Source: an uncultured Candidatus Saccharibacteria bacterium (GTDB taxonomy: Bacteria > Patescibacteriota > Minisyncoccia > Phycocordibacterales > GCA-2401445). Taken from it: a stretch of 64,000 nt of DNA. This document shows positions 1 to 64,000 of this stretch, in pieces. Position 1 is the stretch's first letter; each line of letters starts with the position of its first letter. The stretch lies in assembly GCA_964436015.1 (NCBI GenBank), contig CAYTAR010000005.1, positions 17,714-81,713 on the forward strand, written 5' to 3'. The translations under genes were made by a program, and so were the position numbers. Under the pieces are notes generated by a model. The model saw only the letters and a list, made by a program, of their open reading frames with translations, had not been told where the DNA came from and ran no database searches.

Positions 1-617
1 ATATTGTAGACGCAGCTGTGTTCGTGAAAGATAAAGTAATTCCCATTGACTCAAAATTTTCTCTTGAGAACTATAACCGGCTATCAGAAACACGTGATGA
101 GACGGAGCGTGCTCGATTAGAGAAGGTGTTTGTATCTGACCTTAAAAACCGTATTACGGAAACTGCGAAATACATTAGACCTGAACACGGCACGACTGAT
201 TTTGCATTTATGTTTATTCCGCACGAGGCGATTTATTATGATTTGCTCGTGAATAAAGTAGGGGCGCTTCGTGAAGAGACTGAAAGTTTGATACAACGTG
301 CCGCAGGGAAGTACAAGGTAATTATTGTGTCTCCCACATCTTTCTTAGCGTACTTGCAAACGGTGCTTCAGGGACTTAAAGCGCTTGAGATAGAAGAGCG
401 TGCAACTGAGATCGTGAAGCGCGTAGGTGAGCTTGCGAAGCACTTGAAGGCGTACGAAGAGTACTATATGAAAATGGGTAATTCACTTGATACAGTGGTC
501 AACCAGTACAATCTTGGCGGAAAAGAGTTTAAAAAAATAGATAAAGATATTTTGCGTATTACAGGAGAAACGCCGTCGCTTATTGTGCAGGAAATTGACA
601 AAGTAGATAAAGATTAG
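1..617 (+). CDS. rmuC: DNA recombination protein RmuC, C-terminal part (5' end lies outside window)
   Basis: Reading frame open to the window edge; RmuC-like conserved block (DFAFMFIPHEAIYYDL); a terminator follows. Confidence 0.65.
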   Translation, partial: IVDAAVFVKDKVIPIDSKFSLENYNRLSETRDETERARLEKVFVSDLKNRITETAKYIRPEHGTTDFAFMFIPHEAIYYDLLVNKVGALREETESLIQRAAGKYKVIIVSPTSFLAYLQTVLQGLKALEIEERATEIVKRVGELAKHLKAYEEYYMKMGNSLDTVVNQYNLGGKEFKKIDKDILRITGETPSLIVQEIDKVDKD

Positions 618-729
618 TATTATTTTTTTGACTTTTTGCGTAAAGGAGGGTTCCTGACATATAAGCTACACCATGGTCCCCAATTCAACCTGGTGAATGA
701 ATAGTGCTAGACAATAGAGCAAAAAGTTA

Positions 730-756
730 GGCGCGACCAATGGTCGCGCCTTTTTT
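730..756 (+). terminator. rho-independent terminator downstream of rmuC
   Basis: GGCGCGACC-aatg-GTCGCGCC hairpin followed by TTTTTT. Confidence 0.6.
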
Positions 757-914
757 ACGCTCCGAGTACGGGAGCAGAATGAAGTACACAATGGTGAGCG
801 CGTACAGCGCGATTAGGGGTACAAAAATACACCAAAAACAAAGGGAAAATAATACTCGCTTCATAGTGAAATACAATCTGTATACAGCGTATATGATTGC
901 TCTTTATACGTCAA

Positions 915-1499
915 TTAGAACGGTAGTGTGTGTGTAAGTAGCGATTCCGCCTTTTCTTCCCATGTTTGGGTATTGAGGGGAATTGTTTTGATACTTCGTT
1001 TTATCCCAAGGTCAACGTATTTGAGTGCGTTATTTTTGCACGCGTAATCATACACCTGCTTAGTTATTTTTACGTCTTCTAAACAGTATTTAATCACTTT
1101 GTCCTTCTGTCCATTTCTCCACCAGGTGATAGCTTCAAGGCCGTGTCCAATTTTCTTTTTCCCAAGTGTCGCTTCAGCGATAGTATCAAGTTTAATTCTT
1201 CTACCGAGAACATTTTTTACTTCACGTAAAATGTCCAGACTTTTTATTGTGGTAAGGTCTCCGGGGTAGTACTTGTTGAGGAGGGGTATATCAAAGTGGT
1301 CAGAGTTAAATCCAATGAGCATGTCAGCTTCTTCAAGAATAGGCCAGAGTTTGGGGAAATCTTCTTGTAAGTAGGATGAATACTCATCGGTCTCCGAATC
1401 GTGAATACAGACTACTGAAATATCCAAATCTGCTGGGTTATTGCTACCAACTTCAGTGAAGATGTTGGAAGTTTCAACATCAAATGTTATTTTTCTCAT
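915..1499 (-). CDS. DEDD-family 3'-5' exonuclease (DnaQ-like fold)
   Basis: N-terminal FDVET acidic motif and later H..D motifs typical of DnaQ/RNase T-like exonucleases; 194 aa; its 3' end overlaps the hisS start. Confidence 0.55.
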   Translation of the reverse strand: MRKITFDVETSNIFTEVGSNNPADLDISVVCIHDSETDEYSSYLQEDFPKLWPILEEADMLIGFNSDHFDIPLLNKYYPGDLTTIKSLDILREVKNVLGRRIKLDTIAEATLGKKKIGHGLEAITWWRNGQKDKVIKYCLEDVKITKQVYDYACKNNALKYVDLGIKRSIKTIPLNTQTWEEKAESLLTHTLPF

Positions 1500-2751
1500 T
1501 CGTAATTTTTTTAGTAATTTCTAGTATGAGGGTGTTACGGTCTACATTTTCAAGAAAATTCTCATATCCTGCAGACTGGGAGAGAATTGAGCAGGAGAGG
1601 AGATTGCTCTTCTTTTCATTATCACCGATGCACATAATAATTTTCGTACCTCTTTTTCCTGCTTTTGCAATTTTATCGCTGATTTTTCTGTCAGTGTAGT
1701 CAACTTCAACATGCAACTTAGCATCTCTCAATTCATTCGCAATTTCATGTACAAGGCTGATATCTGAATCATCCATGGTAAGTATTGCAACATCTGCACT
1801 GCCTCCCGCTTTTTTAAGCATGTCACGTATTGAAAGTGTATCCCGTATGGTTACATCACCCATACCGAAGCCAACTGCAGGTATACGCTCATTATCAAAG
1901 AGTGCGGTGAGGTTGTCGTATCGTCCTCCGCCGAAGAGGGATCGGTTATTCTCAGGGTGGGTATCAAACACTTCAAATACTACTCCGGTGTAGTAGGTAA
2001 ACCCGCGCACCAATTCAGGCGTAAACACGACATTGTGTATCCCTCGTTCAGCAAGCATGCGCTCAAGTTCAACAATACGGTTACTTTTCGGCATATCAAG
2101 CGAAATCTTTTTTCCAAGTTTTTCCATCATGAGTCCATCAAAATCAGAAACTTTTGATTTTTTGTCTATCAAAGAGCGCGCGATTACGACCTCTTCAGGC
2201 GAGAGTCCTTGCTCCGCAAGAAATGTATCAAATGCTTCGCGGTCGTTTATCTTGATTACAAATGCGTCTTGGGAAAGTCCGAAGCGGGTAAGTATCGTAT
2301 GTGCAATTTCAATAATTTCCGCATCAGCGTGAAGCGTTGGAACTCCAAATATGTCAACGTTGAGTTGCCAGTGCTCACGCAGTCTTCCACGTTGCGGTCG
2401 CTCGTACCGGAACACGTTGGGAATTGAGTACCACCGAATAGGGAATCCAAGATCTCGTCTTTTTGCTGAAATCATGCGAGCAAGCGTTGGTGTCATTTCG
2501 GGTCTCAACGTAACCGAACGCTCACCACGGTCGGTAAATGTATACGTTTGCTCATTTACTATTTCATCGCTTGTTTTTGACCGATACAACTCTGAGGGTT
2601 CTAAAATAGATGCGCCATATTCAACATACCCAAATGATTCAACCGTCTTCCTCATAGTTTCAAAAAGATATTTTTGCACTGCCATATCATCAGGATAAAA
2701 GTCTCGCACCCCTTTGTACGGATCAGTGGGTAATTTGTGTTGCTCTTCCAT
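1480..2751 (-). CDS. hisS: histidyl-tRNA synthetase
   Basis: Class II aaRS motifs (RGFTYYTGVVFE, GGGRYDNL) and an anticodon-binding C-terminus. Confidence 0.9.
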   Translation of the reverse strand: MEEQHKLPTDPYKGVRDFYPDDMAVQKYLFETMRKTVESFGYVEYGASILEPSELYRSKTSDEIVNEQTYTFTDRGERSVTLRPEMTPTLARMISAKRRDLGFPIRWYSIPNVFRYERPQRGRLREHWQLNVDIFGVPTLHADAEIIEIAHTILTRFGLSQDAFVIKINDREAFDTFLAEQGLSPEEVVIARSLIDKKSKVSDFDGLMMEKLGKKISLDMPKSNRIVELERMLAERGIHNVVFTPELVRGFTYYTGVVFEVFDTHPENNRSLFGGGRYDNLTALFDNERIPAVGFGMGDVTIRDTLSIRDMLKKAGGSADVAILTMDDSDISLVHEIANELRDAKLHVEVDYTDRKISDKIAKAGKRGTKIIMCIGDNEKKSNLLSCSILSQSAGYENFLENVDRNTLILEITKKITNEKNNI

Positions 2752-2781
2752 AATGTGCTTATTTTATCTAATATACACAGT

Positions 2782-3528
2782 ATGAACAAGGTAGAGCCAT
2801 TTTGGAAGTTATACGGAGAGACGCCAAAGCAAGCACTAGAGCGTTTCAGGGTGAGTTACGGAGTAGAGGACTCTATACCACTTTCGTACGCGGGAAGGCT
2901 TGACCCTCTCGCAGAAGGGGTGTTGCTCGTACTTGTAGGAGAGGGAAATAAAGAGCGGGAGCGGTATCTCAACCTTCCAAAAACATACGAGTATGAGTTA
3001 GTGTTTGGGATTGAAACCGATACCCATGATGTATTAGGCATCCCGCGAGTAAGAGATATGAGTATGGTTGAAGGTAAGGCGGTTGAGGAGTGGCTACAGG
3101 GAACCAAGGGAGATATCGTACAGACGTACCCCGCATTCTCTTCAAAACCTTTCAAAGGCATGCCACTCTTTATGCACGCAAAAGCAGGTACGGTGAGTAA
3201 TGATGAATTACCCGAGCACTCCGTAACAGTGTATTCACACACACTGATTGATATGTCTGTTGTTGGAGGAGATATGATACTTTCAAAAGCATTACATGCC
3301 ACCGGAATGGTTTCGGGTGAATTTAGGCAAAATTTAATAGCAGAAAAATGGAATGAACTTGCGCCGGTAATATCACATAAGAATTTTTCCATTGCACGTA
3401 TTCAACTTACTTGCGGAAGTGGTACGTACGTGCGCGCGTTTGCTCGCGATATTGGCGAGGCGCTCGGTGTTGGAGCATTTGCGTTTCGCATTGTACGAAC
3501 TGCGGTTGGAGAATACACTGTGCGATGA
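2782..3528 (+). CDS. TruB-family tRNA pseudouridine synthase paralog (second copy in window)
   Basis: GRLDPLAEGVLLVLVGE catalytic-Asp block and SGTYVRAFARDIGEALG motif resemble TruB; the internal ATG at 2782 avoids overlap with hisS. Confidence 0.6.
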   Translation: MNKVEPFWKLYGETPKQALERFRVSYGVEDSIPLSYAGRLDPLAEGVLLVLVGEGNKERERYLNLPKTYEYELVFGIETDTHDVLGIPRVRDMSMVEGKAVEEWLQGTKGDIVQTYPAFSSKPFKGMPLFMHAKAGTVSNDELPEHSVTVYSHTLIDMSVVGGDMILSKALHATGMVSGEFRQNLIAEKWNELAPVISHKNFSIARIQLTCGSGTYVRAFARDIGEALGVGAFAFRIVRTAVGEYTVR

Positions 3529-3573
3529 GCATGTTCTATGTTAGAATGCCCTCAATTATAAGTAACATAGCGT

Positions 3574-4596
3574 ATGACAAAAAAATTAGATATTGTAGCG
3601 ACCATCGGTCCGGCATCAGAAACACCAGATATGCTTGAAGCGATGCATGACGCGGGAATGACCATTGCTCGATTAAACTTCTCACACGGAACAATTGATA
3701 CACATCAAAGAATTTTAAATGCAGTACGAGAGGTGTGTGCAAGCGGAAAGGAAATTAAAATATTACAAGATTTGAGTGGACCAAAGATTCGCATCGGAGA
3801 TTTTTATCAGCCGGTGGTAGTTCTTAAGGAAGGTGATATGTTTGTACTTACCACTGAGGAGTGTGTAGGAAATGAACATCGTGCATACATAAATTACCCA
3901 AAATTGCCTGAAGAGGTATCCATTGGTAACCACATTCTTCTTGATGATGGAAAAAAGAAATTGAAGGTAACCCACATAGAGGGAACTGAAGTGCACACCA
4001 TTATTGAGGTAGGCGGAGAGACAAAGGGAAGAAGAGGGGTGAATATTCCAGAGGCGAATCTTACTATCAGGTCACTTACTGAAAAGGATAAGAGTGATGT
4101 GTTGTTTGGAATACAGAATAATGTTGAGTATATTGCATTTTCATTTGTCAGAAAGCCAGAGGATGTTGATGAGCTTCGGGCAATACTTGATGAACATAAA
4201 AGTAATGCAAAGATTATTGCGAAAATTGAAACACTTGAGGTGCTACAGCATTTAGATGAGGTGATTGAGAAGTCAGATGGAATAATGGTTGCGCGCGGAG
4301 ATTTGGCGGTTGAAGTTGGATTTGCAAAAGTTCCTTTAATTCAGAAAGATTTAATATGGCGCGCAAATAAAGCTGGTAAGTTTGTTATCACTGCGACACA
4401 GATGCTTGAATCAATGATCAATTCTCCTGTGCCAACTCGAGCAGAAGTGAGTGATGTTGCAAATAGTATTTTAGATGGAACAGATGCGGTAATGCTCTCT
4501 GAGGAGTCTGCATTGGGGAAACACCCAGTAAAAGCAGTTTCTGTTTTTACGGCTATATACAACGAAGTTTCGCATAAATTGGAGGAAAAAGCGTAA
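3574..4596 (+). CDS. pyk: pyruvate kinase, short form lacking the C-terminal regulatory domain
   Basis: N-terminal IGPAS block, K/R catalytic region and [10 protein letters not shown] motif; only 340 aa. Confidence 0.85.
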
Positions 4597-4603
4597 GAAA
4601 AAC

Positions 4604-4631
4604 TTGCATATAATTTTGTTTGTGGTATACT
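4604..4631 (+). promoter_or_regulatory. sigma70-like promoter upstream of the RRM protein gene
   Basis: TTGCAT - 16 nt - TATACT located about 80 nt upstream of the ATG at 4715. Confidence 0.4.
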
Positions 4632-4714
4632 ATTTGTGTAGATAATCTCTGTGCTCCTCTAATGTAGGGTGTTCAAGAGAGGTCGCTCTACGTTTTAGCA
4701 AGGAATTTCAAAGT

Positions 4715-4975
4715 ATGGCAAAGAAACTATACGTTGGTGGTATTCCATATCGTACATCAGAAGATGCTCTCAAGGCACACTTCGGACAATATGGTGAAGT
4801 GGTAAACGCTTCAATACTTACTGACAAAGTAACAGGCCGTTCTCGAGGATTCGGATTCGTCGAAATGGCGAATGACGATGAGGCGCAAAAAGCAATTGAT
4901 GCACTCAACGGAACTGAGTTCGAAGGACGAAACCTTACAGTCAATGAGGCACGACCTCGCCCAGAGCGAGCGTAA
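4715..4975 (+). CDS. RNA-binding protein with RRM domain
   Basis: KLYVGGIPY (RNP2) and RGFGFVEM (RNP1) motifs; 86 aa. Confidence 0.85.
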   Translation: MAKKLYVGGIPYRTSEDALKAHFGQYGEVVNASILTDKVTGRSRGFGFVEMANDDEAQKAIDALNGTEFEGRNLTVNEARPRPERA

Positions 4976-4983
4976 TGCAAACA

Positions 4984-5010
4984 AAAAAACCGTTTCGGCG
5001 GTTTTTTTGT
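4984..5010 (+). terminator. rho-independent terminator
   Basis: AAACCG-tttcg-GCGGTTT hairpin followed by TTTTTT, directly after the RRM gene stop. Confidence 0.6.
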
Positions 5011-5039
5011 TTGGGTACTTTTACGGTACAATAGTGAGT

Positions 5040-5285
5040 ATGGAGAATCTTGCGCTCGCGATGACTGTAGTAGAACGCATGCACGAGGGTGTGCTGTGGT
5101 TGGTGTTTTTTATAGTGTTGTTTCTATACGCAATTGCAACGACGATTCTGGTGTACCATTGGCACAAGTATGGACTTGAAGGTGACCGAACTTTGGTACG
5201 TGTCGGATATTTTTACGGAGCACTTTCACTATCTCTTATACTGATAGCGGGAGTTTCATTATATATGATGTATATGCCGGTATGA
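5040..5285 (+). CDS. small membrane protein (YdbS-like partner of the PH-domain protein)
   Basis: Internal ATG after the terminator; two predicted TM helices; overlaps the next gene by 4 nt. Confidence 0.45.
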   Translation: MENLALAMTVVERMHEGVLWLVFFIVLFLYAIATTILVYHWHKYGLEGDRTLVRVGYFYGALSLSLILIAGVSLYMMYMPV

Positions 5286-5806
5286 TAGGAATGTATAATT
5301 TGGAAGAATCGGAAGTAGTATTAAAAATTGTCAGAAGGCATTGGTTTATTATGCTCGGTGAAGTTGTGGGCGTACTGCTTGCAATCGTAACTCCTCTCGC
5401 ACTACTTTTTTTTATTGATAAGTATACAACTGAAACAATTGAGGTGTTAACTAATACATATCTCATTCTGTTTGTGTATGCATTATGGATACTGGTAGTA
5501 ATAATACAAGCAGCGTTTGCATGGACTAACTATTATTTTGATATGTGGATCATTACCAGTAAGCGCATTATCCACGTTGAACAGAAAGCAATGTTCAGTA
5601 GAGTGATGTCTAGTTTTAGGTTGGAGCGAATACAGGATGTAACCGTGGACATACACGGACTCTTCCATACCGTGTTTGATTTTGGGGATATTCAAGTACA
5701 GACTGCTGGGGCGGAACGAAAATTTATTTTGGAGACAGCGCCTAATCCAAACGAACTTAGAGATTTTATTCTCAAATTACATACACAAAAAATGGGGGAA
5801 GCATAG
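5282..5806 (+). CDS. membrane protein with bacterial PH (bPH_2/YdbT-like) domain
   Basis: Two N-terminal TM helices followed by a region resembling bPH_2 (IITSKRIIHVEQ...FDFGDIQVQT). Confidence 0.55.
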   Translation: MIGMYNLEESEVVLKIVRRHWFIMLGEVVGVLLAIVTPLALLFFIDKYTTETIEVLTNTYLILFVYALWILVVIIQAAFAWTNYYFDMWIITSKRIIHVEQKAMFSRVMSSFRLERIQDVTVDIHGLFHTVFDFGDIQVQTAGAERKFILETAPNPNELRDFILKLHTQKMGEA

Positions 5807-5847
5807 TTTTTTGAATAGAAAGCGGCAGAGGGTATCCTCTGCCGTTG

Positions 5848-6033
5848 CTATGATGCGTGCTTTTGTGGGACACGCTCCAAGTCGTTGGGCGCACATACGC
5901 GTGTACTTCCATCATTGAAGAATACTTTGAGCATTCCTGATGAGTGTAGTACTTTTTCTACACGTCCTCGCCTGCGGGGCTTTCTTTTTTCAACGACTTC
6001 GGTTCCCTCAAAGAACAGAAGGTATGAGTCCAT
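5848..6033 (-). CDS. hypothetical small protein downstream of the RND pump
   Basis: 61-aa ORF on the same strand 47 nt after acrB-like stop; basic N-terminus; no recognisable domain. Confidence 0.25.
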   Translation of the reverse strand: MDSYLLFFEGTEVVEKRKPRRRGRVEKVLHSSGMLKVFFNDGSTRVCAPNDLERVPQKHAS

Positions 6034-6080
6034 AGATTTCCTTTCATTCAGGGTTTACTTAACTATAGCACAAGAATATT

Positions 6081-9000
6081 CTACTGTGTTGTAGTTCCCG
6101 AGTACCGGTAATAGAGAATAGGGATAAGAAGGAGTGTTAATACAGTTACAAAAGAAAGACCGAACATAATGGTATACGCGAGTGGTCCCCATATATCTGA
6201 GGCAAACAAGAGAGGTATTACACCAATTACGGTGGTGATAGTTGTAAGAAGGACGGGGCGTAGACGAGCGGTGCTTCCTGCAATAACTGCATCAAGAAGT
6301 TTTTCTTCAGGATGACTCCTACGCTCTCTATTGATTGAATCAATGAGGATAATAGCGTTATTCACTACAATTCCCGCAAGAGTAATGAATCCAAGAAGAG
6401 AAGGGAATGAGAGTGCGCGTCCGGTGATAGCAAGACCGCTCAACACTCCAATTGAGGTGAGTGGAACTATTGAGAGTATGAACGCGGTTTGTTTGAATGA
6501 GTTGAATTGGAGCACGAGAATTGAGAGCATAAGAATCAGTCCAAATATCAAAGCAAAGAACATATCAATGAAGGATTCTGTTTGTTCTTCATTTTCTCCA
6601 CCAACTCGTATCATTACTCCATCGGGAAGAGTCTGTTGTTCAATTTGTTCAAGGAATGTTGTATTGATTTCACGTAAGTTTGATCCAGCGGTAATATCCG
6701 CACTCAGTGTCGCTACGCGAAGTCGGTCCTCGTGTTGGATGCTGGTCGGACTTTTTTGAAGCTCAATCGTAACGAGCGATCCTAGGAGCACTGTATTGCC
6801 TGTTGGTGTTTTGATTGGTAATTCACGAAGTCTATCAATACTTACTTGTGTCAATTCATTGACTGTTCGGTAGTTTTGATTGAGATTTGCACGCACCACC
6901 ACATCGCTGTCAGTGTCGCCGGTACGGACGCTTGATACAATGGTACCGCTCACTGCTGTTCGTAGCGTTTCCGCGACGGCTAATGGAGATAATCCGACAG
7001 CGGTTACCCGGTCTCGACGAATGCGTAGCGCAAACTCAGTGCCATCGTTTTGAGTGCTTGTAACAACATCGGTAACTCCTGAAATATCTGAAAGCACCGC
7101 TGATGCGGTTTGAATTGCTGACTCTAAGTCTTGCGTGTTGTTTCCAGAGAAAGTAATTACAATAGGTTTTCCAGTTGGAGGTCCATTGCTTGCTTGCGAA
7201 ACACGTACGGTGACATTAGTGATATTTTTTAAATCGTTTCTAAGCAAATCAACTACTTCACTACTCGTTATGTCACGTTCCGGATACAAGTTGATGGTAA
7301 TATTTGCCAACTTGCTGTTGACACCACCTCCACCAACGAAATTACTTCCTTCGCCAACAGTGGTAATGAATGATTCAACGTACGGGTTGGTGTATAGCAC
7401 TTCTTCAACTGCGCGTGTAGCTAAATCTGTTTGCTCAAGTACGGTCCCCTCAGGTTTCTCAATGGTAATGAAAATAAAATCTTCGTTACTCTGAGGGAAG
7501 AATATCACGGTTACAATTCCGAATATTGGGAACGTAAGGGTAATAATGAATAGAATAATCAGAGTCGCAAAAAAAGAATTTTGTTTTTTGCGATTAGTAA
7601 GATATGTTGCAAGAACATTTTTATACGCATTCTGGAATTTATGTGTGTATGCTTCCTGCGCCACTTCAATACGTGAAGTGGTCCTTCTCCTAAGGAAGAG
7701 AGATGCGATAAGTGGAATAATTGCGAGTGCCACAAAGAGTGATGCGGTGAGAACGAAAATAATAGTGAAGGGAATACTCGCGATGAATTGACCAGTAATT
7801 CCAGATATAAAGAAGAGTGGGAAAAACACCGCCACGGTTGTCATTGTTCCTGAAATAAGTGGCCAAGAATACTCTTGAATTGTTTCAAGAGCGGATTGTT
7901 TTTTATCATTCCACTCTTTCAATTTTCCATGCATTGCTTCGGTTACTACAATTGCAGAGTCTACCAATATACCGACAGCGAGAATGAGGGAGAAGAGAGA
8001 GATGAAATTTATGGTATTTCCTGATGCTTCAAGTCCAATAAAAGAAAGTAGAAATGAGAGGGGAATAGCAAGCCCCGCAACAAGTGACTCTCTCCATCCG
8101 ATGGTGAGAAGCAGTAATCCGATTACCAGTAGTACGGTTTGCATACCGCTTGTGGTGAGGTTGCTCAAGTCTCTCCTGATGAACTCTGCTGAATTGAAAA
8201 AGATGAGTGCAGAGCTACCGTCAAGTGTAGTCGCGGTGAGTTCTTCTATTCTTTTTTCTACCGAATCAGCAACGTCAAGAACGCTCGTTCCTCGATTCTT
8301 AAAAATCGCGAAAAGTATTGCCTGTTCAGAGGGAGTATTCTCAATACTCAATCGAGCGAGTGTGCGCATTTTTGAAATATCGTCTGCAATGACCGCTATG
8401 TCTCGGAGAAAGACTACTCCACCACTTGGGGTTCTAAATGTAATACGTTCAAATTCTTCCGCGGTGTTAATATCCGCATCAAAACAAACGGTATAGGTTA
8501 TACCGTTTGTTTCAATGGTTCCGATTGGAATAGTGATGTCGTGTGAGCGGATGCCTGCGGTGATATCACCTAAGGTGAGGTTGAACTGTTGCAGTTTGTT
8601 AGTATCAACGATAACACTTATTTCTCGTGGCGCAGTACCGCTCACTGATACACGCGATACTCCCGGGAGCGACTGTAGATCGCTCTTGAGTTGGGTACCG
8701 ATGTCAGTTAACTCGATTCGTGACGCATCACTTGAAAGCGCAATATAGAGAATTGGCTGGTCAGCAAAGTTAACATCTGTTACTGAGGGGCTTTCTGCGT
8801 CTCGGGGAAGTGTATTCTTTATCTTCTCAACCTCATCTTTCAGTTTATTGATTGATTCATCTATGGGAGCGGTTGCGATATACTCAACCGTGATTGACGA
8901 TACACTCTCCCGCGATACTGAAGATATTTTTTTTACATTCTCAAGGTTTGCAAGCCCATCTTCAAGTGGATTTGTGATTAGTTTTTCCACATCTTCTGCG

Positions 9001-9185
9001 GATGCATTGGGAAGTATGGTGGTAACAATACCGATAGGAATCTGCACTTCAGGAGCAGATTCTTTTGGGATTTGGAAGAGTGATGAAATACCAAGTATGA
9101 TAAGCACCGCAAGAAGCAGGAGGGTGAACTGTTTCTTTTGTATGAAGAATGACCAAATAGCAATCATAGTATTATTCTGATACAA
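6081..9185 (-). CDS. RND family efflux transporter permease (AcrB/AcrD-like)
   Basis: 1034 aa with 12-TM/periplasmic-loop architecture and AcrB-like conserved blocks; start overlaps the MFP gene. Confidence 0.9.
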   Translation of the reverse strand: MYQNNTMIAIWSFFIQKKQFTLLLLAVLIILGISSLFQIPKESAPEVQIPIGIVTTILPNASAEDVEKLITNPLEDGLANLENVKKISSVSRESVSSITVEYIATAPIDESINKLKDEVEKIKNTLPRDAESPSVTDVNFADQPILYIALSSDASRIELTDIGTQLKSDLQSLPGVSRVSVSGTAPREISVIVDTNKLQQFNLTLGDITAGIRSHDITIPIGTIETNGITYTVCFDADINTAEEFERITFRTPSGGVVFLRDIAVIADDISKMRTLARLSIENTPSEQAILFAIFKNRGTSVLDVADSVEKRIEELTATTLDGSSALIFFNSAEFIRRDLSNLTTSGMQTVLLVIGLLLLTIGWRESLVAGLAIPLSFLLSFIGLEASGNTINFISLFSLILAVGILVDSAIVVTEAMHGKLKEWNDKKQSALETIQEYSWPLISGTMTTVAVFFPLFFISGITGQFIASIPFTIIFVLTASLFVALAIIPLIASLFLRRRTTSRIEVAQEAYTHKFQNAYKNVLATYLTNRKKQNSFFATLIILFIITLTFPIFGIVTVIFFPQSNEDFIFITIEKPEGTVLEQTDLATRAVEEVLYTNPYVESFITTVGEGSNFVGGGGVNSKLANITINLYPERDITSSEVVDLLRNDLKNITNVTVRVSQASNGPPTGKPIVITFSGNNTQDLESAIQTASAVLSDISGVTDVVTSTQNDGTEFALRIRRDRVTAVGLSPLAVAETLRTAVSGTIVSSVRTGDTDSDVVVRANLNQNYRTVNELTQVSIDRLRELPIKTPTGNTVLLGSLVTIELQKSPTSIQHEDRLRVATLSADITAGSNLREINTTFLEQIEQQTLPDGVMIRVGGENEEQTESFIDMFFALIFGLILMLSILVLQFNSFKQTAFILSIVPLTSIGVLSGLAITGRALSFPSLLGFITLAGIVVNNAIILIDSINRERRSHPEEKLLDAVIAGSTARLRPVLLTTITTVIGVIPLLFASDIWGPLAYTIMFGLSFVTVLTLLLIPILYYRYSGTTTQ

Positions 9186-10767
9186 CAGTTACGTTGTCAC
9201 CCTCATTCAATCCTCGAGCATCTGTAACGATGCGTACTGAGCTTGGAATATTGCGCACTTGAGCGGTATCGCCAAGTATTTTTTCAACGAACACTGGGTG
9301 TGCTATGAGTGTGTTCTTTTCACTTACTGAAAATACAACCGTGTCATTGAATCTCACTTTGAGAGCGGAAAGGGGAAGAGTAGACACTTCGTTTGTTTGA
9401 GAAGAGGCTTCAACCATACGCTCAATAGTTACCGGTACGGTACTATTGATGAATAACGAAGGTGAGCTTTCAGTGAGCGCTATGCGCACCTCTCTTTTGC
9501 CCTCTATGGTGAGTGCTGGGCTAATGTATGACACTATTCCTTGGTATGTGCCATCAATAAGTGCGCGTGCACCCACATTGATCACTGCTCCTTCTTGTTC
9601 ACTAACATACGTAACAACTGATGGGTATTCATCTCCAATCACATTTACAATAACGTCATTCTGGTTTACGAATGTTCCTAGTCTAATTGACATGTCATTC
9701 AACACTCCGGTTATCGGACTTCGAACGAGTGTGTAGCCAAGTGAGATCTGTGCATCACGTACTCCAGCACGGGCTTGCTCCACGCTCGCTTCTGCAGAAA
9801 GAACATCTTCGTTTTCTGCTCCAGTGACACCGAGTGCTCGCTCCTGCTCTGCGATCGCAAATGATGTTTCAGTATTTACAAAAGTGTTACGCGCTTGCGC
9901 GACTAGAGTAAGTGCACTTGTAATACTTGTTCGAGATGATTGCATGCTTGCTTTGTATCCATCAAGAGTAGATTGTGTCCTTTCACTGTCCGGAGTAAGT
10001 TCTGAAACTACCTGTGAGAGTGTATTTACAAAATTTACCAACATGTCTAAGTCTGACTCTGCGGTGTGCATGAGAGGGATAAAGGAGTCATTAGCTGGCC
10101 TCATCAAAAGTGTGTTCTCCCAGAAAGACAAACGTCCCTCAATTAAAATTCGTTCTGCTTCTAGGTTAATTTTTGTTTGGTAACTAGCGACGGGTATCGT
10201 GAGAGTAGGGTAGGTAGTTTTTGGGTTACTAAAAAAAATATCAGACTTGTTCCGTATCGCATCATCGATTGATATATATGCACTTCGAAGAGAGTTGTAG
10301 ATTCCATCAAGTGCTTGTTCTCGGTTTGCTACCGCTTGTTGATACCTGATCTCAATGATTTCAGTACGAGCAACTCCACTTTGACCAGTAAGTTTTGCAA
10401 GCATGGATTCTGCTTGTGTGAGAGCCGCTTCTGCGCGTGCAAGGGAAGCGTACTCACGTTCATTTTCAATTTCCGCGATAAGTGTACCAGCAGATACCTT
10501 GTCACCACGGTTTTTATAGATTCGGGTAATTATTCCAGTTTTTCGTGCGCGTACCGTTGCGTCAGTAGCTGATTCAACCACACCGCTTGTCTCAAGTGCT
10601 ACTGCTTGAGCAAAATCTACGGGAAAACGCACGAGTACCGAACGGGTAGTGTCGGTTGCAGAAGAGGTATTTTCATTGCCATTTCCGCGGACAATCAATG
10701 AAATAAGCACAATACCTGCGAGTATTGCTATGATGAGAATTTTTCTGCGTTGTATGAATGCAACCAT
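9172..10767 (-). CDS. efflux RND periplasmic adaptor (HlyD/membrane fusion protein family)
   Basis: N-terminal TM, coiled-coil region and barrel-sandwich hybrid motifs (GDKVSAGTLIAEIE); lies upstream of the RND permease. Confidence 0.75.
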   Translation of the reverse strand: MVAFIQRRKILIIAILAGIVLISLIVRGNGNENTSSATDTTRSVLVRFPVDFAQAVALETSGVVESATDATVRARKTGIITRIYKNRGDKVSAGTLIAEIENEREYASLARAEAALTQAESMLAKLTGQSGVARTEIIEIRYQQAVANREQALDGIYNSLRSAYISIDDAIRNKSDIFFSNPKTTYPTLTIPVASYQTKINLEAERILIEGRLSFWENTLLMRPANDSFIPLMHTAESDLDMLVNFVNTLSQVVSELTPDSERTQSTLDGYKASMQSSRTSITSALTLVAQARNTFVNTETSFAIAEQERALGVTGAENEDVLSAEASVEQARAGVRDAQISLGYTLVRSPITGVLNDMSIRLGTFVNQNDVIVNVIGDEYPSVVTYVSEQEGAVINVGARALIDGTYQGIVSYISPALTIEGKREVRIALTESSPSLFINSTVPVTIERMVEASSQTNEVSTLPLSALKVRFNDTVVFSVSEKNTLIAHPVFVEKILGDTAQVRNIPSSVRIVTDARGLNEGDNVTVVSE

Positions 10768-10848
10768 AGATAAAGTAGTAACTATTTGATAGTCTTATAT
10801 GTATAAAGAAAACGAGAGAATTTTAGCACAATTTTATATTTTAGTCAA

Positions 10849-11526
10849 ATGTCGCTTGAGATACTTTCAGATATCATACTCGTTAACAAACCACGTGGAA
10901 TGAGCTCTTTTGACTGTATACGAATTCTTAGGCCTGTCTTGAAGGTTAAAAAAATCGGACACGCGGGAACTCTTGATCCAAGGGCTGAAGGACTCCTTAT
11001 TCTTGGGGTGGGATCTGGAACAAAAAAACTTACTTCCTATATCGGTTTGGACAAAGAGTACGAAGCTACTATTAGATTAGGTGTTGCAACTGATACGGGT
11101 GATTTAGATGGAGTAGTCACGGAAGAATGTGTGGTGAGTGAAGTGTCACAGGATGCTATTGTGCGAGCGCTCGATACTCTTGTTGGTGAGCATGAATATG
11201 AAGTGCCTGTTTATTCTGCAATAAAAAGAAATGGGAAACCACTGTATAAATATGTTCGTGAAGGACTACCTGTTCCTCGTGTGGTGCGTAGTATGAACGT
11301 GTATTCATATGTACTCATAGGGGTGACGCGTTCTCATCCTTACATTGATATACAGGTTACTTTTCATGTTGCAAGCGGTGTATACATACGAAGCCTCGCG
11401 GTTGCGGTCGGTAAGATTCTCAAGTGTCCAGCGGTACTTGAGAAACTGGTACGAACTCGTGTGGGGGATTTTTCTTTAGAAGACGCATACCCACTTTCGT
11501 TACTCACAAAGGAGGTCAAAGAATAA
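10849..11526 (+). CDS. truB: tRNA pseudouridine(55) synthase TruB
   Basis: HAGTLDP catalytic motif, YxIRLG block and the SGVYIRSLA motif. Confidence 0.85.
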   Translation: MSLEILSDIILVNKPRGMSSFDCIRILRPVLKVKKIGHAGTLDPRAEGLLILGVGSGTKKLTSYIGLDKEYEATIRLGVATDTGDLDGVVTEECVVSEVSQDAIVRALDTLVGEHEYEVPVYSAIKRNGKPLYKYVREGLPVPRVVRSMNVYSYVLIGVTRSHPYIDIQVTFHVASGVYIRSLAVAVGKILKCPAVLEKLVRTRVGDFSLEDAYPLSLLTKEVKE

Positions 11527-11551
11527 CTTCAGTGAATGGTATACTGATGGT

Positions 11552-12724
11552 GTGACTTCATACGCAAACACTGCTTATACAAAAAGTATAACGCTGTTGT
11601 CTCGCCTGAGTGCCAAGAGCGGTTTTTTGGCATCCCTAGATACTAGAGATAATTACCCGCGGGTGTGGGCCAGAGATGGAATGATAAGCGGTATCGCGTC
11701 CCTCATGAGCGGTAATCCTGAACTTGTTGGTACTTTTCTTCGTACACTTGAGACGCTTAAAACATACCAAGATACAACTGGGCGTATTCCAAGTAACATT
11801 GATCATTTGACCGGAAGTGTGAGTTTCGGGAGTACCGTGGGAAGGATTGATGCGACGCTGTGGTATGTGGTTGGAGTAACCCAGTACATATTGCGAACTG
11901 GCGAGTTTGAGCGACTACATTTTTTTGAGGATTCAATTCGTAAAGCGATTTTTTACCTTGAATGTTTGGAATTAAATGGGAAAGGGTTGTTGTATATTCC
12001 ACCTGGTGGTGATTGGGCTGATGAGTATGTAAATGCAGGATACGTTTTGTATGACGAGGTACTTTACGCGCTTGCGCTGAGTGGTGTTGCGCGTGTTTGC
12101 AAAGATGAAAATTTGTTGAGTAAAGCCGATAGGATACAGAAGCTTATACAGATAAATTTTGTGCCAAGAAAGGAAAATAGTGAAAGCGAGTATGTGTACC
12201 ATAAACGTATCTTTGAAATAGGACTTGATGCAGGTGTTCTGTACCCGCTCTCATACATTAGTAGTGTTGGCGTTGGTGCTCACCTTGATACTTTTGGAGT
12301 GTCGCTCGCGCTGTGCCTTAATTTGCTTGATGAAGAAGCACAAAATGCTATTGCGGAAACGCTTGAGCGGTATTCGGTTTCTGCAAACAAAATACTTCCT
12401 GCATTTATTCCAGTGATAGAGAAAGGAGTGTGTGAATGGGATGAGTTAGTGAAAAATCATTTGTACGAGTTTAGAAATGTTCCGCATGAGTACCATAATG
12501 GAGGACGGTGGCCTTTGGTACATGGTTGGTTTCTTGCTGGAAATCCATTTGCGTTTGGCGGAGTAGAAACATTGGCACGAGTATTTGAGAAAGAAGGGTA
12601 CACGTTTCCGGAATTTTATCATGGAGAGACTGGAATCCCGCGTGGGGTAACTCAACTTGGATTTTCAGCAGCGGCGTACATCATTGCTTACCTGAGAGAA
12701 AAGGATGTCCCCGTATTTGTATGA
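11552..12724 (+). CDS. (alpha/alpha)6-barrel glycoside hydrolase (GH100 neutral invertase/GDE_C-like)
   Basis: VWARDG and GGRWP-like blocks typical of six-hairpin glycosidases; translationally coupled to the HAD phosphatase. Confidence 0.55.
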   Translation: MTSYANTAYTKSITLLSRLSAKSGFLASLDTRDNYPRVWARDGMISGIASLMSGNPELVGTFLRTLETLKTYQDTTGRIPSNIDHLTGSVSFGSTVGRIDATLWYVVGVTQYILRTGEFERLHFFEDSIRKAIFYLECLELNGKGLLYIPPGGDWADEYVNAGYVLYDEVLYALALSGVARVCKDENLLSKADRIQKLIQINFVPRKENSESEYVYHKRIFEIGLDAGVLYPLSYISSVGVGAHLDTFGVSLALCLNLLDEEAQNAIAETLERYSVSANKILPAFIPVIEKGVCEWDELVKNHLYEFRNVPHEYHNGGRWPLVHGWFLAGNPFAFGGVETLARVFEKEGYTFPEFYHGETGIPRGVTQLGFSAAAYIIAYLREKDVPVFV

Positions 12725-13542
12725 TTCTCGCAACAGACTTGGACAGAACACTGCTCCCGAACGGAGACGAACCATACGATGGTACTTTGCCGGAATTTTT
12801 TGATATGGTCAGGCACTATAAGTTCACTCTGGTATACGTGAGCGGGAGAAACCTTTCAATGCTTGAGGACGCAGAACGAGAGTATGGAATTGAGTTACCC
12901 GATTATTTTATCGGAGAAGTTGGTACGGTGGTATATCAAAAAGTGAATGAAAGGCTAGTGTTGCATGAGCAGTGGGGGACGTACATAAAGAAAATGAATC
13001 CCACGTGGAATAGAGAGCGCATTGTGGAATCATTGGCGGATATTCTTGAGCTTGATCCCCAGGAAGATGAAAAGCAGAATCCATATAAAATTAGTTTTTA
13101 TATACATGAGACAAATAGAGAGGATGAGATTCTTTCTCGTGTGAAAAATGCGTGTAAGGAGTTTGCTAATCTTGAGATTGTATACAGCACCGATCCGCTG
13201 TTAAACGGAGTGGGCTTACTTGATGTACTTCCTAAGGCAGCCACAAAATTATCCGCGCTTGAGTTTGTACGAAATACATGCAATGTTCCCGTTCAAGATG
13301 TTGTTTATTGTGGTGATAGTGGCAATGATATTCTTCCGCTTACCAGTGGGTATCGTGGAATATTGGTAAGAAATGCTCACCCGAATATTGTGAATGAAGT
13401 GTGTTCCTTTCATAAAGCAAATGGTAGTGAAAAGAATATTTATCATGCGATAGGGACTGAGTATCATAACGGCAATTACTCTTCGGGTATTATTGAGGGG
13501 TTAGAGCATTATGGAGTAGTTACTCATCGTCATGCAGAGTAA
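12721..13542 (+). CDS. HAD-IIB phosphatase (sucrose-6-phosphate phosphatase/MpgP-like)
   Basis: DLDRTLL motif I and the VYCGDSGNDIL motif; the ATGA overlap with the upstream GH gene. Confidence 0.7.
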   Translation: MILATDLDRTLLPNGDEPYDGTLPEFFDMVRHYKFTLVYVSGRNLSMLEDAEREYGIELPDYFIGEVGTVVYQKVNERLVLHEQWGTYIKKMNPTWNRERIVESLADILELDPQEDEKQNPYKISFYIHETNREDEILSRVKNACKEFANLEIVYSTDPLLNGVGLLDVLPKAATKLSALEFVRNTCNVPVQDVVYCGDSGNDILPLTSGYRGILVRNAHPNIVNEVCSFHKANGSEKNIYHAIGTEYHNGNYSSGIIEGLEHYGVVTHRHAE

Positions 13543-13555
13543 GTCTCCCAAAAGA

Positions 13556-13590
13556 AAAAGTCTGCTCATAACAGACTTTTTCTTTTCACC
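13556..13590. terminator. bidirectional hairpin terminator
   Basis: AAAAAGTCTG-ctcataa-CAGACTTTTTC. Confidence 0.6.
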
Positions 13591-13851
13591 CACTCTTCGA
13601 ACTATTCCTTTTGTGCATACTATTGGGCTGGTTCTCCATCCACGGATGGGAGATTCACTTGTGCCCGTTTTTATATTGTGCTAACAGGGAATGTTCTCCA
13701 AGTGATATTTTAATTTTCCCACTACCATTTTTCATGTCAAACGAGTAATGGGCTTTTTCGTGCATAAGCTGTGAATATGGTGTGCATAGCATGTGGACTA
13801 TGGTCAAGATTGCCGGTTTGTGGTATTTTTTTCCCAGAAAGGTTGCACGAT

Positions 13852-14250
13852 ATGAAAGAGATTGAGGAAATCATTTCGGTGAGAATTGAGAAATTACTTG
13901 CACTGTACATTGATGAGTGTGGAAAGTGGGGTGCAAGTCGGGATACTTCGCGCACTCCTCCAGTGCAGCAGTTGCGACTCGCTCGAGCGGACACCATCAG
14001 GCGTATTGCTATCATAGTGAGTACCGGAAAAGAGAACAGAATACCTCTTGCGGTATTGTTGGAGAATCTTGCCTCATGTGCGTACACTCGCGGTTTTGAG
14101 GGAGCGAGAAGTATGGAGGGTGGTGAGTTTGCCACAGATCCGTATCATTTTGATTTTAAGTGTGCAGATACTCTTCGTGCTGAGATTATCCGCAGGTTTA
14201 ATGATGCGAGTCTCCGTTTGGGATCTTCCAAAAAAAGAAAACGAAAGTAA
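13852..14250 (+). CDS. hypothetical protein with Lys/Arg-rich C-terminus
   Basis: ORF ends KKRKRK and is followed by a strong terminator; no domain recognised; the overlapping minus-strand ORF 13737..14135 has no such signal. Confidence 0.4.
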   Translation: MKEIEEIISVRIEKLLALYIDECGKWGASRDTSRTPPVQQLRLARADTIRRIAIIVSTGKENRIPLAVLLENLASCAYTRGFEGARSMEGGEFATDPYHFDFKCADTLRAEIIRRFNDASLRLGSSKKRKRK

Positions 14251-14253
14251 CAG

Positions 14254-14285
14254 ACGCCGGTCATTTCGACCGGCGTTATTTTTAG
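14254..14285 (+). terminator. rho-independent terminator
   Basis: ACGCCGGTC-atttc-GACCGGCGT hairpin followed by TATTTTT. Confidence 0.65.
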
Positions 14286-14346
14286 ATGCGTGTAGAAAAA
14301 AACGACACTCCTTTTCGGTGTGTCGTTATGTTGCACAATTGTGCAA

Positions 14347-15117
14347 TTAGTTCAGTTCAGCTTCAACCAGCACTGCCCTGAAGAATCGGTGCGGGAAACT
14401 CGTTGGGCTTGCTTGCCCAATCCTGATGAAGTTGCCCGCCGTAATTTCTATTGGCGTGGTTGACACCCAGAGGGGTTCACTGAGTGAGGTTGTGGATTCA
14501 AGGCGGAACGTAGTTCCAGTTTTTCCCCACACCACAATCGGGTGAGTGTAGGTTGTGCCTTCAGTCAACACATCACCAATGAAAAGCGTGAGCACTTCCT
14601 CCTCAGGTACGCCAGTGTAGGTGAATCCAATGTCGTCCCACCAGATTTGACGAGTTGGATCAGAGAACTCAATCCGCAGCCCGTACGTTGGGTTTCCGTC
14701 TTCAATACCGAAGGCAGAGAAGGGGATAGAAATCTCTTGCCAAGCGAGAGACGCTGGATTCGCCGGCATATGTGGCGCGAGTGCCACAGAAGTACTCGCT
14801 TTTCCTTTTCTGTTCGTGAAGAGCGTCAATGTAATGTTTCCAAAGTCGGAAGGCTGAAAGGCCATGACACGAAAGGTAATCGTGTCGTGTCCGACGTCCC
14901 TGGTTTCTGCTCTCCACTCCACCGAGGAGTTTGTGCGTTCCGCAATTGTGCGGAATGAGGCCGAGCCGGTTTGACCTGTAACGCTCACAATGCTCCCCGA
15001 GACGTTTTTTGCCCCGTAAGAGTAAGGTTCATTGTGTGTGTCGGTGAAGACCGACGTTTCGGCAAAAAGCGCCGTGTGTGCCAAGAGTAGCACAGCAACA
15101 ACTGTCAGCATTTTCAT
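14347..15117 (-). CDS. secreted hypothetical protein (signal peptide)
   Basis: MKMLTVVAVLLLAHTALFA signal peptide; Thr/Ser-rich; locally higher GC than neighbours. Confidence 0.5.
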   Translation of the reverse strand: MKMLTVVAVLLLAHTALFAETSVFTDTHNEPYSYGAKNVSGSIVSVTGQTGSASFRTIAERTNSSVEWRAETRDVGHDTITFRVMAFQPSDFGNITLTLFTNRKGKASTSVALAPHMPANPASLAWQEISIPFSAFGIEDGNPTYGLRIEFSDPTRQIWWDDIGFTYTGVPEEEVLTLFIGDVLTEGTTYTHPIVVWGKTGTTFRLESTTSLSEPLWVSTTPIEITAGNFIRIGQASPTSFPHRFFRAVLVEAELN

Positions 15118-15210
15118 AATTAGTAGGTGCAATAGGGTTGAGGTTTGTTTTGTGGTTGTGTACCACTCTAACCATATAATACATAAAAAATAGGATTTGT
15201 CAATATTTAT

Positions 15211-15238
15211 GGGCAAAAAGAAAAGCCCCGCGGGGGGC
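15211..15238 (-). terminator. hairpin terminator after the minus-strand gene 15258..15983
   Basis: GCCCCGCGGGGGGC palindrome with an A/T tract on the minus-strand 3' side. Confidence 0.5.
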
Positions 15239-15257
15239 TTGTGAATTCTTGCGCCAC

Positions 15258-15983
15258 TTATTCAGTGGGCGGGAGTTGGAGCGGAATATGAGCCGTTCCA
15301 ATTCTTGAAAGATCAAACCGTTGCCTCGTAAGAGGGTCGGGATCTGGAGCGTTCTCAATCCACCGTTGAATCCGCCGTTCTTCCATCGGGGCGTTTTCAA
15401 ACTGATGCTTGGTCTGAGGCGCTACAACCCCAAACACTGCATCCGCAAACTTCTTCCACTCATTCATAGGCGGAGGAGGTTGATTGGTAATGTGCGAATG
15501 GAACACCTCCCAAGGAACCTCATTGGGGTTGTTTGGGTATAGCTTGAGTGAGCGACCTGAATGTTCAGGAGTTGTGGGAAGAGGTTCTCGTGAAGGACTG
15601 TACGTTTGACTTTTCTTTTCAAATTTCACCAGCGAGTCATCCGAAATGCTGCAACTCGTAGGGAAATGTGTATGAAGTACGCACGTCATAATGAGGGTTT
15701 CCTCAGGTACGGCGCGTGACTGGCAGTATACGTACAGGCGGGGTTTAAATCCTTCAGTACGCACAATGTCAAAAACAATACCTTCAAGAAGAATGGCTTT
15801 GTCCCGAGTGAGTGTGAATACTCCTCGGCACCTCTGTTCTTGAGTGAAGGTGAGTTCGGACTGACACATCCCTTGAAGTGTCACGTTTTCTGTTCCACTT
15901 TTTGTCCCTCTAATAGAGAGTACCGTGGTTTTGTATGTAGGCTTCATAAAAATACAAGGTTCTACTTGTATACTAGCAGTCAC
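15258..15983 (-). CDS. hypothetical protein with a JAB/RadC-like HxH...S..DD motif
   Basis: VLHTHFPTSCSISDD resembles the HxHx7SxxD JAMM/RadC zinc motif, but the final Asp is shifted; otherwise no match. Confidence 0.35.
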   Translation of the reverse strand: MTASIQVEPCIFMKPTYKTTVLSIRGTKSGTENVTLQGMCQSELTFTQEQRCRGVFTLTRDKAILLEGIVFDIVRTEGFKPRLYVYCQSRAVPEETLIMTCVLHTHFPTSCSISDDSLVKFEKKSQTYSPSREPLPTTPEHSGRSLKLYPNNPNEVPWEVFHSHITNQPPPPMNEWKKFADAVFGVVAPQTKHQFENAPMEERRIQRWIENAPDPDPLTRQRFDLSRIGTAHIPLQLPPTE

Positions 15984-15998
15984 TCACTACCTGTCAAT

Positions 15999-16553
15999 TT
16001 ATTTTTGAGGAGAGGCGTATTTGCGAGAAAATAGTAAACCAACAATAACCCCACACAAAACAGCTGTTACATATATAACCGCTCCTAGTGTGAGTGACAC
16101 GGGAAGTGACCTGAGTGCCCCTAGCACAATAGCACATGACCATGAGACGACTGATACTGAGCCGGTAATGATCAGAAATACTCGTGAGTTTTTGAACAGG
16201 TCTGATTCGTGTGTTGGTATATTGGTAATCGATTTCAGCAGTGGGAAAATTTTAAAATGGAAAAATGCACCGTTGATAATAAGTACTACTACGATACTCA
16301 TTTTCAGAATGAATTTACTTGAATCCAAGTATCCTTCTGGATCGAGTGCAAACAATCCAATACCAGAGGATACAAGCAGGATAAGTCCGCTCCACACCGC
16401 AACACTCATTCGCTTAATAATTCGTATTTCAGTGGGACTGAATATGTAGTCTTTGATTGAAGAGAGAAAAATAATGTCTGTCATAAAAGCTCCACCGGCG
16501 CCAATGGCAACTCCGAATAGATGGAGAATAACAAAAAAGGTATGTACGTCCAT
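15999..16553 (-). CDS. integral membrane protein (about 5 TM), unknown function
   Basis: Hydrophobic helices throughout; same strand and operon context as the downstream hypothetical. Confidence 0.5.
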   Translation of the reverse strand: MDVHTFFVILHLFGVAIGAGGAFMTDIIFLSSIKDYIFSPTEIRIIKRMSVAVWSGLILLVSSGIGLFALDPEGYLDSSKFILKMSIVVVLIINGAFFHFKIFPLLKSITNIPTHESDLFKNSRVFLIITGSVSVVSWSCAIVLGALRSLPVSLTLGAVIYVTAVLCGVIVGLLFSRKYASPQK

Positions 16554-16560
16554 TTCAAAA

Positions 16561-17295
16561 TTATACCCCGTGTGTTTGAGTGTTCTGTGTATAAGTTGAG
16601 AGAAGAAGGGTGACTTCTTTTTGTGTTAGAGGACGAAAAGTCCCTTTCTTGAGTGAGCCGAGGGATATGTGCATGAAGCGTGTTCGTGCTAAGGACGAAA
16701 CCACTGCACCGATTGACGCGCACATCCGTCTAATCTGGTGTTTCTTTCCTTCAACGAGTGCAATGAAAAAAGATTTTTCTCCGATTCGCTTGATTCGCGC
16801 AGGTTTAGTTCGGTACCGTTCAATTTTTATGCCATTGCCAAGCATGCGAAGTTTTGCGTCTGATACAGGAGTTCCAACCGTTACGCGGTACTCTTTCTCG
16901 TGTTCAAACTTTGGGTTGAGAACAGAGTCGGTAATACGTCGGTCATCGGTAAGAAGAATGAGTCCCGTCGTATCTTTATCAAGTCGCCCAATAGGGTAGA
17001 GGCCGGTTAGTCCAGTTGCTTGAATAATATCTTTTTCTCCTAACTGTGGGCTGTGTGTTACCACTCCCGCAGGTTTGTGGTAGGCGTAGTAACGGAATGT
17101 ACGTGTGCGGATTTTCCGTGATACGGTAACCGTATCACTCTGTTCTACTTTGTCTCCATGGTGCGCAATTTTATTATTGATGTGCACGAGACCTTGCGTA
17201 ATGAGTTCATCTGCCTCACGGCGCGAAGAAACCCCGGTACGTGCGAGGTATACATTTATACGAAGAGGAAATGACAGACTGTTATGTTGGTCCAT
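16561..17295 (-). CDS. rsuA: rRNA pseudouridine synthase, RsuA/RluB family, with S4 domain
   Basis: N-terminal S4 RNA-binding region and the GRLDKDTTGLILLTDD catalytic motif. Confidence 0.85.
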   Translation of the reverse strand: MDQHNSLSFPLRINVYLARTGVSSRREADELITQGLVHINNKIAHHGDKVEQSDTVTVSRKIRTRTFRYYAYHKPAGVVTHSPQLGEKDIIQATGLTGLYPIGRLDKDTTGLILLTDDRRITDSVLNPKFEHEKEYRVTVGTPVSDAKLRMLGNGIKIERYRTKPARIKRIGEKSFFIALVEGKKHQIRRMCASIGAVVSSLARTRFMHISLGSLKKGTFRPLTQKEVTLLLSTYTQNTQTHGV

Positions 17296-17343
17296 ATATT
17301 ATATTATACCACAAAAAACATATTTTGCAAATACTTATAAAAT

Positions 17344-17366
17344 AAAACCCTGTTGAGCAGGGTTTT
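17344..17366. terminator. hairpin terminator
   Basis: AAAACCCTG-ttgag-CAGGGTTTT. Confidence 0.55.
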
Positions 17367-17374
17367 GGTATGCT

Positions 17375-17662
17375 TTACACATGAAAGATGAAGCTTCTTC
17401 TGACTTCAGGAGTAGCACGGTTAATAATTGACTCCAGAGCATTTCGGGCGGCAGGGTCCCTTATCAGGCATGCGTTTGTGATGACACTGTCACTCACACA
17501 ACCACTTATCGACATTATGTGTAAGGTAGCATTGAAGACTTTGAGGCGTATCTCAGGTTTTTCTAAGTAGTCTAGATCAATTTCACCTGAGTGCATGAGA
17601 ATGAAATAGAGTGGAGTTTTTGATGTCTGTTCAATAGAGACAATAGTGTATCCAGTGTTCAT
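17375..17662 (-). CDS. hypothetical small protein
   Basis: 95-aa ORF ending just upstream of the 17344 terminator; no domain recognised. Confidence 0.3.
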   Translation of the reverse strand: MNTGYTIVSIEQTSKTPLYFILMHSGEIDLDYLEKPEIRLKVFNATLHIMSISGCVSDSVITNACLIRDPAARNALESIINRATPEVRRSFIFHV

Positions 17663-17754
17663 AGAATCTACCCATTACCTTATGTTTTTACGAAATGTTT
17701 GTCAATTTTGAAAATTACTTTAGCTAGCGTACAATAATGCCGTTACTAGCATAA

Positions 17755-19056
<1,302 letters not shown>

Positions 19057-19144
19057 TTACGAAGTGGTTAATGCACAATAAAACACTACTCTCTCGGGTA
19101 GTGTTTTATGTTGTACTTACAGGAAGAATTGATACAATACGTTC

Positions 19145-20656
19145 ATGAAAAAAACACGACAAGTCGCACTTATTATCCTTGATGGGTGGGGGTACCGAGA
19201 AGAGACGAAAGATAATGCGATACGGCAAGCGAATACTCCGGTCATGGATCGTCTGTGGAATGAATTCCCGCACGCACTCTTGATGGCAAGTGAGGAGCAT
19301 GTTGGACTGCCACAAGGTCAGGTGGGGAACAGTGAAATCGGGCACACCACTATTGGTGCAGGGACGGTCATTGATTCAGACTTGGTACGTATTACCAAAG
19401 CGGTTGAGACGAGATCGTTTGGTACAAACAAAACATTCTTAGATTTATTTGAGCACGTAAAAAGTCATGGTTCTGTTCTGCATGTCATGGGTCTTATTGG
19501 GCGAGGAGGGGTACATGCGCACAGCACACACTTGGAAGAATTTCTGCGTGTGGCTCACGCAAGTGGAGTTGGAGAGATTGCGGTGCATGCATTTACAGAT
19601 GGGAGAGATTCTTCACCTAATGAAGCGCACGAGCACATCAAGGAACTTGAACATATCTTGGCAGAGCTTGGTATAGGATACATCGCGTCGGTATCGGGAA
19701 GATTTTTTTCAATGGATAGGGATAACAATTGGGATCGTCTGCAAACATTTGAAAAAACCGCTTTGTTCTGTGAAGGAAATGTGTGTCATATTCCGCCGAC
19801 TGAGGAATTGAAGCGTCAGTACGGTGAAGGAAAAAGCGATGAACACATTGAACCATTTATTGTACGCAAAGCACCGTTAAAAAAACATGATGGAGTATTT
19901 ATTTTTAATTTCAGAGCCGATCGCGTGAGAATGCTCACGAAACGTCTCACTGACATCAAAGCAGAACTTGATTTGAAAATTGTGACTCTAACTGAATACC
20001 AGAAAGATTTTCAAGTGGACGTGGCATTTCCGGTAATGGGAATAAAAACCACACTTGCTGAACAGGTAAGTTTGAATGGTTTGACACAAGTGCACATTGC
20101 AGAGACAGAAAAGTTTCCACATGCTACGTACTTTTTAAATGGGGGACGAGAGGAACCGCACGTGGGAGAAGAACATGTGGTGCTTCCGAGTAGAAAGGAT
20201 GTGTTAACGCATGATTTAGCACCTGAGATGCAGGCAATGGGGATTGCTGATGTGGCAATACAGAAAATAGAGAGTGGAGCAGATTTCACTTTTATCAATT
20301 TTGCGAACCCTGATATGGTGGGGCACACCGCCAATGTACCAGCGATTATAACTGCCATAGAAACAACTGATCGTGAATTAGGAAGAGTGCTAGATGCGCT
20401 CCTTGCTCGTGGAGGAGTGGCGTTTGTAACGGCAGATCACGGAAATGCTGAGATAAACCGTGACCCGAAGACAGGAGAGAAGCATACTGCTCATACACTC
20501 TCGCCGGTCCCCGCGATTCTGACTGACAAAGGACTCACACTTCATGATGGGTCTCTCAAGGATATAGCTCCGACCGTGCTTGCGTTACTCAATCTTTCCA
20601 TTCCTTCTGCAATGACAGGCGCGTTGCTTTTTGCAGAAAATAAAACACACCAGTAG
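19145..20656 (+). CDS. gpmI: 2,3-bisphosphoglycerate-independent phosphoglycerate mutase
   Basis: ILDGWG N-terminal motif and the ADHGN motif. Confidence 0.9.
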   Translation: MKKTRQVALIILDGWGYREETKDNAIRQANTPVMDRLWNEFPHALLMASEEHVGLPQGQVGNSEIGHTTIGAGTVIDSDLVRITKAVETRSFGTNKTFLDLFEHVKSHGSVLHVMGLIGRGGVHAHSTHLEEFLRVAHASGVGEIAVHAFTDGRDSSPNEAHEHIKELEHILAELGIGYIASVSGRFFSMDRDNNWDRLQTFEKTALFCEGNVCHIPPTEELKRQYGEGKSDEHIEPFIVRKAPLKKHDGVFIFNFRADRVRMLTKRLTDIKAELDLKIVTLTEYQKDFQVDVAFPVMGIKTTLAEQVSLNGLTQVHIAETEKFPHATYFLNGGREEPHVGEEHVVLPSRKDVLTHDLAPEMQAMGIADVAIQKIESGADFTFINFANPDMVGHTANVPAIITAIETTDRELGRVLDALLARGGVAFVTADHGNAEINRDPKTGEKHTAHTLSPVPAILTDKGLTLHDGSLKDIAPTVLALLNLSIPSAMTGALLFAENKTHQ

Positions 20657-20672
20657 AGAATACTCTGGTGTG

Positions 20673-20984
20673 TTATGCGCGTGCGACATAGATAGTGATA
20701 CGGGTGATGCCGGTATCACGGTCTGTGTGCTTCGTATGTTTGGAAACAATATCTCCATCTTCCTCAAGTTGTTTGAGTAGGAGAAGAAGTGCGAAGGAAC
20801 TAATGAATCCTCCCCGAGCGCGAATTTCCAAGAGAAGTTCGCGGAACTCAAGGTGCTGTCTTTCATCAAGAATGGAAATGATTCCCTTGCTGTAAACTGG
20901 TTCCATTATTGAAGAATGGATAAGCATTCCAATTGCAAGCAGGGTGCTTGAAATTGCACACAAAAGAAGTAGTTGCAGGTCCAT
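20673..20984 (-). CDS. hypothetical small protein
   Basis: 103-aa ORF convergent with gpmI; N-terminal hydrophobic segment; no domain recognised. Confidence 0.3.
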   Translation of the reverse strand: MDLQLLLLCAISSTLLAIGMLIHSSIMEPVYSKGIISILDERQHLEFRELLLEIRARGGFISSFALLLLLKQLEEDGDIVSKHTKHTDRDTGITRITIYVARA

Positions 20985-21137
20985 ATAATCTCACCTGATA
21001 ATACGGTAATACACATATTCGTCAATCGCGACCAATATAGGTTCTTGAGTGTGATACAATATGAATAATTATTAATGGTATAAAAATGATATGAGCATGC
21101 ATGCTGATTTAATGAAAAAAAGAGGACTTTATGCGAC

Positions 21138-21269
21138 ATGGCACAAGAAAGAGTATTGCCAGCCGTTGCACTGGATGGCGTTTTTTACGGTTTCTTTTTA
21201 TTCAGCGTTTACTATTCTTGGAGAGATTGCAGTATATTCAGTAGAGGTATCGTTGGTTTAAAAAAATAA
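21138..21269 (+). CDS. candidate small hydrophobic peptide (43 aa)
   Basis: AAAGAGGA RBS 8 nt upstream of the ATG; a strong terminator immediately follows. Confidence 0.2.
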   Translation: MAQERVLPAVALDGVFYGFFLFSVYYSWRDCSIFSRGIVGLKK

Positions 21270-21296
21270 AAAAGCGCCTTCAGGGCGCTTTTTTGT
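21266..21296. terminator. bidirectional terminator
   Basis: AAGCGCCTT-c-AGGGCGCTT hairpin flanked by A-run and T-run. Confidence 0.6.
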
Positions 21297-21352
21297 TGTC
21301 TTTATAAACCTTTAGGTTATTCCAAGGGGACCCCTTGGAATGAGATAGTGAA

Positions 21353-21985
21353 TCATTTTGGTGAAAGTACTGGCATTTGAGCAATGTAGGTGCGTGTTTC
21401 AAGTGCATCTAGTATCGCGTGTGCTACTGCAGTTCTTGATATTGCTCCGCGTGCCGGTCCGTGTTCGGTGGCGGTATATTCTTTTTTAGTTGGGTTTTCT
21501 TTTCCTAGTTTCAACACACGAAATATTGTCCATTCAAGGTTTGACCTCTTAAGTACTTGTGCATGTTCTCGACCATCAGTAACTCGCTCTGGGTCAATAT
21601 GCTCTACAAAAAAATTTGCAATTCTATCAAAAAGGGAAGGAGTGTCACCTGAAATTCGTACGCCAGTGCCGGTAAGGCTTATGATACGGGTAACACTGCA
21701 TTCATTCATACAGTCCACGACGTTTTGTATTCCTTTAGTTTGAAGAAATGGATCTGAGTGGGAAATATGCCCGATAACACTTACCACCGCATTAGATCCT
21801 TGCACTGCAGAGAGTACGAATTCGCGATTAAGTATGTCACCCACCACAACACGGACATTGGGAGGGAATAGTGATACTGACTGCTCAGCTCTTACAAAAG
21901 CGCACACGAGATGTCCGTGTGAGAGAGCCTCTTCTACCAGTGGTATGCCGGTCCGCCCATCTGCTCCAAAAATAGTTATATTCAT
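21353..21985 (-). CDS. NAD(P)-binding NmrA/SDR-like oxidoreductase
   Basis: MNITIFGADGRTG Rossmann GxxGxxG motif at the internal start; 210 aa. Confidence 0.7.
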   Translation of the reverse strand: MNITIFGADGRTGIPLVEEALSHGHLVCAFVRAEQSVSLFPPNVRVVVGDILNREFVLSAVQGSNAVVSVIGHISHSDPFLQTKGIQNVVDCMNECSVTRIISLTGTGVRISGDTPSLFDRIANFFVEHIDPERVTDGREHAQVLKRSNLEWTIFRVLKLGKENPTKKEYTATEHGPARGAISRTAVAHAILDALETRTYIAQMPVLSPK

Positions 21986-22142
21986 TGGGACGTTTTTTTC
22001 TAGGATTATTATATAAGTGTACCATGAGAATATCGGCACGACCGCCTTCCTTAATGATGCATGATTTCCACAAGAGGTATTGACTAAATAGACTTTTTTA
22101 GTATAATAATATGAAATTTGTTCCACGTTCACCTATATTCAT

Positions 22143-22352
22143 ATGGCACGAGTTCATATTCTCGTAGCGGGAAATGTCCCGTTACGGCAATTGCCAGAAA
22201 TTCATCTACTTCTAAAACGCATGGGCGTTTTGGAAGTAGAACAGAATGGGTCTCCACACTCACTGTTCGGTGATTCTCATCCGGGCGTAGTCCGTGAGCT
22301 TGCCCGACTGCGGTGCATTGCCCGTGCGTATGTGGTTCCCGAAGGTGCATAA
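22143..22352 (+). CDS. hypothetical small protein (GC-rich ORF)
   Basis: 69-aa ORF followed by a + strand terminator; ATG directly after a TATATT box, possibly leaderless. Confidence 0.3.
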   Translation: MARVHILVAGNVPLRQLPEIHLLLKRMGVLEVEQNGSPHSLFGDSHPGVVRELARLRCIARAYVVPEGA

Positions 22353-22375
22353 TTTGTTCTCGTGCACAGAATCAA

Positions 22376-22402
22376 ACCCGTCAGTAATGACGGGTCTTTT
22401 TT
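22376..22402 (+). terminator. rho-independent terminator
   Basis: ACCCGTCA-gtaa-TGACGGGT hairpin followed by CTTTTTTT. Confidence 0.6.
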
Positions 22403-22483
22403 TGGGAGGTAAGAGGGGTTTGCAGAATGTGTCTTTTTTGTTACTATAGTTCTCGTGCATATCGCTTTTGATACGTGCACCAT

Positions 22484-22497
22484 TCCGCGGTAGCTGT
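22484..22497 (+). repeat. duplicated fragment of the tRNA-Asn 5' end
   Basis: ATTCCGCGGTAGCT occurs here and again at the true tRNA start (22573-22586). Confidence 0.4.
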
Positions 22498-22574
22498 CCC
22501 TGCCTGCCGGTAGGCAGGTTGGTAGGTATACGTAACTACCACGAAACGGTATCAAGGAATGCATATAGATTTAT

Positions 22575-22647
22575 TCCGCGGTAGCTCAGTTGGTAGAGCG
22601 TCTCGCTGTTAACGAGAGGGTCCTAGGTTCGAGCCCTAGCCGCGGAG
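22575..22647 (+). tRNA. tRNA-Asn (anticodon GTT)
   Basis: Hand-folded cloverleaf: acceptor TCCGCGG/CCGCGGA, D arm GCTC/GAGC, anticodon loop CTGTTAA, T arm CTAGG-TTCGAGC-CCTAG, discriminator G. Confidence 0.85.
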
Positions 22648-22907
22648 CCGTATAAAAAAATCACCTCTTATATTCTTGAGGTGATTTTTTTATACTTACT
22701 TACACGCGGCAGGGCTCGAACAGGAAAGGGGTCGGGAAAACAGTCGTTTTCCCGTGGAGTGAGAATGCATAGGTATGCATTCGCAAGACCGGAGGCAGAC
22801 GTGCCGAGGTGGGGTCGCAGGCTTTTTCAGCAGAAAAAGACCCGTGACAGGCAGTGAGTCTTCGAACGTTGGAAAACCGTAGGTTTCCAAGGAGTTCGAG
22901 CCCTAGC
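22645..22907 (+). repeat. 263-bp direct repeat copy 1 (att-like; starts at tRNA-Asn 3' end)
   Basis: About 99% identical to 29544..29806 (3 mismatches); begins GAGCC (tRNA 3' end) and ends GGAGTTCGAGCCCTAGC (tRNA T-arm-like core). Confidence 0.9.
22653..22694. terminator. bidirectional terminator just after tRNA-Asn (inside the repeat)
   Basis: AAAAAAATCACCTC-ttatattctt-GAGGTGATTTTTTT perfect 14-bp stem. Confidence 0.7.
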
Positions 22908-22965
22908 TTATATACGAGTACTTTGGATTTTAGAGTGTACTCACGAATAAAATCCTTAGTAACTC

Positions 22966-23034
22966 GTGACCGAGTCCTAGCCGCACACTACACCACAAAA
23001 TTCCAAAAATAATTGTACGTATCCCTGTTTTCTC
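22966..23034 (+). repeat. tRNA-Asn 3'-end-like fragment (F1) plus conserved AT-rich motif (M1)
   Basis: GTGACCGAGTCCTAGCCGCAC matches the tRNA 3' end at 15/16; followed by CAAAAATAATTGTACGTATCCCTGTTTTCTC; the unit recurs at 30020, 30727 and 31991. Confidence 0.7.
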
Positions 23035-23086
23035 TCAAACTCAGCATCTTGTGCTGCCACTGTATGTATATGTAAATCTATCTTTA

Positions 23087-24250
23087 TCATCGATTACCTT
23101 TTGCCCTGTTATGTGTCTTACACAACATCTGGCAATTTTTTGCGTCCGTTGCACCACCCTTACTCCACGCTGCCACATGGTCGGCATCCATGTCGCTTAG
23201 ACCCCAGATTTTCTCTTTGTTGGCATCATGCCCAATTGCACAAAGCGGACAGTTTGATTCGCCCTTTTTCTTTGCTGTGGCAGTTTGAGCTTCATACACT
23301 GAACGTTTGGTTGCATCATCAAACACACGTACATCAAGTAGTTTTGTATCAACTTCACCACCTAAGACGTACTCAAAGATTCCTTTGCGGTTCTTTACGT
23401 ATGCATCACCATAGAGCCGTTGCACTGCTGTGGCTACTTTCTTAGGATCATATTTTTTCTTGTGATAGGTTTCGTAAAGTCTATTCCATTCCAATCCTCT
23501 CATTTCACTCTCAACATCTGTGAATGTTTTGGATACCCAGTCAATGACTTTATCAAAGTGATTCTTTAGCTCCGTAATGTTCTTATCGTTACGATGCTTA
23601 CTCATGTAATTGTCTATGGCACCATCAGAAACCCAGTCTAAAGCTCGCTCCAAATATGCTTGGCGTTTGATGTCACCAGCAATATAGGCACTCCACTTCT
23701 GCACATTGGCGTTTTGACTGTTACTAAACTCTTCACGTGCCTTAGTAACAAAAGGACCCGAATAGACGGCGTTTAAAATCTCCTGCTCAGTTAGCGGCAC
23801 TCCAGCAATATTAATAGTCTTGAACCAATCCTTGATCTCTGGCTCGTCGCCCTCGCACACATACACCAACAATTTGGTGTTTAGTATCTGTTCACGCTGA
23901 CTGTCAGCCATACCGCTGTAGTACTGCTCATGGCCGTTCTTGTCTTTAACAGCAAACTTACCGGTAACAAATCGTCCAATACTGGTAATGCGCTGTTGGC
24001 CATCGAGGACCTCAAATTTGTCTTTTCCAACTTGGTTAAAATAAATCAAACCAATGGGGTATCCCTTCAAAATTGAGTCAATCACAGCAACATCCTTTTT
24101 GCCGTCAGCATAAATATAGTTACGTTGATATTCTGGTTGAATCGTTAGCTTGCCAGACAAACCAAACAAACCCTTTCCTTCCAACTCGTTATACACGAAG
24201 CCGTCGCAAACTTCTTCGATGGTGATGTCATTTTTTAGCGTTGTTTTCAT
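23087..24250 (-). CDS. DUF262 (ParB/GmrS-like) N-terminal domain + C-terminal HNH nuclease (GmrSD-like type IV restriction candidate)
   Basis: DGQQR motif of DUF262; C-terminal CPLC...[10 protein letters not shown]...[13 protein letters not shown] zinc-finger motif. Confidence 0.75.
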
Positions 24251-24252
24251 AA

Positions 24253-25440
24253 CTATTTTTTCTTGTGCTTGATTAAAACTCTCTGATAAACTTTTTCCAG
24301 TAAACCATTGACTTTCACGACTCCGCTAGCGTTAAGATCATAGATGCCTGTCTTGCCAAATTTATCTAGATACGCCTGTTTACATTCTGTAGATGTGTAA
24401 ACTTTGGTTTTTTGTTTATATAAATCCTCATTTTCACACATACCAACAATCTTAAATTGGTCAGGGTTATATTTATCTAGGAAACTAATTGGCACCCCCA
24501 TAACACCACCATAGTCACTAGGAATTGCTTTAGCGAACGGCACCTCAATGGCATCGTAATTTTCATATTTCAAATAGCTCGTTTCTTTCTTTTGTATCTG
24601 CTTATTAAATTTTTTATTTTCTGCCATGGTCATAAATTCAAGTGGTTGGTGACGACGACCATGATCAAGATTAGTAAACCAGCGAACACCCATCACACGC
24701 GCGTAGTGAACGCCATTTTTATCAGTCCGCCAATTGCCAATTTCCTTGAAAATATAATGCGGAACTACAAACTCTCTATCTCCACTACTTATACTTGGTC
24801 CAAGCCAGACCTTATTCTCTTTAATCATTGGAAAAACTTCTTTGTAAGTTATGGCATTCAAGTTACCAATGATTAGAAATTGTTTTTTGTATTCAAAAAG
24901 CTGAGTAATGTACTCACGGAATAAACTAAAGGGAGGATTAGTGACGACAATATCACTTTGCTTGAGAAGCTCCACGCATTCATCACTTCGAAAATCACCG
25001 TCTTCTTCGAGCGGTGCCCACTCGTTATTTTTATTAGCTTTAAGCTGCAAAGCAATGTCTTCAAGTGTGAATGAACCGTCGCCATCAACATCACCAACCT
25101 CGTTGATGATGAACTTGTTTGCGGTAATTTTTGGCCGCCCTTTAGCTGGTTCAAGAGTGACATCGTCACCAAACAGACCGATTTGAGTATTTGCAACCGG
25201 TGAAGGTTTGTAGCTAGTGGTAATGAGCCTCTTTAATCCTAGTCTATTAAAATTTAGAACGAAATATCGAAAGAAATTGCTTTCATATGGATCATCACAA
25301 TTGCTATAAATTACTTTACCCTTGAAAGTATCAGGGTCGTATTCAAGATAAGACTCGATTTCTTTTTGAATGTCCGAATACTGGGTATAAAACTCGTCAT
25401 TCTTTGTCCGCTTTGCGTTTGTAAGATTTTTGTTTGCCAT
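24253..25440 (-). CDS. gamma-class N6-adenine DNA methyltransferase
   Basis: N-terminal DEFYT (HsdM/IIG-like motif) and catalytic VVTNPPF (motif IV). Confidence 0.8.
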
Positions 25441-25445
25441 AACAT

Positions 25446-26435
25446 TTACAGAGTTTTTCTTCGTGTGAGGATCGGCTTAGCATCCAGTGAACCGATAAAG
25501 TAAAAACTATGGTTGAGATAGCTTGCCATTTCTTCTACTTCAGATAATGCATTGTATATAGCATTTCCCAATTCATACTCTTTTGTATTGCATTTGATTA
25601 TCTTGTCGCCAAAGATATCAGTGGCCTCATTCTTATCAATCACAAACCCATGATCCTTGTATTCATATACAAGACGCTCGGCAATATCTTTGGGCGTATT
25701 GGCAAGCTTGCTCGCTCGAGGACTGAGTAATCTTTCCGCATATTGCATTGCAGATTCCGCAACACGTTCGTAGTAACCCACCTGTACTGGTTCAACAGAA
25801 AGATTGAGATACTGCGCAAACATTGAGGCAGATGCGGGATATTTTTTTACAAGACTGGCAATGTGTTCAATTGAATTCTTTAGACCGAGAGCAGGTACCC
25901 TGCGTCCAGAGACTTCAGATTTCATCTGTGGATCAATTGGACCAAGCTCACTCATACTGCCCATATGTATCTCATCAGATGCACACGCTAGAAGAGTAGC
26001 TGCTGACTTAGCATAACGAGGCACAACGGTTACGAATTTCTTATTAGAAAACTCAGAACAAAGTTTCCCAATCAAATATGCTGATCCTGGCTCTCCACCA
26101 CCAGAGAGTAAGATGAGCAGAAGTGGTTTATCGTTGTTGAACTCTGTTATCGCTTCATAGATTTTGTCAGAGTCACCCTTAACCAAAATCGTATTATCGA
26201 ACAGGATTAGAGTATTGAAGTCTTCACCACAATCATGTTTATTAACTTCTTGTCTAAGAAATTTCTTTAAGAGAGCCGAGAACTCATCCTGTTTTGTTCG
26301 AGTCCCGTTTTTACCATAACCATCTACAAGAACGGTAAACAGGTCAACAAAAGATATTTCTTTCTTTTCTGAAGACTTTGGCTGACTGGCCTTAGTTGTC
26401 GTTGCTTTTTTAGGTGTTGGTTTCTTGTTTTTCAT
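25446..26435 (-). CDS. SDH/S49-family Clp-fold serine protease (SppA-like)
   Basis: LLSGGGEPGSAY and ACASDEIHMG blocks typical of the S49/SDH peptidase fold; Lys-rich N-terminus. Confidence 0.6.
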   Translation of the reverse strand: MKNKKPTPKKATTTKASQPKSSEKKEISFVDLFTVLVDGYGKNGTRTKQDEFSALLKKFLRQEVNKHDCGEDFNTLILFDNTILVKGDSDKIYEAITEFNNDKPLLLILLSGGGEPGSAYLIGKLCSEFSNKKFVTVVPRYAKSAATLLACASDEIHMGSMSELGPIDPQMKSEVSGRRVPALGLKNSIEHIASLVKKYPASASMFAQYLNLSVEPVQVGYYERVAESAMQYAERLLSPRASKLANTPKDIAERLVYEYKDHGFVIDKNEATDIFGDKIIKCNTKEYELGNAIYNALSEVEEMASYLNHSFYFIGSLDAKPILTRRKTL

Positions 26436-26437
26436 AC

Positions 26438-27133
26438 TTATTTCTCGTTATCGAGCATAACTTTCAACTGGAAGATTGTATCTGACTTCAGCTTTGCCCG
26501 TGCAGAGTCTTTCTGTGGATCGGACAACAACTCACCAAGACCATCCAAGATGTGCTTGTTATCCATCTTTTCCAGCATATCAATACATTTCTCCAGCGTT
26601 TCTTTGAAAGACATTCCTGAGCGCTGTTCCACTATTTCGCGATTTATTGACCAATTACTCTTAGCAAAGTAATTAACGTCAAACACGTCTCGGCTCGTCT
26701 TGCCGACACGTTCATACATCGCCATGAGTTTGTGGGCAAACATATCCTCCTGGACCATGACGAGCATTGAAATACCCAACAATGTCTTCATCTCGTATCG
26801 TGAGCCAAATTGTCTGCGATTGACCTCGACCTTTATGTTCTGAGCTTTCGGATCATAAGAGACGACATGGAGCAAGTTAAATCTCTTGATGCGAGAGTCG
26901 AGCACTTTGCCATACTCTTTGACAATAGTGCTGACCTTTTCAAACACCTCATCCTCCTTTGATTCGTCCAGCAAATCAAAGTCTAGGTCTACCGAATTAC
27001 GCGGCAAGTCATAGAACATAAGTGCCGCAGTACCACCTTTAAACCCGAGGCAGGGGGCAATGGAGGTATCAGAGTAGATATCTTTCAATATCTGCAACAG
27101 GATATTTTTATGTTTTGAATAGTCTAAGGTCAT
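26438..27133 (-). CDS. abiEii: AbiEii/AbiGii-family nucleotidyltransferase toxin (type IV TA)
   Basis: FKGGTAALMF...RNSVDLDFDL NTase motif; overlaps upstream abiEi stop by 4 nt. Confidence 0.8.
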   Translation of the reverse strand: MTLDYSKHKNILLQILKDIYSDTSIAPCLGFKGGTAALMFYDLPRNSVDLDFDLLDESKEDEVFEKVSTIVKEYGKVLDSRIKRFNLLHVVSYDPKAQNIKVEVNRRQFGSRYEMKTLLGISMLVMVQEDMFAHKLMAMYERVGKTSRDVFDVNYFAKSNWSINREIVEQRSGMSFKETLEKCIDMLEKMDNKHILDGLGELLSDPQKDSARAKLKSDTIFQLKVMLDNEK

Positions 27134-27732
27134 ACGGTTTTTTCTTTGTTATAGGCTTTGAAGTATTCTTTTACTTTCTTCTCCAATCGCTTGTTGTGAT
27201 AGATAGGCGCGATTTTAAAAACCTTATCCCAATCCAAACTAGCCAAGTTATCGAAATGATAGTCTTTGCTCACGTAGATACGATCCAAAAATGCACGTTC
27301 TTTTGTCGCGATCGAGTAGCCCGCTTTGCTTTCAATGCCAGCAGTATTACTCAAGACGTAATCTTTCATGCGGATAAAAGTGATCTTCTGGTCTCCAACT
27401 ATAATTTCGCGATTTACGTATGAGGCAACAAATATATTTCCGTAGTATTGGAAGCTAACCCCCTCACGAGTTAAAACAGTTTCAAAGCTTACATAGGAAG
27501 GCGTATAGATTCTGGTTGCTAACTCAAAGCGATCGTAGTTCTTGTCTTTTGCATACAAGCCACGACGTACTCGAATCAACTTTCCGGCCTTCACATATCG
27601 CTTTAATCGATCAGTGACAACAGAACTATCATCTTCATTCCACAACAAAGCAGCGTCTTTCGTAGAAAAGACTGTCTTGGAAGATCTTAACAAGACCTCT
27701 AAAAATTCTCCTTTTGTTGGTATTTTATCCAT
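27130..27732 (-). CDS. abiEi: AbiEi-family antitoxin/transcriptional regulator
   Basis: Position immediately upstream of and overlapping abiEii; N-terminal winged-helix-like region; internal ATG chosen. Confidence 0.65.
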   Translation of the reverse strand: MDKIPTKGEFLEVLLRSSKTVFSTKDAALLWNEDDSSVVTDRLKRYVKAGKLIRVRRGLYAKDKNYDRFELATRIYTPSYVSFETVLTREGVSFQYYGNIFVASYVNREIIVGDQKITFIRMKDYVLSNTAGIESKAGYSIATKERAFLDRIYVSKDYHFDNLASLDWDKVFKIAPIYHNKRLEKKVKEYFKAYNKEKTV

Positions 27733-27838
27733 TTTCAGTCTAGAAAGGGTATTTAAGTCCCTTTCCAGTAACAATATAGCATATTTTAGATAACTCAACA
27801 AATGGGGATAAGGGGAGAAATAAGCATATCTAGTACAT

Positions 27839-27902
27839 GTCTTATAATATTATAAGACATCATCATGTTGCTGTTTGTCTACTTATAATATTATAAGTAG
27901 AC
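27839..27902. promoter_or_regulatory. two perfect palindromic operators in the divergent abiEi / 27911 promoter region
   Basis: GTCTTATAATATTATAAGAC (20 bp, 27839-27858) and GTCTACTTATAATATTATAAGTAGAC (26 bp, 27877-27902) share the core CTTATAATATTATAAG. Confidence 0.6.
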
Positions 27903-27910
27903 TTTCAGCT

Positions 27911-28879
27911 ATGAAGAAATCTCCCCTAGAACAAGTCAAAGCAAAGCTTAATAAGTACTACTTGGCTGCTTTGACTGCGGAAGAGCTGCAGCTTTATTTT
28001 GACTCGCGACTTGAGAAGGTCTTGCGTGACAAGAAGATCGTAACCCTGCGAGAGCTTGGGTATCTGCTCTGTGAGACTGGTCCGGGTGATCGTCGCTTCG
28101 ATCCACGACACATTCCACTACTTATTCAGGACGGTCTTCTCTCTACTTCCCCGTATGGAAGTATCCCTGAAATTATTGAGCTTGGAGAGAAGAAAAAGAA
28201 AATTGATGAGTATCTCAGAGATAATCAGGATACAGAAGCTGCTAGAAAGCTGATTTTAAAAGTTCTCGCTACCTATGCCAGTGATCTGACAGTGGTCTCG
28301 AAAGATCTGTTTGTTGTGGACGGCATGTTCGGTAAGATTCCAGTTTCTTTTCTTGTTAAGAATGGACAGTGGATACTCCCTGATGAAGAGCTATTTTCCT
28401 TCTTGCAAGAAGCACAGCGTAAAAAACGGCTACCTGTAGTAGTAGCCAGAAAGATATCGGGTATCTTGTTTCCGATGTTCAAAGGTATTTCAGTTTTGGG
28501 ATTGAATCTTTACAAGACGTACCTACCAAAGAATGCCAAAGGACTGGTTGACGCGGCAGTCATTCCTGCCCAGGGTTTTATGAGAAAGTTGCGATACTCC
28601 GGTCAGTTTGAATACCTCACAAAGGACTATATAGAAGGGATTGAAGACGAATATTGGACCGGTGATCCACTCAAGAACTTTTTGGAAGTAATCATGCCCA
28701 GGCATGCAGAAGACTACTATCAGCGTTTTGTTGATCAGAAGATCACTACCGCAGATAACTTCGCTGATACCGTGTCGCAGTTCCGAAAAAACAAAGCCAC
28801 CAAAGGTCTTCTGAATACTTATGAAGCGCAGGAGAATTTGATTCAAGAACTCAGTAAAACAACTAAGAAAGGCTCATGA
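27911..28879 (+). CDS. hypothetical protein (322 aa), divergent from abiEi
   Basis: ATG at 27911 (the ORF track TTG start at 27875 lies inside the operator palindrome); no domain recognised. Confidence 0.5.
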   Translation: MKKSPLEQVKAKLNKYYLAALTAEELQLYFDSRLEKVLRDKKIVTLRELGYLLCETGPGDRRFDPRHIPLLIQDGLLSTSPYGSIPEIIELGEKKKKIDEYLRDNQDTEAARKLILKVLATYASDLTVVSKDLFVVDGMFGKIPVSFLVKNGQWILPDEELFSFLQEAQRKKRLPVVVARKISGILFPMFKGISVLGLNLYKTYLPKNAKGLVDAAVIPAQGFMRKLRYSGQFEYLTKDYIEGIEDEYWTGDPLKNFLEVIMPRHAEDYYQRFVDQKITTADNFADTVSQFRKNKATKGLLNTYEAQENLIQELSKTTKKGS

Positions 28880-29388
28880 AAACGAACGGATGGCACAAAA
28901 GAGTACTGCTGAAACATGCTAAAGAAATAACGACTAATGGGATGACCTATGCAGTCATTGCGCTTGTACTCTTACTCTGGCACTTTGCTCTTGATATGAA
29001 ATTTCAGTGGCAACAGATAGCACCTTTGTCAGAACCAAGTATCTTTGTCCGTGCATTTTACAGCGCATTCACGTTTGGAACATTAGGCCTATTACTGTAT
29101 GTACTCCGCTTTTACAAAGTCTTGCACGACATCATGGTTAAAGCTTTCGGTATGTGGGAACTCTATAACCTGATCAAAGCGGTGATCTGGCTGGGCTTAA
29201 TGTATGTCTCTTATGCCTATCTCGTACCATGGCTATTTAAGTTTTTGAATACTGGAGCGTCTGTTCTTTTCAACATTGCCAACCTGGTGCTATATATCGC
29301 ACCTCCTATAGGTATTGCTTTGATCGTAAGCATTATTTATCTGATCCTCAAAAATAAATTCGCATTGAGACATCGTGCCCCGAAATAA
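28876..29388 (+). CDS. 4-TM membrane protein, translationally coupled to the upstream hypothetical
   Basis: ATGA overlap; four hydrophobic helices; no domain recognised. Confidence 0.5.
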   Translation: MKTNGWHKRVLLKHAKEITTNGMTYAVIALVLLLWHFALDMKFQWQQIAPLSEPSIFVRAFYSAFTFGTLGLLLYVLRFYKVLHDIMVKAFGMWELYNLIKAVIWLGLMYVSYAYLVPWLFKFLNTGASVLFNIANLVLYIAPPIGIALIVSIIYLILKNKFALRHRAPK

Positions 29389-29543
29389 CACACGGACTCA
29401 TTGTAGTTGCTTAGTATTCAAACACCTCGTGCCTATTGCATGTACTTCGGGAGGATCGGCGTGATACCGGCACGTTCCAATGCTTCGCTGGAACGTCGCC
29501 AGAAGTCCGCTTCAATAGCGGTTCTAATGCGTCGCATTCCGTC

Positions 29544-29806
29544 GAGCCGTATAAAAAAATCACCTCTTATATTCTTGAGGTGATTTTTTTATACTTACTT
29601 ACACGCGGCAGGGCTCGAACAGGAAAGGGGTCGGGAAAACAGTCGTTTTCCCGTGGAGTGAGAATGCATAGGTATGCATTCGCAAGACCGGAGGCAGACG
29701 TGCCGAGGTGGGGTCGCAGGCTTTTTCAGCAGAAAAAGACCTGTGATAGGCAGTGAGTCTTCGAGCGTTGGAAAACCGTAGGTTTCCAAGGAGTTCGAGC
29801 CCTAGC
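29544..29806 (+). repeat. 263-bp direct repeat copy 2
   Basis: Identical to 22645..22907 apart from 3 mismatches; includes the same terminator hairpin (29552-29593). Confidence 0.9.
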
Positions 29807-30019
29807 ATTTATGTGTATTCGAAAGACGGAGCGTACGAAGTCGCCTTCTTAGGCGTGCGCGAGTCGGGTGAGAAGCGAACACTTGGAGCTTTGCAAGACC
29901 TTTTGAGCTGTTTTGTGAGTGAAGCGAAATAAAAGAGTCAAAAGGTGTACAGAATCTGTAAGATTCGCGAACACTTAGTCCGCACAGTGTGCAAAGCACA
30001 TGAGCAGACTTAGTGATTT

Positions 30020-30088
30020 GTGACCGAGTCCTAGCCGCACGCTATACCACATAACTTCAAAAATAATTGTACTTATCCCTGTTTTCTC
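30020..30088 (+). repeat. tRNA-Asn 3'-end-like fragment (F2) + motif M2
   Basis: GTGACCGAGTCCTAGCCGCAC then CAAAAATAATTGTACTTATCCCTGTTTTCTC. Confidence 0.7.
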
Positions 30089-30181
30089 CAAGGTATTTTT
30101 CTGTTGCCTGAGATGGGAGTCAAATTATTGACTTTTAATTAGTAAGAGGTAATCTTGATTCAGAAAGTTTAAAACATTTTT

Positions 30182-30514
30182 ATGAACAAGACACCTATTC
30201 CCTGCCGCTGTGGAAGAAATCCAGAGGTGAACACTAACCTACGTGGATATCGACACTCTATTTCATGTAAATGCGGGACAAGTGAAATAAACTTCATCAC
30301 GTGGTCCGACAACGAACAGAAACTACAGGACAACTGGGAATCCCTTATCAGGGGTACACCCTACAAACATAGCGTCCAACACCTGCCAAATCCAGAAGCT
30401 GAGATGCAGGTATATGTGGCGACAATTGGTAGTGAGAATTACGATACTAACCCACTTCGCCGATACATTCGGGCAACTGGAGGCCACTGCTCAGGCGGCG
30501 GTGGTCCTTGCTAA
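30182..30514 (+). CDS. hypothetical zinc-ribbon protein (CxC...CxC)
   Basis: PCRCG...SCKCG pairs of cysteines; a terminator-like hairpin follows (about 30529-30570). Confidence 0.35.
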   Translation: MNKTPIPCRCGRNPEVNTNLRGYRHSISCKCGTSEINFITWSDNEQKLQDNWESLIRGTPYKHSVQHLPNPEAEMQVYVATIGSENYDTNPLRRYIRATGGHCSGGGGPC

Positions 30515-30726
30515 AAACATCAACAAAATCACGAACCCGCACAAGCAAAAGCTACGGCGGGTTTTTCTTTTATACGCCTCCGAACTTACCCAACCTTTCA
30601 ATACTCAATTTAACCAAAGGATATATCCTAAACAGTTCGGTGAATATGTAATTTGGGAAGCATAAAACACAAAGTCCTCGTGAGAAGCAGGGGATTTTTT
30701 GTGTCCTTTCGGCTAGGACTAAAAGA

Positions 30727-30788
30727 CGAAGCCCTAGTCGCACACTACACCACAAAATTTCAAAAATAATTGTACTTATCCTTATTCT
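30727..30788 (+). repeat. tRNA-Asn 3'-end-like fragment (F3) + degenerate motif M3
   Basis: GAAGCCCTAGTCGCAC then CACCACAAAATTTCAAAAATAATTGTACTTATCC. Confidence 0.6.
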
Positions 30789-30895
30789 TCTATGATTTGA
30801 CAAATACTACAATTAATGCTCTACTTAGACTTAGAAGCAATGACCGGATAAGTGTCCGAAAACAGGCTTATACTTGAACCTACAATAAAAGGACT

Positions 30896-31303
30896 ATGTC
30901 GAGCACAATGGCAGACGCGCTAAGTAAAGTTGGACTGATTACTGAGCAGGAAAAATACCGGTTACTCGCAGACCAGGCCCACTCAATCGCTGAACGTGAA
31001 GCGCTGTGGAAGAAAACTGCGAGTATGGGGAATCAAACGGAGCACCTTGCTCTTGTTCAGAATTGCTCAGCAATTAGTGAGTTCAAGGATTCCGCGAGAA
31101 AACTTCTCTGCGAATATCCCGAGTTGGCAGGTGATGTTGTAAAGGCTTCACAACGATTCAAAGAACAAAAAGGTGGAGACAAGTTGGTATGTCTGTGCGG
31201 CCAGGTAGAAACCCTGTTACGGCAAATTCAACCAACGAAACGCGAGCGCTTTCTCAAACGAGCGTTCCGTTGCGCAGATAGCACTGTTCCCATTCACTAC
31301 TAA
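30896..31303 (+). CDS. hypothetical protein (135 aa)
   Basis: ORF with its own terminator; no domain recognised. Confidence 0.45.
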   Translation: MSSTMADALSKVGLITEQEKYRLLADQAHSIAEREALWKKTASMGNQTEHLALVQNCSAISEFKDSARKLLCEYPELAGDVVKASQRFKEQKGGDKLVCLCGQVETLLRQIQPTKRERFLKRAFRCADSTVPIHY

Positions 31304-31347
31304 ACGATAACCCTTAATGAGAAAGGCACTCATATGTCTGCTTAATT

Positions 31348-31376
31348 AACCCACACATTGGTGTGGGTTTTTTTAT
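31348..31376 (+). terminator. rho-independent terminator
   Basis: AACCCACAC-attg-GTGTGGGTT hairpin followed by TTTTTTATTT. Confidence 0.65.
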
Positions 31377-31406
31377 TTATTTCCCCTCGCACCAAAGGCT
31401 CAAAAG

Positions 31407-31427
31407 ACGAAGCTCTAGCCGCGAAAC
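31407..31427 (+). repeat. tRNA-Asn 3'-end-like fragment (F4)
   Basis: GACGAAGCTCTAGCCGCGAAAC; the CTAGCCGCG stretch matches the tRNA acceptor 3' strand; followed by TTGACT-17-TATCAT promoter-like boxes. Confidence 0.55.
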
Positions 31428-31525
31428 ATTGCTTGACTTTTAATATATAATGTGTTATCATATAAAAAGTAATTCCAACCGTATGGTTAGGTGGTTCCGA
31501 AAGGAATAACAAGGTAATTGTATCC

Positions 31526-31846
31526 TTGAAAAATACATCAAAAACAGATAAGAGAATGGAGTTAATTATGGCCAGAACATTAAGAGTAGTAAGTTGTCCC
31601 GACCGCCTAAAACTGGCGTTTTGTCTCCTTGAAGGGGACAATAAAAATCAGGCCCCAGTACAGTTCATGGTTAAGGAGAACGATGGCGAAAATCAATGGG
31701 CAGAGTATGTAAATCTTGACAGCATAGGAAGGGAAGACGGGAGTGGAGGTAATTTCAACCTAACTGGATGGAATACCGCAAACAAAGCTCGCGTCAGGAT
31801 TTTCCTTTCACTTAAACACCGCTCTGGCGTGATGACTTTCGAGTAG
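31526..31846 (+). CDS. hypothetical protein (106 aa; alternative start at 31556)
   Basis: ORF with its own promoter-like boxes and terminator; no domain recognised. Confidence 0.4.
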   Translation: MKNTSKTDKRMELIMARTLRVVSCPDRLKLAFCLLEGDNKNQAPVQFMVKENDGENQWAEYVNLDSIGREDGSGGNFNLTGWNTANKARVRIFLSLKHRSGVMTFE

Positions 31847-31860
31847 TACTCTAATCAAAT

Positions 31861-31894
31861 CCACTGCGCAGAAACCTGTCGCAGTGGTTTTTTA
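31861..31894 (+). terminator. rho-independent terminator
   Basis: CCACTGCG-cagaaacctgt-CGCAGTGG hairpin followed by TTTTTTATTT. Confidence 0.65.
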
Positions 31895-31990
31895 TTTGTA
31901 TAAACTTAGATTGCTTAATTTTTAATAATTTACCTTTAGTTTGTAGTGCTGAGCGTGTTTAGTATAGAGAATTGTGTATGGATAGAATAT

Positions 31991-32054
31991 GAAAAATAAT
32001 TGTACTTACCCCTGTTTTCTTCTTATCCCTGTTTTCTTATCCCTGTTTTCTCTC
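31991..32054 (+). repeat. motif M4 with a triplicated TATCCCTGTTTTCT unit
   Basis: GAAAAATAATTGTACTTACCCCTGTTTTCTTCTTATCCCTGTTTTCTTATCCCTGTTTTCTCTC. Confidence 0.7.
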
Positions 32055-32093
32055 GGAAGTGAAAGAAGTCACTATTTCTGCTAAAATAGCCTC

Positions 32094-32681
32094 ATGGGAC
32101 CTCAAAAAGATTGGTCTGACTATTACAAAGCAACACAATCAAAACCGCCTAGGCCACTCTTGGTTAAGGCACTTGAGTATGTAAACAATAAAGTTAAGGC
32201 TATTGATATTGGTGGGGGTGCGCTCAACGACACAAAATATCTCCTTGATCAGGGGTTTGAAGTAACAGTAATTGATAAAAGCCCGCTGGTGGAACAAGAG
32301 GCTAAAAAAATACCAAACAATAAGCTACAGGCAATCACTACTTCGTTTGAAGATTTTAGTTTTTCAAATGAGGAGTATGATCTTGCTTCAGCAATGTTTG
32401 CACTTCCATTTACATCACCAACTCATTTCAATGAAGTGCTTGAAAAGATAAAAAGGTCACTCAAGAAGGGTGGGATATTTTGCGGTCAATTCTTTGGAGA
32501 TCGTGATGAATGGAATATAAATCCTAAGATGACTTTCCATACTAAAGCAGAAGTCGAAAATCTTCTCAAGGACCTCGAGGTTATTTCTTTTAAGGAAGAT
32601 GAGAAAGAAGACAAGACTGCCACTGGTGGCATGAAGCATTGGCACATCTTTCATATAATTGCTCGCAAAAAACGAGGTTAA
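32094..32681 (+). CDS. class I SAM-dependent methyltransferase (TehB-like)
   Basis: AIDIGGGALNDTKYLLDQGFEVTVIDKSP motif I/II; 195 aa. Confidence 0.7.
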   Translation: MGPQKDWSDYYKATQSKPPRPLLVKALEYVNNKVKAIDIGGGALNDTKYLLDQGFEVTVIDKSPLVEQEAKKIPNNKLQAITTSFEDFSFSNEEYDLASAMFALPFTSPTHFNEVLEKIKRSLKKGGIFCGQFFGDRDEWNINPKMTFHTKAEVENLLKDLEVISFKEDEKEDKTATGGMKHWHIFHIIARKKRG

Positions 32682-32708
32682 ATCTCGTTCTGTATAACTA
32701 GTTATTTT

Positions 32709-33251
32709 ATGAAAACATTAAATAAGTATAATATCGGAAAAATTGCAGAAAGAATTGTTATGAATGAATTAGAATCTCGGGGCTACAGAGCAACAGATTT
32801 AAACAAAGATGGCCTCAGTGCAAACTCAGATATTTTAGCTGCTAAAGGTGGAAAAACTTGGCAGATTCAAGTAAAAGGGTCTACTAATAAAATTACAGAT
32901 AGATGGTGGGTTCAGTATGGATATTGTAATGAGAAAATTATAAACAAAGAATCCAGTGTATTTAATAGCAAAGATTCTTTTTATTTTGCTGACTATGTTG
33001 CTCTTGTTGCTATAAAATCACCATCTGATTATCGTATATTTATTATGCCTTCAAGAATAGCGGAAAGGGCAGCACAATTAAATTTGGATAGATATTATAG
33101 AAGACCTAGGGTTAGAGATGGGGGTGTTAGACAGCCTGGTAAAATTTGGGTTGCAGTTGAGAGAAGTAAATTAGAAAGACAAAATGATCCTTCGTTAGAT
33201 AAAGAACGAAGTATATTACAAAAAAGTGAAGATCAATGGGAATTAAAATAA
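32709..33251 (+). CDS. PD-(D/E)xK fold protein resembling Holliday-junction resolvase Hjc (QxK variant)
   Basis: SDILAAKGGKTWQIQVKGS matches the Hjc core D..K..hhIEVK with Q in place of E; the gene is very AT-rich. Confidence 0.45.
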   Translation: MKTLNKYNIGKIAERIVMNELESRGYRATDLNKDGLSANSDILAAKGGKTWQIQVKGSTNKITDRWWVQYGYCNEKIINKESSVFNSKDSFYFADYVALVAIKSPSDYRIFIMPSRIAERAAQLNLDRYYRRPRVRDGGVRQPGKIWVAVERSKLERQNDPSLDKERSILQKSEDQWELK

Positions 33252-33434
33252 TTTTTTATAATTTATCCTATCAAAATTTTAATATTAAAACCAAGTAGTT
33301 AGATGTTAATCATTAGAGCCACAAAATTTACACTTAAAACCCCAAGACTAAAGTCTCAGGGTTTTAAGTTTATAATCACTCGGCCACGGGGCGAGTGAGA
33401 TATGCCTCGTACAAAAAATGACACCATGAGTAAT

Positions 33435-33689
33435 CTATGCAGTTCGTATAGCTTTAACAATCCCAATGAGCACAATTGCTCCTAGAAGAGCTACGAGAAA
33501 ACTATACAAGTTGAAACTGGTAATGGCGCCAGTTTCTCCAAAAAAACTCATAAGCCATCCGCCAATTACTGCACCTATTACACCGACAACTACATTAAGT
33601 ATGAGGCCTTGTGAATTGTCAGTTCCCATAATGATTGATGCTACCCAACCGACGAGTCCTCCGAATATAATCCAAATAATAACTCCCAT
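33435..33689 (-). CDS. GlsB/YeaQ/YmgE family stress-response membrane protein
   Basis: 84 aa with Gly-zipper TM helices (GGLVGWVASIIMG...GVIGAVIGGWL). Confidence 0.85.
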   Translation of the reverse strand: MGVIIWIIFGGLVGWVASIIMGTDNSQGLILNVVVGVIGAVIGGWLMSFFGETGAITSFNLYSFLVALLGAIVLIGIVKAIRTA

Positions 33690-33790
33690 ATGGTTTTGTG
33701 GTTAGCTGATAATATACCCCTGATGTTGTTTTATTCCCTATATTTTATTCTGGTATTTTTTACCCTTTCCTAACTCTGTTCCTCTTAGCT

Positions 33791-33964
33791 CTAATTTTTG
33801 TTTTCCTTTTCTTCCTCAGAGTCATCTGCTGATTCATGGGAGACTTCAGCATCAGTAGTCTTCGCATCAGCAACTCTTTGCTCAGCATGCGTCTTTTCAT
33901 CGACGGCTTTTTTTACGTTATGGTTAGACTTTTCTTCTTTATTGCGATTATTGTGTTCATTCAT
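33791..33964 (-). CDS. candidate small Lys/Glu-rich hydrophilic protein (57 aa)
   Basis: Reads MNEHNNRNKEEKSNHNVKKAVDEKTHAEQRVADAKTT...; the alternative + strand ORF 33798..34013 is Ser-rich and low-complexity. Confidence 0.25.
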   Translation of the reverse strand: MNEHNNRNKEEKSNHNVKKAVDEKTHAEQRVADAKTTDAEVSHESADDSEEEKENKN

Positions 33965-34129
33965 ATGTTTGTTGTTGTTAATTATTAATACTAATAATAG
34001 GGGTTATACATAAACCGCCGAGCAATGGAGAAAACTATTACAGACTGTTTGATTCTGTAATTTTCTTTTGAATCAAACGGCATAGTTCGTATAGAGGTTA
34101 TATTAAAAGTTAATTCTAATAAAAATAGT

Positions 34130-34378
34130 ATGACAACAGTAATAAATACGCCTCCAGCACATAACACTAATACAGAGCGTACTGACGCGGGGGGTTGGGC
34201 TGTAGCAATAATTGTTCTGATCGCGGTTATAGGAACTGGAATATTTTTCTGGCTCAATTATCGAGATACTCCAGCACCAGCGCCACAGACTCCAAGTGCT
34301 GCAGATACTTCAACCAATATAAACGTTACACTTCCAGGCACAGATACTGAAGATCCAGAGGCAACTGATTCCGAGTAG
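34130..34378 (+). CDS. small single-TM protein with a Pro/Thr-rich tail
   Basis: One hydrophobic helix (WAVAIIVLIAVIGTGIFFWL); 82 aa. Confidence 0.4.
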   Translation: MTTVINTPPAHNTNTERTDAGGWAVAIIVLIAVIGTGIFFWLNYRDTPAPAPQTPSAADTSTNINVTLPGTDTEDPEATDSE

Positions 34379-34469
34379 TTGCGAAACTTCCGATTTTGAA
34401 CCTCGGCAAGGGGAGGATTCGTGTGGTCCAAAAGGTTACTTGTTAATGATTTCAACGTATACTATTTAC

Positions 34470-35225
34470 ATGAACAAAACACTTATATGGGTTGCCGTTG
34501 TCATTGTATTGGCTATAGGGGTGTGGTCCTTTTTTCAAAAAGAAGAGGTTGCTCCTATTGGAGGAAGTAGGGATAGTAATGGCTGTTTGGTCGCGGGGGG
34601 TTACACTTTTGATGAAGAGGTAAGGGCGTGTATTAGAGCATTTGAAATGACCCCCGATATTAAGCAAGCGTCTAGGTTGGCGGTTGAGCGTGTCGGAGCA
34701 GGTTACGCGCTTACAGTCGTATCATTTAATTCGTATGAAGAAAAGGGGAACTACGACATTATGCTTGAGCGAGGAGAAGAGCGCACAAAAGAGGCCGTGT
34801 ATATTCGCCAAGGAAATGTTGTTGAACCGCAACGTGTGCAGATATATTACTATAATGCGGAGCAAGACAGTGATGCAGAAGGAAACATTCAGTGCAGTAA
34901 AGACGGACTGGTCGCGCTTGAACGTGAAATACCACCAACACAAACTCCTCTCAAGGAAGCTATTGAACTTCTCCTTGAGGGTCGCGTAACTCCAAAAGAG
35001 AAAACGCAGGGTATCATGACAGAATTTCCTCTTGAAGGTGTGGTGTTGATGAATGCATCTATCGTAGATGGAGTTGCAACGTTGACTTTTGATGACCCGC
35101 AAAATAAGACCGGTGGTGGTTCATGTCGTGTGTCCATACTGTGGGCGCAAATTGAAGCGACCGCAAAACAGTTCCCGGCTGTAGAGTCGGTACGCTTTTT
35201 GCCGGAGGAGTTATTCCAGCCCTAA
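34470..35225 (+). CDS. GerMN domain-containing membrane-anchored protein
   Basis: N-terminal TM then a C-terminal GerMN-like region (LLEGRVTPKEKTQGIMTEFPLEGVVLMNASIVDGVATLTF). Confidence 0.65.
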   Translation: MNKTLIWVAVVIVLAIGVWSFFQKEEVAPIGGSRDSNGCLVAGGYTFDEEVRACIRAFEMTPDIKQASRLAVERVGAGYALTVVSFNSYEEKGNYDIMLERGEERTKEAVYIRQGNVVEPQRVQIYYYNAEQDSDAEGNIQCSKDGLVALEREIPPTQTPLKEAIELLLEGRVTPKEKTQGIMTEFPLEGVVLMNASIVDGVATLTFDDPQNKTGGGSCRVSILWAQIEATAKQFPAVESVRFLPEELFQP

Positions 35226-35281
35226 ATCTATTATTTCGTCTCCGAGGTCCAACCTCGGTAAGGGTCTAATTATGATATAAT

Positions 35282-35497
35282 GTGGTTATGCAAAAAATAG
35301 CTACACGAATTTTTATCTATTCTTCAATAGCGTTTGGGATAATCGGAATGGGTATTGTGTTAACTGCTTCTGGACCTGATACTCCAGATTCAAAACTTGA
35401 TGAAACATTGATCAGGCTCCTCTTTGCGACGGTTTTCATTATACTTCCTTCATTTGCGTTAAGCATTGCAGGTAAATACTTAAATAACAATTCGTAG
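35282..35497 (+). CDS. small 2-TM membrane protein
   Basis: Two hydrophobic helices; 71 aa. Confidence 0.35.
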   Translation: MVMQKIATRIFIYSSIAFGIIGMGIVLTASGPDTPDSKLDETLIRLLFATVFIILPSFALSIAGKYLNNNS

Positions 35498-35559
35498 ATT
35501 TCCATAAGACAAAGAGTATATGTAGAAGCTCGCATAGCCACATTCAGCACGTTGTAAGT

Positions 35560-36273
35560 ATGGCCACTGAATTAATACAAAAGGAGTTACGAAAATACGC
35601 GAGTAAAAAGCGTGCTTTGGTGAGTCGTCGGTTTTTCAAAACAGGAAAGGGTCAGTATGGAGAGGGGGATATATTTGTGGGAGTATCAAACCCTGATGCA
35701 CGCAAAGCGGCGAAAATGTTCGTACACGCCTCTTTTTCTGATATTAGAGCGTTGCTTGAGTCTTCAGTTCACGAAGACCGTTTTGTGGCACTTGAAATAC
35801 TTGTTGCGCAATATGAGAATGCAAAAAAGAAGAATGAAACTAAAGTTCGAAAGAGTATTGTTGATTTTTATTTAGCACATACTGACAGGGTTAACAATTG
35901 GGACTTGGTTGATACCAGCGCTCCGTATTTACTCGGGGATTACCTTCGTAAAAAGTCAAAAAGTATTTTGTATCGCCTGGTACAATCTAAAAAATTGTGG
36001 GAAAGAAGAATTGCGGTTGTATCTACACTTGGATTGATACAGGTGCATATGTATACCGACACCTTGAAGCTCGTTTATATATTGCGGAATGACCGTGAGG
36101 ATTTGATTCATAAAGCGTGCGGATGGATGTTGCGAGAGGTAGGGAAGCGGGATAAACTGACACTCGTTAATTTTCTTGATACGCACGGATCGTCTATACC
36201 GCGTACAACACTTCGGTATGCGATTGAACGATTGTCTCTAAAGCAAAGAAAACGATATATGGGCAAAAAATAA
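35560..36273 (+). CDS. DNA alkylation repair enzyme (AlkD/AlkC-like HEAT-repeat glycosylase family)
   Basis: ELRKYASKKRALVSRRFFKTGKGQYGEGDIFVGV N-terminus characteristic of this family. Confidence 0.8.
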   Translation: MATELIQKELRKYASKKRALVSRRFFKTGKGQYGEGDIFVGVSNPDARKAAKMFVHASFSDIRALLESSVHEDRFVALEILVAQYENAKKKNETKVRKSIVDFYLAHTDRVNNWDLVDTSAPYLLGDYLRKKSKSILYRLVQSKKLWERRIAVVSTLGLIQVHMYTDTLKLVYILRNDREDLIHKACGWMLREVGKRDKLTLVNFLDTHGSSIPRTTLRYAIERLSLKQRKRYMGKK

Positions 36274-36294
36274 CCCCGCAATGTATTGCGGGGG
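36274..36294 (-). terminator. hairpin CCCCGCAAT-gt-ATTGCGGGG (copy 1 of 2)
   Basis: Same 21-nt hairpin recurs at 36806..36830; the U-tract lies on the minus-strand side. Confidence 0.45.
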
Positions 36295-36805
36295 GATCTC
36301 ATAGGCAGATAGGTCTTTTTTATTTTCTGAATTAATGATAGTTTTATATAGGAAAGGAATAAAGGCGATGAGAAGAATAGTAGGATTTATAACACAACCT
36401 TCAGTTACCTCGTTTGGCGATAATGTGTATCGCCCGAGATACTTTTCTGTTTTGTCAGACATGCTTTGTCTTTTTACCCTTGGAATCATCAAGCCAAGGA
36501 GGAGGAAAGGAGAGGTTTGCTTCGGTGACCTTTCATTCTAGTTATTGCGCTCGCTCAACACCCACTTGGAGTAATCCTTGTGGGTGTTTTTTTGAAAGGG
36601 AATCAGGGGGGGGCTAGTTACATTCAGGCCCAGTAATTGAACCAAGAATTTGCAACATAGAGCCGTTGTGGTCTATACATGAACTATATGCTTCGGAACT
36701 TAGTGGTATTGAAATCGCAAATTTAGATATTATTCCAGATGCATTACATCTATAAACTTTTATTTGAGTATATGCTGTATGTAGTGTGTATAAGTGTATA
36801 TATAA

Positions 36806-36830
36806 AACCCCCGCAATGTATTGCGGGGGG
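36806..36830 (-). terminator. hairpin CCCCCGCAAT-gt-ATTGCGGGGGGG (copy 2), terminator of the minus-strand gene 36842..37108
   Basis: Hairpin followed on the minus strand by TTTTATATAT. Confidence 0.5.
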
Positions 36831-36841
36831 GGGGTAGGAAA

Positions 36842-37108
36842 TCAGGAGATGAGTTCCTGCAAGTATCCTTGAGGTGTGAATCTGCGCGTACGCATGTGAG
36901 AGGCGAGGCGCATTTTGAACTGTTCCTCAAGTCCGGGAGTCCTCTCCCAATCGAGCCTGACGCCAATCCTGTGACAGGTGAACGTGAACGGGTCGGGGCA
37001 CGCGTTTGGACTTACCCCAAACAGGGTGCAGATATCTCTCTGTGAGACGTTGCGGTTGAACTCCACATGGAGGTTATTCCCTGTGCATTCAATGACAGAT
37101 GTTTGCAT
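36842..37108 (-). CDS. hypothetical HTH-like protein, possible transposase N-terminal remnant
   Basis: ICTLFGVSPNA resembles the IS630-type HTH FGVSP motif; short, no catalytic domain; higher GC. Confidence 0.25.
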   Translation of the reverse strand: MQTSVIECTGNNLHVEFNRNVSQRDICTLFGVSPNACPDPFTFTCHRIGVRLDWERTPGLEEQFKMRLASHMRTRRFTPQGYLQELIS

Positions 37109-37214
37109 AATGTACTGTATTCCTTGTTTCGTTGCTCTCACCTTGAGATTGTTCCAACAAAAACAATCACACTATTCTACAGTAAAACGTAATTTTGTCA
37201 ATTCTCACCTGTGA

Positions 37215-37245
37215 AAAACCGCCACTCAAAGAGAATGGCGGTTTA
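37215..37245 (-). terminator. hairpin terminator
   Basis: AAAACCGCCA-ctcaaagagaa-TGGCGGTTT. Confidence 0.5.
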
Positions 37246-37476
37246 GGTGTCCGGAGTCTTCGGGTGGGCAGTAATACTCATTATCCGATTTGCTAGGCGT
37301 GGATGTTTTCCGAGCTCGAGGATTGTGTGTAGGTATTCATCGGGAGCAATACCTGTGATTTGGTTAAGTGTGGACAAAAAACGGACATTCCGTAGTCCTT
37401 GTGCACGCGCTACTTCCATTACACCGATATGTTTGGACGCGTGCTTCCAAGTGAGTCTAATAGTAACAACATGCAT
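37243..37476 (-). CDS. hypothetical small protein
   Basis: 77-aa ORF ending at the terminator; no domain recognised. Confidence 0.25.
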   Translation of the reverse strand: MHVVTIRLTWKHASKHIGVMEVARAQGLRNVRFLSTLNQITGIAPDEYLHTILELGKHPRLANRIMSITAHPKTPDT

Positions 37477-37534
37477 CTGTGTATGATAGTACCGATAGAT
37501 ACGGGTATTGGCAACTTTGCTATACTTTGAGTAT

Positions 37535-37756
37535 ATGTATGTAAAAGTACGAGTTACTGCTGGTGCAAAGAAAGAGAAAAGTATCCGTTTGTCTGAGTCT
37601 TTGTTTGAGATACAGGTAAAAGAGCGAGCGGAAAGAAATATGGCAAATAGGAGGGTTCAGGGTATTCTCGCTGGCGAGTTTACAGTACCTCCTCGCTCGG
37701 TGCGTCTCATTAGCGGACATAGAAGTCCTGTAAAGGTTTTTTCAATTGATGTATAA
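37535..37756 (+). CDS. DUF167 (YggU/UPF0235) family protein
   Basis: VKVRVTAGAKKE...ANRRVQGILA...RLISGHRSPVKV matches the DUF167 consensus. Confidence 0.7.
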   Translation: MYVKVRVTAGAKKEKSIRLSESLFEIQVKERAERNMANRRVQGILAGEFTVPPRSVRLISGHRSPVKVFSIDV

Positions 37757-37763
37757 TAAAAGT

Positions 37764-38129
37764 ATGGCAACAAATATAAAAACAAAACATATTGAGCTTA
37801 CCCCAGAATTGAGGGATATTATCACTAAGAAGGTGTCTGCGTTTGATAAGTTGGTTGATTTGAATGATTCAAGCCTGATACTTGATATAGAAATCGGAAA
37901 GGCGACGGAGCATCATCAGAATGGCGATATATATCGAGCTGAATTTAATATTTTCTACAAGGGAAAGACATACCGTGCAGTGGCTGAACGAGGAGATTTG
38001 CAGACCGCGATAGACGAGGCACAGGGTACAATGCTCCATGAATTAAGACAGGGGAAAAGTGAGCGAATTTCTGCACTAAGGAAGGGAGGAATGATGGTAA
38101 AAGAAATGTTACGTAAGTTCTACAAGTAG
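37764..38129 (+). CDS. hpf: ribosome hibernation promoting factor (HPF/RaiA)
   Basis: [22 protein letters not shown]-terminus and size typical of the short HPF/YfiA family. Confidence 0.75.
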
Positions 38130-38764
38130 TGATGGATCCGTTACATCAAAAATTGAGCCCCTTTATTACATTTCCGTTCCTTGGGTTGTGTTTAGCATTC
38201 GTAATTTTTCTACATTTTATGGTACAAAAAGCTGGAGGGTCGGGTGATGACTTGTTTGTAAATGCACATAGAAACTTTGACGGTGTGGGGAGTATGGTTG
38301 TGTTAGAAACTTCTCTTGGAAGTATTACGGTTGAATTATTTTCGGAAGAGGCTCCAACTACAGTCGGGAACTTTATTCGCCTTGCTCAAAATGGTTTTTA
38401 TGATGGAACCAAGTTTCATCGAGTGATACGTGGATTCATGATTCAAGGAGGTGATCCGCTTTCAAAAGGAATTGATGAGCGTGTGTATGGGACTGGCGGT
38501 CCGGGGTACACCTTTCCTGATGAGATACATGATGTAAAACTTACTAAGGGGATTCTCGCTATGGCGAATGCAGGTCCGAATACTAATGGAAGTCAGTTTT
38601 TTATTGTTACTGCAGACGCGACACCATGGCTTGATGGAAAACACACCCCGTTTGGTCGTGTGATAAATGGAATGGATGTGGTTACAGCAATTGAGTCAGT
38701 TAAAACTAAAGAGAGGGATATACCGGTAGAACCGGTAATACTGACTACGGTCAGAGTTGAGTAA
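38129..38764 (+). CDS. cyclophilin-type peptidyl-prolyl cis-trans isomerase with N-terminal TM anchor
   Basis: [25 protein letters not shown] and [10 protein letters not shown] cyclophilin signatures. Confidence 0.9.
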
Positions 38765-38776
38765 CGCTTAATATAA

Positions 38777-38813
38777 AAGCCCGTGAACAACTGCGTTGTT
38801 CACGGGCTTTTTG
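38777..38813 (+). terminator. rho-independent terminator
   Basis: AAGCCCGTGAACAA-ctgcg-TTGTTCACGGGCTT followed by TTTG. Confidence 0.65.
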
Positions 38814-38814
38814 T

Positions 38815-39708
38815 TTAGATGTAGTAGCGAACATCTAGCTCCCCAAGCTCGGTGCACCACTTGTGCAATATAACCGCAAGCGCTCCGCCACATACCGCAA
38901 GAGTTCCGAAGTATGCGAAGTCTCCGAATGTGTGAAGTCCTTCAGGGTAGCAGTAATGACCCAAAAAGACACAAAGACCAGCGATAATGCTTGCAGATGG
39001 ACCTCGGTAGAGGAGCAAATTAGTAACCAGTGTCAAAAAGAGATCCACTATCCAAAAACATAACGCTACGAGAAAAAAGATACATGACCACCATAGCCAA
39101 TATTTGGCATAGTAGGCCATAATTGAGAGTACAATGATGCTACATATTTCTTTGGTGTGTGTGTACTTCCACTCTTTTTTCCCAAACCAAGTCTCCATGC
39201 GCTCAAGGAAAATGGACAGCGTTATGGTGATAGGGAGCAGGGTAAATCTCCCAACACTCCTTCTTCGCAATTCAAATATCCCTGCAAGAAGGAGCATTCC
39301 TAACCCCATGATTACACCAGTTAGTAGGTAGTAGGCTACAAAGCCTCCGACCATTCTTAGTATGTCAAAAAACAAATTGCCTTCAGGTGGCATTTTCCCT
39401 AGCATGACAATGTTTTGTTTGATGAAGATACCAACAATAATTATTCCTCCAATGATGAGGAGCGTGTGCTGAAGAGAAAATGCCTTTTCCAAACGAGCTG
39501 AGGCATTTTTTGCTTGTGCACCGAATGCTCCTCGCACGGAATGTATTTCTCGCTTCACCAGTGTGAAGAGGAATTGGTCAGGCACAAAGAGCGCAATGAG
39601 TGCGCCCGCAAACACACCATAAAACACGTCTGAGATGAGGGCGACTGCGTAGCCGAAGACCGTACCGGAAATTACTGCCAGAAACAGCTTAAGGGCTATA
39701 TTATTCAT
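38815..39708 (-). CDS. polytopic membrane protein, unknown function
   Basis: About 8 predicted TM helices; 297 aa. Confidence 0.5.
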   Translation of the reverse strand: MNNIALKLFLAVISGTVFGYAVALISDVFYGVFAGALIALFVPDQFLFTLVKREIHSVRGAFGAQAKNASARLEKAFSLQHTLLIIGGIIIVGIFIKQNIVMLGKMPPEGNLFFDILRMVGGFVAYYLLTGVIMGLGMLLLAGIFELRRRSVGRFTLLPITITLSIFLERMETWFGKKEWKYTHTKEICSIIVLSIMAYYAKYWLWWSCIFFLVALCFWIVDLFLTLVTNLLLYRGPSASIIAGLCVFLGHYCYPEGLHTFGDFAYFGTLAVCGGALAVILHKWCTELGELDVRYYI

Positions 39709-39861
39709 AATGTGCGTTCAAGGTTGAGGTTTATTCTGCGTACACTATTGCGTGTGAGAGGCTATTTGTCAATCAAAAGCCAAGAAATTAACTCAACCGC
39801 AAGTCGGACTTGCAAAAAGGTAATGTTGCGCAATATAAAATCTCTATATTCCTCTATTTTC

Positions 39862-40719
39862 CTAGGAAGCTAAGAAGGTTTGATAGTCCATTTCTTTTTT
39901 TCCTTCTGGTATCACGCGCATAATGGAAAGTGTCCCATCTCTGTATTCCGCGGAGACAATTTTTACTCTTATGCGCGCTCCATTTTTTTCAATAAAAAAA
40001 TAGGTCCCTGGCCACCCTTCAAGCGCGCGTATTTTGAGAAAATTTTTGTATGCGTCATCAGTGAGGGAAATTTCACCGTCAGTTTTTGTTATTTTTTTAC
40101 AGTATGTTGCTTCTGCGTGGTTCTGATCTTTCGGTAACAGTTCGCCCGCAAGGTAGGGAGTGATAGACTGAACCAAAAGTTCCCCTCCAATACTCGCAAG
40201 CGTATCGTGGAGTTCGTGAGCATGTGGTGGCCACGTCTCCGGTGTGTATGTTTTTTGTAGGAGGAGTGGTCCATGATCCATTTTTTCGTCCATAAGCATA
40301 ATACTCACCCCTGTATTTTTATCATCACTTAGTATCTGTGATTGTATTGGTGATGCGCCACGATACTTAGGTAGGAGGGAAGGGTGGACATTAAGAATAC
40401 CTTTACGAGGGATGCTAATAATACTCTGGGGGATTATTTTTCCGTATGAAGCGAGTACAAAAAAATCCCATGTTACTCCAGTTGTGTAAGGACGAATGGA
40501 TTCCAAAAAATTATCATCAAGTATTTCAGGTTGAATACTGGGAATGTTGAGTGTTTCGGCCATTACTTTTACGGGAGAAGGGGTGAGAATAAGTTTTCTC
40601 CCTTTTGGTTTATCAGGTGTCGTAACAATGAGTGATGGGCGCAAGTTGTGGGACAGGAGTTTAGCAAGCACAATTGTGCTAAATTCAGATGATCCGAAGA
40701 AAATGAATGTAGGAGGCAT
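39862..40719 (-). CDS. fmt: methionyl-tRNA formyltransferase
   Basis: GILNVHPSLLPKYRGASPIQ motif. Confidence 0.9.
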   Translation of the reverse strand: MPPTFIFFGSSEFSTIVLAKLLSHNLRPSLIVTTPDKPKGRKLILTPSPVKVMAETLNIPSIQPEILDDNFLESIRPYTTGVTWDFFVLASYGKIIPQSIISIPRKGILNVHPSLLPKYRGASPIQSQILSDDKNTGVSIMLMDEKMDHGPLLLQKTYTPETWPPHAHELHDTLASIGGELLVQSITPYLAGELLPKDQNHAEATYCKKITKTDGEISLTDDAYKNFLKIRALEGWPGTYFFIEKNGARIRVKIVSAEYRDGTLSIMRVIPEGKKEMDYQTFLAS

Positions 40720-40724
40720 AGTAA

Positions 40725-41234
40725 TTATTTTGTGTCTTGAGGAGGACTGTATTCAATATCAATCGCCTTATCAGTAAAGAGTATTCCATCAAGGTGGTCT
40801 ATTTCATGTTGAAAAATTTGAGCAAGTAGCTTTGTCGCTCCAAACCGCTTTTTATTCCCTTGTTCATCATATGCTTCCATGAGTACTTTTTCTGAGCGAA
40901 GTACTTTACCATATACCCACCGAATGGAGAGACATCCCTCTTCCATGAGCTGTTTTTTCTGAGATCGCTTCACTAGTACTGGATTGATAAATACCGTGTC
41001 GTTTGATGGAGGTTTCGCTCCTTTACTCAGAGGTATTTTTTTTGACACGATAAACATCCGTATTGACTCTCCTATTTGAGGAGCTGCAAGTCCTGCACCA
41101 TCGTTCTCACGATCAAGCGCTTCTCGCATGTCGGCAATGACCTGTTGTATGCGTTTGCTCTGTATATCAGCGATCGGTATCGGAGTTGCCACTTCACGGA
41201 GAACCGGTGCGTCTTTTTGAAGTATGGTTACCAT
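40725..41234 (-). CDS. def: peptide deformylase
   Basis: GLAAPQIG, EGCLS and HEIDHLDG motifs. Confidence 0.9.
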   Translation of the reverse strand: MVTILQKDAPVLREVATPIPIADIQSKRIQQVIADMREALDRENDGAGLAAPQIGESIRMFIVSKKIPLSKGAKPPSNDTVFINPVLVKRSQKKQLMEEGCLSIRWVYGKVLRSEKVLMEAYDEQGNKKRFGATKLLAQIFQHEIDHLDGILFTDKAIDIEYSPPQDTK

Positions 41235-41271
41235 ACGAGTACTATATCAGAAAGCAATTCTCAAACAACTG

Positions 41272-43155
41272 TTAGAGAATTGTTTCTGGATCAACAACAA
41301 GAGTGCTCTGTTGTGGGAGGGTAGCCAGTATTTGGATAAGGTTTTTATCAATCCAGTCGCGGTGCGACACAAAAATAATAAGGTGCATTGAGAATAGGCC
41401 TTTTTTCTGAACAAATGCTGGATATGTTTTTGGATTGTACTCGGTAAGTTTCTCGGAAATGTCGGTAATAGTTTTCTTTGCGCGTTCTTTTTTGTCAGTG
41501 ACCGTAATGCGAATAGGAACGCTAAACGGTGGGTAATTAAACTCTTGCCTGAGTGCTAGTTCAGTCCGGAGAAATTCAAGTAAACTACCACGCATCGCGA
41601 ATCCAAGTGTGGGGTCATTCGGTTCTCGTGTTTGAATAATAAACTGCTCAGTGCTATTTGATCGGAGTGTGGTTACGAGGGATACGATGCGTTCGTTAAT
41701 CCTAAAATCTGGAATGGCGAATAGCGAGTCAATTGAGACAATTCCTACAAAAGGGATTGGTTCTGCAAGGAAGTGTATCGCTGTTTCTGTTCCAACGAGA
41801 ATCCCTCCTGGTGTTTCTCTGAAAGCGGAATATATTTTTTTACCTTTGGCGTAGGTACTTGCGGTATCAGAGTCAAGATGGAACACTCGTGCGTTAGGGA
41901 ATTGTTCTTTAATTTCTTCAACGATGCGTTCGGTACCGATACCAAATGTCTTCAAGTTCCAACCGCCACACGTACGGCAGGTTTCTTTTGCTGAACGTTT
42001 TTCTCCGCATCGGTGACATAAGAAGACGTTCCCGCTTGCTGTTTTATGTAAGACTATGGTTTTGTTACATTGAGTGCACAGTACGACGCTCCCACAGTCG
42101 CCACAGAGTGTCTGTGGGGCTAGTCCTCGTTTTGCATTGAACAAGAAGAGTTGTTTGCTTTCATCATGCGCCCGCTCAATTAGTTTTTTGAGTGGGTGAG
42201 TGAGCACGCTCCACGGTTCGTTGTTTTCAACCGCCTTTTTTCGTTCTTCTTCTACATCAACTATCGTACAGACCGCGTTCGTAAGTGGTCTGAAGGTGAG
42301 AGAAGAAATAAGAGCTGGGTCTGTATCCTCAATTGTTTTAAATGTTTCAAGTGAGAGCACAGTATCTGCACGTACCAGTCGTATGCGAGATGCGCGAGCA
42401 AAAGCTTCAATGTAGTAGGTATAAGAAATAAAAGGTTGTGCGTGTGTTCGGTACGCGCGAGATGCTTCGCGTTCAATAATAATGGTTCGAACATCAGGGC
42501 GTGGGAGTGCAAGGAATGGAGGAGTTGCAATGAGAAGGATTGGATGTGGGTCATGTACCGCGCGTTCAGCAGTCTCTTTTTGTTGTTTTTTAGTAAGCGT
42601 CCCATGGAGTACGTAGGTGTACGCTTCTATTCCGCGCGAAAGGGTAGTGAACAGTTTCTCTGCATCGTGCTGTGTTGGCACTATGATGCAGACTGACTCT
42701 TTTTGGGCGAATGACTCTCGCACAATACTCTTGTACTGAGCAAACCGGTCTGCATCTGTCGCTTGAATGTATTGTTGTTCAAATAGTGTACTGGTACCCC
42801 TCTGTTTCCCTGGCGAGTATTCTCCTTCTGAGAGCGCGTGTGCAATGGTATGAAAAAGGATACCTCCGACGTTTGTTGCGTAGTAATCCGCACACTGCTT
42901 GCTTGCAGTAATAACCGCAGGGTCAAATGTCACATGAGTTTGCTTTGGATGAATTTTCCGTAATGCAAACCGTGCGCCCTTTATGTGAGTCTTCTCTTTT
43001 TCTGCTGGCGTTGAATGTATCACCAGTGCGCGTGTGTTTTTCCCCCTGAGTGGCACAGATATGACCGCTCCTTCAGGCACATCAACACTGCAGAAGTAAG
43101 ACAAGTGCCCTACACGCGAGTTGCGTGATATTGGAATAACGGATATAAGAAACAT
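41272..43155 (-). CDS. priA: primosomal protein N' (PriA) helicase-like
   Basis: Cys-rich zinc-binding insertion (CGDCG...CTQC...CHRCG...CRTCGG) within helicase C-terminal region; N-terminal ATPase motifs are divergent. Confidence 0.65.
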   Translation of the reverse strand: MFLISVIPISRNSRVGHLSYFCSVDVPEGAVISVPLRGKNTRALVIHSTPAEKEKTHIKGARFALRKIHPKQTHVTFDPAVITASKQCADYYATNVGGILFHTIAHALSEGEYSPGKQRGTSTLFEQQYIQATDADRFAQYKSIVRESFAQKESVCIIVPTQHDAEKLFTTLSRGIEAYTYVLHGTLTKKQQKETAERAVHDPHPILLIATPPFLALPRPDVRTIIIEREASRAYRTHAQPFISYTYYIEAFARASRIRLVRADTVLSLETFKTIEDTDPALISSLTFRPLTNAVCTIVDVEEERKKAVENNEPWSVLTHPLKKLIERAHDESKQLFLFNAKRGLAPQTLCGDCGSVVLCTQCNKTIVLHKTASGNVFLCHRCGEKRSAKETCRTCGGWNLKTFGIGTERIVEEIKEQFPNARVFHLDSDTASTYAKGKKIYSAFRETPGGILVGTETAIHFLAEPIPFVGIVSIDSLFAIPDFRINERIVSLVTTLRSNSTEQFIIQTREPNDPTLGFAMRGSLLEFLRTELALRQEFNYPPFSVPIRITVTDKKERAKKTITDISEKLTEYNPKTYPAFVQKKGLFSMHLIIFVSHRDWIDKNLIQILATLPQQSTLVVDPETIL

Positions 43156-43156
43156 A

Positions 43157-43921
43157 TTATGGAATAATCTGCTCTAACGTGTCGCCATTGAGCACGTATA
43201 GTGAACCATCATTTCCAGGAGAGAATCGCACGTTAGATCCACGATAGAGAGGTTGGAAGTTTTGAGGAATTCGCGTATCTATTTCAATAGCGAGAATATC
43301 TGTGTTGGTGCTAAAAATTACCACATCATTCCAGTTATCAAGGAAACCAACAGAGGTAATTGGTACAATGGGCTTAACGATTTGTTTTTCTCCGGAACAT
43401 GGCGTTACTTCGTCACTACAGAATGAGCGTGGGGGAGTGCTGGTTCCATTCCATGAGACGACTAGCGCTCCGTCATCTATGAATGCGAAAATATCTCCTT
43501 GTGGAGAGCGTAATGGCATATCACGAGTTGGGAGAATTGAGTTTTCAACGGTGTTTCGTATGGTGGTGTATTCAGGGTCGTTTTGAGGAATGAGAAAACC
43601 TCGTGTGTTACGTGAGAAGAGGAAGGGGTGCATGGTGAGTTGCTCTCCTGAATCTACTTCAAATTGCTTTGACCAAGGGAATAGGCCATCATGCGAAACA
43701 ATGATACTGTGTGTCCCACGAGAGATGGTACTGGTGAATGTTTGGTTTGATATACTTCCAGATTCTTTCTCGTTTATGTACACTGTTGCGCCGTCATAGG
43801 GTGCGATAATAGTGAGTACTGCCTTTGTAGAACCACTATACGCAGTGGCAATATAGACGACACCTATGGTGACGAGTAGCCCTATAAGGAGTATTCCAAT
43901 GGTCCAGTTGCGTTTCTTCAT
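43157..43921 (-). CDS. membrane-anchored hypothetical protein
   Basis: N-terminal TM helix followed by a beta-rich extracellular region; no domain recognised. Confidence 0.45.
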   Translation of the reverse strand: MKKRNWTIGILLIGLLVTIGVVYIATAYSGSTKAVLTIIAPYDGATVYINEKESGSISNQTFTSTISRGTHSIIVSHDGLFPWSKQFEVDSGEQLTMHPFLFSRNTRGFLIPQNDPEYTTIRNTVENSILPTRDMPLRSPQGDIFAFIDDGALVVSWNGTSTPPRSFCSDEVTPCSGEKQIVKPIVPITSVGFLDNWNDVVIFSTNTDILAIEIDTRIPQNFQPLYRGSNVRFSPGNDGSLYVLNGDTLEQIIP

Positions 43922-43963
43922 ATCTACATACTTACAAAAAAGAGAGACTTTGACAACTAGTGG

Positions 43964-45499
43964 CTACTTTTCTCTCAAAATACTGATGCGCGCACCGAGG
44001 CTGTTGAGTCGTTTAATAATATCCTCGTACCCACGGTTAATACTATAAATATTTCGAAGGATTGAACGACCGTGTGCTCCGAGCATCCCAATTAGAATAA
44101 TTGCCCCTGGGCGAAGTGCGGGTGGGCAAATAACCTCAGCTGGTTTGAGTGTGCTTGGTCCAAGTATAAGTATGCGGTGTGGATCAAGGAGTACTGTGTC
44201 TGCACCAAGTTTGTCTAATTCTTTGTAGTGTATTGCTCGTTTTTCATACACCCAATCATGAATCATCGTCTGACCAGCCGCCTGTGTTGCAATAAGTGCA
44301 AAAAATGGAAGGTTGTCTATGTTGAGTCCTGGGTACGGGCGACATTCAATTTTTTCTGGAAGTGCGCGGAGTTTTGACTTTTTAACCACCAGGTCAACGA
44401 GTTCAGTTTTATTATTGTGCGAAAGGTATATATTGCTTTGTGTGTACCGCAGACCCATTGTCTTAAGTTTGAGAAGTTCAAGTTCAAGAAAACGGATAGG
44501 CGCTCGTTTTATGGTAATGGTTGATTGTGTGGTGATTGCAGTCGCGATAAAAAACATTGCATCAATTGGATCTTCAGCAAGGTGGTAGGTAACATCGGTA
44601 TGTATGCGTGAAAGTCCTCGCACCGTGAGGGTGCTGGTTCCTATTCCTTCAATACCAACTCCAAGGAGCTCCAGGAAAAAACACAGCTCTTGCACTTGGT
44701 AGTTCGCAGATGCATACCTAATCACGGTCGTTCCTGGTGTGGTCGCTGCTGCCATAAGCGCATTTTCAGTTACCGTATCTCCAGATTCATACAGTACGAT
44801 GTCTTTTGGCGAACGTGTGGTACTTGTTATTTCATACGAGTTGGGAGTTTCTACTATTTGTGCACCAAATGATTCAAGCGCGAGAAAGTGCGGGTGTACC
44901 GTTCTACTTCCAAGTTTACATCCACCTGGTTGTGGGATGGTAAATTGTTTGTAGCGATGGAGGAGGGGGCCAATCATCATGATTATACTGCGGGTTTTCT
45001 CTGCCGAAACGGTATTCATATTCTTGAAATGCAATTGCTCAGGAACCGTTATTTCAAGAGAAGTTTCTTTTCTTTGTACTTTTACTCCAATACTTACGAG
45101 TACTTCAATAATTCTGTTTACCTCTTCAATCTTCGGTACGTCAATGAGTGTAGTTTTCCCTGTATTCAAGAGTGAAGCAAACAGAAGTGCAACCGCAGCA
45201 TTTTTTGAAGTTCGTGTTTCTATGGTTCCTGAGAGGGGGGTTCCTCCGTGTATCTCAACATTGAGCGCACCATCTGATAGTTCAACTATATCGCGCTCAA
45301 GTGCGTCACTGATACTCGCAAGGAGTGCAGTAGAGACATTTTGCTCTCCATTTTCTATACGTGCGATGGCGCTTTGAGTAGTGTTAATACGTTTTGCTAA
45401 TTCTGCCTGAGTCAGATTTTTTTCTTCACGAAGTTTTTGAATAAGTGAGCCGATAAGTACAAGTTTGTTTATGGGTGTTTGTGGTGTGCGTTTTTTCAT
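43964..45499 (-). CDS. murA: UDP-N-acetylglucosamine 1-carboxyvinyltransferase with N-terminal XRE-type HTH domain fusion
   Basis: N-terminal LTQAELAKRINTTQSAIARIENG HTH_3 motif then MurA blocks (SKNAAVALLFASLL...); start at MKKRTP, supported by TTGAAC-17-TATGAT promoter 7 nt upstream. Confidence 0.8.
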   Translation of the reverse strand: MKKRTPQTPINKLVLIGSLIQKLREEKNLTQAELAKRINTTQSAIARIENGEQNVSTALLASISDALERDIVELSDGALNVEIHGGTPLSGTIETRTSKNAAVALLFASLLNTGKTTLIDVPKIEEVNRIIEVLVSIGVKVQRKETSLEITVPEQLHFKNMNTVSAEKTRSIIMMIGPLLHRYKQFTIPQPGGCKLGSRTVHPHFLALESFGAQIVETPNSYEITSTTRSPKDIVLYESGDTVTENALMAAATTPGTTVIRYASANYQVQELCFFLELLGVGIEGIGTSTLTVRGLSRIHTDVTYHLAEDPIDAMFFIATAITTQSTITIKRAPIRFLELELLKLKTMGLRYTQSNIYLSHNNKTELVDLVVKKSKLRALPEKIECRPYPGLNIDNLPFFALIATQAAGQTMIHDWVYEKRAIHYKELDKLGADTVLLDPHRILILGPSTLKPAEVICPPALRPGAIILIGMLGAHGRSILRNIYSINRGYEDIIKRLNSLGARISILREK

Positions 45500-45505
45500 T
45501 ACAAA

Positions 45506-45535
45506 ATCATAGCATATATGTGATATATGTTCAAA
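45506..45535 (-). promoter_or_regulatory. sigma70-like promoter of the HTH-murA gene (near-leaderless)
   Basis: On the minus strand, TTGAAC - 17 nt - TATGAT, ending 7 nt before the ATG. Confidence 0.45.
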
Positions 45536-45668
45536 ATGAACCATGTTGGGATAAAAATTATCTTTGAGCAAAAAAGCTTATGAATTGGCAGTGCCAGTGA
45601 GTTTTCATGAGTCGGTAGTTACAACACTCATTTACGGCACCAGTGCTACTCTGGTATGATGGAGTGAT

Positions 45669-46682
45669 ATGGGATTTTTTACTCACAAGATTGGTATTGA
45701 TTTGGGAACCGCAAACACGTTGGTCTACGTACCAAAGCGTGGCGTTGTGGTGAATGAGCCATCAGTAGTTGCAGTCTCAGAGCTTGATAATAGAATTCTT
45801 GCGGTAGGACTGGAGGCAAAAAATATGGTTGGACGAACTCCAGATAATATTATTGCGTATCGCCCTATGCGAGACGGGGTGATTGCCGATTATCGGGTTA
45901 CAGAGGCAATGCTCCGATATTACATTAAGAAGGCGCTTGGCCGTTGGAATATTTTGAAACCTGACGTTCTCGTCTCGGTGCCCGCGGGCGTTACTTCAAC
46001 CGAGCGACGTGCTGTGATTGAGGCAGCAATGAAGGCGGGAGCTCGGAATGCGTACGTGGTAAAGGAGCCAATTCTTGCAGCAATTGGTGCAGGTATTCCT
46101 ATTCATGAAGCAAAGGGGAGAATGATTGTTGATATCGGTGGCGGTACTACTGATGTGGCGGTTATATCGCTTGGAGGAATTGTTGCGTGTACCTCAGTGA
46201 AGTGTGCGGGTGATCGGATTGATAGTGCCATTGCTGACTATGTAAAGAAGACTTTTAATCTTGCTATTGGAGATAAGACTGCAGAGGAGATAAAGATGAA
46301 AGTGGGCACTGCCGTTCCACTAGAAGACCAGCTCGGCATGGTCATCAAGGGAAGAGATTACATTACCGGGCTTCCTCGAACCGCAGAAATACAAAGTAAC
46401 GAAATCGTGAAAGCTATTGCAAAAGAACTTCGTGAGATGGTAAAGGCAATTAAAGATGTGCTACAAGATACTCCTCCAGAATTATCTGCAGATATTATTG
46501 ATCACGGAATTACGATGACCGGAGGGACTTCACAGCTAAAAAATCTTCCAGAGCTCGTATATCGTCGCACGGGGGTAAAGGCGGTACTTGCTGACAACCC
46601 GCTCTACTGTGTAGCGCGGGGAACCGGTATTGCGCTTGAGCATTTGGAAACATACAAAAAGAGCATTATCACCAAACGGTAG
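45669..46682 (+). CDS. mreB: rod shape-determining protein MreB (copy 1)
   Basis: IGIDLGTANTLVY actin-fold N-terminus. Confidence 0.9.
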   Translation: MGFFTHKIGIDLGTANTLVYVPKRGVVVNEPSVVAVSELDNRILAVGLEAKNMVGRTPDNIIAYRPMRDGVIADYRVTEAMLRYYIKKALGRWNILKPDVLVSVPAGVTSTERRAVIEAAMKAGARNAYVVKEPILAAIGAGIPIHEAKGRMIVDIGGGTTDVAVISLGGIVACTSVKCAGDRIDSAIADYVKKTFNLAIGDKTAEEIKMKVGTAVPLEDQLGMVIKGRDYITGLPRTAEIQSNEIVKAIAKELREMVKAIKDVLQDTPPELSADIIDHGITMTGGTSQLKNLPELVYRRTGVKAVLADNPLYCVARGTGIALEHLETYKKSIITKR

Positions 46683-46833
46683 CAAGACAACTTCTCTCGA
46701 TGATGTATACTAAGGGTAGTCGTACACACATAGGTAAGGAGGTCATACGTTTGGTTGTTTGGGAAAACAAATCAATATACACCATGTGTGCGCAGGTTCG
46801 GCGATAGCCGAACCTGCTTTATACTATAGAGAT

Positions 46834-47472
46834 ATGCATTCATACATCATAGAAGGATCATATGAATTGGTGCGTCCACATATTCGCGAGTTTTGCGAAC
46901 GTACATTTAATATCACCACTAGTGCGAATTCAGATTTCATAGAACTTACCTTTGTTCAGTGTGGTGTGGAAGGAGCTCTCACGGTCCGTCAATTTCATAA
47001 TCAAAAATCATTCACCGGAATGAGAGTTATTGTATGCTCATTTGTTTCTATGACACATGAGGCACAAAATGCACTTTTGAAAACACTTGAAGAGCCGAAT
47101 GCAAACGTGTGTATTATTCTTGCGCCACGCAGTGCACACGCGCTCATACCTACGATACATTCACGAGTAACACGTCTGCCTTCCATCCAAACTGATACAC
47201 CTTCTGTTCTTGATACAACCACAGATAGTTTTCTTGAGGGTACACTTTTGACGCGTCTCAGTATTGTTGAAAAAATTCTCTCAGATATAGAGGAGGAGAA
47301 GAAAACAAAAGCAGATGTGGTTTCTTTTATTGAAGGACTGCTTAGTACACTGCACTCTCGAGTACCGTCTGATTGGGTAAAGCTTGATCGAGTGCAAAAA
47401 GTACGGAGTATGTTTTTTGACCGTACGCAATCTACTAAGCAACTACTGGAGTATATTGCATACACTCTATAA
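46834..47472 (+). CDS. holB: DNA polymerase III delta' subunit-like clamp-loader protein
   Basis: QNALLKTLEEP...ILAP...IPTIHSRV sensor/lid blocks with a degenerate Walker A; the internal ATG follows a terminator-like hairpin. Confidence 0.65.
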   Translation: MHSYIIEGSYELVRPHIREFCERTFNITTSANSDFIELTFVQCGVEGALTVRQFHNQKSFTGMRVIVCSFVSMTHEAQNALLKTLEEPNANVCIILAPRSAHALIPTIHSRVTRLPSIQTDTPSVLDTTTDSFLEGTLLTRLSIVEKILSDIEEEKKTKADVVSFIEGLLSTLHSRVPSDWVKLDRVQKVRSMFFDRTQSTKQLLEYIAYTL

Positions 47473-47474
47473 TT

Positions 47475-47503
47475 TGCTTTTGTTTATATTTTGTGTTATA
47501 ATA
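47475..47503 (+). promoter_or_regulatory. sigma70-like promoter
   Basis: TTGCTT - 17 nt - TATAAT located 18 nt upstream of the ATG at 47522. Confidence 0.45.
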
Positions 47504-47521
47504 TAAAAAAGGTTCTTAATA

Positions 47522-47947
47522 ATGAAATCCCGTGGTTTTGGTTTGATCGTTGACCAGGAAAAGGGTGTGCGAGTAACGAGTTTACTACGTGCACTTTCGG
47601 ACGCACAGGGTAGAGAGTCGGAGCGCCATTTTTTTCGTGTTGTGTCTGGCATGGTGTTCCCTGTGTGGCTTGATTCAATTATACCTGCGACACAAGAGCA
47701 AGATTTGTGCGAGGGAATTGATTTTGTAGCCAAGACTGATATTGGTGATATTCCCATTCAGATCAAGTCTTCCAGATTAGGGTTGAAAAATTTTGTGGAA
47801 GGAAAACACAAGGGTAGGTACGATAGGGATATATTTGTATTCATCGTGCGCGGAACTGATAGTCCGGAGCGTGTCCGGTCTGTTTTTCTTCAACTTTTTT
47901 CCCGCTGGAGGAGAAAGCTCATGCGGTGTCGCAGTAAGCTTGAGTAA
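47522..47947 (+). CDS. hypothetical protein with Hjc-like PD-(D/E)xK core (QxK variant)
   Basis: IDFVAKTDIGDIPIQIKSS resembles the motif in the 32709 gene and Hjc (D..K..IEVK); has own promoter and terminator. Confidence 0.45.
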   Translation: MKSRGFGLIVDQEKGVRVTSLLRALSDAQGRESERHFFRVVSGMVFPVWLDSIIPATQEQDLCEGIDFVAKTDIGDIPIQIKSSRLGLKNFVEGKHKGRYDRDIFVFIVRGTDSPERVRSVFLQLFSRWRRKLMRCRSKLE

Positions 47948-47980
47948 ACAGAGTAGCAACCTTGCTACTCTGTTTTTTTA
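47947..47980 (+). terminator. rho-independent terminator
   Basis: AAACAGAGTAGCAA-cc-TTGCTACTCTGTTT followed by TTTTTTA. Confidence 0.7.
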
Positions 47981-48015
47981 TTGCTTGAAATACTACTCCT
48001 TGATACAATACTCCC

Positions 48016-48567
48016 ATGGCGTATTCATTTTCTTCACTTGAAACAAAGCTCGCTGACATTCAAAAGTGGTTGTCACGGGAATTTGGAAATATTAGAACAG
48101 GGCGTGCAACTCCGACACTTCTTGATAGTATTTTTGTTGAGTCGTACGGTGCAAAAATGCCGATAGTGCAGGTGGCTTCTATGACGACTGAAGACGCACG
48201 AACACTCCGTGTTGTTCCGTGGGATCAGAGTCTACTCCGTGCAATTGAAAAGGCTATTACCGATGCAGGTCTTGGAGTGTCAGTTGGGGTTGATGATAAA
48301 GGAGTACGAGTATTTTTCCCCGAACTCACCAATGAACGAAGACAAGCACTTCTCAAAGTTGCGAAAGACAAGTTAGAGGATGCTCGTATTTCAGTAAAAA
48401 AGGAGCGAGATTTTGTATGGTCTGATATTCAAGCAAAAGAGAAAGAGGGAGAGTTGAGTGAAGATGAAAAATTCAAACTCAAGGATGAGATGCAAAAACG
48501 AATTGATGCCATGAACGGCTCACTTGATGAAATGCTTACCAGAAAGATTCAGGAAATACAAAACTAA
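48016..48567 (+). CDS. frr: ribosome recycling factor
   Basis: Frr-family sequence over the full length (…RTGRATP…). Confidence 0.9.
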   Translation: MAYSFSSLETKLADIQKWLSREFGNIRTGRATPTLLDSIFVESYGAKMPIVQVASMTTEDARTLRVVPWDQSLLRAIEKAITDAGLGVSVGVDDKGVRVFFPELTNERRQALLKVAKDKLEDARISVKKERDFVWSDIQAKEKEGELSEDEKFKLKDEMQKRIDAMNGSLDEMLTRKIQEIQN

Positions 48568-49664
48568 TGGTTACTGTTATTTTATTCATTGCGATTTTAG
48601 CAATTTTGGTTTTTGTGCATGAGCTTGGTCACTTTTTGGTTGCAAAGCGTGCAGGAATTCGGGTTGATGAGTTTGGTCTCGGATTTCCTCCACGCATTTG
48701 GGGAAAGCAGGTAGGGGAAACCTTGTATTCGATAAACGCAATCCCGTTCGGTGGGTTTGTAAAAATTTTTGGTGAGAATCCTGATGCTGAGGCGATTTCA
48801 GGAGCAGATAGCAGTAGAAGTTTTGTTAACCAGAACCGACTCACGCAGGCAGCGGTTTTAGTGGCGGGTGTAACTTTTAATTTACTTTTTGCATGGCTGT
48901 TATTCTCACTTATGTTCATGGTTGGTTTTCCAGCATCTTCCTACGATAACGAGAATGTGTTAAATGCACGAGTTATGATTACGTCCGTAAAGGAAGGAAG
49001 TCCGGCTCAAGGTGCTGGCATTATTCCCGGTGATAGTATTATTCAGCTTGAGCATTCAGGTGTAGCTCTTTCTGGTAAAGACGTAACTATTGAGTCAGTG
49101 ATGTCTGGAATACAGAGCGCTGGAACAAATGAAATTTCAATAACTCTTTTACGTGGTGAAGAAGAGGTTGTGGTAACCGCAACTCCAGAGACAGGGATTG
49201 TGTCGGACGGCGTAGCGCTTGGGGTTTCGCTTGATATGATCGGCACACTTAAGGTGTCTCCTCTTAAAGCAGTTGCATACGGTTTTATTCAGGTCCGAGA
49301 CATGATTAGCGCGATTACCGTATCACTGTATGACCTTGCGGTGAGTGCGGTGCGTGGCGAAGGGAGTGTGCTCTCGCAAGTAACTGGACCGGTGGGCATT
49401 GTAGGATTGGTGGGAGATGCGTCACGTTTGGGATGGGTCTATTTGATAAACTTTACGGCAATGATTTCAATTCACTTAGCTATTATCAACCTTGTTCCAT
49501 TTCCAGCACTTGACGGAGGTAGGCTACTTTTTGTTGGAATTGAGACGATTATCAGACGAAATATTCCTATGCGTTTTGCAAACTACGCGAACGCAATTGG
49601 TTTTCTCCTATTGCTTACCTTGATGGCGATTGTCACCGTGAGTGATATTGCTCGTTTATTCTAG
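48567..49664 (+). CDS. rseP: RIP metalloprotease RseP (site-2 protease) with PDZ domain
   Basis: HELGHFLVAKRAG HExxH motif in TM1, a PDZ region and the C-terminal LDGG motif. Confidence 0.9.
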   Translation: MVTVILFIAILAILVFVHELGHFLVAKRAGIRVDEFGLGFPPRIWGKQVGETLYSINAIPFGGFVKIFGENPDAEAISGADSSRSFVNQNRLTQAAVLVAGVTFNLLFAWLLFSLMFMVGFPASSYDNENVLNARVMITSVKEGSPAQGAGIIPGDSIIQLEHSGVALSGKDVTIESVMSGIQSAGTNEISITLLRGEEEVVVTATPETGIVSDGVALGVSLDMIGTLKVSPLKAVAYGFIQVRDMISAITVSLYDLAVSAVRGEGSVLSQVTGPVGIVGLVGDASRLGWVYLINFTAMISIHLAIINLVPFPALDGGRLLFVGIETIIRRNIPMRFANYANAIGFLLLLTLMAIVTVSDIARLF

Positions 49665-49722
49665 CTGTGTGTCGTTTTTAGCACGTATTGAGAAAGTATT
49701 CGCTTTGCGATAGAATTGACCA

Positions 49723-50976
49723 ATGCGACAACGTACACTCTTTACCAAAGTTAGAAAAGAAGCCCCAAAAGATGAGGTTTCAAAAAATGCACAACTATTG
49801 ATTCGGGCTGGTTTTATTCATAAGGAAATGGCGGGTGTGTATACACTCTTACCGCTCGGACTTCGGGTAATTCAAAACATAGCTCGGGTTATTAGACGTG
49901 AAATGGATGGGGTGGGAGGAGTAGAGCTTTCATTGACTACACTTCAAGAAAAGGAGGCGTGGGAGAAGACGGGAAGGTGGAGTGATGATGTGGTAGATAA
50001 TTGGTTTAAGACAACACTTAAAAGTGGCACTGAACTTGGGCTTGGGTTTACTCATGAAGAACCACTGACACAACTAATTTCAGAACATGTTGCATCATAT
50101 CGCGACTTACCAATACTTGCGTACCAGATACAAACCAAATTTAGAAATGAACTGCGTGCAAAGAGTGGCATTATGCGCGGGCGTGAGTTTCTAATGAAGG
50201 ACCTGTATTCTTTTTCTCGGACACAAAGTGAACATGATGAGTTGTATGCAAAAATTGCAGAAGCGTACGTTCGTATTTTTGATACGGTGGGCATCGGGGA
50301 GAATACCTATTATACCTACGCGTCCGGTGGAACTTTTGCGAAGTTTTCTCATGAGTTTCAGACGGTAACAGACGCAGGTGAAGATACTATCTATGTTCAC
50401 GAGGAAGACTCCATCGCTATTAATGAAGAAATTATCAAAGATGAATCAATACAGTCACAGTTTAATCTTGAACATTTTGTTCCACGAAAAGCAGTTGAGG
50501 TTGGTAACATTTTCAGTTTAGGAACAAAATTCTCTCAGCCATTGTCGCTTAATTATGTCGCTGATACGGGAGAAAGTATGCCCGTGATTATGGGTTCGTA
50601 CGGTATTGGACTTGGACGATTGATGGGAGTGGTAGCTGAACTGCTTTCAGACGCTCAAGGTTTGGTGTGGCCAGTAACTATTGCACCGTTCACGCTTCAT
50701 TTGGTTTGTGTTGGTGAAGATGAGGAGGTGGTATCGTATGCGGAAGATTTGTACCAAAAGCTACTTACTCGAGGGGTATCTGTGTTGTTTGATGACCGCT
50801 CATTGTCTGCAGGTGCAAAATTTGCTGAGAGTGATTTGATCGGTATTCCTTTTCGTGCGGTCGTGAGTAAGAAGACCATGGCAGACGGAGTGGTTGAGTT
50901 GAAGAAGCGCGCGAGTGGAGCAGTTACGCGAGTGTCTGAGGATGAATTAATGGGTGATATGAGTGCGTATGTTTGA
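49723..50976 (+). CDS. proS: prolyl-tRNA synthetase, short form without INS editing domain
   Basis: Class II motifs and a ProRS-specific N-terminus; only 417 aa. Confidence 0.85.
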   Translation: MRQRTLFTKVRKEAPKDEVSKNAQLLIRAGFIHKEMAGVYTLLPLGLRVIQNIARVIRREMDGVGGVELSLTTLQEKEAWEKTGRWSDDVVDNWFKTTLKSGTELGLGFTHEEPLTQLISEHVASYRDLPILAYQIQTKFRNELRAKSGIMRGREFLMKDLYSFSRTQSEHDELYAKIAEAYVRIFDTVGIGENTYYTYASGGTFAKFSHEFQTVTDAGEDTIYVHEEDSIAINEEIIKDESIQSQFNLEHFVPRKAVEVGNIFSLGTKFSQPLSLNYVADTGESMPVIMGSYGIGLGRLMGVVAELLSDAQGLVWPVTIAPFTLHLVCVGEDEEVVSYAEDLYQKLLTRGVSVLFDDRSLSAGAKFAESDLIGIPFRAVVSKKTMADGVVELKKRASGAVTRVSEDELMGDMSAYV

Positions 50977-52036
50977 GAAAATACTTGATACATTTTATAA
51001 AACTCTTTCAAGTGATATTGGGATCGACTTGGGAACTGCGAACACTCTTGTCTACGTAAGGGGAAAGGGGATTGTTATCAATGAGCCATCGGTAGTAGCG
51101 GTAAACAGAAAGACTGACACTGTGGTTGCGGTCGGAGCGCAAGCAAAAGCAATGATTGGGAGGACTCCTGCACACGTGGAGGTAATTCAACCTTTGATTG
51201 ATGGAGTAATTTCTGATTTTGAGGTAACAGAAGAAATGCTTTCGTACCTACTTAACAAAGCACAAATGCATTCGCGAAGCATGATTGGTCCACGGGTGGT
51301 TATCGGGGTTCCATCGGGAATTACAAATGTTGAGACACGGGCGGTACGAGATGCTGCTCGGAATGCGGGCGCGAGAGAGGTGTACATTGTGGAAGAACCA
51401 ATGGCAGCTGCTATCGGAATAAAATTGCCCGTACTTGAACCCGTTGCCACTATGATACTTGATATTGGAGGAGGAACTACTGATGTGGCGGTTATATCTC
51501 TCGGTGGGGTGGTATGTTCTCGTAATTTGAAGATAGCAGGAGATAGGCTCAACAGTGACATTATCGCGTATATCAGAAATGAATTTAAAATTTTGATTGG
51601 CGGTCGTACTGCTGAAGATGTAAAAATCGCAATAGGTTCAGTTCTTCCCGATCCAAGCGGTCCGGTTGAATCGTCAATCAGAGGAAGAGATTTGATTAGT
51701 GGATTACCACGGGAGGTGGTTATCACTGATGCAGACATTAGAGAAGCAATCGGTCCATCGATTGAAAATTTGGTGGAGGCAGTGAAAGAAGTGTTAGAGC
51801 GTACTCCCCCTGAAATGCTTGCCGATGTAATGCATAGGGGGCTATACATTACTGGTGGTGGAGCTCTCATTCGAGGTTTAGGGGATATGATACAGCACGC
51901 GCTTTCTATTCCGGTGCATAGTGCGGAAGATCCTCTGACCGCAGTGGCACGTGGGACAGGTATTATTCTTGAAAAGATTGAGTTGTATGAACAGGTATTG
52001 TTAGAAAATGAAGATGACCTCCCTCAAACGAAATAG
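50969..52036 (+). CDS. mreB: rod shape-determining protein MreB (copy 2)
   Basis: IGIDLGTANTLVYV motif; directly upstream of mreC. Confidence 0.85.
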   Translation: MFEKILDTFYKTLSSDIGIDLGTANTLVYVRGKGIVINEPSVVAVNRKTDTVVAVGAQAKAMIGRTPAHVEVIQPLIDGVISDFEVTEEMLSYLLNKAQMHSRSMIGPRVVIGVPSGITNVETRAVRDAARNAGAREVYIVEEPMAAAIGIKLPVLEPVATMILDIGGGTTDVAVISLGGVVCSRNLKIAGDRLNSDIIAYIRNEFKILIGGRTAEDVKIAIGSVLPDPSGPVESSIRGRDLISGLPREVVITDADIREAIGPSIENLVEAVKEVLERTPPEMLADVMHRGLYITGGGALIRGLGDMIQHALSIPVHSAEDPLTAVARGTGIILEKIELYEQVLLENEDDLPQTK

Positions 52037-52829
52037 GCGATCAGTTCTTACCAGACTGCGTGTCGGTACGGCAGTGGTAGTGCTTATGTTGTTTGTAACT
52101 GCTACTTTTGTGTTTCCGATGCCACGGGTACTGACTCAGATTGGTTTTGTTATTGCACGTCCAGTGTTGTTTATTGGTTCAGGAATACACCAGATAAGCA
52201 CCACTGGTTTTGCTCTTTTGCAGAGCAAGAGGGCGTTAGTTGCTGAAAACAGAAGGCTCACTCAAGAGTTGCAACAACTCTCAGTTAAATTGCTGGATAG
52301 AAATTTATTAAAAGAAGAGAATCTCGCATTAAAGGAGTCCTTAGGGCGCTCTACATATGAGACTCTTGTGTACGCACCAGTATTAGTTAAACCGAATAAA
52401 TCACCGTATGATGTTCTTATTTTGGATGGAGGGTACGAAGATTCAATTTCAGTTGGTGATTATGTACTCTCTTCAGAGTCAGTAATTATTGGTGAGATTG
52501 TTGAAGTTGGAGCTCATTTATCTCGTGCAAGACTATTTTCAACTTCACGTACTGTTACTCCGGTAGTTATTGCTCCACAATCAATTCCCGCAGAAGCGGT
52601 TGGGCGAGGTAATGGAAATTTTGAAATAAAAATTTCACGAGATATACCCGTTGCAATAGGGGATGAGATTATCGCACCAGGGTTGTCTCCTCGTTTGTTT
52701 GGGGTGGTTGAGGATATTTTTGTAAGCCCCACTGACTCACTTCAAACACTCATTTTCAGAAGCCCAGTAACAATAGCAGAACTCGGTTTTGTATTTGTAG
52801 TCACCCATGATGCGGTTTCAACAGAATAG
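52008..52829 (+). CDS. mreC: rod shape-determining protein MreC
   Basis: N-terminal TM, coiled coil and beta-rich C-terminal domain; position between mreB and mreD/PBP2. Confidence 0.8.
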   Translation: MKMTSLKRNRRSVLTRLRVGTAVVVLMLFVTATFVFPMPRVLTQIGFVIARPVLFIGSGIHQISTTGFALLQSKRALVAENRRLTQELQQLSVKLLDRNLLKEENLALKESLGRSTYETLVYAPVLVKPNKSPYDVLILDGGYEDSISVGDYVLSSESVIIGEIVEVGAHLSRARLFSTSRTVTPVVIAPQSIPAEAVGRGNGNFEIKISRDIPVAIGDEIIAPGLSPRLFGVVEDIFVSPTDSLQTLIFRSPVTIAELGFVFVVTHDAVSTE

Positions 52830-53097
52830 TATGTCATATGGGTGGAAACGACTTGCGTTCACCGGAGCGCTTTTTGTAAGTGTATTCTTGTTACCGTGGT
52901 GGGTAACGCTGTGTATTGCACTTATTGCCCTTTTTTATATTCCCTCCTTCTATGAACTTATCCTAGTAGGGTTATATTTTGATATGATATACGCAACGCC
53001 ACAAATCGGACTCTTTTCGTATACCTATATTGGAATTATGGTAAGTGCCGTGTTGGTACTTTTTGCTCACGTGATGAGGTTTCGTCTCGGTGTTTAG
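52807..53097 (+). CDS. mreD: MreD-like small membrane protein
   Basis: 96-aa polytopic membrane ORF between mreC and PBP2; overlaps the mreC end. Confidence 0.5.
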   Translation: MMRFQQNSMSYGWKRLAFTGALFVSVFLLPWWVTLCIALIALFYIPSFYELILVGLYFDMIYATPQIGLFSYTYIGIMVSAVLVLFAHVMRFRLGV

Positions 53098-53124
53098 GTG
53101 GCGACATGGTAGGATAACCATAAT

Positions 53125-54816
53125 ATGTTTTCACGCAAGCGAAAATCTTCATACTCACATTTGGATATTGCCCCAGAAGATATTTTTTTAGATTCAAGTA
53201 ATTTGCCTGAGTTTAATCGTGCACAGTTTGAGGGGAGAATAGAGCATCCAATTTCCAAAGTCTCGTTACTTTTAATGAGTACCGTGTTTGTCTTGATTGG
53301 TATTTTTTTTCTAGGAAAACTCGGAACACTGCAAATACGTGACGGAGAAGTGTATGCGGGAATTAGTGAGAATAATCGTTTGCAACACGAACTTATTTTT
53401 GCAGATAGAGGGCTTGTATATGACAGGAATGGAGTTGAGCTGGCTTGGAATACACCGAATGAGGAAGATGAATTTGCACGAAGAGCATACACGAATCTTT
53501 CAGGACATTCTCATGTGCTTGGGTATGTCAGATACCCGGCACGAGACGCACAGGGCTTTTATTACCAGACAGAGTACACGGGAGAAAGTGGGGTTGAGTT
53601 GGCATACAACACTGCTCTCTCGGGGCAGAATGGGCTGATGATTATTGAAACAGATGCACTGAGTACTCCAATTTCATCAAATACCGTACGACTTCCTAAA
53701 AAAGGAGAGAGTATTAGTTTAAGTATTGATTCACGCATCCAACACAAGTTGTATACCATCATGGAAGCGTTTTCGCGTGAACGAGGGTTTACTGGCGGAG
53801 CGGGAGGTATTATGGATGTTACGACAGGAGAATTAATTGCGTTGGTAAGTTATCCTGAATATAGTTCTCAGGTACTTGCGAACGCTACTAATACCGTACG
53901 CATACGCCAGTATGAGCAGGACACGCTTGGAACTCCATACTTGAATCGGTTCACAAATGGACTCTATACACCCGGGTCTATAGTGAAGCCGTATGTCGCG
54001 TTGGCTGCACTCAATGAAAAAATAATTAGTCCTCAAAAAACAATTTACAGTGATGGGCGAATGATTGTTCCAAATCCTTTTAATCCAGAGCTACCTTCTG
54101 TCTTTACTGACTGGAAGGCACACGGTTCGGTTAATATGCAACAGGCGATTGCGGTTTCTTCCAACATATATTTTTATCAAATTGGTGGTGGTTTTGAGAC
54201 ACAAGAAGGTTTGGGAATCAGCCGGATAGAGAAGTACATGAATATGTTTGGTTTCGGTAATTCAATTAATTTTCTTCTCAAAGATACTCCACGAGGGGTG
54301 ATACCAAATCCTCTTTGGAAAGCAGAGCAGTTTGATGGCGACATCTGGCGTTTGGGTGATACCTATTTTACCTCAATTGGGCAGTATGGGTTCCAAGTTA
54401 CTCCACTACAACAACTACGAGCAGTGAGTGCCATTGCAAATAAAGGAAGTCTTTTAACCCCAACACTACTAACACAAAGTGTAAGCACTATTGATTCACG
54501 TATACCAATAGATGAAGCGTATTTTTCTATAATATCTGAAGGAATGCGACAAAGCGTACTGTACGGAACCGCAACTGGTATCAATGTGCCGTATGTTTCA
54601 ATTGCAGGAAAAACAGGTACTGCTGAGCTTGGTTCACGAAAGGAGTACGTGAATTCATGGATAACCGGGTTCTTTCCTTATGAGGAGCCACGGTATGCTT
54701 TTGTAGTATTAATGGAGAGAGGGTCACGGGCAAACCTTATTGGTGCTACCGCGGTTGCGCGTGAGTTGTTTGATTGGATGAACCTTAATACTCCTGAGTA
54801 TTTTAGTATTGATTGA
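53125..54816 (+). CDS. mrdA: penicillin-binding protein 2 (elongasome transpeptidase)
   Basis: SIVKP (SxxK), SSN and KTGTA motifs; N-terminal TM. Confidence 0.85.
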   Translation: MFSRKRKSSYSHLDIAPEDIFLDSSNLPEFNRAQFEGRIEHPISKVSLLLMSTVFVLIGIFFLGKLGTLQIRDGEVYAGISENNRLQHELIFADRGLVYDRNGVELAWNTPNEEDEFARRAYTNLSGHSHVLGYVRYPARDAQGFYYQTEYTGESGVELAYNTALSGQNGLMIIETDALSTPISSNTVRLPKKGESISLSIDSRIQHKLYTIMEAFSRERGFTGGAGGIMDVTTGELIALVSYPEYSSQVLANATNTVRIRQYEQDTLGTPYLNRFTNGLYTPGSIVKPYVALAALNEKIISPQKTIYSDGRMIVPNPFNPELPSVFTDWKAHGSVNMQQAIAVSSNIYFYQIGGGFETQEGLGISRIEKYMNMFGFGNSINFLLKDTPRGVIPNPLWKAEQFDGDIWRLGDTYFTSIGQYGFQVTPLQQLRAVSAIANKGSLLTPTLLTQSVSTIDSRIPIDEAYFSIISEGMRQSVLYGTATGINVPYVSIAGKTGTAELGSRKEYVNSWITGFFPYEEPRYAFVVLMERGSRANLIGATAVARELFDWMNLNTPEYFSID

Positions 54817-54950
54817 CTTTAATCCATTTGTAGATACAATTGTTCTATTATTAGCGACGTAGAGTGAGTGAAATGAAAAACCTTTTCATTTCCGAGCCGA
54901 GGAGCTAATACAAGGGTTACTATATCTTTTATCCATGAACTAGGACTTAT

Positions 54951-55415
54951 ATGGGAGGAACTGAATATCTTACAAAAGAAAAATTTGATGAATTAACTCA
55001 AGAACTTGAGCAGTTGAAGCATGTTCGACGAAAGGAGGTTGCTGAACATTTGGAGTATGCTAAGTCACTTGGTGATCTGTCTGAAAATGCAGAGTACCAT
55101 GAAGCACGAGAGGAGCAAGCAATTGTAGAAGATAGGATTGCAAAACTTGAGAACATACTAAAGAATGTTGAAATCGTCGTACCTCATCACAGCGACATTG
55201 TTGAAGCTGGAGCTACTGTTGTATTGAGAAAAGGAAAAGAGAAGAAAGAGGTTACGTATCACATCGTAAGTCCTGAGGAAGCCGATGTTGCTTCTGGAAA
55301 AATATCCTATCGTTCTCCGTTAGGTGAGAGAATGCTCGGACGAAAAGAAGGGGAGACATTTTCCTTCTCTACTCCAAACGGCGAAATGGAATACACCATT
55401 GTAGCTATTAAATAA
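54951..55415 (+). CDS. greA: transcription elongation factor GreA
   Basis: Coiled-coil N-terminus with DLSENAEY and an FKBP-like C-terminus. Confidence 0.9.
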   Translation: MGGTEYLTKEKFDELTQELEQLKHVRRKEVAEHLEYAKSLGDLSENAEYHEAREEQAIVEDRIAKLENILKNVEIVVPHHSDIVEAGATVVLRKGKEKKEVTYHIVSPEEADVASGKISYRSPLGERMLGRKEGETFSFSTPNGEMEYTIVAIK

Positions 55416-55416
55416 A

Positions 55417-55470
55417 CTCTCTCACAAAGAAAAAACACGTACAAATGTACGTGTTTTTTCTTTGTGAGAG
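55417..55470 (+). terminator. long perfect inverted repeat (25-bp stem) terminator after greA
   Basis: CTCTCACAAAGAAAAAACACGTACA-aatg-TGTACGTGTTTTTTCTTTGTGAGAG. Confidence 0.7.
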
Positions 55471-55687
55471 GGATGTGGGTGTGGATAACAATGTATTGCA
55501 GTGGGAAGAAGTGTTATATAATACCTACTAGGTGGGAAGAAGTGGGAAATTTCTTTTTCACCATCCTCTTCCGATTTTGGCTCTTTACTCCCAATAAAGT
55601 ACTCACCACTCATCAAAAAAAGCTCACCACTCATTTTTGATATCACTTTTTGGTAAAGGGCCGTAATCGGGAGAGGACACATTGCGC

Positions 55688-56122
55688 ATGCTTATCGGTG
55701 AATACACACATACGGTCGACGATAAGAAACGACTTTCACTTCCAATCAAGTTCAGAAAAGAGCTTGGGAAAAAAGTTGTTGTCACCCCGGGTTTAGACGG
55801 CTGTTTGTTTGTGTTTACGTTAGCACAGTGGAACGTGATCTCTAAAAAATTGTCTGAGTCATCAATGCTCCAGTCTGATGCACGAAGTTTCAACCGCTAC
55901 ATGTTTGGCGGCGCGGTTGAGGTTTCCGTGGATACGATTGGAAGGATTTTGATTCCAGAATTTCTTCGCGAGCGCTCCAATATCACTGAGACGGTTGTTG
56001 TCATCGGTGTACAGGACAGAGTGGAGATATGGAACGAATCTGCATGGAAAGACTACAAACAATTTGTAGAACGTGAAGCTGACTCACTTGCCGAGAAACT
56101 AGGAAGTATCGGCGTTCTGTAA
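55688..56122 (+). CDS. mraZ: transcriptional regulator MraZ
   Basis: Duplicated MraZ DxxxR-type SpoVT/AbrB-like halves (DDKKRLSLP, DTIGRILIP). Confidence 0.85.
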   Translation: MLIGEYTHTVDDKKRLSLPIKFRKELGKKVVVTPGLDGCLFVFTLAQWNVISKKLSESSMLQSDARSFNRYMFGGAVEVSVDTIGRILIPEFLRERSNITETVVVIGVQDRVEIWNESAWKDYKQFVEREADSLAEKLGSIGVL

Positions 56123-56126
56123 GTGT

Positions 56127-57059
56127 ATGGGACATACCAGCGTATTGCTGTATGAAGCAGTTACCGGTCTTGCGGTTGCAGAGGGAGACGTCATCCTCGA
56201 TGCAACATTAAACGGCGGAGGGCACTCCGAAGCGTTATGCATACGGTATAGCAAATTAGGCATTACTCTGATAGGTGTTGATTTAGATAGTGACGCAATT
56301 GCGCGAGCACGGCGCAGGTTGTCACAGTATCAATGCCCCATTACTTTTGTACAGGAAAACTTTAAGCATACTGACGCAATTATGAAGAAGGCGGGCGTGA
56401 CGGCAATCAACAAAGCATTGTTTGATCTCGGATTGTCGTCATATCAGCTGGATAGCGCAGGGAGAGGGTTTTCTTTCAGGTTTGATGAGCCTCTTACTAT
56501 GACGTTCAAACGTGACCCCGACGTACATGACTTTACCGCACGGGACATAGTGAACGAATGGGAGGAAGAGACGCTTGCAAATATCTTTTTTGGATATGGA
56601 GAGGAAACATTTGCTCGCAGAATCGCAAAGGCAATAGTTGCGCAACGTTCAATTAAACCAATTGATACTACATTTCAATTGGTTGATGTCGTTAAGAGCG
56701 CACTACCAAGCAAGTTTAGAAACGGAAGGATTCATCCTGCAACAAAAGTGTTTCAAGCACTTCGTATTGCGGTTAATGATGAAATAAAAAACATGAAAGA
56801 GGGTTTGCAGAATACTTTTTCTGCCCTTGCTCCATTGGGCCGTATCGCAGTGATTTCTTTTCATAGTCTTGAAGATAGGTTTGTAAAACATTATTTTAGA
56901 CAGCTTGAGCTTGAAGGTCGAGCGACAGTAGTAACTAAAAAAGCAATCATACCAACGGATGCTGAAATTGCACAGAATCCGCGAGCGCGTAGCGCAAAAC
57001 TTCGAATAATAGAAAAACATGATGTACTCGCTAAAAGAAAGAATAATAAACGCACGTAA
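56127..57059 (+). CDS. rsmH: 16S rRNA (cytosine1402-N4)-methyltransferase RsmH
   Basis: HTSVLL N-terminus, DATLNGGGHS SAM motif and the FHSLEDR motif. Confidence 0.9.
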   Translation: MGHTSVLLYEAVTGLAVAEGDVILDATLNGGGHSEALCIRYSKLGITLIGVDLDSDAIARARRRLSQYQCPITFVQENFKHTDAIMKKAGVTAINKALFDLGLSSYQLDSAGRGFSFRFDEPLTMTFKRDPDVHDFTARDIVNEWEEETLANIFFGYGEETFARRIAKAIVAQRSIKPIDTTFQLVDVVKSALPSKFRNGRIHPATKVFQALRIAVNDEIKNMKEGLQNTFSALAPLGRIAVISFHSLEDRFVKHYFRQLELEGRATVVTKKAIIPTDAEIAQNPRARSAKLRIIEKHDVLAKRKNNKRT

Positions 57060-57384
57060 CGGTATTCAGAATACACTTCGTGTTTCTCTGCGTACACTGC
57101 TATTTTCAATATACTCACTCTCAGCACTGCTAGTTGTATGCGTTGCTGTGTATATATTTTTTATATTTAATTCAGTGGTAAACGCTTCAGTTGCCGAGCG
57201 ATTAGAGCAGTCAATTCAAACACTTTCAACGGAAGTTAGCTCGCTTGAGTTTGCGTATATTTCAAAACGAAACGATATAACGCTTGAGTATGCACGAGCT
57301 AAGGGTTTCCACGCTGTAGCGCAAGCGCATTTCATTGAGCTCAATTCATTAGAACGAATTTCTCGAGCTCAGTATGAGAACTGA
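57019..57384 (+). CDS. ftsL: FtsL-like cell-division protein
   Basis: Single TM plus coiled coil; conserved dcw position between rsmH and ftsI. Confidence 0.5.
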   Translation: MMYSLKERIINARNGIQNTLRVSLRTLLFSIYSLSALLVVCVAVYIFFIFNSVVNASVAERLEQSIQTLSTEVSSLEFAYISKRNDITLEYARAKGFHAVAQAHFIELNSLERISRAQYEN

Positions 57385-59092
57385 TTTTTCTTTACGATTA
57401 CGAATCATATTTGCAGGGTTTACCCTCGTGGTTTTAGTGGTGGTTTTCCGATTGTACTCTGTTCAGATTGTGCAGGGCGAAGCCTATGTCGCTCGGGCAG
57501 AAAGTCAGTACTATAAGACCTCTACCGTGCTCACTCCCCGGGGCACTATTTTTTTTACTGATAAGGATGGTAAGACAGTTTCTGCTGGTACCGAGAAGAC
57601 TGGGTATGTGCTCGCAATAAATCCAAGCATTATTAAAGACCCTGAGAGCGTGTACGTTCGTTTGAATCAATTCGTGCCAAGTATTTCAAAAGAAGATTTT
57701 CTAAGAAAAGCACAAAAATTGGATGATCCTTATGAGGAGATAATTCCCCGGTTAGAAGCGGACATAGGAGAACTTATCATAGCAGAGCAGATTCCCGGGG
57801 TAATGCTTTACAGAAATAACTGGCGTTTCTATCCAGGGCAATCCATGGCTTCACATGTCCTCGGTTTCGTCAGTTTTGATGAAGAGAATATGCAACGTGG
57901 ACAGTACGGGGTTGAACGCTACTATAATGAAATTCTTGAACGACAGTCTCGGTCAACCTATGTAAATTTTTTTGCAGAACTTTTTACGAATATTGATTCA
58001 TTTCTTTCCTCAGATAGCTCCGCACGTGAAGGAGACATTGTTCTCACCATTGAACCTACCATTCAGCTTTTACTTGAGCAAAAGCTCGCAGAAATTCATT
58101 CTACGTATGATTCTGAACTCACGGGCGGTATCGTGATTGACCCAAGTACGGGGTCTCTCTATGCTCTTGCGGTTACGCCTGATTTTAATCCAAACAGTTT
58201 TACTACGGTTGACTCAGTTTCAGTATTTTCAAATCCAAATATTGAGAGTGTGTTTGAAATGGGTTCAATCATTAAGGCGCTTACGATGGCAGTTGGTCTT
58301 GATACGGGAAGTGTATCAGCAAGAACCACGTACGATGACACAGGTTCACTTACATTAAACGGACGAACCATCTCAAATTTTGACGGAAGAGGAAGAGGGA
58401 TTGTAAGTATGCAAGAAGTGTTGAGTCAGTCATTGAATACTGGGACAGTATTTACCTTTCAGCAGGTCGGGAACACTCGGTTTGTTGATTACTTACTTAA
58501 TCTTGGACTGGGAGAAGAAACAGGGGTAGACCTTCCATTTGAGACGTCAGGTTTGGTTGACAACCTTGAATCAGCGCGTGATATTGAACTTGCCACTGCA
58601 TCGTTTGGACAAGGTATTGCACTAACACCGATAGCAACGGTACGTGCGTTGTCTGCACTGGCGTCTGGAGGAATACTTCCGTCTCCACACGTGCTATCAG
58701 AGATACGGTACCCAGGTGGGCGAGTAAAGGAGTATGTTCCATTTGAAGGAAGGAGGGTTTTTAGTGAAAAGACATCTGATGAAATTACACGTATGCTTGT
58801 TGAGGTCGTTGACACCGCTCTTAAAAAGGGTGAGTATAAGCACGAGCGGTACAGTATTGCTGCAAAAACAGGTACTGCTCAAATGGTTGATCCGGTAACA
58901 AAGAAATACTCTACAGATAATTTTTTACACTCTTTCTTTGGCTACTTCCCGGCATACAATCCTCGGTTTCTGGTATTCTTGTATACGGTAAAACCACAAG
59001 GGGTAAGCTATGCTTCAGACACGCTTACGGTACCGTTTATGAATATTACAGATTTTTTGATTAATTACTATAACCTTCCGCCCGACAGATAA
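57374..59092 (+). CDS. ftsI: peptidoglycan D,D-transpeptidase FtsI (PBP3)
   Basis: SIIKA (SxxK), SLN and KTGTA motifs; N-terminal TM; dcw context. Confidence 0.85.
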   Translation: MRTDFSLRLRIIFAGFTLVVLVVVFRLYSVQIVQGEAYVARAESQYYKTSTVLTPRGTIFFTDKDGKTVSAGTEKTGYVLAINPSIIKDPESVYVRLNQFVPSISKEDFLRKAQKLDDPYEEIIPRLEADIGELIIAEQIPGVMLYRNNWRFYPGQSMASHVLGFVSFDEENMQRGQYGVERYYNEILERQSRSTYVNFFAELFTNIDSFLSSDSSAREGDIVLTIEPTIQLLLEQKLAEIHSTYDSELTGGIVIDPSTGSLYALAVTPDFNPNSFTTVDSVSVFSNPNIESVFEMGSIIKALTMAVGLDTGSVSARTTYDDTGSLTLNGRTISNFDGRGRGIVSMQEVLSQSLNTGTVFTFQQVGNTRFVDYLLNLGLGEETGVDLPFETSGLVDNLESARDIELATASFGQGIALTPIATVRALSALASGGILPSPHVLSEIRYPGGRVKEYVPFEGRRVFSEKTSDEITRMLVEVVDTALKKGEYKHERYSIAAKTGTAQMVDPVTKKYSTDNFLHSFFGYFPAYNPRFLVFLYTVKPQGVSYASDTLTVPFMNITDFLINYYNLPPDR

Positions 59093-60375
59093 TGAAAAAT
59101 TTTTTAAAAAAAACTCTCATACGGATACTGACACTGCAGGCGCAGTTTATATTAAAAAAATATAAACCTCGTATTATTGCGGTAACAGGCTCTGCTGGTA
59201 AAACTTCTGCAAAGGACGCAATTACTGCCGTCATGGAAGGTTTCTTTTCGGTGAGAAAAAGTGAAAAGAGTTATAACAGTGAGATTGGAATACCGCTTAC
59301 TGTGCTTGGGGTACCGAATCAATGGGGAAATATTTTTGGATGGCTTGGAAATATTGCACAAGGGTTGATTACCATGTGTACGAATGTTCGGTATCCGGAG
59401 TGGTTAGTGCTTGAGGTAGGTGCGGATAAACCAAATGACATTCAAAAGGCGATGGAATGGATTCACCCAGATATCTCAGTGATTACTGCCATTGGTGAGG
59501 TTCCCGTTCATGTTGAATACTATGATAGCCCCGAAGCGGTTTTTAAGGAAAAGTGCAAGTTACTTCATGGATTGGTAAAGGGAGGTATTGGGATTGTTAA
59601 TGCTGATGATGCGTTGTTGAAGGAGGTAGTGGTTCGGGATGATGTTCGTTTGGTTACGTATGGATGGAGGAAAGGAGTAGATGTTCATGCTACTCACGCA
59701 TCAGTTATGAGTGAAAACAATACTTTGACTGGAATGTGTGCGAAAGTAAAAATTGGTAAAAGTGTTTTTCCAATTCGGGTACGTGGAGTGCTCGGTAATC
59801 AACAAATATACCCAGCTCTTGCGGGACTCGCGGTTGCACATGTTCTCGATAAAAATATACTCATGAGTCTTCATGCGCTTGAAAGGAAAGTACCTGCACC
59901 AGGAAGAATGAGAATCTTAGAAGGGACTGCTAGTTCAGTCATAATTGATGATACGTATAACGCATCTCCACTTTCAATGTCGTCTGCTCTTGATGCGTTA
60001 GCTCAAGTACCTGCAACTCGTAGAATTGTATTATTGGGTCACATGGCTGAGCTGGGGACCTTTAGTGAATCAGAGCACACAAAGCTAGGAGAGCACGCTG
60101 CTCGGGTTGCAGATCTTGTACTCACCTCAGGTTCACAATCGGACGGTATTGCTGATGCGGTGCGAAGACGAAAGGGAACAGGAATGGTTGTTTCTTTTTC
60201 AGGACCTGAACACGCTGCGCAATATGTATCAGCAAAGATAAAGGCTGGAGATGTTATTCTGGTAAAAGGTTCACAGTCTGCACGAATGGAAAAAGCAGTT
60301 AAGTTGTTACTTGCGAAACCAGAAGATGCGGAGAAGTTACTCGTGCGACAGGAGGATGAGTGGAGGAAGAGGTAG
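59092..60375 (+). CDS. murF: Mur ligase, most likely UDP-MurNAc-tripeptide--D-Ala-D-Ala ligase MurF
   Basis: AVTGSAGKTS P-loop typical of MurF; dcw position after ftsI. Confidence 0.65.
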   Translation: MKNFLKKTLIRILTLQAQFILKKYKPRIIAVTGSAGKTSAKDAITAVMEGFFSVRKSEKSYNSEIGIPLTVLGVPNQWGNIFGWLGNIAQGLITMCTNVRYPEWLVLEVGADKPNDIQKAMEWIHPDISVITAIGEVPVHVEYYDSPEAVFKEKCKLLHGLVKGGIGIVNADDALLKEVVVRDDVRLVTYGWRKGVDVHATHASVMSENNTLTGMCAKVKIGKSVFPIRVRGVLGNQQIYPALAGLAVAHVLDKNILMSLHALERKVPAPGRMRILEGTASSVIIDDTYNASPLSMSSALDALAQVPATRRIVLLGHMAELGTFSESEHTKLGEHAARVADLVLTSGSQSDGIADAVRRRKGTGMVVSFSGPEHAAQYVSAKIKAGDVILVKGSQSARMEKAVKLLLAKPEDAEKLLVRQEDEWRKR

Positions 60376-60609
60376 AACAGAGATTAGAGAGAAGAGATTA
60401 GAGATTAGAAAGGAAAGAGACAAGAGGAAAAACAGAGATCAGAGAGAAGAGATTAGAGATTAGAAAAAGAAAAGAAAGAGAAATTTAGGAATGATGTTTA
60501 TTTTCTTATAGAAACCCTTATCTTACGATATATCGTAAAATATAGGAAAAGTGAAAAGAAAAATGGTAAGCATAGAACAGAGATTGGTGATTGGAGATTA
60601 GAATTGAGA
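60375..60609 (+). repeat. purine-rich degenerate tandem repeat (about 36-nt unit, 3 copies)
   Basis: GAACAGAGAT(T/C)AGAGAGAAGAGATTAGAGATTAGAAA at 60375 and 60431, degenerate copy at 60573; multiple GGA triplets. Confidence 0.6.
60523..60538. promoter_or_regulatory. palindrome TTACGATATATCGTAA (copy 1 of a 4-member family)
   Basis: Related perfect palindromes at 60657..60678 (CTGTAGCGATATATCGCTACAG), 61276..61293 (CATACGATATATCGTATG) and 61434..61459 (ATATCTTACGATATATCGTAAGATAT). Confidence 0.5.
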
Positions 60610-60877
60610 ATAAAGATATAAAATATCGATTAAAAGATAAAAAAGGAAATATAAATCTGTAGCGATATATCGCTACAGATTGCTCTCTAAAAATAAACAG
60701 CACCTATTGATGCTGTTTATTTTTACGCTTTGTGTCACAAGTTACTAAGTCTGCTCCTGTGCTCCGCACGGTGCGCGGACTAAGTACTCGCGACACCGTC
60801 TCGCCTGTCGCAAAGCGACACGGCTCCGACTTCACACTTCGCTCGCACGCAAAGCAGTTTGCGTGCTTTACGCTCGT

Positions 60878-60896
60878 GTGACCCTACGGGGAATCG
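60878..60896 (-). repeat. 19-nt duplicate of the tRNA-Glu 3' end
   Basis: GTGACCCTACGGGGAATCG is identical to 61094..61112 in the tRNA-Glu gene; in direct orientation relative to it. Confidence 0.6.
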
Positions 60897-61028
60897 GTAA
60901 CGCATAAATTTCCTGACGGAAATTTTGCGCGACCCCGCCTCATCTGTTTCTGCCTTGAGCAAAAGGCTCAAACAGAAACATGACTGCGGCTTTCGATTCC
61001 CCGCCGCAAGGTGTGCAGACACTTTGCT

Positions 61029-61102
61029 TAGGGTCACCGCAATATTCAAAAACAAAAATGCGCTAAGCGCATTTTTGTTAAGAATATATAGCGGTGACCC
61101 TA
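61029..61102. repeat. about 74-bp near-perfect palindrome whose right arm is the tRNA-Glu 3' acceptor end
   Basis: TAGGGTCACCGC (61029-61040) is the reverse complement of GCGGTGACCCTA (61091-61102); the inner arms also pair around the centre GCGCTAAGCGC. Confidence 0.6.
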
Positions 61103-61166
61103 CGGGGAATCGAACCCCGATTTAAGCCTTGAGAAGGCCTTGTCCTAACCGTTAGACGATAGGGCC
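61095..61166 (-). tRNA. tRNA-Glu (anticodon CTC)
   Basis: Reverse-complement cloverleaf: acceptor GGCCCTA/TAGGGTC (one G-U pair), anticodon loop TTCTCAA, T arm CGGGG-TTCGATT-CCCCG, discriminator A; CC encoded at 61093-61094. Confidence 0.8.
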
Positions 61167-61176
61167 AATGCGACAA

Positions 61177-61205
61177 AATATAGCAGAGTGAATGCTTTTT
61201 GACAA
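61177..61205 (-). promoter_or_regulatory. sigma70-like promoter for tRNA-Glu
   Basis: On the minus strand, TTGTCA - 17 nt - TATATT, ending about 11 nt upstream of the tRNA 5' end. Confidence 0.4.
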
Positions 61206-61646
61206 TGGATATATAATCCAGTTAAGTGCACCTCATATACAATTTTTTAGAATTGAAGTCTAAGAAAATCCATACCATACGATATATCGTATGATATGAA
61301 GGTAAAAGAAAAAAGGGTTCTAGAGAGACGATATAACCTGCACAGAGGATTGCAAATTTCCCGCCATCCCGCTGACATGTATAGGTTAAAAAAATACGTA
61401 ACTGTACTAATTTTTAACAAGTATTTGATAACCATATCTTACGATATATCGTAAGATATGACTGAGTTACAAAAACAATCAAAATATTTTCAATCACCAT
61501 ACAATCTGATTTGCGCCAAGAAATGAATTTAAAAAGTATGTGTGGGGGGTATGAATTCGCAAAAAGTGATTTTAGAAATACGTACATAGAATTTAAGTCC
61601 AAAAACAAAACTTGAAAAACCCTATAAAATATGTTCTAATTGCGAA

Positions 61647-62624
61647 ATGGCATTTACTGATGAAGTACACATACATCTCAAAGCTGGTCGCGGAGGCGAC
61701 GGCGTTGTTCGCTGGCGACACGAAAAAGGGAAGGAGTTCATGGGACCAGCCGGTGGAAACGGCGGAAGAGGAGGGAGTGTGTTCGTTACCGCAATTCATG
61801 ACATTATGCGCCTCGCATCCTTTCGTCATGTAACTGAACTGACCGCAGGCAATGGAGACCCCGGGTTTAACTCAAGCAAGCAAGGTAAGTCTGGAAAAGA
61901 TTTAGTTCTTGAAGTTCCAGTTGGAACGGTTATCACAAACATGAACACGGGAGAATCGTGGGACTTGGTGAACGTGGGGGAAACGGCGGAAATTCTTAAA
62001 GGTGGACCTGGAGGGATGGGGAATGAGCATTTTAAAGGTTCCACAAACACTACCCCAACAAAAGCCACTTCTGGAAAAAATGGTGAAGAAGCAGATTTTC
62101 TTTTTGAACTGAAGCTCATCGCCGACATTGGTTTTGTGGGTTTACCAAATGCGGGTAAATCAAGTTTGCTTAATGAGATGACCAAAGCGCATGCAAAAGT
62201 GGGTGCATATTCTTTTACGACCCTTGAACCGAACCTTGGTGCAATGAACGGTTTTATACTTGCAGACATCCCAGGGTTGATTGAGGGAGCGTCGGACGGC
62301 AAGGGGCTCGGACATAAGTTTTTGAGACACATTGCCCGAACGAGAATGTTGCTTCATTGTGTATCTCTGGAATCCGAGAACCCTTATAAAGACTACCTAT
62401 CTATCCGAGATGAGCTAGAAAAGTACGATGCACGTTTGATCGAAAAAGATGAAGTCGTGGTTCTCACCAAAACTGACACGGTTGATGAGAATCGTCGTGC
62501 AGAGGTACAAAATGAGTTTGCGATTACTGGTAAGCTCGTATTGACGGTATCTATTCTTGATGATACTTCAGTTAAACATTTAAAGGAAAAACTATCAACG
62601 CTTCTGGGTAGCCAAACAGTCTAA
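61647..62624 (+). CDS. obg: GTPase Obg/CgtA
   Basis: Gly-rich Obg fold N-terminus (GGDGVV...GGNGGRGG) and G-domain motif GLPNAGKSSL. Confidence 0.9.
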   Translation: MAFTDEVHIHLKAGRGGDGVVRWRHEKGKEFMGPAGGNGGRGGSVFVTAIHDIMRLASFRHVTELTAGNGDPGFNSSKQGKSGKDLVLEVPVGTVITNMNTGESWDLVNVGETAEILKGGPGGMGNEHFKGSTNTTPTKATSGKNGEEADFLFELKLIADIGFVGLPNAGKSSLLNEMTKAHAKVGAYSFTTLEPNLGAMNGFILADIPGLIEGASDGKGLGHKFLRHIARTRMLLHCVSLESENPYKDYLSIRDELEKYDARLIEKDEVVVLTKTDTVDENRRAEVQNEFAITGKLVLTVSILDDTSVKHLKEKLSTLLGSQTV

Positions 62625-62643
62625 TTTCGTCTATGCTATCTGC

Positions 62644-64000
62644 ATGACAAAGGAGTATATTCCAACCATTGGTCTTGAAATACACGCAGAACTGGCAACG
62701 GCCACAAAAATGTTTTGTAGGTGCGCAAACAACCCCGATGCTGAGCTTCCAAACGCACACGTGTGTCCAGTGTGCATGGGACACCCAGGAACTTTGCCTA
62801 CAATAAATAAGCAGGCGGTAAAAAATGTAATCACCATCGGATATGCGGTTTCTGGCACGATTGCAAAAGAAACAAATTTTGATAGAAAAAACTATTTTTA
62901 TCCAGACATACCAAAAGCGTACCAAATCAGTCAGTACAAGCGACCTCTTGTCTCGGGAGGAAGCTTGCATGGAGTAGAGCTCACTCGAATACATTTAGAA
63001 GAAGACACAGCTCGTTCGTCTCATGAAACTAGCAAGGGGAGTTTAGTTGACTACAATCGCTCGGGACTTCCTCTTATGGAATTAGTTACCGAACCAGTAA
63101 TTCGCAGTGGCGAGCAAGCAATGGAGTTTGCACAAGAGCTTCAGTTGCTTCTCCGGACTTTAGGTATCGCTCACGCAAATATGGAGAAGGGAGAAATGAG
63201 AGTAGAAGCCAACATCTCGGTTAGCAACTCGGATACTCTCGGTGTAAAAGTTGAAGTAAAAAACCTTAACTCATTCCGCTCGGTAGGACGTGCAGTTGAT
63301 TACGAGATCGCTCGTCACATTGCGCTACTTGAATCAGGGGGAGTGGTAACTCAGGAGACCCGAGGGTGGGATGAAGTTGGTCAGAAGACATTTACCCAGA
63401 GAAGCAAAGAGAACGCACATGACTATCGATACTTCCCAGATCCTGATCTGCCAGAACTTGATATCTCACTCATTACTGAGTTTTCAAAAGAGGAGATAGA
63501 AAAGACGATGCCTGAGCTCCCATGGGTAACCCGAAAACGGTACATTGATGATTTTAATATGAGCTTAGACAATGCGAACATGCTACTCGCAAATAGACCC
63601 CTCGCATCTTTCGCTGAGAAGGTCATGGCTGGACTAAAAAGTGAGAAAGATAAAGTGCTTGCACTCAACTATATTACAAGCGACCTTGTAGGACTTATAA
63701 AGAAAGACACAACTGAGACATCTCGGGAGTACGAGGTTCCACACACGGTATCCGAGATTGCCTTCATTGAGTTAATAGACATGATTGCCAAAGCCGAGCT
63801 TTCGTCTCGGGGCGCAAAGGACACTCTGGCACGTATGTACTCAGTAGGAGGAGGCGCAAGAGAGATAGCCGAGAAGAATGGATTGATTCAAAAAAATGAC
63901 GAAGGAGCACTCAAAGCTGTTGTCGCCGAGGTGCTCTCAAAGAACGAATCTGTGGTTCTTGATTATAAAAACGGAAAGGAATCCGCCCTCCAATTTCTCG
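62644..64000 (+). CDS. gatB: Asp-tRNA(Asn)/Glu-tRNA(Gln) amidotransferase subunit B (3' end outside window)
   Basis: Manual translation gives MTKEYIPTIGLEIHAEL...CPVCMGHPGTLP...DYRYFPDPDLP; no stop before the window edge, so absent from the ORF track. Confidence 0.85.
   Translation, partial: MTKEYIPTIGLEIHAELATATKMFCRCANNPDAELPNAHVCPVCMGHPGTLPTINKQAVKNVITIGYAVSGTIAKETNFDRKNYFYPDIPKAYQISQYKRPLVSGGSLHGVELTRIHLEEDTARSSHETSKGSLVDYNRSGLPLMELVTEPVIRSGEQAMEFAQELQLLLRTLGIAHANMEKGEMRVEANISVSNSDTLGVKVEVKNLNSFRSVGRAVDYEIARHIALLESGGVVTQETRGWDEVGQKTFTQRSKENAHDYRYFPDPDLPELDISLITEFSKEEIEKTMPELPWVTRKRYIDDFNMSLDNANMLLANRPLASFAEKVMAGLKSEKDKVLALNYITSDLVGLIKKDTTETSREYEVPHTVSEIAFIELIDMIAKAELSSRGAKDTLARMYSVGGGAREIAEKNGLIQKNDEGALKAVVAEVLSKNESVVLDYKNGKESALQFL

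Follow-up and report, generated by a model that had tools for sequence, protein, structure and literature searches.

Structured elements carrying copies of the neighbouring tRNA end lie behind tRNA-Asn and other tRNA genes of Patescibacteria

For tycheposons, integration in tandem has been documented, the older remnants being displaced outward (10.1101/2020.12.28.424599). In the present study, we analysed a 64,000-nt stretch of DNA (the window) from an uncultured Patescibacteria (Paceibacteria/Parcubacteria-like) genome, in which partial copies of a tRNA-Asn 3' end recur downstream of the gene and had been read, in a first-pass annotation, as classic scars of serial integration of the tycheposon or PICI kind. 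The repeated partial ends are arms of small structured elements, here termed R units, located directly 3' of tRNA genes. Of the six fragments, at least four (22894, 22971, 29793 and 30025) are built-in 3' arms of such units, a cargo-less unit with tRNA-Glu arms lies in the same window, the relative of cargo A in another genome has neither a tRNA nor the repeats at its edges, and gene2 homologues elsewhere are likewise not flanked by them; the scar reading was therefore not sustained. R units form an undescribed family behind about one sixth of tRNA genes in Patescibacteria, and no match to them was found in Rfam.

A full R unit follows the order H1 hairpin, X', interior and X. X' repeats the T-loop, T-stem and acceptor 3' strand of the neighbouring tRNA in inverted orientation, and X is a direct copy of that tRNA from C56 of the T-loop. 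The interior of 80-170 nt forms several hairpins around a conserved core, GAGSYGGGGTCGC-hairpin-GTGACC. At tRNA-Asn, the 3' portion from the T-loop, GTTCGAGCCCTAGCCGCGGAG, is the sequence reproduced in the arms, and two units are stacked: R-Asn, then a shorter unit (core2), whose X is the F piece, then the M motif. This platform of R-Asn, core2 and M measures 0.4-0.55 kb and is present in two copies, with the 6.5-kb cargo A in between (Table 1).

Table 1. Positions of the elements and genes in the window
Feature	Position	Strand	Description
tRNA-Asn(GTT)	22575-22649	+	ARAGORN; Rfam tRNA match 69 bits
H1(1)	22650-22695	+	Perfect 18-bp A/T-rich hairpin, terminator-like; directly 3' of tRNA; opens 264-bp repeat
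X'(1)	22705-22722	+	Inverted tRNA-Asn 3' end, ACGCGGCAGGGCTCGAAC, complement of GTTCGAGCCCT-GCCGCG
R-Asn interior(1)	22723-22893	+	About five hairpins
Family core in R-Asn interior(1)	22806-22849	+	GAGGTGGGGTCGC-hairpin-CGTGAC
X(1)	22894-22907	+	Exact direct copy of tRNA positions ~53-66, GTTCGAGCCCTAGC; pairs with X', closing the unit
core2	22914-22984	+	Shorter second unit: hairpin ACGAGTACTT...CTTAGTAACTCGTGACC, then F(1)
F(1)	22971-22984	+	CGAGTCCTAGCCGC, tRNA-Asn copy from C56, directly after core2 hairpin
M(1)	23005-23034	+	30-bp motif AAAAATAATTGTACGTATCCCTGTTTTCTC
Cargo A	23079-29548	listed as -	Mosaic defence cluster, 6.5 kb; ends in CCGTCGAGCC (29539-29548)
DUF262/GmrSD-HNH type II REase	23087-24250	-	
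EcoRI-like MTase	24253-25440	-	
SDH/ClpP-like protease	25446-26435	-	
AbiEii	26438-27133	-	
AbiEi	27130-27801	-	
p322	27911-28879	+	Nuclease-like core
p170	28876-29388	+	Membrane protein
Second 264-bp unit copy	29549-29806	+	H1(2), X'(2), R-Asn interior(2), X(2)
sp2, core2(2), F(2) block	29807-30038	+	
sp2a; sp2b	29868-29907; 29939-29967	+	sp2, further R-type fragments
core2(2) and F(2)	F(2) 30025-30038	+	Hairpin TCGCGAACACTTAGT...ACTTAGTGATTTGTGACC, then F(2), CGAGTCCTAGCCGC
M(2)	30059-30088	+	
gene1	30182-30514	+	110 aa, Cys-rich; own terminator ~30667-30703
U80-3	30712-30791	+	F(3) GACGAAGCCCTAGTCGC 30725-30741, M(3) 30762-30791; no R-core hairpin ahead
gene2	30896-31303	+	135 aa; terminator 31348-31369
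F(4)	31402-31424	+	AAAAGACGAAGCTCTAGCCGCGA, without M motif; then promoter-like site and gene3
gene3	31568-31846	+	Promoter-like site 31433-31461 ahead
M(4)	31992-32051	+	Three tandem TTATCCCTGTTTTCT units; no tRNA-like piece
AT-rich pair	32094-33251	+	SAM methyltransferase 32094-32681, p180 32709-33251
Bidirectional terminator	33329-33372		Likely right edge of island
R-Glu	60744-61092	-	Second family member, cargo-less
tRNA-Glu(CTC)	61093-61166	-	

The long repeat reported to bracket cargo A was confirmed, with a length of 264 bp: 22650-22913 recurs at 29549-29812 with 98.5% identity (98.1% by BLAST). The match extends to 274 nt at 97% (22640-22913 versus 29539-29812), and its opening 10 nt correspond to the 3' end of the tRNA, reading CCGCGGAGCC in copy 1 and CCGTCGAGCC in copy 2. 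Over 22696-22907, the two R-Asn copies showed three interior differences, namely a C>T change giving an A-U pair, a C>T change giving a G.U pair, and an A>G change at an unpaired position. Identity was uneven along the platform, at 98.5% for the R copies and 89% for the U80 copies, with spacers of 41 versus 196 nt.

The degenerate tRNA-Asn 3' ends described earlier proved to be real and co-oriented. The sequence GAGCCCTAGCCGC was found with at most two mismatches at five sites, all on the + strand (22631, in the tRNA itself, 22972, 30026, 30729 and 31410); 0.38 sites were expected, and a count of five was reached in none of 100 shuffles. Two more exact 14-mers, GTTCGAGCCCTAGC at 22894 and 29793, are the 3' ends of the 264-bp units, and inverted tRNA-end copies lie at 22705-22722 and 29604-29621; both kinds had been missed. 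The 30-bp motif AAAAATAATTGTACTTATCCCTGTTTTCT, said to adjoin every copy, follows those at 22966, 30020 and 30727 but is absent at 31407, and a fourth M motif has no tRNA-like piece. Similarly, a small gene with a private terminator belongs to 30020, 30727 and 31407, but not to 22966, which faces the convergent cargo A. To the right of the second platform are three segments, each beginning or ending at an F piece and holding a single 0.6-0.7-kb gene with its own promoter.

We surveyed 51 tRNA genes in 80 loci and the window for exact copies (at least 11 nt) of the last 24 nt of the tRNA within 700 nt. Direct copies were detected downstream of 9 of the 51 genes and upstream of one, and inverted copies downstream of seven and upstream of none. 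Sequences and folds revealed the order tRNA-H1-X'-interior-X behind Asn, Glu, Leu, Gly, Arg (two), Trp and Ile, and the minimum-energy fold closed X' on X in all units folded. The direct copy begins at C56, right behind the constant GTGACC, which is followed directly by AAATCTCTCCGTGCCCACC in L005 and by GAGTCCTAGCCGC in U80-1 and U80-2; at the tRNA-Glu of the window, GTTACC is followed by GATTCCCCGTAGGGTCAC. In L074, the repeat continues beyond the tRNA into a copy of H1, and in L041, L005 and L027 the H1 hairpin either begins within 1-2 nt of the end of the tRNA or overlaps with the final bases of the gene. R units are mostly cargo-less and present behind many different Patescibacteria tRNA genes, with one interior family behind at least seven tRNA identities. 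The core helix was 94.9% paired in 11 instances, with compensatory change at 7 of 15 pairs, a covariation score reached by none of 500 shuffles, and a G.U pair kept in 10 of the 11; slid controls were 42-50% paired. The fold of R-Asn had a z of -9.2, and GC was 0.49 in the units versus 0.43 genome-wide.

The unit behind tRNA-Glu runs, on the - strand, through H1, a split X' (GGTGACCCTA-hairpin-CGGGGAATCGAA), an interior with the core GAGGCGGGGTCGC-hairpin-GCGTTACC, X (CGATTCCCCGTAGGGTCAC), a core2-like hairpin with a GTGAC end, and a terminator. Its arms match tRNA-Glu, X' is interrupted by a conserved hairpin at the place that the D and anticodon arms would occupy, and both X' and X follow a local T-stem difference between two genomes. 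Units were also present or absent at an orthologous site between tRNA-Val and a glmU-like gene: the site was empty in L057 (1 nt from tRNA to ATG) and held only a terminator in L053, a 97-nt unit in L041, a decayed unit in L030, and in L027 a unit of a different type that bears an X' and an X of its own.

The earlier view of a tRNA-linked variable region with horizontally acquired defence genes was supported. Cargo A shares 88-89% DNA identity with a cluster from a different MAG (L100-L102). Cargo modules also share ~75% DNA identity with L146 and L147, with different neighbours each time; a large serine recombinase adjoins the AbiE-p322 relative in L147. The modules are mobile and occur in several unrelated contexts. 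Neither a tRNA, a tRNA fragment, an R unit nor a U80 lies near or at the edges of the relative in L100, and homologues of gene2, a conserved stand-alone small gene of Parcubacteria, are not flanked by the repeats elsewhere; thus the cargo needs no such repeats to move. On the right side, homology to cargo A ends exactly with ...CCGTCGAGCC, and CCGTCGAGCC is joined directly to GTATAAAAAAA, where the last 10 nt of the tRNA would meet H1. As had been stated, no island ORF (22.6-33.3 kb) encodes a tyrosine or serine recombinase domain (Pfam, PHROGs, PADLOC, NCBIfam). A scan of a subset of the other window ORFs of at least 237 aa revealed no recombinase, and no integrase, integrase fragment, replication or packaging gene was found anywhere in the island.

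The best explanation, which we hold tentatively and would not call probable, treats R units as integrase-less attachment modules at the T-loop of the tRNA, served in trans. A unit would enter the tRNA gene at T-loop position 55/56 and supply its own positions 56-76 together with a terminator-like hairpin, so that the tRNA would stay intact; the displaced old 3' end, now at the far side of the unit, would be X, and the recombinase would be supplied in trans. This insertion point would coincide with the T-loop sublocation that, in Williams's work of 2002, tyrosine integrases are said to use. In addition, folding of X-H1-X' on one strand could give a hairpin that rebuilds a duplex copy of the target, as in CTXphi attP(+) and integron attC sites, and such folding would jointly explain why one arm is inverted, why the structure is strand-specific and why an integrase is absent. 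Cargo A may have entered by recombination at or within the platform, the simplest form being a circle with H1-R-core2-U80, an event that would yield the 264-bp direct repeat. The L074 repeat running into H1 would be expected if incoming DNA carries positions 56-76 and H1.

However, several observations speak against attachment modules. No recombinase linked to R units was found within the window, and a search for the R-core in IMG/VR viral contigs yielded nothing beyond chance matches. The conserved structure, compensatory changes and G.U pair would be explained equally well by an RNA role. An interior family shared by so many tRNA identities would call for a recombinase reading only the universal GTTC of the T-loop, or for many specialised ones. 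A simple copy mechanism would not give the hairpin-split X' of R-Glu, and the X arm of R-Asn ends after the T-stem (22907), short of the tRNA end. Edge repeats are missing from cargo A in L100 and from the gene2 homologues, and the unequal identity of the R and U80 copies is not predicted by a single clean integration.

The main rival, which we consider possible but unlikely, is that R units are RNAs, that is, tRNA 3'-trailer transcripts made with the tRNA, and not recombination sites. The helix of X' on X would mimic the acceptor and T stems of the cognate tRNA in one uninterrupted 'minihelix', the interior would replace the T-loop, and a stable RNA of ~200 nt could result from excision and capping by RNase P, RNase Z or the CCA-adding enzyme; alternatively, X' would toggle between the tRNA and X, controlling tRNA maturation. 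The island would then stem from ordinary homologous or illegitimate recombination, with the units serving merely as homology. Such a role is consistent with the compensatory changes and the strand-specific G.U pair on the tRNA-sense strand, with R-Asn copy differences that preserve or better pairing, with the close or overlapping H1 and the raised GC, and with the place of the R-Glu split and the arms tracking the T-stem difference; the right junction of cargo A would be an 8/10 microhomology to the tRNA end. On the other hand, the closing stem could be any sequence, so the fact that it matches the adjacent tRNA at eight or more independent loci calls for a generating mechanism or an unknown function. 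The gain and loss of units at orthologous sites and the lack of such a family in Rfam also count against RNAs, the L074 repeat looks like DNA-level duplication, and the strong H1 at tRNA-Asn and tRNA-Glu might halt transcription ahead of the unit.

Serial integration at tRNA-Asn of integrase-carrying islands or satellites (the tycheposon or PICI kind), leaving a fossil array after later loss of the integrases and most of the backbone, appears improbable. The tandem integration documented for tycheposons offers a precedent, and the co-oriented ends become progressively more degenerate outward from the tRNA, the content is foreign and defence-rich, and the L147 module relative adjoins a serine recombinase. 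Nevertheless, the island lacks integrase, replication and packaging genes, four of the six fragments serve as structural arms in R-type units, which occur cargo-less at many tRNAs, and the 264-bp repeat, itself a conserved element, far exceeds the usual att core. Moreover, single genes with their own promoters stand between the F pieces, the cargo A relative has no tRNA fragment at its edges, and a far (>700 nt) direct copy was found in 0 of 50 other tRNA loci sampled. A purely local history, in which the tRNA-Asn trailer underwent segmental duplication, foreign DNA was then inserted through transformation and illegitimate recombination, and duplicates that diverged and have no role account for the F and M pieces, is very improbable: it suits the uneven identities and spacers, the mosaic cargo from several unrelated contexts, and the F pairs 22966/30020 (D2) and 30727/31407 (D14), which are closer to each other than to the tRNA, but it explains neither the recurrence in many genomes of an architecture with arms fitted to other tRNAs nor a cargo edge coinciding exactly with the tRNA-end/H1 boundary.

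As for the island itself, the compositional shift was mild, since GC was 0.40-0.41 against 0.43 in the flanks. The right edge is likely the bidirectional terminator, on compositional grounds, and no repeat marks it. In the nearest relatives, the flanking genes shared merely 53-64% protein identity. Gene1 had no family match, and the p322 model (pLDDT 92.9) gave local matches only, to nuclease-type cores. By eye and by a weak PHROG match, p180 looks like a PD-(D/E)xK nuclease.

Behind the intact tRNA-Asn, the 264-bp unit R-Asn (R263) occurs twice. The long direct repeat that the first-pass annotation had described was real: the two segments matched at 97% over 274 nt, the two R-Asn copies were 98.1-98.5% identical, and within 22696-22907 they differed at only three interior positions. 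This largest repeat reaches back into tRNA-Asn no further than the last 10 nt of the gene. The 13-mer GAGCCCTAGCCGC, searched with up to two mismatches, was found at five sites against a chance expectation of 0.38. Four of these were the degenerate tRNA-end copies that the annotation had reported; it had placed the 30-bp motif M beside each of them, and M was observed after three of the four. The exact 14-mer copies and the inverted copies of the tRNA end had been overlooked. No Phage_integrase, Resolvase or Recombinase match was obtained in any island ORF, in agreement with the recombinase-free stretch claimed for 22.6-33.3 kb. Nor was a recombinase found in the other window ORFs scanned, mostly of 237-430 aa, with several larger ORFs lying outside the scan. 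The island encoded only restriction-modification (R-M) genes, a protease, AbiE, nuclease-like proteins, a methyltransferase and small unknown proteins. The island is real and foreign, and it carries no recombinase gene.

Coordinates of the features discussed, in the window unless another locus is named
Feature	Position	Strand	Description
M-motif match	6113-6127	-	2 mismatches
Phosphoglycerate mutase (iPGM)	19145-20656		
Phe_leader-like match	21175-21297		27.8 bits, E = 0.4; gathering score 55 bits
tRNA-Asn(GTT)	22575-22649		intact
13-mer GAGCCCTAGCCGC	22631 (tRNA), 22972, 30026, 30729, 31410	+	at most 2 mismatches
Long direct repeat	22640-22913; 29539-29812		
R-Asn, first copy	from 22650		264 nt
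Hairpin H1 of R-Asn	22650-22695		perfect, 18 bp
Inverted tRNA-end copies	22705-22722; 29604-29621		
14-mer GTTCGAGCCCTAGC	22894; 29793		exact
Cargo A	23079-29548		DUF262/GmrSD-HNH nuclease (PADLOC 'REase_II', 2e-85); EcoRI-like methyltransferase; SDH/ClpP-like protease; AbiEii; AbiEi; p322; membrane protein p170
abiEi/p322 divergent promoter region	27841-27897		palindrome CTTATAATATTATAAG twice, exact, 41 bp apart
p322	27911-28879		
p170	28876-29388		
gene2 leader	30800-30895; L140:9930-10000		AAGCAATG..hairpin..GAAAACARGCTTA..TTGAACCT
M(4)	31992		isolated, with three tandem TTATCCCTGTTTTCT units
p180	32709-33251		180 aa
Low-complexity region	60350-60700		pyrimidine-rich; repeated TCTAATCTCT / TCTCTTCTCTCT; no ORF
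R-Glu	60744-61092	-	unit behind tRNA-Glu(CTC)
tRNA-Glu(CTC)	61093-61166	-	
rRNA operon	L024:1-1600		another Patescibacteria MAG
Tandem CCA-bounded units	L098:814-1233		two copies
Large serine recombinase	L147:5777-7483	-	568 aa; Resolvase + Recombinase + Zn_ribbon_recom

The 264-bp repeat is not an arbitrary duplicated spacer. Behind the hairpin H1, the next 200 nt folded into a closed multi-branch structure, and the predicted energy over the whole 266 nt was -112.5 kcal/mol (z = -9.2 against shuffles). The closing stem was formed by ACGCGGCAGGGCTCGAAC (X') pairing with GTTCGAGCCCTAGC (X), where X' repeats tRNA-Asn in inverted orientation over its T loop, T stem and acceptor 3' strand, and X copies the tRNA directly and without mismatch. 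The isolated R-Asn segment, tested to E <= 10, matched no Rfam 15 family. An adjoining segment, U80, consisted of the 3' half of a second, shorter R-type hairpin (core2, …CTTAGTRAYTYGTGACC; compare L027) followed by F (CGAGTCCTAGCCGC, a tRNA-Asn copy from C56) and M. The whole platform, in the order tRNA, H1, R-Asn, core2, F and M, occurred twice, with its U80 copies 89% identical to each other. The second copy contained an extra ~150 nt (sp2) of more R-type fragments, in which sp2a matched the comparison locus L024 at 97% identity over 40 nt and sp2b was also found in the units of L030 and L046. The further tRNA-Asn-like pieces F(3) and F(4) had no hairpins and were closer to each other than to the tRNA.

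A BLAST search with the spacer behind the second R-Asn copy led to the region behind tRNA-Glu(CTC), where a second unit, R-Glu, showed the architecture of R-Asn with arms matched to tRNA-Glu. On the - strand it comprised H1, GGTGACCCTA (complement of the acceptor 3' strand and discriminator), a hairpin, CGGGGAATCGAA (complement of the T loop and T stem), an interior with GAGGCGGGGTCGC-hairpin-GCGTTACC, and finally CGATTCCCCGTAGGGTCAC, the tRNA-Glu 3' end from C56. In L030 and L046, tRNA-Glu(TTC) was followed by homologues of R-Glu; across these units, both arms kept to the local T-stem sequence. No cargo came after the tRNA-Glu unit; just past its terminator lay a pyrimidine-rich, low-complexity region.

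The island's repeats belong, as whole units or as fragments, to a phylum-wide family of structured tRNA-flanking units, whose arms copy the adjacent tRNA. The common core of the family was GAGSYGGGGTCGC-hairpin-GTGACC. A covariance model of this core, built from four instances, was searched against 1.2 Mb of Patescibacteria loci, and matches were found behind tRNA-Val (L041, L030), tRNA-Leu and tRNA-Ile (L005) and tRNA-Glu (L027), with one more in front of the tRNA-Ile of an rRNA operon (L024). In an alignment of 11 instances, itself fitted to the covariance model, 94.9% of the core-helix positions were paired, and compensatory changes occurred at 7 of 15 pairs; the covariation score was reached by none of 500 shuffles, and slid controls were 42-50% paired. 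A G.U pair was retained in 10 of the 11 instances, making the structure specific to the tRNA-sense strand. We also performed a model-free test on 51 predicted tRNA genes from the loci and the window, searching within 700 nt on the same strand for an exact copy, at least 11 nt long, of each gene's own last 24 nt. Direct copies were found downstream of nine tRNAs and upstream of one, and inverted copies downstream of seven and upstream of none. The cases comprised Asn, Glu, Leu, Gly, Ile, Arg(TCG), Arg(CCT) and Trp, and the order tRNA-H1-X'-interior-X was the same in all. The direct copy started at T-loop C56, often straight after the constant GTGACC, and in L074 it ran on into a copy of H1. The interiors of R-Asn and of the unit behind tRNA-Arg in L061 were homologous over their full length. 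The family accompanied about 18% of the tRNA genes sampled. No Rfam 15 family matched the R units at or near its gathering threshold. Targeted literature searches, incomplete in coverage and weak as evidence, returned no account of tRNA-trailing units with target-matched inverted and direct arms.

R units have been gained and lost. Where tRNA-Val and a glmU-like gene bracket an orthologous site, L057 was empty, with a single base between tRNA and ATG; L053 had only a terminator, L041 a 97-nt unit, L030 a decayed unit, and L027 a unit of another type with its own X' and X. Behind tRNA-Glu(TTC), different unit types or none were likewise observed. The varied occupancy at these two sites indicated that the family is dynamic rather than a fixed trailer. 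A far direct copy of the 3' end was seen at no other sampled tRNA locus. The R263 closing-stem search returned no matches in viral contigs and 19 in metagenome contigs, none of them homologous, and the 26-nt M-motif pattern had no match in viral contigs. The 36 viral matches to the R-core pattern were attributed to chance: all were high in GC, had no nearby tRNA and scored poorly with the covariance model.

Some of the comparison loci were of interest in their own right. Soil metagenome contigs (L085, L086, L090, L094, L096, L097, L098 and L099) contained a separate family of ~200-nt units bounded by inverted complete tRNA 3' ends including CCA (GTTCGAGCCCTACTGTCTCCACCA), two of them in tandem in L098. 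Their interior was unrelated to R263, and ARAGORN found no tRNA gene in these loci; the design is the same in concept, probably in another phylum. In L083 and L095, inverted tRNA 3' halves surrounded ~100 nt. In the rRNA operon of L024, the 16S gene had an 86-nt insertion relative to the Rfam model, the R-type unit began with the first 10 nt of tRNA-Ile, and tRNA-Ile lay at the tip of a long stem made by sp2a and sp2b in antisense orientation, followed by a second tRNA-Ile 3' half that starts from the anticodon stem.

The defence cluster between the two platforms, cargo A, is a mosaic that also moves without R units. Three loci (L100-L102; GCA_002376945.1, an ENA assembly and a Tara Oceans run) were reached through a 91% identical relative of p170, and their gene order was xseA / HerA / SIR2 / REase / MTase / AbiEii / AbiEi / p324 / p170. 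Compared with cargo A, they were identical in DNA at 88% in the REase gene, at about 75% in the MTase gene and at 89% across 26426-29555; they lacked the protease gene, and no tRNA, R unit or U80 was found in them. On the left, homology stopped at the REase stop codon; on the right, it stopped exactly at …CCGTCGAGCC, indicating that this decamer belongs to cargo A. The decamer matches the tRNA-Asn end at 8 of 10 positions and in the window abuts H1 just where the tRNA end abuts H1. A hidden tRNA at this right end was rejected (no Rfam match at E <= 10, and a fold z of only -1.7). The AbiE-p322 sub-module recurred at about 75% identity in L146, adjoining a type I R-M methylase, and in L147, near a large serine recombinase two genes away. 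This recombinase, on a Logan contig (SRR32573207), was the sole one seen near any cargo relative.

The protein p322 and its homologues form a Patescibacteria family of more than 100 uncharacterised ~310-aa proteins without a Pfam, NCBIfam or PADLOC model. By sequence, p322 matched nothing in the PDB. Its AlphaFold model (pLDDT 92.9) matched no PDB structure below E = 0.01 and none globally; the confident matches were local, between the central beta domain and PD-(D/E)xK / EndA-type nuclease cores. p322 was considered as a hidden recombinase and rejected, as it matched no family and its predicted model resembles only nuclease-type cores, and these only locally. In all four contexts looked up (window, L100-L102, L146 and L147), p322 stood beside AbiEi/AbiEii, and in three of the four a small membrane protein followed; p322 and p170 may be a new defence pair. 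The palindrome pair in the abiEi/p322 promoter region was exactly kept in L100, L146 and L147 and is probably the AbiEi operator.

No syntenic close relative was found among the flanking-gene matches, which reached 64% identity at best. Within genome contigs, the phosphoglycerate mutase matched only Patescibacteria MAGs (<=64% identity), and the NAD-binding protein beside the tRNA had its nearest non-identical relative, at 53%, in Candidatus Paceibacterota. Exact look-ups of the flanking proteins returned nothing on record, and all but one of the island proteins were singletons at 90% identity. Homologues of gene2, one of the small right-hand genes, and of p322 were named Parcubacteria, Patescibacteria or Niyogibacteria. 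The window is accordingly assigned to an uncultured member of the Patescibacteria, of Paceibacteria/Parcubacteria type. A single HIP1 site (GCGATCGC) in 64 kb fits a non-cyanobacterial source.

We compared the locus with known systems. Tycheposons encode an integrase of their own, site-specific and inward-facing at one end (a tyrosine recombinase specific to the lineage or, rarely, a serine one), have shared hallmark genes for mobility and replication (primase, helicase, polymerase, excisionase), and are documented to accrete in tandem, with older pieces pushed outward (10.1101/2020.12.28.424599). The locus resembles tycheposons and Islanders in its intact tRNA target, the displaced tRNA 3'-end copy at the far side, the co-orientation of the copies, and defence and niche cargo in a streamlined genome; a full tRNA and partial copies flanking a tandem array are also tycheposon-like. 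However, the repeat here is a conserved structured element of 100-270 nt with an extra inverted tRNA arm, usually cargo-less, and the island has neither an integrase of its own nor the hallmark mobility/replication genes. The locus acts like a tRNA-targeted accretion site, yet without these it is not a tycheposon or Islander. The Islander definition requires a tyrosine integrase inside, with the regenerated tRNA and the displaced fragment as the two endpoints (PMC4383910); here the integrase is missing, and displaced-type fragments exist, and the right edge of cargo A carries only an 8/10 match. PICI and phage-satellite functions (integrase, repressor/derepression module, replication, packaging redirection) were absent from the island in PHROGs and Pfam searches, where the sole phage-like match was the ClpP/SDH protease.

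Parallels were also found among systems served in trans. Integrative elements such as CTXphi (IMEX) and integron attC sites are folded single-strand recombination sites whose recombinase is encoded elsewhere; IMEX are integrated by host Xer at dif, with attP formed from two inverted half-sites. R units are similar in that the element has no recombinase, inverted half-sites X-H1-X' could fold, on a single strand, into a double-stranded replica of the target, only one strand shows conserved structure and tandem arrays occur, but their target is the tRNA T loop, not dif or attI. In integrons and CALINs, an attC site, an imperfect palindrome with R''/R' cores and GTTRRRY, comes after each cassette, and IntI is nearby if the integron is complete. 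The integrase-less array of short single-gene cassettes may parallel a CALIN, with F+M units recurring after or before single-gene segments. By contrast, these cassettes have their own promoters and terminators, no IntI was found in the island, and by inspection only, the F and M pieces showed no clear attC-type palindrome or GTTRRRY core. CIMEs, known from Streptococcus ICE sites, are cis-mobilisable, att-flanked and without recombination genes. They share with the locus integrase-less att-flanked segments in tandem at a tRNA-type site, and the logic proposed is mobilisation either in trans or through accretion; here, however, no related ICE or integrase-bearing partner is in view, and R units are far smaller, with conserved folded interiors.

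RNA elements were also considered. As in tRNA mimics (the tmRNA tRNA-like domain, bacterial Y RNAs (PMC4201824) and viral tRNA-like structures), the ends of R units pair as an acceptor/T-stem helix closing at the discriminator base, but a large insertion replaces the T loop, the arms copy whichever tRNA adjoins, and an Rfam match is absent. Patescibacteria group I introns occur in tRNA genes, including tRNA-Asn and tRNA-Asp, where they split the anticodon loop at position 35/36 so that the tRNA escapes annotation (10.1101/2025.07.03.662931). Despite the same phylum, the association with tRNA genes including tRNA-Asn and a structured RNA of about 200 nt, this explanation was rejected: the tRNA is intact, the unit lies behind it, and 22640-23040 had no Rfam match at E <= 10. 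MITEs have constant terminal inverted repeats, a short target-site duplication and a related autonomous IS. R units are not MITEs, since their arms are not constant but change with the locus, each matching the tRNA beside it; neither an IS nor a transposase turned up. Rfam matches were likewise lacking for tmRNA, RNase P RNA, SRP RNA, 6S RNA, the lysine riboswitch and group I/II introns, and for retron msr/msd, omega/reRNA and bridge RNA, with no adjacent RT, TnpB, IscB or IS110 gene.

Unlike the observations themselves, the joining of the island pieces is something that we infer. We tentatively put first the reading in which R units act as attachment modules for a recombinase whose gene lies elsewhere. 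An R unit would insert at T-loop position 55/56, its own 56-76 and H1 would restore the tRNA, and the old 3' end would be displaced. Insertion at 55/56 with end displacement is the geometry of T-loop-type tyrosine integrases. This reading agrees with direct copies starting at C56, with the repeat that runs on in L074 and with the presence or absence of units at orthologous sites, and by analogy with CTXphi and attC, the inverted arm suggests a folded single-strand site used by a recombinase in trans. Cargo A would then have arrived on a circle that carried the platform, or have recombined within the platform, either of which would leave the 264-bp direct repeat. It is possible, if rather doubtful, that R units represent an unrecognised class of tRNA-gene-targeting elements in Patescibacteria, 100-270 nt long and recombinase-less, with the inverted arm and the C56-start direct arm written from the target tRNA. 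Such elements would enter the universal GTTC T loop as a folded single strand through a recombinase in trans, or their own structured RNA would help choose the target, and they would serve as docking platforms for defence-island assembly.

Alternatively, and with lower probability than attachment in trans, R units could be trailer RNAs with a tRNA-minihelix-like closing stem, which recombination merely used as homology. Trailer RNAs are well in line with covariation in the core, with conservation of the G.U pair and with the interrupted X' arm of R-Glu. Neither of these two models covers everything, notably one interior family with arms for at least seven tRNA identities. Both rank above the remaining readings. 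The first-pass annotation had regarded the partial tRNA ends as scars of tycheposon- or PICI-type integration; no integrase or hallmark genes were found, and the repeats belong to the R-unit family, so a fossil array of integrase-borne islands is unlikely, for all its tycheposon-like layout. Its observation of the locus was confirmed and its interpretation partly upheld: a variable tRNA-linked island with defence genes is borne out by cargo A, which encodes R-M and AbiE and has relatives in other contexts. A purely local duplication history, set against the wider family, is the least probable.

Patescibacteria (CPR) have ~1-Mb genomes with few recognised mobile elements, and their acquisition of defence genes is largely unexplained. 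The defence cluster of this locus recurs with 88-89% DNA identity in a genome context that is otherwise unrelated; here it lies inside a duplicated platform, whose small structured elements copy the 3' end of the neighbouring tRNA. If R units are attachment modules acting with a recombinase in trans, they would provide a new route of island assembly and a compact tRNA-targeting site that is possibly programmable; as RNAs, they would instead add a new class of trailer RNA that mimics tRNA. The element family is a more interesting result than the island that it frames, and may be a new kind of element or RNA. Either way, partial tRNA 3' ends near Patescibacteria tRNA genes should not automatically be taken for scars of integrase islands.

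Several minor features were also noted. The motif M was rejected as a DnaA box or replication origin, as it misfits TTATCCACA and gene strand accounts for the change in skew. As a Tn7/Mu-type transposon end (TGTAC plus three tandem sites) it had no convincing inverted partner end in the window; among M-motif matches with up to three mismatches, only one was on the - strand, which is within chance. The Phe_leader-like match is probably due to chance. The protein p180 is encoded where the island is richest in AT (GC 0.33), next to a SAM methyltransferase; by eye, its N-terminal half resembles a PD-(D/E)xK / Hjc-type nuclease motif, and the one database match in favour was a weak PHROG 'Holliday junction resolvase' match (E = 0.007). 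Homologues of gene2 (135 aa, no known family) with 53-74% identity were stand-alone genes with the same 5' leader in unrelated contexts, without F, M or R pieces, and gene2 was therefore rejected as a U80-bounded cassette elsewhere. Its leader was conserved across Parcubacteria genomes whose neighbouring genes differ completely, and it may act in cis as a regulatory RNA of this conserved small protein.

Follow-up and report, generated by a model that had tools for sequence, protein, structure and literature searches.

Candidate recombination-site modules built from inverted and direct copies of tRNA 3' ends in a Candidatus Paceibacterota lineage

There is nothing unusual about islands linked to tRNA genes, displaced fragments of tRNAs or arrays in tandem (PMC4383910; 10.1101/2020.12.28.424599). 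The locus described here, which lies in a 64-kb stretch of DNA (the window), has much in common with the tyrosine-integrase islands of Islander (PMC4383910) and with the tandem arrays of tycheposons (10.1101/2020.12.28.424599): one end has an intact, regenerated tRNA, the junctions are marked by displaced stretches of the tRNA 3' end that begin in the T loop, the cargo is accessory (here defensive), and several modules have accreted in tandem at one tRNA. It departs from them in four respects: no integrase gene is found within or beside the array, the arm contains a copy of the tRNA end in inverted orientation, two different tRNA cores share one conserved arm, and some units are cargo-less miniatures of 200-270 bp. 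To our knowledge, no inverted core copy has been described for classical tRNA-island att sites.

Integron attC sites, the second point of comparison, are 57-141 nt long (PMC2727003, PMC3458562). Akin to an attC site, the module is an imperfect palindrome whose inverted ends (…AAC / GTT…) surround a variable, structured middle, and near-identical copies are found along an array of cassettes without a recombinase of their own. When CTCGAAC ... GTTCGAG is set against the attC boxes RYYYAAC/GTTRRRY, AAC and GTT are kept but only 5/7 positions agree in each box. As opposed to integrons, the locus lacks IntI, attI and Pc, its ends come from a tRNA gene, the cassettes have promoter-like and terminator-like sequences of their own, and the unit from the inverted copy to the direct one measures ~200 nt.

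A third system is CTXphi, whose attP(+) site, as reportedly described by Val et al. in 2005, has two inverted copies of the target ~100 nt apart that fold into a mimic of the duplex target; such Xer-dependent elements are said to have the inverted pair at one element end after integration, to form tandem arrays and to carry no recombinase of their own. Our locus shares with it inverted target copies able to mimic the target, their position at one end, the tandem array and the lack of an element-encoded recombinase, and differs in that the target is the T arm and acceptor end of a tRNA and not dif. Helices of 13-22 bp between inverted and direct copies do reproduce the tRNA gene end, as in a CTXphi-type fold, at the Asn and Glu loci of the window and in contig L129 of a related genome (see below). 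Repeats of the MITE or REP type resemble the module in their small size, lack of coding sequence, dense structure and inverted ends, whereas here the ends copy the adjacent tRNA, no target is duplicated and the copies are not dispersed. Our literature searches turned up no earlier case of a folded att site aimed at a tRNA, nor could we find an inverted tRNA-end copy, a terminator-centred palindrome, cargo-less units of 200-270 bp or one arm with two tRNA cores.

Anatomy of the repeat at tRNA-Asn and of its counterpart at tRNA-Glu

The initial annotation had described a densely structured 263-bp repeat with self-closing ends. The repeat (R) is real and strongly folded: a second copy (R') was found, and 4/4 of the listed hairpins as well as the 10-bp complementarity of the ends are present (Table 1). 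R, 263 nt long, starts in the last five bases of tRNA-Asn. R' is 98.9% identical to it over the 263 nt, with three mismatches that are all transitions, and has in front of it CCGTC, which matches the acceptor end of the tRNA in diverged form; no third copy was found in the window. The 64-aa open reading frames embedded in the two copies (22696..22890 and 29595..29789) had been regarded as artefacts, and the absence of a Pfam match is consistent with this.

Table 1. Positions of the tRNA genes, modules and cargo in the window.
Feature	Position	Strand	Details
tRNA-Asn(GTT)	22575-22647/9	+	ARAGORN; Rfam tRNA, 69.3 bits
c_tRNA	22627-22645	+	tRNA-Asn 3' end, T loop to acceptor; source of the module copies
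R, copy 1	22645-22907	+	last tRNA bases, terminator, c*, hairpins H1-H4, c1
Terminator hairpin	22650-22695		bidirectional, Rho-independent type; A7...T7; perfect 18-nt arms 22650-22667/22678-22695
c*	22705-22725	+	3' end of the tRNA-Asn gene, inverted
Hairpin-rich spacer (H1-H4)	22726-22893		between c* and c1
H1	22734-22753		GGGAAAAC-AGTC-GTTTTCCC
H2	22763-22782		GAATGCATA-GG-TATGCATTC
H3	22822-22839		CTTTTTC-AGCA-GAAAAAG, inside a longer stem
H4	22869-22890		TTGGAAA...TTTCCAA
c1	22894-22907	+	GTTCGAGCCCTAGC; 14 nt copied in direct orientation from the T loop and 3' T stem (22627-40) of the tRNA
Arm, long hairpin (LH)	22915-22970	+	ends CTTAGTAACTCGTGAC
c2	22971-22986	+	CGAGTCCTAGCCGCAC; degenerate tRNA-3'-end core right after the arm
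Module-boundary motif	23005-23033 (+), 30059-30087, 30762-30790, from 31992		AAAAATAATTGTACKTAYCCCTGTTTTCT
Cargo between the R copies	23087-29388		five - strand genes, two + strand ORFs
Cargo: type II R-M pair		-	type II REase-like GmrSD/HNH; EcoRI-like MTase
Cargo: protease		-	SDH-type (SDH/ClpP-like)
Cargo: AbiEii + AbiEi pair		-	
Cargo: ORFs of 334 aa and 170 aa		+	the latter membrane
R, copy 2 (R')	29544-29806	+	c* 29604-29620, c1 29793-29806
Second arm and c2'	29807-30040	+	spacer S', hairpin LH' ending CTTAGTGATTTGTGAC; c2' 30025-30040
Orphan cassette ORFs (110, 135, 106 aa)	30182-30514, 30896-31303, 31526-31846		
Arm after the tRNA-Glu module	60734-60877	-	same family; ends CTTAGTAACTTGTGAC
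Module after tRNA-Glu	60878-61092	-	equivalent to the Asn module
Glu-module direct copy	60896-60878	-	19 nt; CGATTCCCCGTAGGGTCAC
Glu-module c*	61040-61029 and 61003-60992	-	two 12-mers, reverse complement of the tRNA-Glu 3' end
Glu-module terminator	61076-61054	-	
tRNA-Glu	61093-61166	-	

The inverted copy on the left of R (c*) reads CGCGGC-AGGGCTCGAAC(--)AGGA, the reverse complement of TCCT(AG)GTTCGAGCCCT(A)GCCGCG; on reading, this copy and its flanks correspond to the reverse complement of the last ~27 nt of the tRNA gene, minus two small deletions. On the right, the direct copy c1 is followed by TTAT and not by the rest of the tRNA end, and because of this the history of the module is not that of a simple attL/attR pair. 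The segment GGGCTCGAAC (22712-22721) of the inverted copy is perfectly complementary to GTTCGAGCCC (22894-22903) of c1, so that the "closing helix" of R joins two copies of the tRNA 3' end, one inverted and one direct.

Folded as RNA, the region 22700-22915 reached -88.8 kcal/mol on the + strand (z = -6.2) and -80.2 kcal/mol on the - strand (z = -6.1), with 0/200 shuffled controls as good. When the tRNA end was included, the minimum-energy DNA fold paired the inverted copy with the tRNA gene (22621-22645) and not with c1, producing a palindrome of ~100 nt, made of tRNA, terminator and inverted copy, with the terminator as its tip (22618-22730 as DNA: -39.1 kcal/mol, z = -12.4); the same pairing was preferred in the fold of the longer region 22618-22915. 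The earlier suggestion that the ends of R could close a long-range helix is therefore borne out as regards their complementarity, which is perfect, but this helix is one of two mutually exclusive pairings, and that of the inverted copy with the tRNA wins. On the 5' side of the gene, the first 14 nt of tRNA-Asn (ATTCCGCGGTAGCT) are present twice, at 22482-95 and 22573-86, and the copies are separated by a 77-nt insert with two hairpins that parts the conserved promoter region from the tRNA and is absent from contig L119 of the related genome; this insert (22482-22586) looks like a second small insertion.

The module that follows tRNA-Glu, the other tRNA of the window, has the same order of parts as that at tRNA-Asn, namely terminator, inverted copy, hairpins and direct copy, each module being written in the sequence of its own tRNA. 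A 25-nt side hairpin splits the Glu inverted copy into its two 12-mers, two hairpins lie between it and the direct copy, and it copies the CCGC past the discriminator, which is the sequence of the gene and not the mature CCA end. The Glu module is also self-closing (DNA: -55.6 kcal/mol, z = -9.0; RNA: z = -7.7), and tRNA-Glu, too, forms a palindrome with its terminator and inverted copy (z = -10.3); fold z-scores across the Asn and Glu modules range from -7.7 to -12.4. By eye, the two modules share short motifs only, e.g. GAGGYGGGGTCGC, followed by an A/T-rich hairpin and GTKAC. Between the Glu module and the upstream gene, at 60379-60459, we also note a CT/AG-rich 14-nt tandem repeat of ~6 copies (AGAGATTAGAGAGA).

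The related genome, the conserved arm and the cargo

The evidence for the module family comes from two genomes, that of the window and the related Paceibacterota MAG GCA_040879725.1, whose contigs L119, L129 and L131 are considered here. The protein adjoining tRNA-Asn has as its next best match, after the exact one, proteins 53% identical in Candidatus Paceibacterota MAGs, and GCA_040879725.1 is syntenic with the window on both sides of the tRNA-Asn locus. L119 carries a tRNA-Asn identical to that of the window and stops 47 nt past it, while L129 carries the right-hand housekeeping block and opens with cargo, followed by a terminator. Positions 106-121 of L129 are a perfect 16-nt inverted copy of the tRNA-Asn end (0.02 expected by chance), which is separated by 111 nt with two hairpins from an exact 20-nt direct tRNA fragment (233-252), itself followed by a terminator; the inverted and direct copies close a 16-bp helix (z = -6.2). 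As far as its sequence tells, this end of the tRNA-Asn island is an attR-type junction. The inverted copies of the window and of L129 at tRNA-Asn have the same small deletion after CTCGAA, from which we infer that the inverted copy was inherited with the element and not made in place.

No empty tRNA-Asn site was seen, the sole syntenic relative being occupied as well, with contigs that break there; more distant relatives, reached through homologs of the NAD-binding protein or Obg, were without synteny or without the tRNA, exact-protein look-ups for proteins of the window yielded no record, and these proteins form singleton clusters. All three contigs of GCA_040879725.1 stop at or inside tRNA-linked modules (L119 1-47, L129 1-20, L131 1-47), as expected for multi-copy repeats. 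The start of L129 shows a seventh arm-like end, CTTAGTCACTTCGTGAC.

The arm that follows the module is conserved. Its copy at 22915-22970 is 82% identical to L129 178-246, and L131 1-47 differs by 1 nt from 22921-22970 of the window, whereas orthologous proteins of the two genomes are 53-74% identical; such near-identity in diverged genomes points to recent transfer or to strong constraint or selection. Six copies of the arm ...CTTAGTRAYTYGTGAC were found in the two genomes. GTGAC is followed by the Asn core, CGAG..., in L129 and in two of the copies in the window, by the Glu core, CGATTCCCCGTAGC, in L131, beside Obg, and by unrelated sequence at the Glu locus of the window and in L131. Where a tRNA core is present after the arm, T-loop position C56 is always its first base. 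In the arm, the central hairpin, as read by eye from the alignment and with no statistics attached, varies in sequence among the copies with its pairing kept (GAGT/ACTC, GCGAGC/GCTCG, GTGC/GCAC). The pattern of the degenerate tRNA-3'-end core matched 3 times, against 0.11 expected. We also observed that the tRNA-Glu core is oriented oppositely with respect to Obg in the two genomes, towards Obg in L131 and, for the tRNA in the window region 61093-61646, away from it, which suggests an inversion or rearrangement involving these sites.

R and R' bracket a 6.6-kb defence island, and the whole array is flanked by housekeeping genes on both sides, the upstream neighbours being enolase, iPGM and a NAD-binding protein. 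In the libraries searched, no relatives of the 334-aa and 170-aa cargo ORFs could be detected. R' is followed by a series of short cassettes that each have promoter-like and terminator-like sequences and are separated by tRNA-end-like cores (30725, 31406) and by the motif AAAAATAATTGTACKTAYCCCTGTTTTCT. This motif has four matches, against 0 expected, and marks four module boundaries. At 32000-32051, TTATCCCTGTTTTCT is present in three tandem copies; the thought that the ATAA-TTGTAC-TTAT centre is like a tyrosine-recombinase or dif-type core is only an idea. The three orphan ORFs of the cassettes each have a TTGACT-type promoter-like sequence and a terminator hairpin, and none matched a family in Pfam, PADLOC, NCBIfam or PHROGs.

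The intact tRNAs of these loci are thus accompanied by displaced 3'-end copies, as in tRNA islands (c1, c2 and c2', the 20-nt fragment of L129 and the 19-nt copy at Glu); an integrase inside the island beside the att site, which tRNA islands would also have, was not found. Indeed, searches with Pfam, PADLOC, NCBIfam, PHROGs and PDB sequences over ORFs of at least 120 aa detected no integrase or recombinase in the 64 kb. We rejected the idea that the 334-aa ORF next to R' is a hidden integrase, since it matches no family and no PDB entry and an H-x-x-R motif could not be made out by eye.

DNA site, RNA gene or remnant

R was sought widely outside the two genomes. A scan of 185,579 species-representative genomes with the pattern GGGCTCGAAC-N155-185-GTTCGAGCCC returned 112 matches, all of them chance occurrences in high-GC genomes in which BLAST found no homology to R. 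In viral contigs the end pair had 2 chance matches in coding DNA, a 22-mer of the tRNA end matched a jumbo-phage tRNA cluster only, and patterns for H1+H2, for the pair of inverted and direct copies as in L129, for the arm plus core, for the boundary motif and for the arm had no match. A metagenome scan with a 22-mer of the inverted copy and its junction yielded 3 chance matches in one high-GC gene family, and no match came from blastn against phage and plasmid collections, run with R, with the Glu module and with the arm.

In light of these data we consider it probable, at a moderate level of confidence, that R is a DNA-level recombination-site (att) module of small tRNA-targeting integrative elements of the Candidatus Paceibacterota lineage. 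Speaking for this are the anatomy of the module, its tRNA-specific re-writing at Glu, its arrangement in the second genome, the arm joined to different tRNA cores, the defence cargo and cassettes beside R and R', and the lack of RNA-family evidence. The initial annotation had offered an att arm or a small ncRNA; the att half of that proposal is supported, and sharpened, by the tRNA-end copies, while the ncRNA half found no support. A structured ncRNA of ~200 nt, riding with the element, would start past the tRNA terminator, be closed by the helix of the inverted copy with c1 and have a 5' segment antisense to the 3' half of the tRNA. The strong fold would agree with it, as would a GC content of 55% in the structured part of R, against 42.5% for the window, a -10-like hexamer TATACT at 22691-22696 that would place the start near 22703, and two of the differences between R and R', namely a G-C pair that becomes G-U on the + strand and an A.C mismatch that becomes paired (with the last one unpaired, the three differences are ambiguous). 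On the other hand, no -35 element was seen and no promoter was called on the + strand, and there is no terminator past c1 and no strand asymmetry, the + strand folding no better than the - strand. All four hairpins form perfect palindromes, the loop of one being 2 nt long, and G-U accounts for 4/70 predicted pairs and for none (0) in H1-H4, which are Watson-Crick only. The H1-H4 interior has no counterpart in the homologous modules, that is, at Glu or in L129, nor a homolog in any collection searched, and the CCGC copied at Glu is encoded by the gene beyond the end of the mature tRNA. Rfam, which had been proposed as the check for a known RNA family, did not identify one: the whole window gave tRNA matches only at the gathering threshold, and a permissive scan of 22400-23100 gave chance-level miRNA and sRNA matches only, far below threshold. 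An RNA gene therefore appears very unlikely to us. Readings of R as a tRNA-like RNA, tmRNA or Y RNA were likewise rejected, ARAGORN and Rfam being negative and the T-loop sequence being sequestered in a helix, as was a retroviral-type primer-binding site for the inverted copy, which at Asn misses the terminal bases of the tRNA and at Glu copies CCGC, not CCA.

The modules could also be scars without function, in which the inverted copy and the hairpins were left behind as a recombination hot spot went through successive rounds of integration, excision and repair, fold-back or hairpin-primed synthesis at the terminator having generated an inverted duplication that was kept without a role. This would explain the mosaic of degenerate tRNA-end fragments at 22971, 30025, 30725 and 31406, the 14-nt duplicate of the tRNA 5' end upstream, the palindrome centred exactly on the terminator and extending into the tRNA, and the lack of conservation of the H1-H4 interior. 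It fits poorly with an ordered layout that is the same at two tRNAs and in a second genome, with a deletion in the inverted copy that is common to the window and L129 and so speaks for inheritance with the element, and with an arm nearly identical across diverged genomes, which speaks for selection or recent transfer; we regard it as unlikely. Far less probable still is a MITE-like repeat with terminal inverted repeats of 13/14 bp, mobilized by a transposase in trans. Such a repeat would have the terminal inverted repeats, the structured interior and the two near-identical copies seen here, but no target site is duplicated (the flanks, ACGCG and TTATA, differ), both copies lie in one tRNA-linked array, and the supposed terminal repeats are copies of the neighbouring tRNA that switch to tRNA-Glu sequence at the other locus; moreover, no further copies were found in the window, in the 185,579 genomes (end pair) or in the viral, plasmid and phage collections.

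Proposed operation of the att modules and implications

If R is an att module, the elements would insert into the T loop and 3' end of tRNA genes, and the module would restore the last tRNA bases and supply a replacement terminator. Next in order would come the inverted copy, the hairpin-rich spacer, the direct and partial copy c1, the arm ...CTTAGTAACTCGTGAC and a further tRNA-3'-end core. The inverted copy may pair either with the end of the tRNA gene, as in the ~100-nt palindrome, or with c1, as in the closing helix, and the inverted pair may mimic the duplex target by folding into a hairpin or cruciform. R and R' would represent successive junctions of a tandem array, and recombination between them could excise or re-insert the defence island; because R and R' are so alike over their 263 nt, site-specific and homologous recombination would be indistinguishable here. 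A recombinase encoded outside the window would act on these sites, probably a tyrosine recombinase that cuts the T loop just before C56.

In a further version, which from analogy with the systems discussed above we entertain only tentatively and consider doubtful, the att site would be a folded single strand. The inverted copy would pair with the tRNA 3' end as copied in the element and rebuild a replica of the duplex target, with the terminator hairpin or the H1-H4 spacer as the tip. Integration, akin to that of attC or of CTXphi attP, would target different tRNAs in their conserved T loop and be resolved by replication, with the recombinase again encoded elsewhere; this would fit the DNA-uptake lifestyle of Patescibacteria.

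Returning to the att module in general, if the reading is true it would represent a site architecture new for tRNA-targeting elements, in which the 3' end of the target is copied both inverted and direct around a terminator. That the same arm is found with two tRNA cores hints at recognition of the conserved T loop by the recombinase and at a tRNA-specific repair sequence carried as a swappable part. Palindromic modules of this kind, present in several copies, probably break short-read assemblies at tRNA loci, and in structure-based screens they may be mistaken for ncRNA genes. Should R be a working att site, ultra-small CPR genomes would be able to gain and lose defence genes at tRNAs without an integrase for each island.

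Follow-up and report, generated by a model that had tools for sequence, protein, structure and literature searches.

A repeated junction with a tRNA-derived core and an AT-rich arm in a hypervariable island beside tRNA-Asn of a Paceibacterota genome

What is the AT-rich motif that recurs between unrelated genes beside a tRNA gene in a small genome, and what brought it there? The motif lies on a contig of a metagenome-assembled genome (MAG) of a member of the Paceibacterota (CPR), of which a 64-kb stretch, referred to here as the window, was analysed. A tRNA-Asn(GTT) gene (22575-22649, plus strand), 100% identical in the nearest relative, anchors a hypervariable, strain-variable island that starts at the 3' side of the gene and covers positions 22650-37600. 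Synteny with the relative, whose genes show ~69% nucleotide identity, is lost at this identical tRNA and regained at ~37604, and the comparison of the two genomes found no island gene in common. Upstream, a displaced copy of the tRNA 5' end (CATTCCGCGGTAGCT, 22481-22495, plus strand) is separated from the real 5' end by ~77 nt of hairpin-rich DNA (22496-22572) that is missing in the relative. In a covariance search against Rfam only two tRNAs pass the gathering score, the remaining matches being generic hairpins far below threshold.

Within the 64 kb, AAAAATAATTGTAC together with TAYCCYTRTTYT occurs exactly four times, at most 9 kb downstream of tRNA-Asn. The full 31-nt motif is found at 23004-23034 and 30058-30088 without mismatches and at 31991-32021 with three (chance expectation 0); another copy, third in order along the island (30761-30791), has a diverged right half (TTATCCTTATTCTTC) and was found by a repeat finder and by the 14-mer AAAAATAATTGTAC, which is invariant at exactly four sites (23005, 30059, 30762 and 31992) in spite of divergence in the bases around it. 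The gapped pattern TTGTACN{2,8}CCYTRTTYT likewise matches these sites alone (0.02 expected), and the four AT-rich copies described in the initial annotation are thereby confirmed. The motif is directional, with no inverted copy, and is unstructured as single-stranded DNA. A sub-unit, TTAYCCCTGTTTTCT, always on the plus strand and 3' of the core, is present as a single unit in each of copies 1-3 but triplicated in copy 4 (31991-32051, plus strand; periods 17 and 14), as had been noticed, with TAYCCCTGTTTTCT at 32007-32020, 32024-32037 and 32038-32051; Tandem Repeats Finder (TRF) reports a period of 14 and 2.9 copies. The motif is not ubiquitous: it is confined to the island within the window, and it is absent from the GTDB representatives, the JGI metagenomes and IMG/VR, as it is from the nearest relative apart from a single motif-like stretch (L006:576-598).

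The motif is one part of an ~80-base junction that lies between unrelated segments and consists of a hairpin, a fragment of a tRNA end and the motif itself. T-loop/acceptor fragments of tRNA-Asn (AGYCCTAGYCGC) precede motif copies 1-3, at 22973, 30027 and 30730, in agreement with the earlier claim of three such fragments; copy 4 has neither core nor linker, and a further fragment, at 31411-31422, has no motif. Together with T-arm copies at 22894 and 29793, these four cores account for six matches to the tRNA-like pattern, against 0.38 expected. As for an att core, direct repeats of the 3' part of the tRNA flank the inserts, here short (12-16 nt) and without the acceptor end. All units lie on the plus strand. 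The first is composed of a type-a left arm (22914-22970), which is a long hairpin, CGAGTACTTTGG...CCTTAGTAACTCG, followed by TGAC, then of a core (CGAGTCCTAGCCGC, 22971-22984), and then of a right arm (22985-23034) made of a 20-nt linker (ACACTACACCACAAAATTCC) and the motif (AAAAATAATTGTACGTATCCCTGTTTTCTC). Core, linker and motif of the second span 30025-30088; the third (30712-30791) joins a type-b left arm (GGCTAGGACTAAAAGACGAA) to a core (GCCCTAGTCGC), linker and motif; and at 31402-31423 a type-b arm is joined to a fourth core (AAAAGACGAAGCTCTAGCCGCG) that has no linker or motif. In copies 1-3, the core continues directly into the linker (CCGC followed by ACACTA), not into a tRNA acceptor end, and neither the side of the core on which the motif lies nor its distance of 20 nt from the core varies.

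Homology between the copies of the unit stops exactly at the edges of the core. Type-a arms are joined to the motif twice, a type-b arm once to the motif and once to other sequence, while in the relative a type-a arm is joined to the true 3' end of the tRNA, which is followed by a terminator. Since left and right arms assort independently around it, the tRNA-like core marks a recombination joint. The type-a arm and core are 82% identical in the two genomes (the arm matching L006:178-246 of the relative), as compared to ~69% for their genes, and the assembly of the relative is broken at these repeats, one contig ending 47 nt past the tRNA and another beginning inside a hairpin arm. With distance from the tRNA the junctions degrade, from 89% identity to 74%, then to the core only and finally to the motif only. 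We conclude that the initial view of the unit as a cassette boundary holds, in that the units divide unrelated DNA in a hypervariable tRNA-Asn island and that their arm combinations show recombination to have taken place at the core.

Motif copies 1 and 2 are each part of a larger head block, present in duplicate and composed of a 274-nt repeat (X; 97% identical), the hairpin and the 80-nt unit. Copy A of X (22640-22913, plus strand; fold z -5.85) contains the terminator hairpin of the tRNA (22650-22695), four hairpins, an inverted copy resembling the tRNA T-loop (GGCAGGGCTCGAAC, 22708-22721) and a direct T-arm copy (GTTCGAGCCCTAGC, 22894-22907). Copy B (29539-29812, plus strand) is followed by a longer spacer with hairpins (29813-30024, plus strand), including a type-a hairpin (29968-30024), which is homologous to L006:119-232 of the relative and to a parallel module downstream of tRNA-Glu. 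In the latter (60725-61092, minus strand; fold z -9.7) a terminator is accompanied by copies of the tRNA-Glu 3' end, both inverted and direct, and by hairpins, among them one of type a (60787-60734); pyrimidine-rich repeats at 60374-60600 on the same strand carry ATCTCTGTTYT three times, resembling the right half of the motif. Both motif and cargo are absent from the tRNA-Glu module, which is made of Glu-specific fragments and has the hairpin and an ATCYCTGTTYT sub-motif in common with the tRNA-Asn units. This fits a family whose arms are conserved and whose cores are specific to their targets.

What the junctions delimit is varied. The first cargo (23087-29388, mixed strands) is a defence block whose minus-strand genes encode a type II restriction endonuclease (GmrSD_N+HNH), an EcoRI-like methyltransferase, an SDH-type protease, AbiEii and AbiEi; two plus-strand ORFs without an assigned family (~322 and 170 aa) follow AbiEi, and the structure model of the 322-aa ORF is unusable (pLDDT 40). 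Three cassettes of ~0.6-0.7 kb come next, all on the plus strand, each with a single ORFan without homologues, its own promoter-like box and a terminator: at 30089-30711 (TTGACT box at 30128, a 110-aa ORFan at 30182-30514 and a terminator-like hairpin at ~30533-30570), at 30792-31401 (TTGACA at 30797, a 135-aa ORFan at 30896-31303 and a terminator at 31348-31369) and at 31424-31990 (TTGACT-N17-TATCAT at 31433-31461, a 96-aa ORFan at 31556-31846 and a terminator-like hairpin at ~31862-31896). The rest of the variable island (32094-37600) encodes a SAM methyltransferase, a PD-(D/E)XK-like ORF of 180 aa, small ORFs, a Germane-domain protein and a DNA alkylation repair protein. Neither the island ORFs nor the ~40 ORFs of the window (~20 of them in the island) that were compared with Pfam yielded a recombinase (Phage_integrase, resolvase or transposase), and none of the scanned ORFs places an integrase at the end of an element.

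The explanation that we favour, and to which we give about an even chance, is that site-specific insertion took place serially beside tRNA-Asn and left the repeated unit behind as a composite att-type junction, the motif being a shared arm on the element side that a recombinase plausibly binds. Such a junction would comprise a left hairpin arm of either type, a 12-16-nt core copied from the T-loop, the T-stem and the first acceptor bases of the tRNA, and a right arm of linker and motif. Incoming DNA would insert next to the tRNA and push older segments outward; entry of new DNA at the tRNA-proximal end would give rise to the decay of the junctions with distance. The motif would then be an arm common to a family of related insertions, and it would most plausibly be bound by the accessory, arm-contacting part of a tyrosine recombinase whose gene lies elsewhere or has been lost, with TTATCCCTGTTTTCT as the iterated recognition unit. 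The enzyme is hypothetical, because the scanned ORFs include no integrase or recombinase. A role as a recombinase arm site, one of the functions proposed at the outset, is possibly correct, as it is compatible with a directional and unstructured motif beside a core, and as TTAYCCCTGTTTTCT provides short direct repeats on one side of the core, with a sequence unlike that of the core. Copy 4, without a core, and the lack of the motif in the tRNA-Glu module and, bar the one motif-like stretch, in the relative argue against serial insertion, and simple integration does not explain the inverted copies of the tRNA end in the head blocks. Moreover, a junction of core and linker inside a real tRNA would inactivate the tRNA, which implies either insertion at pseudo-sites downstream of it or an arm within a long segment of identity. 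The independent events may also be few, because duplication of a single block (head block X, 97%) explains two of the four motif copies.

This last point lends itself to another explanation, in which the motif has no function and is a passive passenger, a stretch of an ancestral flank that was copied together with the boundary when a block was duplicated, when crossing-over was unequal or when alleles of the island recombined homologously, and in which the triplication results from replication slippage. A 14-nt tandem expansion is a typical product of slippage, the identity required of attP-like and attB-like sites would extend over ~65 nt, from core to motif, and would suit homologous as well as site-specific recombination, and the failure to find a recombinase in the scanned ORFs fits as well. 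Yet the motif recurs outside the block duplication, because in copy 3 the right arm is unchanged but the left arm is of the other type, and copy 4 is the motif alone; the 14-mer is invariant in all four copies despite its diverging surroundings, and a similar pyrimidine sub-motif occurs at the second tRNA-linked module. We regard passive copying as rather unlikely. The contig being that of a MAG, the order of segments in the hypervariable region could partly reflect assembly. It is very improbable, however, that the boundaries as a whole are an artefact in which an assembler concatenated island alleles of co-existing strains into apparent tandem boundaries: the breaks in the assembly of the relative at exactly these repeats and the near-identity of the X copies would be in line with it, but the copies differ (97%, 89% and 74%) and so do not stem from reads that were collapsed or duplicated, the 2 kb containing copies 3 and 4 together with the small cassettes has no long exact repeat able to mislead an assembler, and the hairpin and core of the unit are present independently in another genome.

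Could the motif itself be a second crossover site? Written as TTCAAAAATAA-TTGTAC-TTATCCCTGTT, it can be fitted to the layout of a dif/Xer core-type site, with 11-nt arms around a 6-nt centre, inner ATAA/TTAT inverted repeats and 6 of 11 positions symmetric, as in dif and pdif; copy 4 becomes homologous to the other copies ~9 nt left of TTGTAC, and a host Xer-like recombinase acting on cassettes without an integrase of their own, in the manner of IMEX or dif modules, would fit the absence of a cis-encoded enzyme. ATAA-N6-TTAT is kept, however, in only two of the four copies, the variable bases being the inner right-arm positions that are most conserved in real dif, and it is not enriched in the window (3 found versus 1.95 expected). 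GC skew keeps its positive sign from one side of the island to the other, so the locus is not the chromosomal terminus, and the motif copies are all direct, whereas dif modules alternate in orientation. We consider a dif-type site improbable. A similarly low likelihood attaches to a regulatory element, such as the portable promoter of the initial annotation (here taken as a UP element or -35 part), an operator or a 5' leader controlling the downstream cassette gene. Copies 2-4 are each followed, after 43-105 nt, by an ORF on their own strand; TTGTAC is loosely -35-like and preceded by an A-tract; the triplication of copy 4 is spanned by a hydrophobic ORF of 31 codons that begins with an ATG at 31989; and the motif-like stretch of the relative lies inside the beginning of a small ORF or immediately 5' of it. 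But no copy has a -10-like hexamer 16-18 nt past TTGTAC, and the plus-strand scan makes no call of sigma-70 type inside the motif. Better promoter-like boxes lie 6-40 nt downstream of it (those at 30128 and 30797), and the only one among these boxes that the scan reported, the best of the region at 31433, is at the boundary without a motif (31423). The start codon is missing in copies 1-3, and a 2-nt indel between two conserved blocks, window versus relative, argues against coding constraint. The motif had also been said always to precede the next cargo gene, which is wrong for copy 1: it lies 53 nt from the stop codon, and so faces the 3' end, of the convergent minus-strand restriction-enzyme gene (23087-24250). 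An IHF-like site had been suggested too, and no match to WATCAA-N4-TTR is evident.

How does an att-type junction of this kind compare with known systems? In the tycheposons of Prochlorococcus, partial tRNAs stand between tandem elements, and the remnants further into the island are degraded. Here, as in these and other 'additive' flexible islands, a tRNA anchors a hypervariable island in which partial copies of the tRNA 3' end separate unrelated cargo, partly related to defence and niche, and deeper remnants are more degraded; unlike in tycheposons, no integrase or mobility gene was found among the scanned ORFs, cassettes can be single ORFs of 0.6-0.7 kb, the partial tRNA measures only 12-16 nt within a longer conserved junction (hairpin, core and 50-nt arm), inverted tRNA-end copies are present, and the host belongs to the CPR. 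CIMEs are att-flanked, cis-mobilisable elements without an integrase, thought to be mobilised in trans, whose att sites have arms in common. The arrays of ICE/CIME accretion are similar in both respects, but CIMEs are described as neighbours of a functional ICE whose array includes an integrase, and the 64 kb show no partner of this kind. The P' arm of phage lambda attP combines a core, a bend site and three tandem arm-type Int sites; the present junction likewise has a core, an A/T-rich linker and, confined to one side of the core, direct repeats of a 14-15-nt unit, but three units are found in copy 4 alone and no Int protein is found here. The resemblance is architectural, without sequence similarity. 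Integron arrays and CALINs also have cassettes of ~0.6-0.7 kb that lie on the same strand and contain one ORF each, often an ORFan, with a conserved 80-nt unit in between, TA and R-M cargo nearby and no adjacent integrase. An integron attC site was rejected: the unit is not an imperfect palindrome, its core is tRNA-derived, its sequences contain no R''/R' boxes (RYYYAAC/GTTRRRY), the folds of units 2 and 3 as single-stranded DNA do not surpass those of shuffled sequences (z -0.7 and -0.2) and leave the motif half unpaired, the scanned ORFs of the window yielded no tyrosine recombinase or intI, and each cassette, unlike those of integrons, has its own promoter-like box and terminator. The small modules of IMEX and of Acinetobacter dif arrays, which a host recombinase moves, are likewise bounded by short recombination sites, and differ from the present ones in the features given above for dif.

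Tandem integration at tRNA genes is a known process, and the locus looks like an unusual, integrase-less form of it. Our literature search found no paper describing tRNA-linked islands in CPR/Patescibacteria, in which, with tiny genomes and few recognised mobile elements, genome plasticity is poorly understood. In a more speculative extension, which we think unlikely, CPR bacteria of this lineage would carry an as yet undescribed family of non-coding and strongly folded tRNA-attached modules, each made of inverted and direct copies of the local tRNA 3' end, a shared hairpin and a pyrimidine-rich arm, that serve as landing pads at which a trans-acting recombinase stacks promoter-bearing single-gene cassettes and defence blocks, in a tRNA-anchored, integron-like form of gene capture without a cis-encoded integrase. 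In any event, a defence island and ORFan cassettes are stacked at a tRNA with well-preserved junctions, so that metagenomic reads can be used to follow gene gain. Should a trans-acting recombinase bind the junction arm, the arm would provide a sequence handle for finding the enzyme and other insertion hot spots, and the second module, at tRNA-Glu, suggests a genome-wide phenomenon and not a single accident.

The AT-rich 31-nt motif that recurs downstream of tRNA-Asn is real and non-random, as the initial annotation had observed. In a scan of the window the full pattern matches at 23004, 30058 and 31991, with no match expected by chance; the invariant 14-mer within it, AAAAATAATTGTAC, has four occurrences in all (23005, 30059, 30762 and 31992), and the gapped pattern TTGTACN{2,8}CCYTRTTYT retrieves the same four places only, for 0.02 matches expected. 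Ahead of copies 1 to 3 lies a tRNA-Asn-like fragment, AGYCCTAGYCGC, at a constant spacing of 20 nt; another such fragment, at 31411, is without the motif. Within copy 4, the sub-unit TAYCCCTGTTTTCT is repeated three times head to tail (32007-32051). The repeated unit is larger than previously described: the repeat finder reports an 80-nt unit in three copies, identity to the first being 89% for the second and 74% for the third, as well as a 274-nt repeat of 97% identity, block X, at 22640-22913 and 29539-29812, upstream of motif copies 1 and 2. No inverted partner of the motif is present anywhere in the window, and the motif half of the junction does not fold. At copy 4 (31989-32084) an ATG opens a 31-codon ORF, MKNNCTYPCFLLIPVFLSLFSLGSERSHYFC, across the triplicated sub-unit. 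The motif was rejected as coding sequence, because copies 1 to 3 lack a start codon and the nearest related genome, GCA_040879725.1, shows a 2-nt indel, and as a recognition site for R-M enzymes of the island that surrounds it, because neither GAATTC nor CAATTG is found in any of the four copies.

Every boundary consists of a core with one arm on its left and another on its right. The core, CGAGYCCTAGYCGC (also written CCTAGCCGC), matches the 3' part of the T-loop together with the 3' T-stem strand and four acceptor-stem bases. Two types of left arm are found. Type-a, a long hairpin (CGAGTACTTWG...CTTAGTAACTYGTGAC) whose outer stem is kept while the inner part varies among copies, occurs beside copies 1 and 2 as well as in the relative; type-b, GGCTAGGACTAAAAGACGAA, is present at copy 3 and at the 31411 fragment. 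The right arm is made of a linker and the motif at copies 1 to 3, of unrelated sequence carrying a promoter-like box at 31423, and, in the relative, of the genuine tRNA 3' end (GGAGCC) with a terminator after it (L006:233-300). Left and right arms occur in four different combinations, and inter-copy homology ends at the core edges; together these form the main evidence that the core is a recombination joint. The proposal in the initial annotation that the motif belongs to a cassette-boundary unit is supported. Also in keeping with a joint at the core are the 82% identity of type-a arm and core across the two genomes, where genes reach about 69%, the conserved outer stem of the hairpin, and the lack of folding and of an inverted partner on the motif side.

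The window comes from a MAG of the Paceibacterota (CPR/Patescibacteria), and GCA_040879725.1, with core genes at about 69% nucleotide identity, is its only close relative. The tRNA-Asn is identical in the two genomes. Synteny returns, on a second contig of the relative, at window position 37604, and no gene between the tRNA and this point is common to both; the stretch from 22650 to 37600 is therefore a hypervariable island. More distant relatives (67% gpmI identity) show no synteny at this locus, and exact look-ups of window proteins returned no record. One contig of the relative ends 47 nt past tRNA-Asn (L001:14698-14745) and another starts inside a type-a hairpin arm (L006:1-20; CTTAGTCACTTCGTGAC). 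These repeats seem to be where the assembly of the relative breaks, and its own island therefore probably holds several copies of them.

The island carries a minus-strand defence block that encodes AbiEii/AbiEi and an SDH-type protease besides a type II restriction enzyme and methyltransferase. It also carries two ORFs of no assigned function and three cassettes of 0.6-0.7 kb. Each cassette comprises a TTGAC-type promoter-like box, one ORFan (110, 135 and 96 aa) and a terminator-like hairpin; among the three boxes, the promoter scan calls only that at 31433, and a single fused query of four cassette ORFs retrieved no homologues at E <= 1e-3. The rest of the island holds, among other genes, one for a SAM-dependent methyltransferase and, after it, a 180-aa ORF whose PD-(D/E)XK/Holliday-junction-resolvase-like matches are weak (PHROG E 0.007); the two, at 32094-33251, may make up another small R-M-like pair of the island, its second. 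In the distal island, a GC-rich terminator-like hairpin, CCCCGCAATGTATTGCGGGG, occurs twice (36269-36295 and 36804-36830), 535 nt apart, with small ORFs between.

A parallel, non-coding module follows tRNA-Glu on the minus strand (60725-61092). Its parts are, in succession, a terminator, the tRNA-Glu 3' end in inverted form, hairpins, a direct copy of that 3' end over 19 nt, further hairpins and a type-a hairpin. The module folds far beyond shuffled sequence (z -9.7) and lacks both the AT-rich motif and cargo. Its tRNA-like parts are those of the local tRNA, and its hairpin, about 80% identical to 29968-30024 beside motif copy 2, is common to the Asn locus. Beyond it, ATCTCTGTTYT occurs three times in a pyrimidine-rich tract, and the more permissive ATCYCTGTTYT has seven exact matches in the window (0.18 expected), none of them outside the two tRNA-linked regions and each oriented like the local tRNA. 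Since a second tRNA carries a parallel module with the shared hairpin and ATCYCTGTTYT, we infer a module family with conserved arms and tRNA-specific cores, to which no Rfam family matches. Simple integration does not account for the inverted copies of the tRNA ends. The pyrimidine-rich tract (60374-60600, minus strand) lies between the module and a Mur ligase gene; it is purine/pyrimidine-skewed and of low complexity, has tandem units of about 55 nt (TCTAATCTCTAATCTCTTCTCTCTRATCTCTGTT...) and extends to the ligase stop codon.

At the Asn locus, block X, the repeated head block, also folds well beyond shuffles (22696-22915 and 29595-29812; z -5.85); the inverted T-loop-like GGCAGGGCTCGAAC pairs with a direct copy of the T-arm, GTTCGAGCCCTAGC, to form its closing helix. 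Rfam has no family that matches the block, and a group II intron, HEARO or another known RNA was rejected on that ground. A minus-strand tRNA or tmRNA was rejected in view of the lack of ARAGORN or Rfam matches and of a T-stem, and a retroviral-type primer-binding site because the inverted copies match gene and flank, not the mature CCA end. A second copy of the initial 12-15 nt of tRNA-Asn (CATTCCGCGGTAGCT) lies 92 nt upstream of the gene, where the tRNA of the relative starts (22481-22586). The 77 nt between the repeated starts are hairpin-rich and missing from the relative, which suggests an insertion at the 5' end of tRNA-Asn too.

What the motif itself does can be read in several ways. 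The initial annotation also considered a promoter delivered with each cassette, but this is not supported: no -10 element follows TTGTAC at the proper spacing, promoter-like boxes sit further downstream, copy 1 faces a convergent gene with the stop codon only 53 nt away, and, of all promoter-like sites in the region, the one that scores best is at the boundary without the motif. Nor is the motif ubiquitous, as a common promoter of the genome would be, since within the window it does not occur outside the island and the public collections lack it (no matches in the JGI metagenomes or in IMG/VR, and a single chance match, in a Lactobacillus coding sequence, among the GTDB species representatives). 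The hairpin-plus-core pattern gave five chance matches, all in contigs of 64-71% GC without tRNAs, and none in IMG/VR, where the type-a hairpin pattern gave seven, in coding DNA. The relative has a single motif-like stretch, AATTGTACAAACGACCCTGTTTT (L006:576-598), on the right of its tRNA fragment at a distance of about 330 nt; across the 104 kb of loci that were fetched, the gapped pattern matches nowhere else. A dif/Xer-type core can be drawn over the motif as 11+6+11 with an inner ATAA/TTAT, but this palindrome is kept in two copies only, the pattern is unenriched in the window and the GC skew keeps its sign at this locus. An integron attC was ruled out by structure and sequence boxes. An assembly artefact is unlikely, although the source is a MAG. 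Passive hitch-hiking of the motif is a serious alternative, to which we give a small share of the probability.

Our preferred reading instead takes the motif as the shared element-side arm of an att junction, with the iterated TTATCCCTGTTTTCT as a candidate arm-type recombinase site, a combined reading that we hold at even chances; as regards TTATCCCTGTTTTCT, the arm-type assignment is plausible. With tRNA-targeting integrative elements, successive insertions drive older elements deeper, and partial tRNAs and degraded remnants stay between them. The pattern described here fits such elements, including in that junction quality falls with distance from the tRNA, and it is on these grounds that we read the motif as an att arm. 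The layout of the iterated TTATCCCTGTTTTCT is also similar to what is generally known of the P' arm of lambda attP. The arm-site reading has its weak points: two of the four motif copies stem from one block duplication, and the recombinase would be hypothetical. No recombinase was found among about 40 ORFs run against Pfam, some 20 of them from the island, and the AlphaFold model of a 322-aa island ORF, possibly a hidden recombinase, has a pLDDT of 40. Moreover, since a core-linker joint inside the gene would destroy the tRNA, insertion must have used downstream pseudo-sites or a long identity segment. The locus is a variant of tRNA-linked tandem integration in which no integrase was found, and it is set apart by its CPR host, its very small promoter-bearing cassettes and the presence of structured tRNA-end modules at two tRNAs.

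Follow-up and report, generated by a model that had tools for sequence, protein, structure and literature searches.

A five-gene defence cluster probably joined from three self-sufficient modules on an acquired genomic island

Analysis of the window, the complete 64-kb stretch of DNA under study, indicates that the five minus-strand genes at 23087-27732 comprise three self-sufficient modules: an AbiE pair, a lone protease and a restriction-modification (RM) pair. We assign a probability of roughly 0.8 to the explanation that these modules were joined by recombination and make up a small defence island acquired by horizontal transfer. Recombination at gene boundaries would have placed the three modules head to tail. 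We regard the locus as a defence island of a common type, and not as a new composite system. The features discussed below are listed in Table 1.

Table 1. Features of the island and its borders (window coordinates)
Feature	Position	Strand	Basis or remark
tRNA-Asn (GTT)	22575-22649	+	island immediately 3'
Left direct repeat	22640-23034		begins in last bases of tRNA-Asn
g5, DUF262 + C-terminal HNH endonuclease, restriction subunit, 387 aa	23087-24250	-	PF03235, PF01844; REase_II
g4, EcoRI-family N6-adenine DNA methyltransferase (MTase), modification subunit, 395 aa	24253-25440	-	PF13651; MTase_II
g3, lone SDH/S49-type ClpP-fold serine protease, 329 aa	25446-26435	-	PF01972; AF2 fold
g2, abiEii, DUF1814 nucleotidyltransferase toxin, 231 aa	26438-27133	-	PF08843; PADLOC AbiEii
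g1, abiEi, type IV antitoxin / wHTH autorepressor, 200 aa	27130-27732	-	PF13338; PADLOC AbiEi
Two perfect 16-bp palindromes, CTTATAATATTATAAG	27841-27856, 27882-27897		divergent abiEi/p6 intergenic region
p6 and p7, overlapping pair, divergent from abiE	27911-29388	+	ORF list; conserved in L084
Right direct repeat	29539-30088		alignment to left repeat

Gene content and organisation of the cluster

Direct reading of the sequence confirmed the five open reading frames and their junctions, which consist of a 4-nt ATGA overlap between g1 and g2 followed by gaps of 2 nt (TAA-GT-ATG, g2/g3), 5 nt (TAA-ATGTT-ATG, g3/g4) and 2 nt (TAG-TT-ATG, g4/g5). The first-pass annotation of this DNA had taken such spacing as a sign of coupling. 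The tight packing is real, but gaps of 5 nt or less separate 20 of the 50 same-strand neighbouring ORF pairs in the window (40%), and it must therefore be regarded as the genome default rather than as a special mark of the cluster. The co-transcription proposed in the same annotation remains plausible. No terminator-like sites were found on the minus strand from 27732 to 23087, and a promoter/operator-like region lies upstream; since the junctions are too short to hold internal signals, we infer that all five are probably read as a single transcript from the abiEi promoter, under an AbiEi-type operator.

Profile searches with Pfam, PADLOC and NCBIfam upheld all five domain assignments made earlier, and with them the view that defence genes make up the locus. 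The g1 product, read from the ATG at 27732 (a TTG-extended version of the ORF reaches 27801), matched the PADLOC AbiEi model (PDLC02255) with 190 bits over profile positions 3-184 of 186, and the winged-helix family PF13338 with 26 bits against a cutoff of 25. The g2 product matched PADLOC AbiEii (PDLC02324, 258 bits) over its full length and PF08843 with 58.7 bits, and its translation presents visible GGTA...DLDF motifs. Together with the ATGA overlap, these matches agree with the previous identification of a type IV toxin-antitoxin or abortive-infection module.

The palindromes upstream of abiEi (CTTATAATATTATAAG; two matches versus 0.01 expected) are spaced 41 nt start to start, contain TATAAT on both strands of each copy, and are both retained at equal spacing in a related island, L084. 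By analogy with AbiEi autoregulation, they are likely to constitute the AbiEi operator/promoter, and abiEi-abiEii would probably operate as a toxin-antitoxin pair autoregulated through these two elements. The overlapping bicistron, the wHTH antitoxin, the DUF1814 toxin and the paired inverted repeats of the promoter region are all features shared with AbiE systems; the predicted pair differs from them in that three more genes are appended to its transcription unit. The divergent genes p6 (about 322 aa; its listed ORF begins at TTG 27875) and p7 (28876-29388), which encodes a hydrophobic protein of 170 aa, returned no match in Pfam, PADLOC or PHROGs. Both travel with the island, lying beside abiE in L084 with 89% and 91% identity, respectively.

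The g4 product matched EcoRI_methylase (PF13651) with 420 bits and PADLOC MTase_II (PDLC03297) with 339 bits, and it presents the NPPF catalytic motif. In g5, matches to GmrSD_N (PF03235, 82 bits), which corresponds to a ParB/Srx-like DUF262 domain with a DGQQR motif, and to a C-terminal HNH domain (PF01844, 28.5 bits) were accompanied by a full-length match to PADLOC REase_II (PDLC03418, 285 bits). PF01844 and PF14279 were the only C-terminal Pfam matches, and no match to the DUF1524 (GmrD) domain was detected in g5 with Pfam.

The similarity of g3 to SDH_protease (PF01972; 47 bits against a cutoff of 31.3) covers 86 of the 286 profile positions and is limited to the catalytic core (residues 87-173). 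Its score against the NCBIfam model Clp_like_SDH (57) lies under the cutoff of 250, and no PADLOC model matched. Residues 1-23 form a Lys-rich, disordered N-terminus. The AF2 model (pLDDT 85) has its best PDB fold matches in the 1510-N/NfeD protease, SppA and ClpP, and 31 homologues all share residues S144, K186, H157 and D168. We therefore treat g3 as a putative serine protease, and its possible role is considered below in the light of its genomic contexts.

The modules in other genomes

The comparative analysis of the g4-g5 pair covered 88 related loci. In 81 of them the MTase gene lies upstream of the nuclease gene in the same orientation; the other seven are cut by contig ends, so that the pairing holds in all 81 informative loci. 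The pair is also found on Enterococcus, Pseudarthrobacter and Moraxella plasmids, spanning three phyla, and at least 558 relatives of g5 with at least 74% identity were found in metagenomes. Instances without AbiE or protease include Pseudohongiella (L088-90), L091, L175-178 and the Enterococcus and Pseudarthrobacter plasmids. In NCBI the two proteins carry the names "adenine-specific methyltransferase EcoRI family protein" and "DUF262 domain-containing protein". Judged by these sequence comparisons, g4-g5 is an autonomous and very widespread two-gene RM module, and the pairing of an MTase with a DUF262-HNH nuclease, not recognised in the first-pass annotation, is common elsewhere. Like type II RM systems, it encodes the MTase and the nuclease in separate, always adjacent genes that are mobile across phyla and plasmids. 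Unlike them, it relies on a ParB-like DUF262 and HNH nuclease instead of a PD-(D/E)XK enzyme, and this nuclease shows higher conservation (74-97%) than the accompanying MTase (39-85%). In RM systems the reverse is usual, the nuclease being less conserved than the MTase. In functional terms, g4 would mark host DNA, and g5 would cut unmarked DNA with its HNH site, probably modulated by NTP via the ParB-like DGQQR domain. Palindrome avoidance in the window (TCGA 0.5, GATC 0.6) is not diagnostic of a recognition site.

About one fifth of the RM loci hold passenger genes between the MTase and nuclease genes. Cargo within or beside the RM pair of sister loci includes RhuM, Fic, Bro-N/AntA, T5orf172, NYN and ThsB-TIR. 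Among the 56 RM loci with at least 700 nt of sequence upstream of the MTase, AbiEii was detected in five, all of them copies of one island, and a protease upstream of the MTase in none. Type I hsd loci are the familiar case of RM operons with embedded passenger defence or toxin-antitoxin genes (for defence islands, see Makarova et al. 2013, PMC3632139). The window resembles them in harbouring unrelated co-oriented cargo, here AbiE and a protease, in or beside an RM operon, and differs in that a type II-like pair of two genes, and not a type I hsdRMS operon, serves as scaffold.

Homologues of g3 (n=2067) occur in many phyla and retain 50-60% identity across distant ones. A neighbour analysis based on crude ORF calling revealed no conserved partner: no Pfam or PADLOC family appeared more than three times among 125 immediate neighbours, and in an all-against-all BLAST of 285 neighbour ORFs at 76 loci the largest cluster had only four members. 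No AbiE genes or nuclease were present among these 285 ORFs. Across 83 loci, neither AbiE, nor the nuclease, nor the MTase was found to adjoin a g3 homologue, save for a divergent MTase fragment in L006. Co-occurrence in other genomes was the refuting condition that the first-pass annotation had itself set, and its proposal of one composite, functionally linked system does not pass it. The g3 homologues nearest in sequence lie next to T5orf172 and HsdR (93% identity to g3), an OLD nuclease (83%) and ThsB-TIR (74%). A homologue with 39% identity constitutes the entire cargo of a 4.1-kb ColE1-type plasmid. We regard g3 as a promiscuous solo cargo gene, most likely a stand-alone defence or addiction gene.

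A possible parallel is FS_HP_SDH_sah, which we take to be a PICI-encoded system combining an SDH/S49-type ClpP-fold protease with a small hypothetical protein (HP) as upstream partner. A similar arrangement, a small HP followed by an "SppA" moron, was observed in a Klebsiella prophage. The apparent likeness lies in the presence of this type of protease as accessory cargo on mobile elements. In contrast, g3 matches PF01972 over the catalytic core only, is 28% identical to the Klebsiella prophage protein, and has abiEii, 2 nt away, in place of a small upstream partner; the 76 loci likewise lack a conserved one. FS_HP_SDH_sah appears as a DefenseFinder system name in PMC13532340.

Mosaic structure and borders of the island

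The sister island (L084-87/L092) presents the gene order p7-p6-AbiEi-AbiEii-MTase-nuclease, without a protease. Protein identity between the window and L084 is 98% for AbiEi, 97% for AbiEii and 97% for the nuclease, but only 66% for the MTase; at the nucleotide level, it amounts to 88-89% on either side and only 75% in the MTase region. Positions 25448-26425, corresponding to the protease ORF, have no counterpart in L084 and stand out as an insertion of ORF size when the two islands are compared. The tract that is divergent or novel with respect to L084 (24277-26425) encompasses exactly the protease and the MTase. The closest MTases to g4 lie elsewhere (84-85% identity, L175/L176), next to nucleases only 86% identical to g5. 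Given this discordance, the operon is recombinant, with breakpoints at gene borders.

In L084, SIR2-HerA follows the nuclease after 8 nt and HerA overlaps xseA, which indicates that tight packing joins unrelated systems in these genomes. As a point against the explanation of separate modules, the AbiE-RM junction itself is conserved in a second lineage, the L084 group, and possibly in a third, L096, where 5 nt separate a 78%-identical AbiEii fragment from the MTase downstream. This linkage might conceivably confer some selective advantage, such as RM expression under AbiEi control or toxin-antitoxin-mediated stabilisation of the island.

The island spans about 6.5 kb (23035-29538) beside tRNA-Asn and is flanked by direct repeats of about 0.4 kb, which match over two segments (22640-22913 with 29539-29812, 97%; 22955-23034 with 30009-30088, 89%). 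Within the left repeat, at 22894, the tRNA T-arm 14-mer occurs a second time. Homology to L084 stops at 29555 and 23079, i.e. at the repeats, and the same block resides in L084 in another genomic context with neither tRNA nor repeats. Downstream of tRNA-Asn lies a hairpin (22654-22691), flanked on either side by A/T runs, that could serve as terminator for the tRNA and, on the opposite strand, for the five-gene transcript.

Alternative readings and the lone protease

The first-pass annotation had suggested that all five genes may belong to a single composite or multi-layer system, for example one in which the activity of a methylation-aware nuclease is mechanistically tied to the Abi toxin and the protease. 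The 0-5 nt packing without an internal terminator and the recurrence of AbiE-RM adjacency in the L084 group and L096 speak for such a scheme, but no other locus with all five genes was identified, the protease is missing from the sister island and from 56/56 informative RM loci, both the RM pair and the protease are found by themselves in many phyla, and tight packing is generic in the genome. We consider this proposal very unlikely. A narrower possibility is that the protease and the MTase arrived as a block, yielding a three-gene unit in which the protease would control restriction, for instance by degrading the nuclease during establishment. The coincidence of the novel tract with exactly these two genes points in this direction, as does L006, where a 61%-identical protease lies beside an 89%-identical MTase fragment. 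The L006 genes are, however, divergent and separated by another ORF, the closest MTases (L175-178) belong to plain two-gene RM loci, and the absence of an upstream protease from the 56 RM loci also weighs against it, making this origin highly improbable.

It is even harder to credit that the protease serves as an AbiE accessory that degrades AbiEi or another factor on infection and thereby releases the AbiEii toxin. The insertion of g3 2 nt past the abiEii stop codon would place it on the same mRNA, but none of the 83 loci shows an AbiEi or AbiEii homologue next to a g3 homologue, an AbiE pair 97-98% identical exists without the protease, and type IV AbiE antitoxins are not known to work via proteolysis. 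Equally implausible is the view of g5 as a modification-dependent type IV nuclease beside an unrelated orphan MTase. GmrSD, BrxU and SspE are type IV or phosphorothioate (PT)-sensing nucleases that combine DUF262 with DUF1524. Their N-terminal DUF262 domain with the DGQQR motif (PMC4619093), an NTPase-like motif, is shared by g5, as is a C-terminal His-Me finger nuclease. Against this stand the classical HNH domain of g5 in place of DUF1524, its best PADLOC model (REase_II) and the presence of an adjacent, co-oriented, cognate MTase in all 81 informative loci and across phyla, which argues that g5 is not a modification-dependent stand-alone enzyme; an m6A-dependent nuclease beside an m6A MTase would, moreover, be expected to be self-toxic.

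The preferred reading remains that of three joined modules, each of which would work alone, with no mechanistic coupling. Their defence layers would be additive, with restriction acting first and abortive infection as a back-up. Tentatively, g3 might stand for a large family of anti-phage or addiction modules that consist of one gene and are as yet uncharacterised; more speculatively, it may in this operon have been recruited to target AbiE or RM components. The remaining interest of the locus resides in the lone protease family, a plausible uncharacterised defence gene.

Gene content and spacing of the cluster

The first-pass annotation had suggested that five minus-strand genes may form one composite, functionally linked defence system. 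All five open reading frames are present where it had placed them, and family searches including Pfam and PADLOC upheld each of its domain calls. Read on the minus strand, the abiEi-abiEii junction is an ATGA overlap, and the following junctions are TAA-GT-ATG (abiEii-protease), TAA-ATGTT-ATG (protease-methyltransferase) and TAG-TT-ATG (methyltransferase-nuclease). A PADLOC model for a 'type II restriction enzyme' matches the nuclease along its entire length (285 bits), and searches of PDB sequences returned no match for either the methyltransferase or the nuclease.

Features of the island and its surroundings, in window coordinates
Feature	Position	Strand	Description
abiEi	27130-27732	minus	AbiEi (family search)
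abiEii	26438-27133	minus	AbiEii (family search)
Protease gene	25446-26435	minus	SDH/S49-type Clp-fold protease (family search)
Methyltransferase gene	24253-25440	minus	EcoRI-family N6-adenine methyltransferase, 420 bits
Nuclease gene	23087-24250	minus	N-terminal DUF262/GmrSD_N and C-terminal classical HNH motif
p6 and p7	27911-29388	plus	~322 aa and 170 aa (multi-pass hydrophobic); 4-nt overlap; divergent from abiE across the palindromes
Direct repeats	22640-23034; 29539-30088		22640-22913 and 29539-29812, 97% identical; 22955-23034 and 30009-30088, 89%
T-arm 14-mer copies	22894; 29793		GTTCGAGCCCTAGC
Repeated element	23005-23033; 30059-30087; 30762-30790; 31992-32051		Core AAAAATAATTGTACTTATCCCTGTTTTCT
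Small ORFs	30182; 30896; 32094	plus	No assigned function
Block shared with locus L084	23079-29555

The tight spacing of these genes, initially taken to imply co-transcription and translational coupling, does not set them apart: 20 of the 50 same-strand neighbour pairs in the window overlap or lie at most 5 nt from each other under crude ORF calling, and a homologous locus in another genome (L084) packs unrelated genes together. In that locus a SIR2-HerA system starts 8 nt after the nuclease gene and HerA overlaps the housekeeping gene xseA, which indicates that close packing joins unrelated functions in such genomes. The SIR2_2 and HerA pair constitutes a SIR2-HerA defence system 3' of the nuclease (9172-13554 of L084), and the eight-gene run observed there, with nearly zero intergenic space, mixes three defence systems with one housekeeping gene.

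No minus-strand terminator-like site was found inside the five-gene cluster, and its co-transcription is plausible. Two perfect 16-bp palindromes, CTTATAATATTATAAG, are located 41 nt apart in the divergent region upstream of abiEi (0.01 expected by chance), and both are kept in the sister island, a related block found in loci L084-87 and L092. We take them to look like the pairs of inverted repeats known as operators of AbiEi, a resemblance that makes them putative AbiEi operators.

The restriction-modification pair and the mosaic operon

The combination of the methyltransferase with the DUF262-HNH nuclease, part of the gene arrangement that was not recognised at first, proved to be very widespread. 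Relatives of the nuclease number in the thousands and are highly conserved throughout; a metagenome scan returned at least 558 at 74% identity or more. Of 88 nuclease loci surveyed, 81 have an EcoRI-family methyltransferase upstream of the nuclease and in the same orientation, and the other seven are truncated at contig ends. The two genes are directly adjacent in 62. Of the neighbourhoods singled out for comparison with other genomes, that of methyltransferase and nuclease is conserved and that of AbiEii and protease is not (none of 83 protease loci). Neither AbiE nor the protease accompanies the restriction-modification (RM) pair in Pseudohongiella, on one 3.4-Mb contig, on Patescibacteria contigs and on plasmids of Enterococcus faecium, Pseudarthrobacter and Moraxella, with PGAP naming the plasmid-borne products 'adenine-specific methyltransferase EcoRI family protein' and 'DUF262 domain-containing protein'. 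This RM pair constitutes an autonomous module and fits a type II-like RM system. It does not fit GmrSD-type type IV restriction, because the DUF1524 domain found in such systems is absent from this nuclease and a methyltransferase partner is always present.

Usual type II systems combine a fast-evolving nuclease with a conserved methyltransferase, whereas this pair shows the reverse: between the window (23087-25440) and loci L084-L178, nuclease identity is 74-97% and that of the partner methyltransferase 39-85%, and the nuclease is still 62-69% identical on Firmicute, Actinobacterial and Moraxella plasmids. In 19 of the 81 loci, 0.4-4.2 kb with one to five same-strand passenger genes separate methyltransferase and nuclease (L094, L100, L101, L103, L107, L108, L116, L117, L130, L137, L139, L148, L151, L158, L162, L163, L167, L169 and L171). 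The passengers include RhuM, Fic/DOC, Bro-N/AntA, T5orf172, DUF2130, DUF6602, NYN, GIY-YIG, Mrr_cat, ThsB-TIR and LexA/S24. Through these passengers the two-gene operon serves as a cargo landing pad, a role that type I hsd loci also have. Over the whole 64 kb, TCGA and GATC are depleted (observed/expected 0.50 and 0.60) and GGATCC occurs once against 6.4 expected, with no depletion of AATT-core sites in the window; these depletions hint that other RM systems, or past ones, have exerted pressure on this genome, and a guess at the recognition site of the pair from palindrome avoidance was dropped as non-diagnostic.

The sister island presents the gene order p7-p6-AbiEi-AbiEii-methyltransferase-nuclease, and a counterpart of the protease ORF (window 25448-26425) is absent from it. 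Nucleotide identity to the sister island is 89% over window positions 26426-29555, 88% over 23079-24276 and only ~75% in the methyltransferase region; the corresponding protein identities are 98% (AbiEi), 97% (AbiEii), 97% (nuclease) and 66% (methyltransferase). The methyltransferases closest to that of the window (84-85%) are found in plain RM pairs, with partner nucleases just 86% identical, and a single source locus for protease and methyltransferase was rejected on these grounds. The conflict between these identities places breakpoints at gene borders and renders the methyltransferase and nuclease genealogies incongruent. On these sequence comparisons, the window operon is a recombinational mosaic. 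In a third, more distant locus (L096), the methyltransferase is preceded at 5 nt by an AbiEii fragment (78% identical), and no protease is present. The upstream sequence was long enough to judge in 56 RM loci; AbiEii was identified in five of them, all representing the same island, and the protease in none.

A solo protease gene

The Pfam match of the protease (PF01972) is confined to the catalytic core, no PADLOC model matched it, a profile search of PDB sequences returned no match, and a look-up of its exact sequence gave no database entry. The nearest folds to its AlphaFold model (pLDDT 85) are the 1510-N/NfeD stomatin-specific protease, SppA and ClpP, and residues Ser144, Lys186, His157 and Asp168 are invariant in 31 homologues; these fold matches and invariant residues indicate that the protein is likely an active serine protease. 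Detectable homologues number 2067, with those at 40-60% identity distributed over Patescibacteria, Bacteroidota, Planctomycetota, Acidobacteriota, Proteobacteria and other phyla. TBLASTN searches with the other four window proteins over the 83 protease loci returned no match except in L006, where an N-terminal methyltransferase fragment lies, divergently oriented, near the protease homologue. Among 125 immediate neighbours compared with Pfam and PADLOC no family recurred in more than three loci, and when 285 neighbours, two genes from either flank, were compared all against all by BLAST, the biggest cluster had four members. The protease is a solo gene.

The three nearest homologues, with 93%, 83% and 74% identity, adjoin, respectively, T5orf172 and HsdR, an OLD-family nuclease, and ThsB-TIR with a serine recombinase. 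A 351-aa homologue (39% identical) is the only cargo of the 4.1-kb ColE1-type plasmid pHNLW22-3 of Klebsiella quasipneumoniae (L180, NZ_CP089444.1), and a more distant 'SppA' relative is a moron adjoining the prophage immunity region of Klebsiella phage ST13-OXA48phi12.4 (L179, 31088-32083). The latter has an overlapping 71-aa ORF upstream, and this layout of small ORF and protease homologue recalls the DefenseFinder system that goes by the name FS_HP_SDH_sah. A literature search on SDH/Clp proteases in defence islands returned only papers on mitochondrial ClpP. This family of solo ClpP-fold proteases can reasonably be put forward as a candidate for a new defence function carried by a single gene.

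Island setting and assembly

Direct repeats of ~0.4 kb, which begin within the last bases (3' end) of tRNA-Asn, flank the 6.5-kb island. The repeats enclose the same segment as the block shared with L084, and in L084 this block stands in another genomic context, without the tRNA and without repeats. Neither an integrase nor a recombinase turned up on the island, and an Rfam scan of the repeat region by the tRNA gave only spurious miRNA-like hairpin matches, with no tmRNA or other RNA family. The 14-mer of the tRNA T-arm recurs once within each repeat. Repeats and T-arm copies together suggest either earlier integration events or a Campbell-type insertion through homologous recombination, and integration of the island by the latter route would fit the 0.4-kb repeats.

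In addition, a 29-80-nt element is present in at least four copies, each ~100 nt upstream of a small plus-strand ORF. It may act as a promoter or junction sequence that is repeated through a variable, cassette-like region on the downstream side of the tRNA. The divergent genes p6 and p7 accompany the island in L084 (89% and 91% identical), match nothing in Pfam, PADLOC or PHROGs, and could be an undescribed two-gene module.

A single composite system is not supported, since its modules occur apart and the sister island has no protease. The cluster is best explained as a compact defence island where recombination brought together AbiE, the solo protease and the type II-like RM pair, which are probably co-expressed and act as independent layers. 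In compact candidate-phyla-radiation genomes close gene spacing does not equate to functional coupling, a common trap of which this locus, assigned to such a genome on the source names of its closest homologues, is a clean worked example, and comparative genomics can split an apparent 'operon' into independently mobile modules with recombination breakpoints exactly at gene borders. EcoRI-family methyltransferase and DUF262-HNH nuclease form an RM module whose nuclease is still described in standard annotation only by its DUF262 domain. The original observation is upheld, and interest now attaches to what the solo protease family does and to the passenger-hosting habit of the RM pair.
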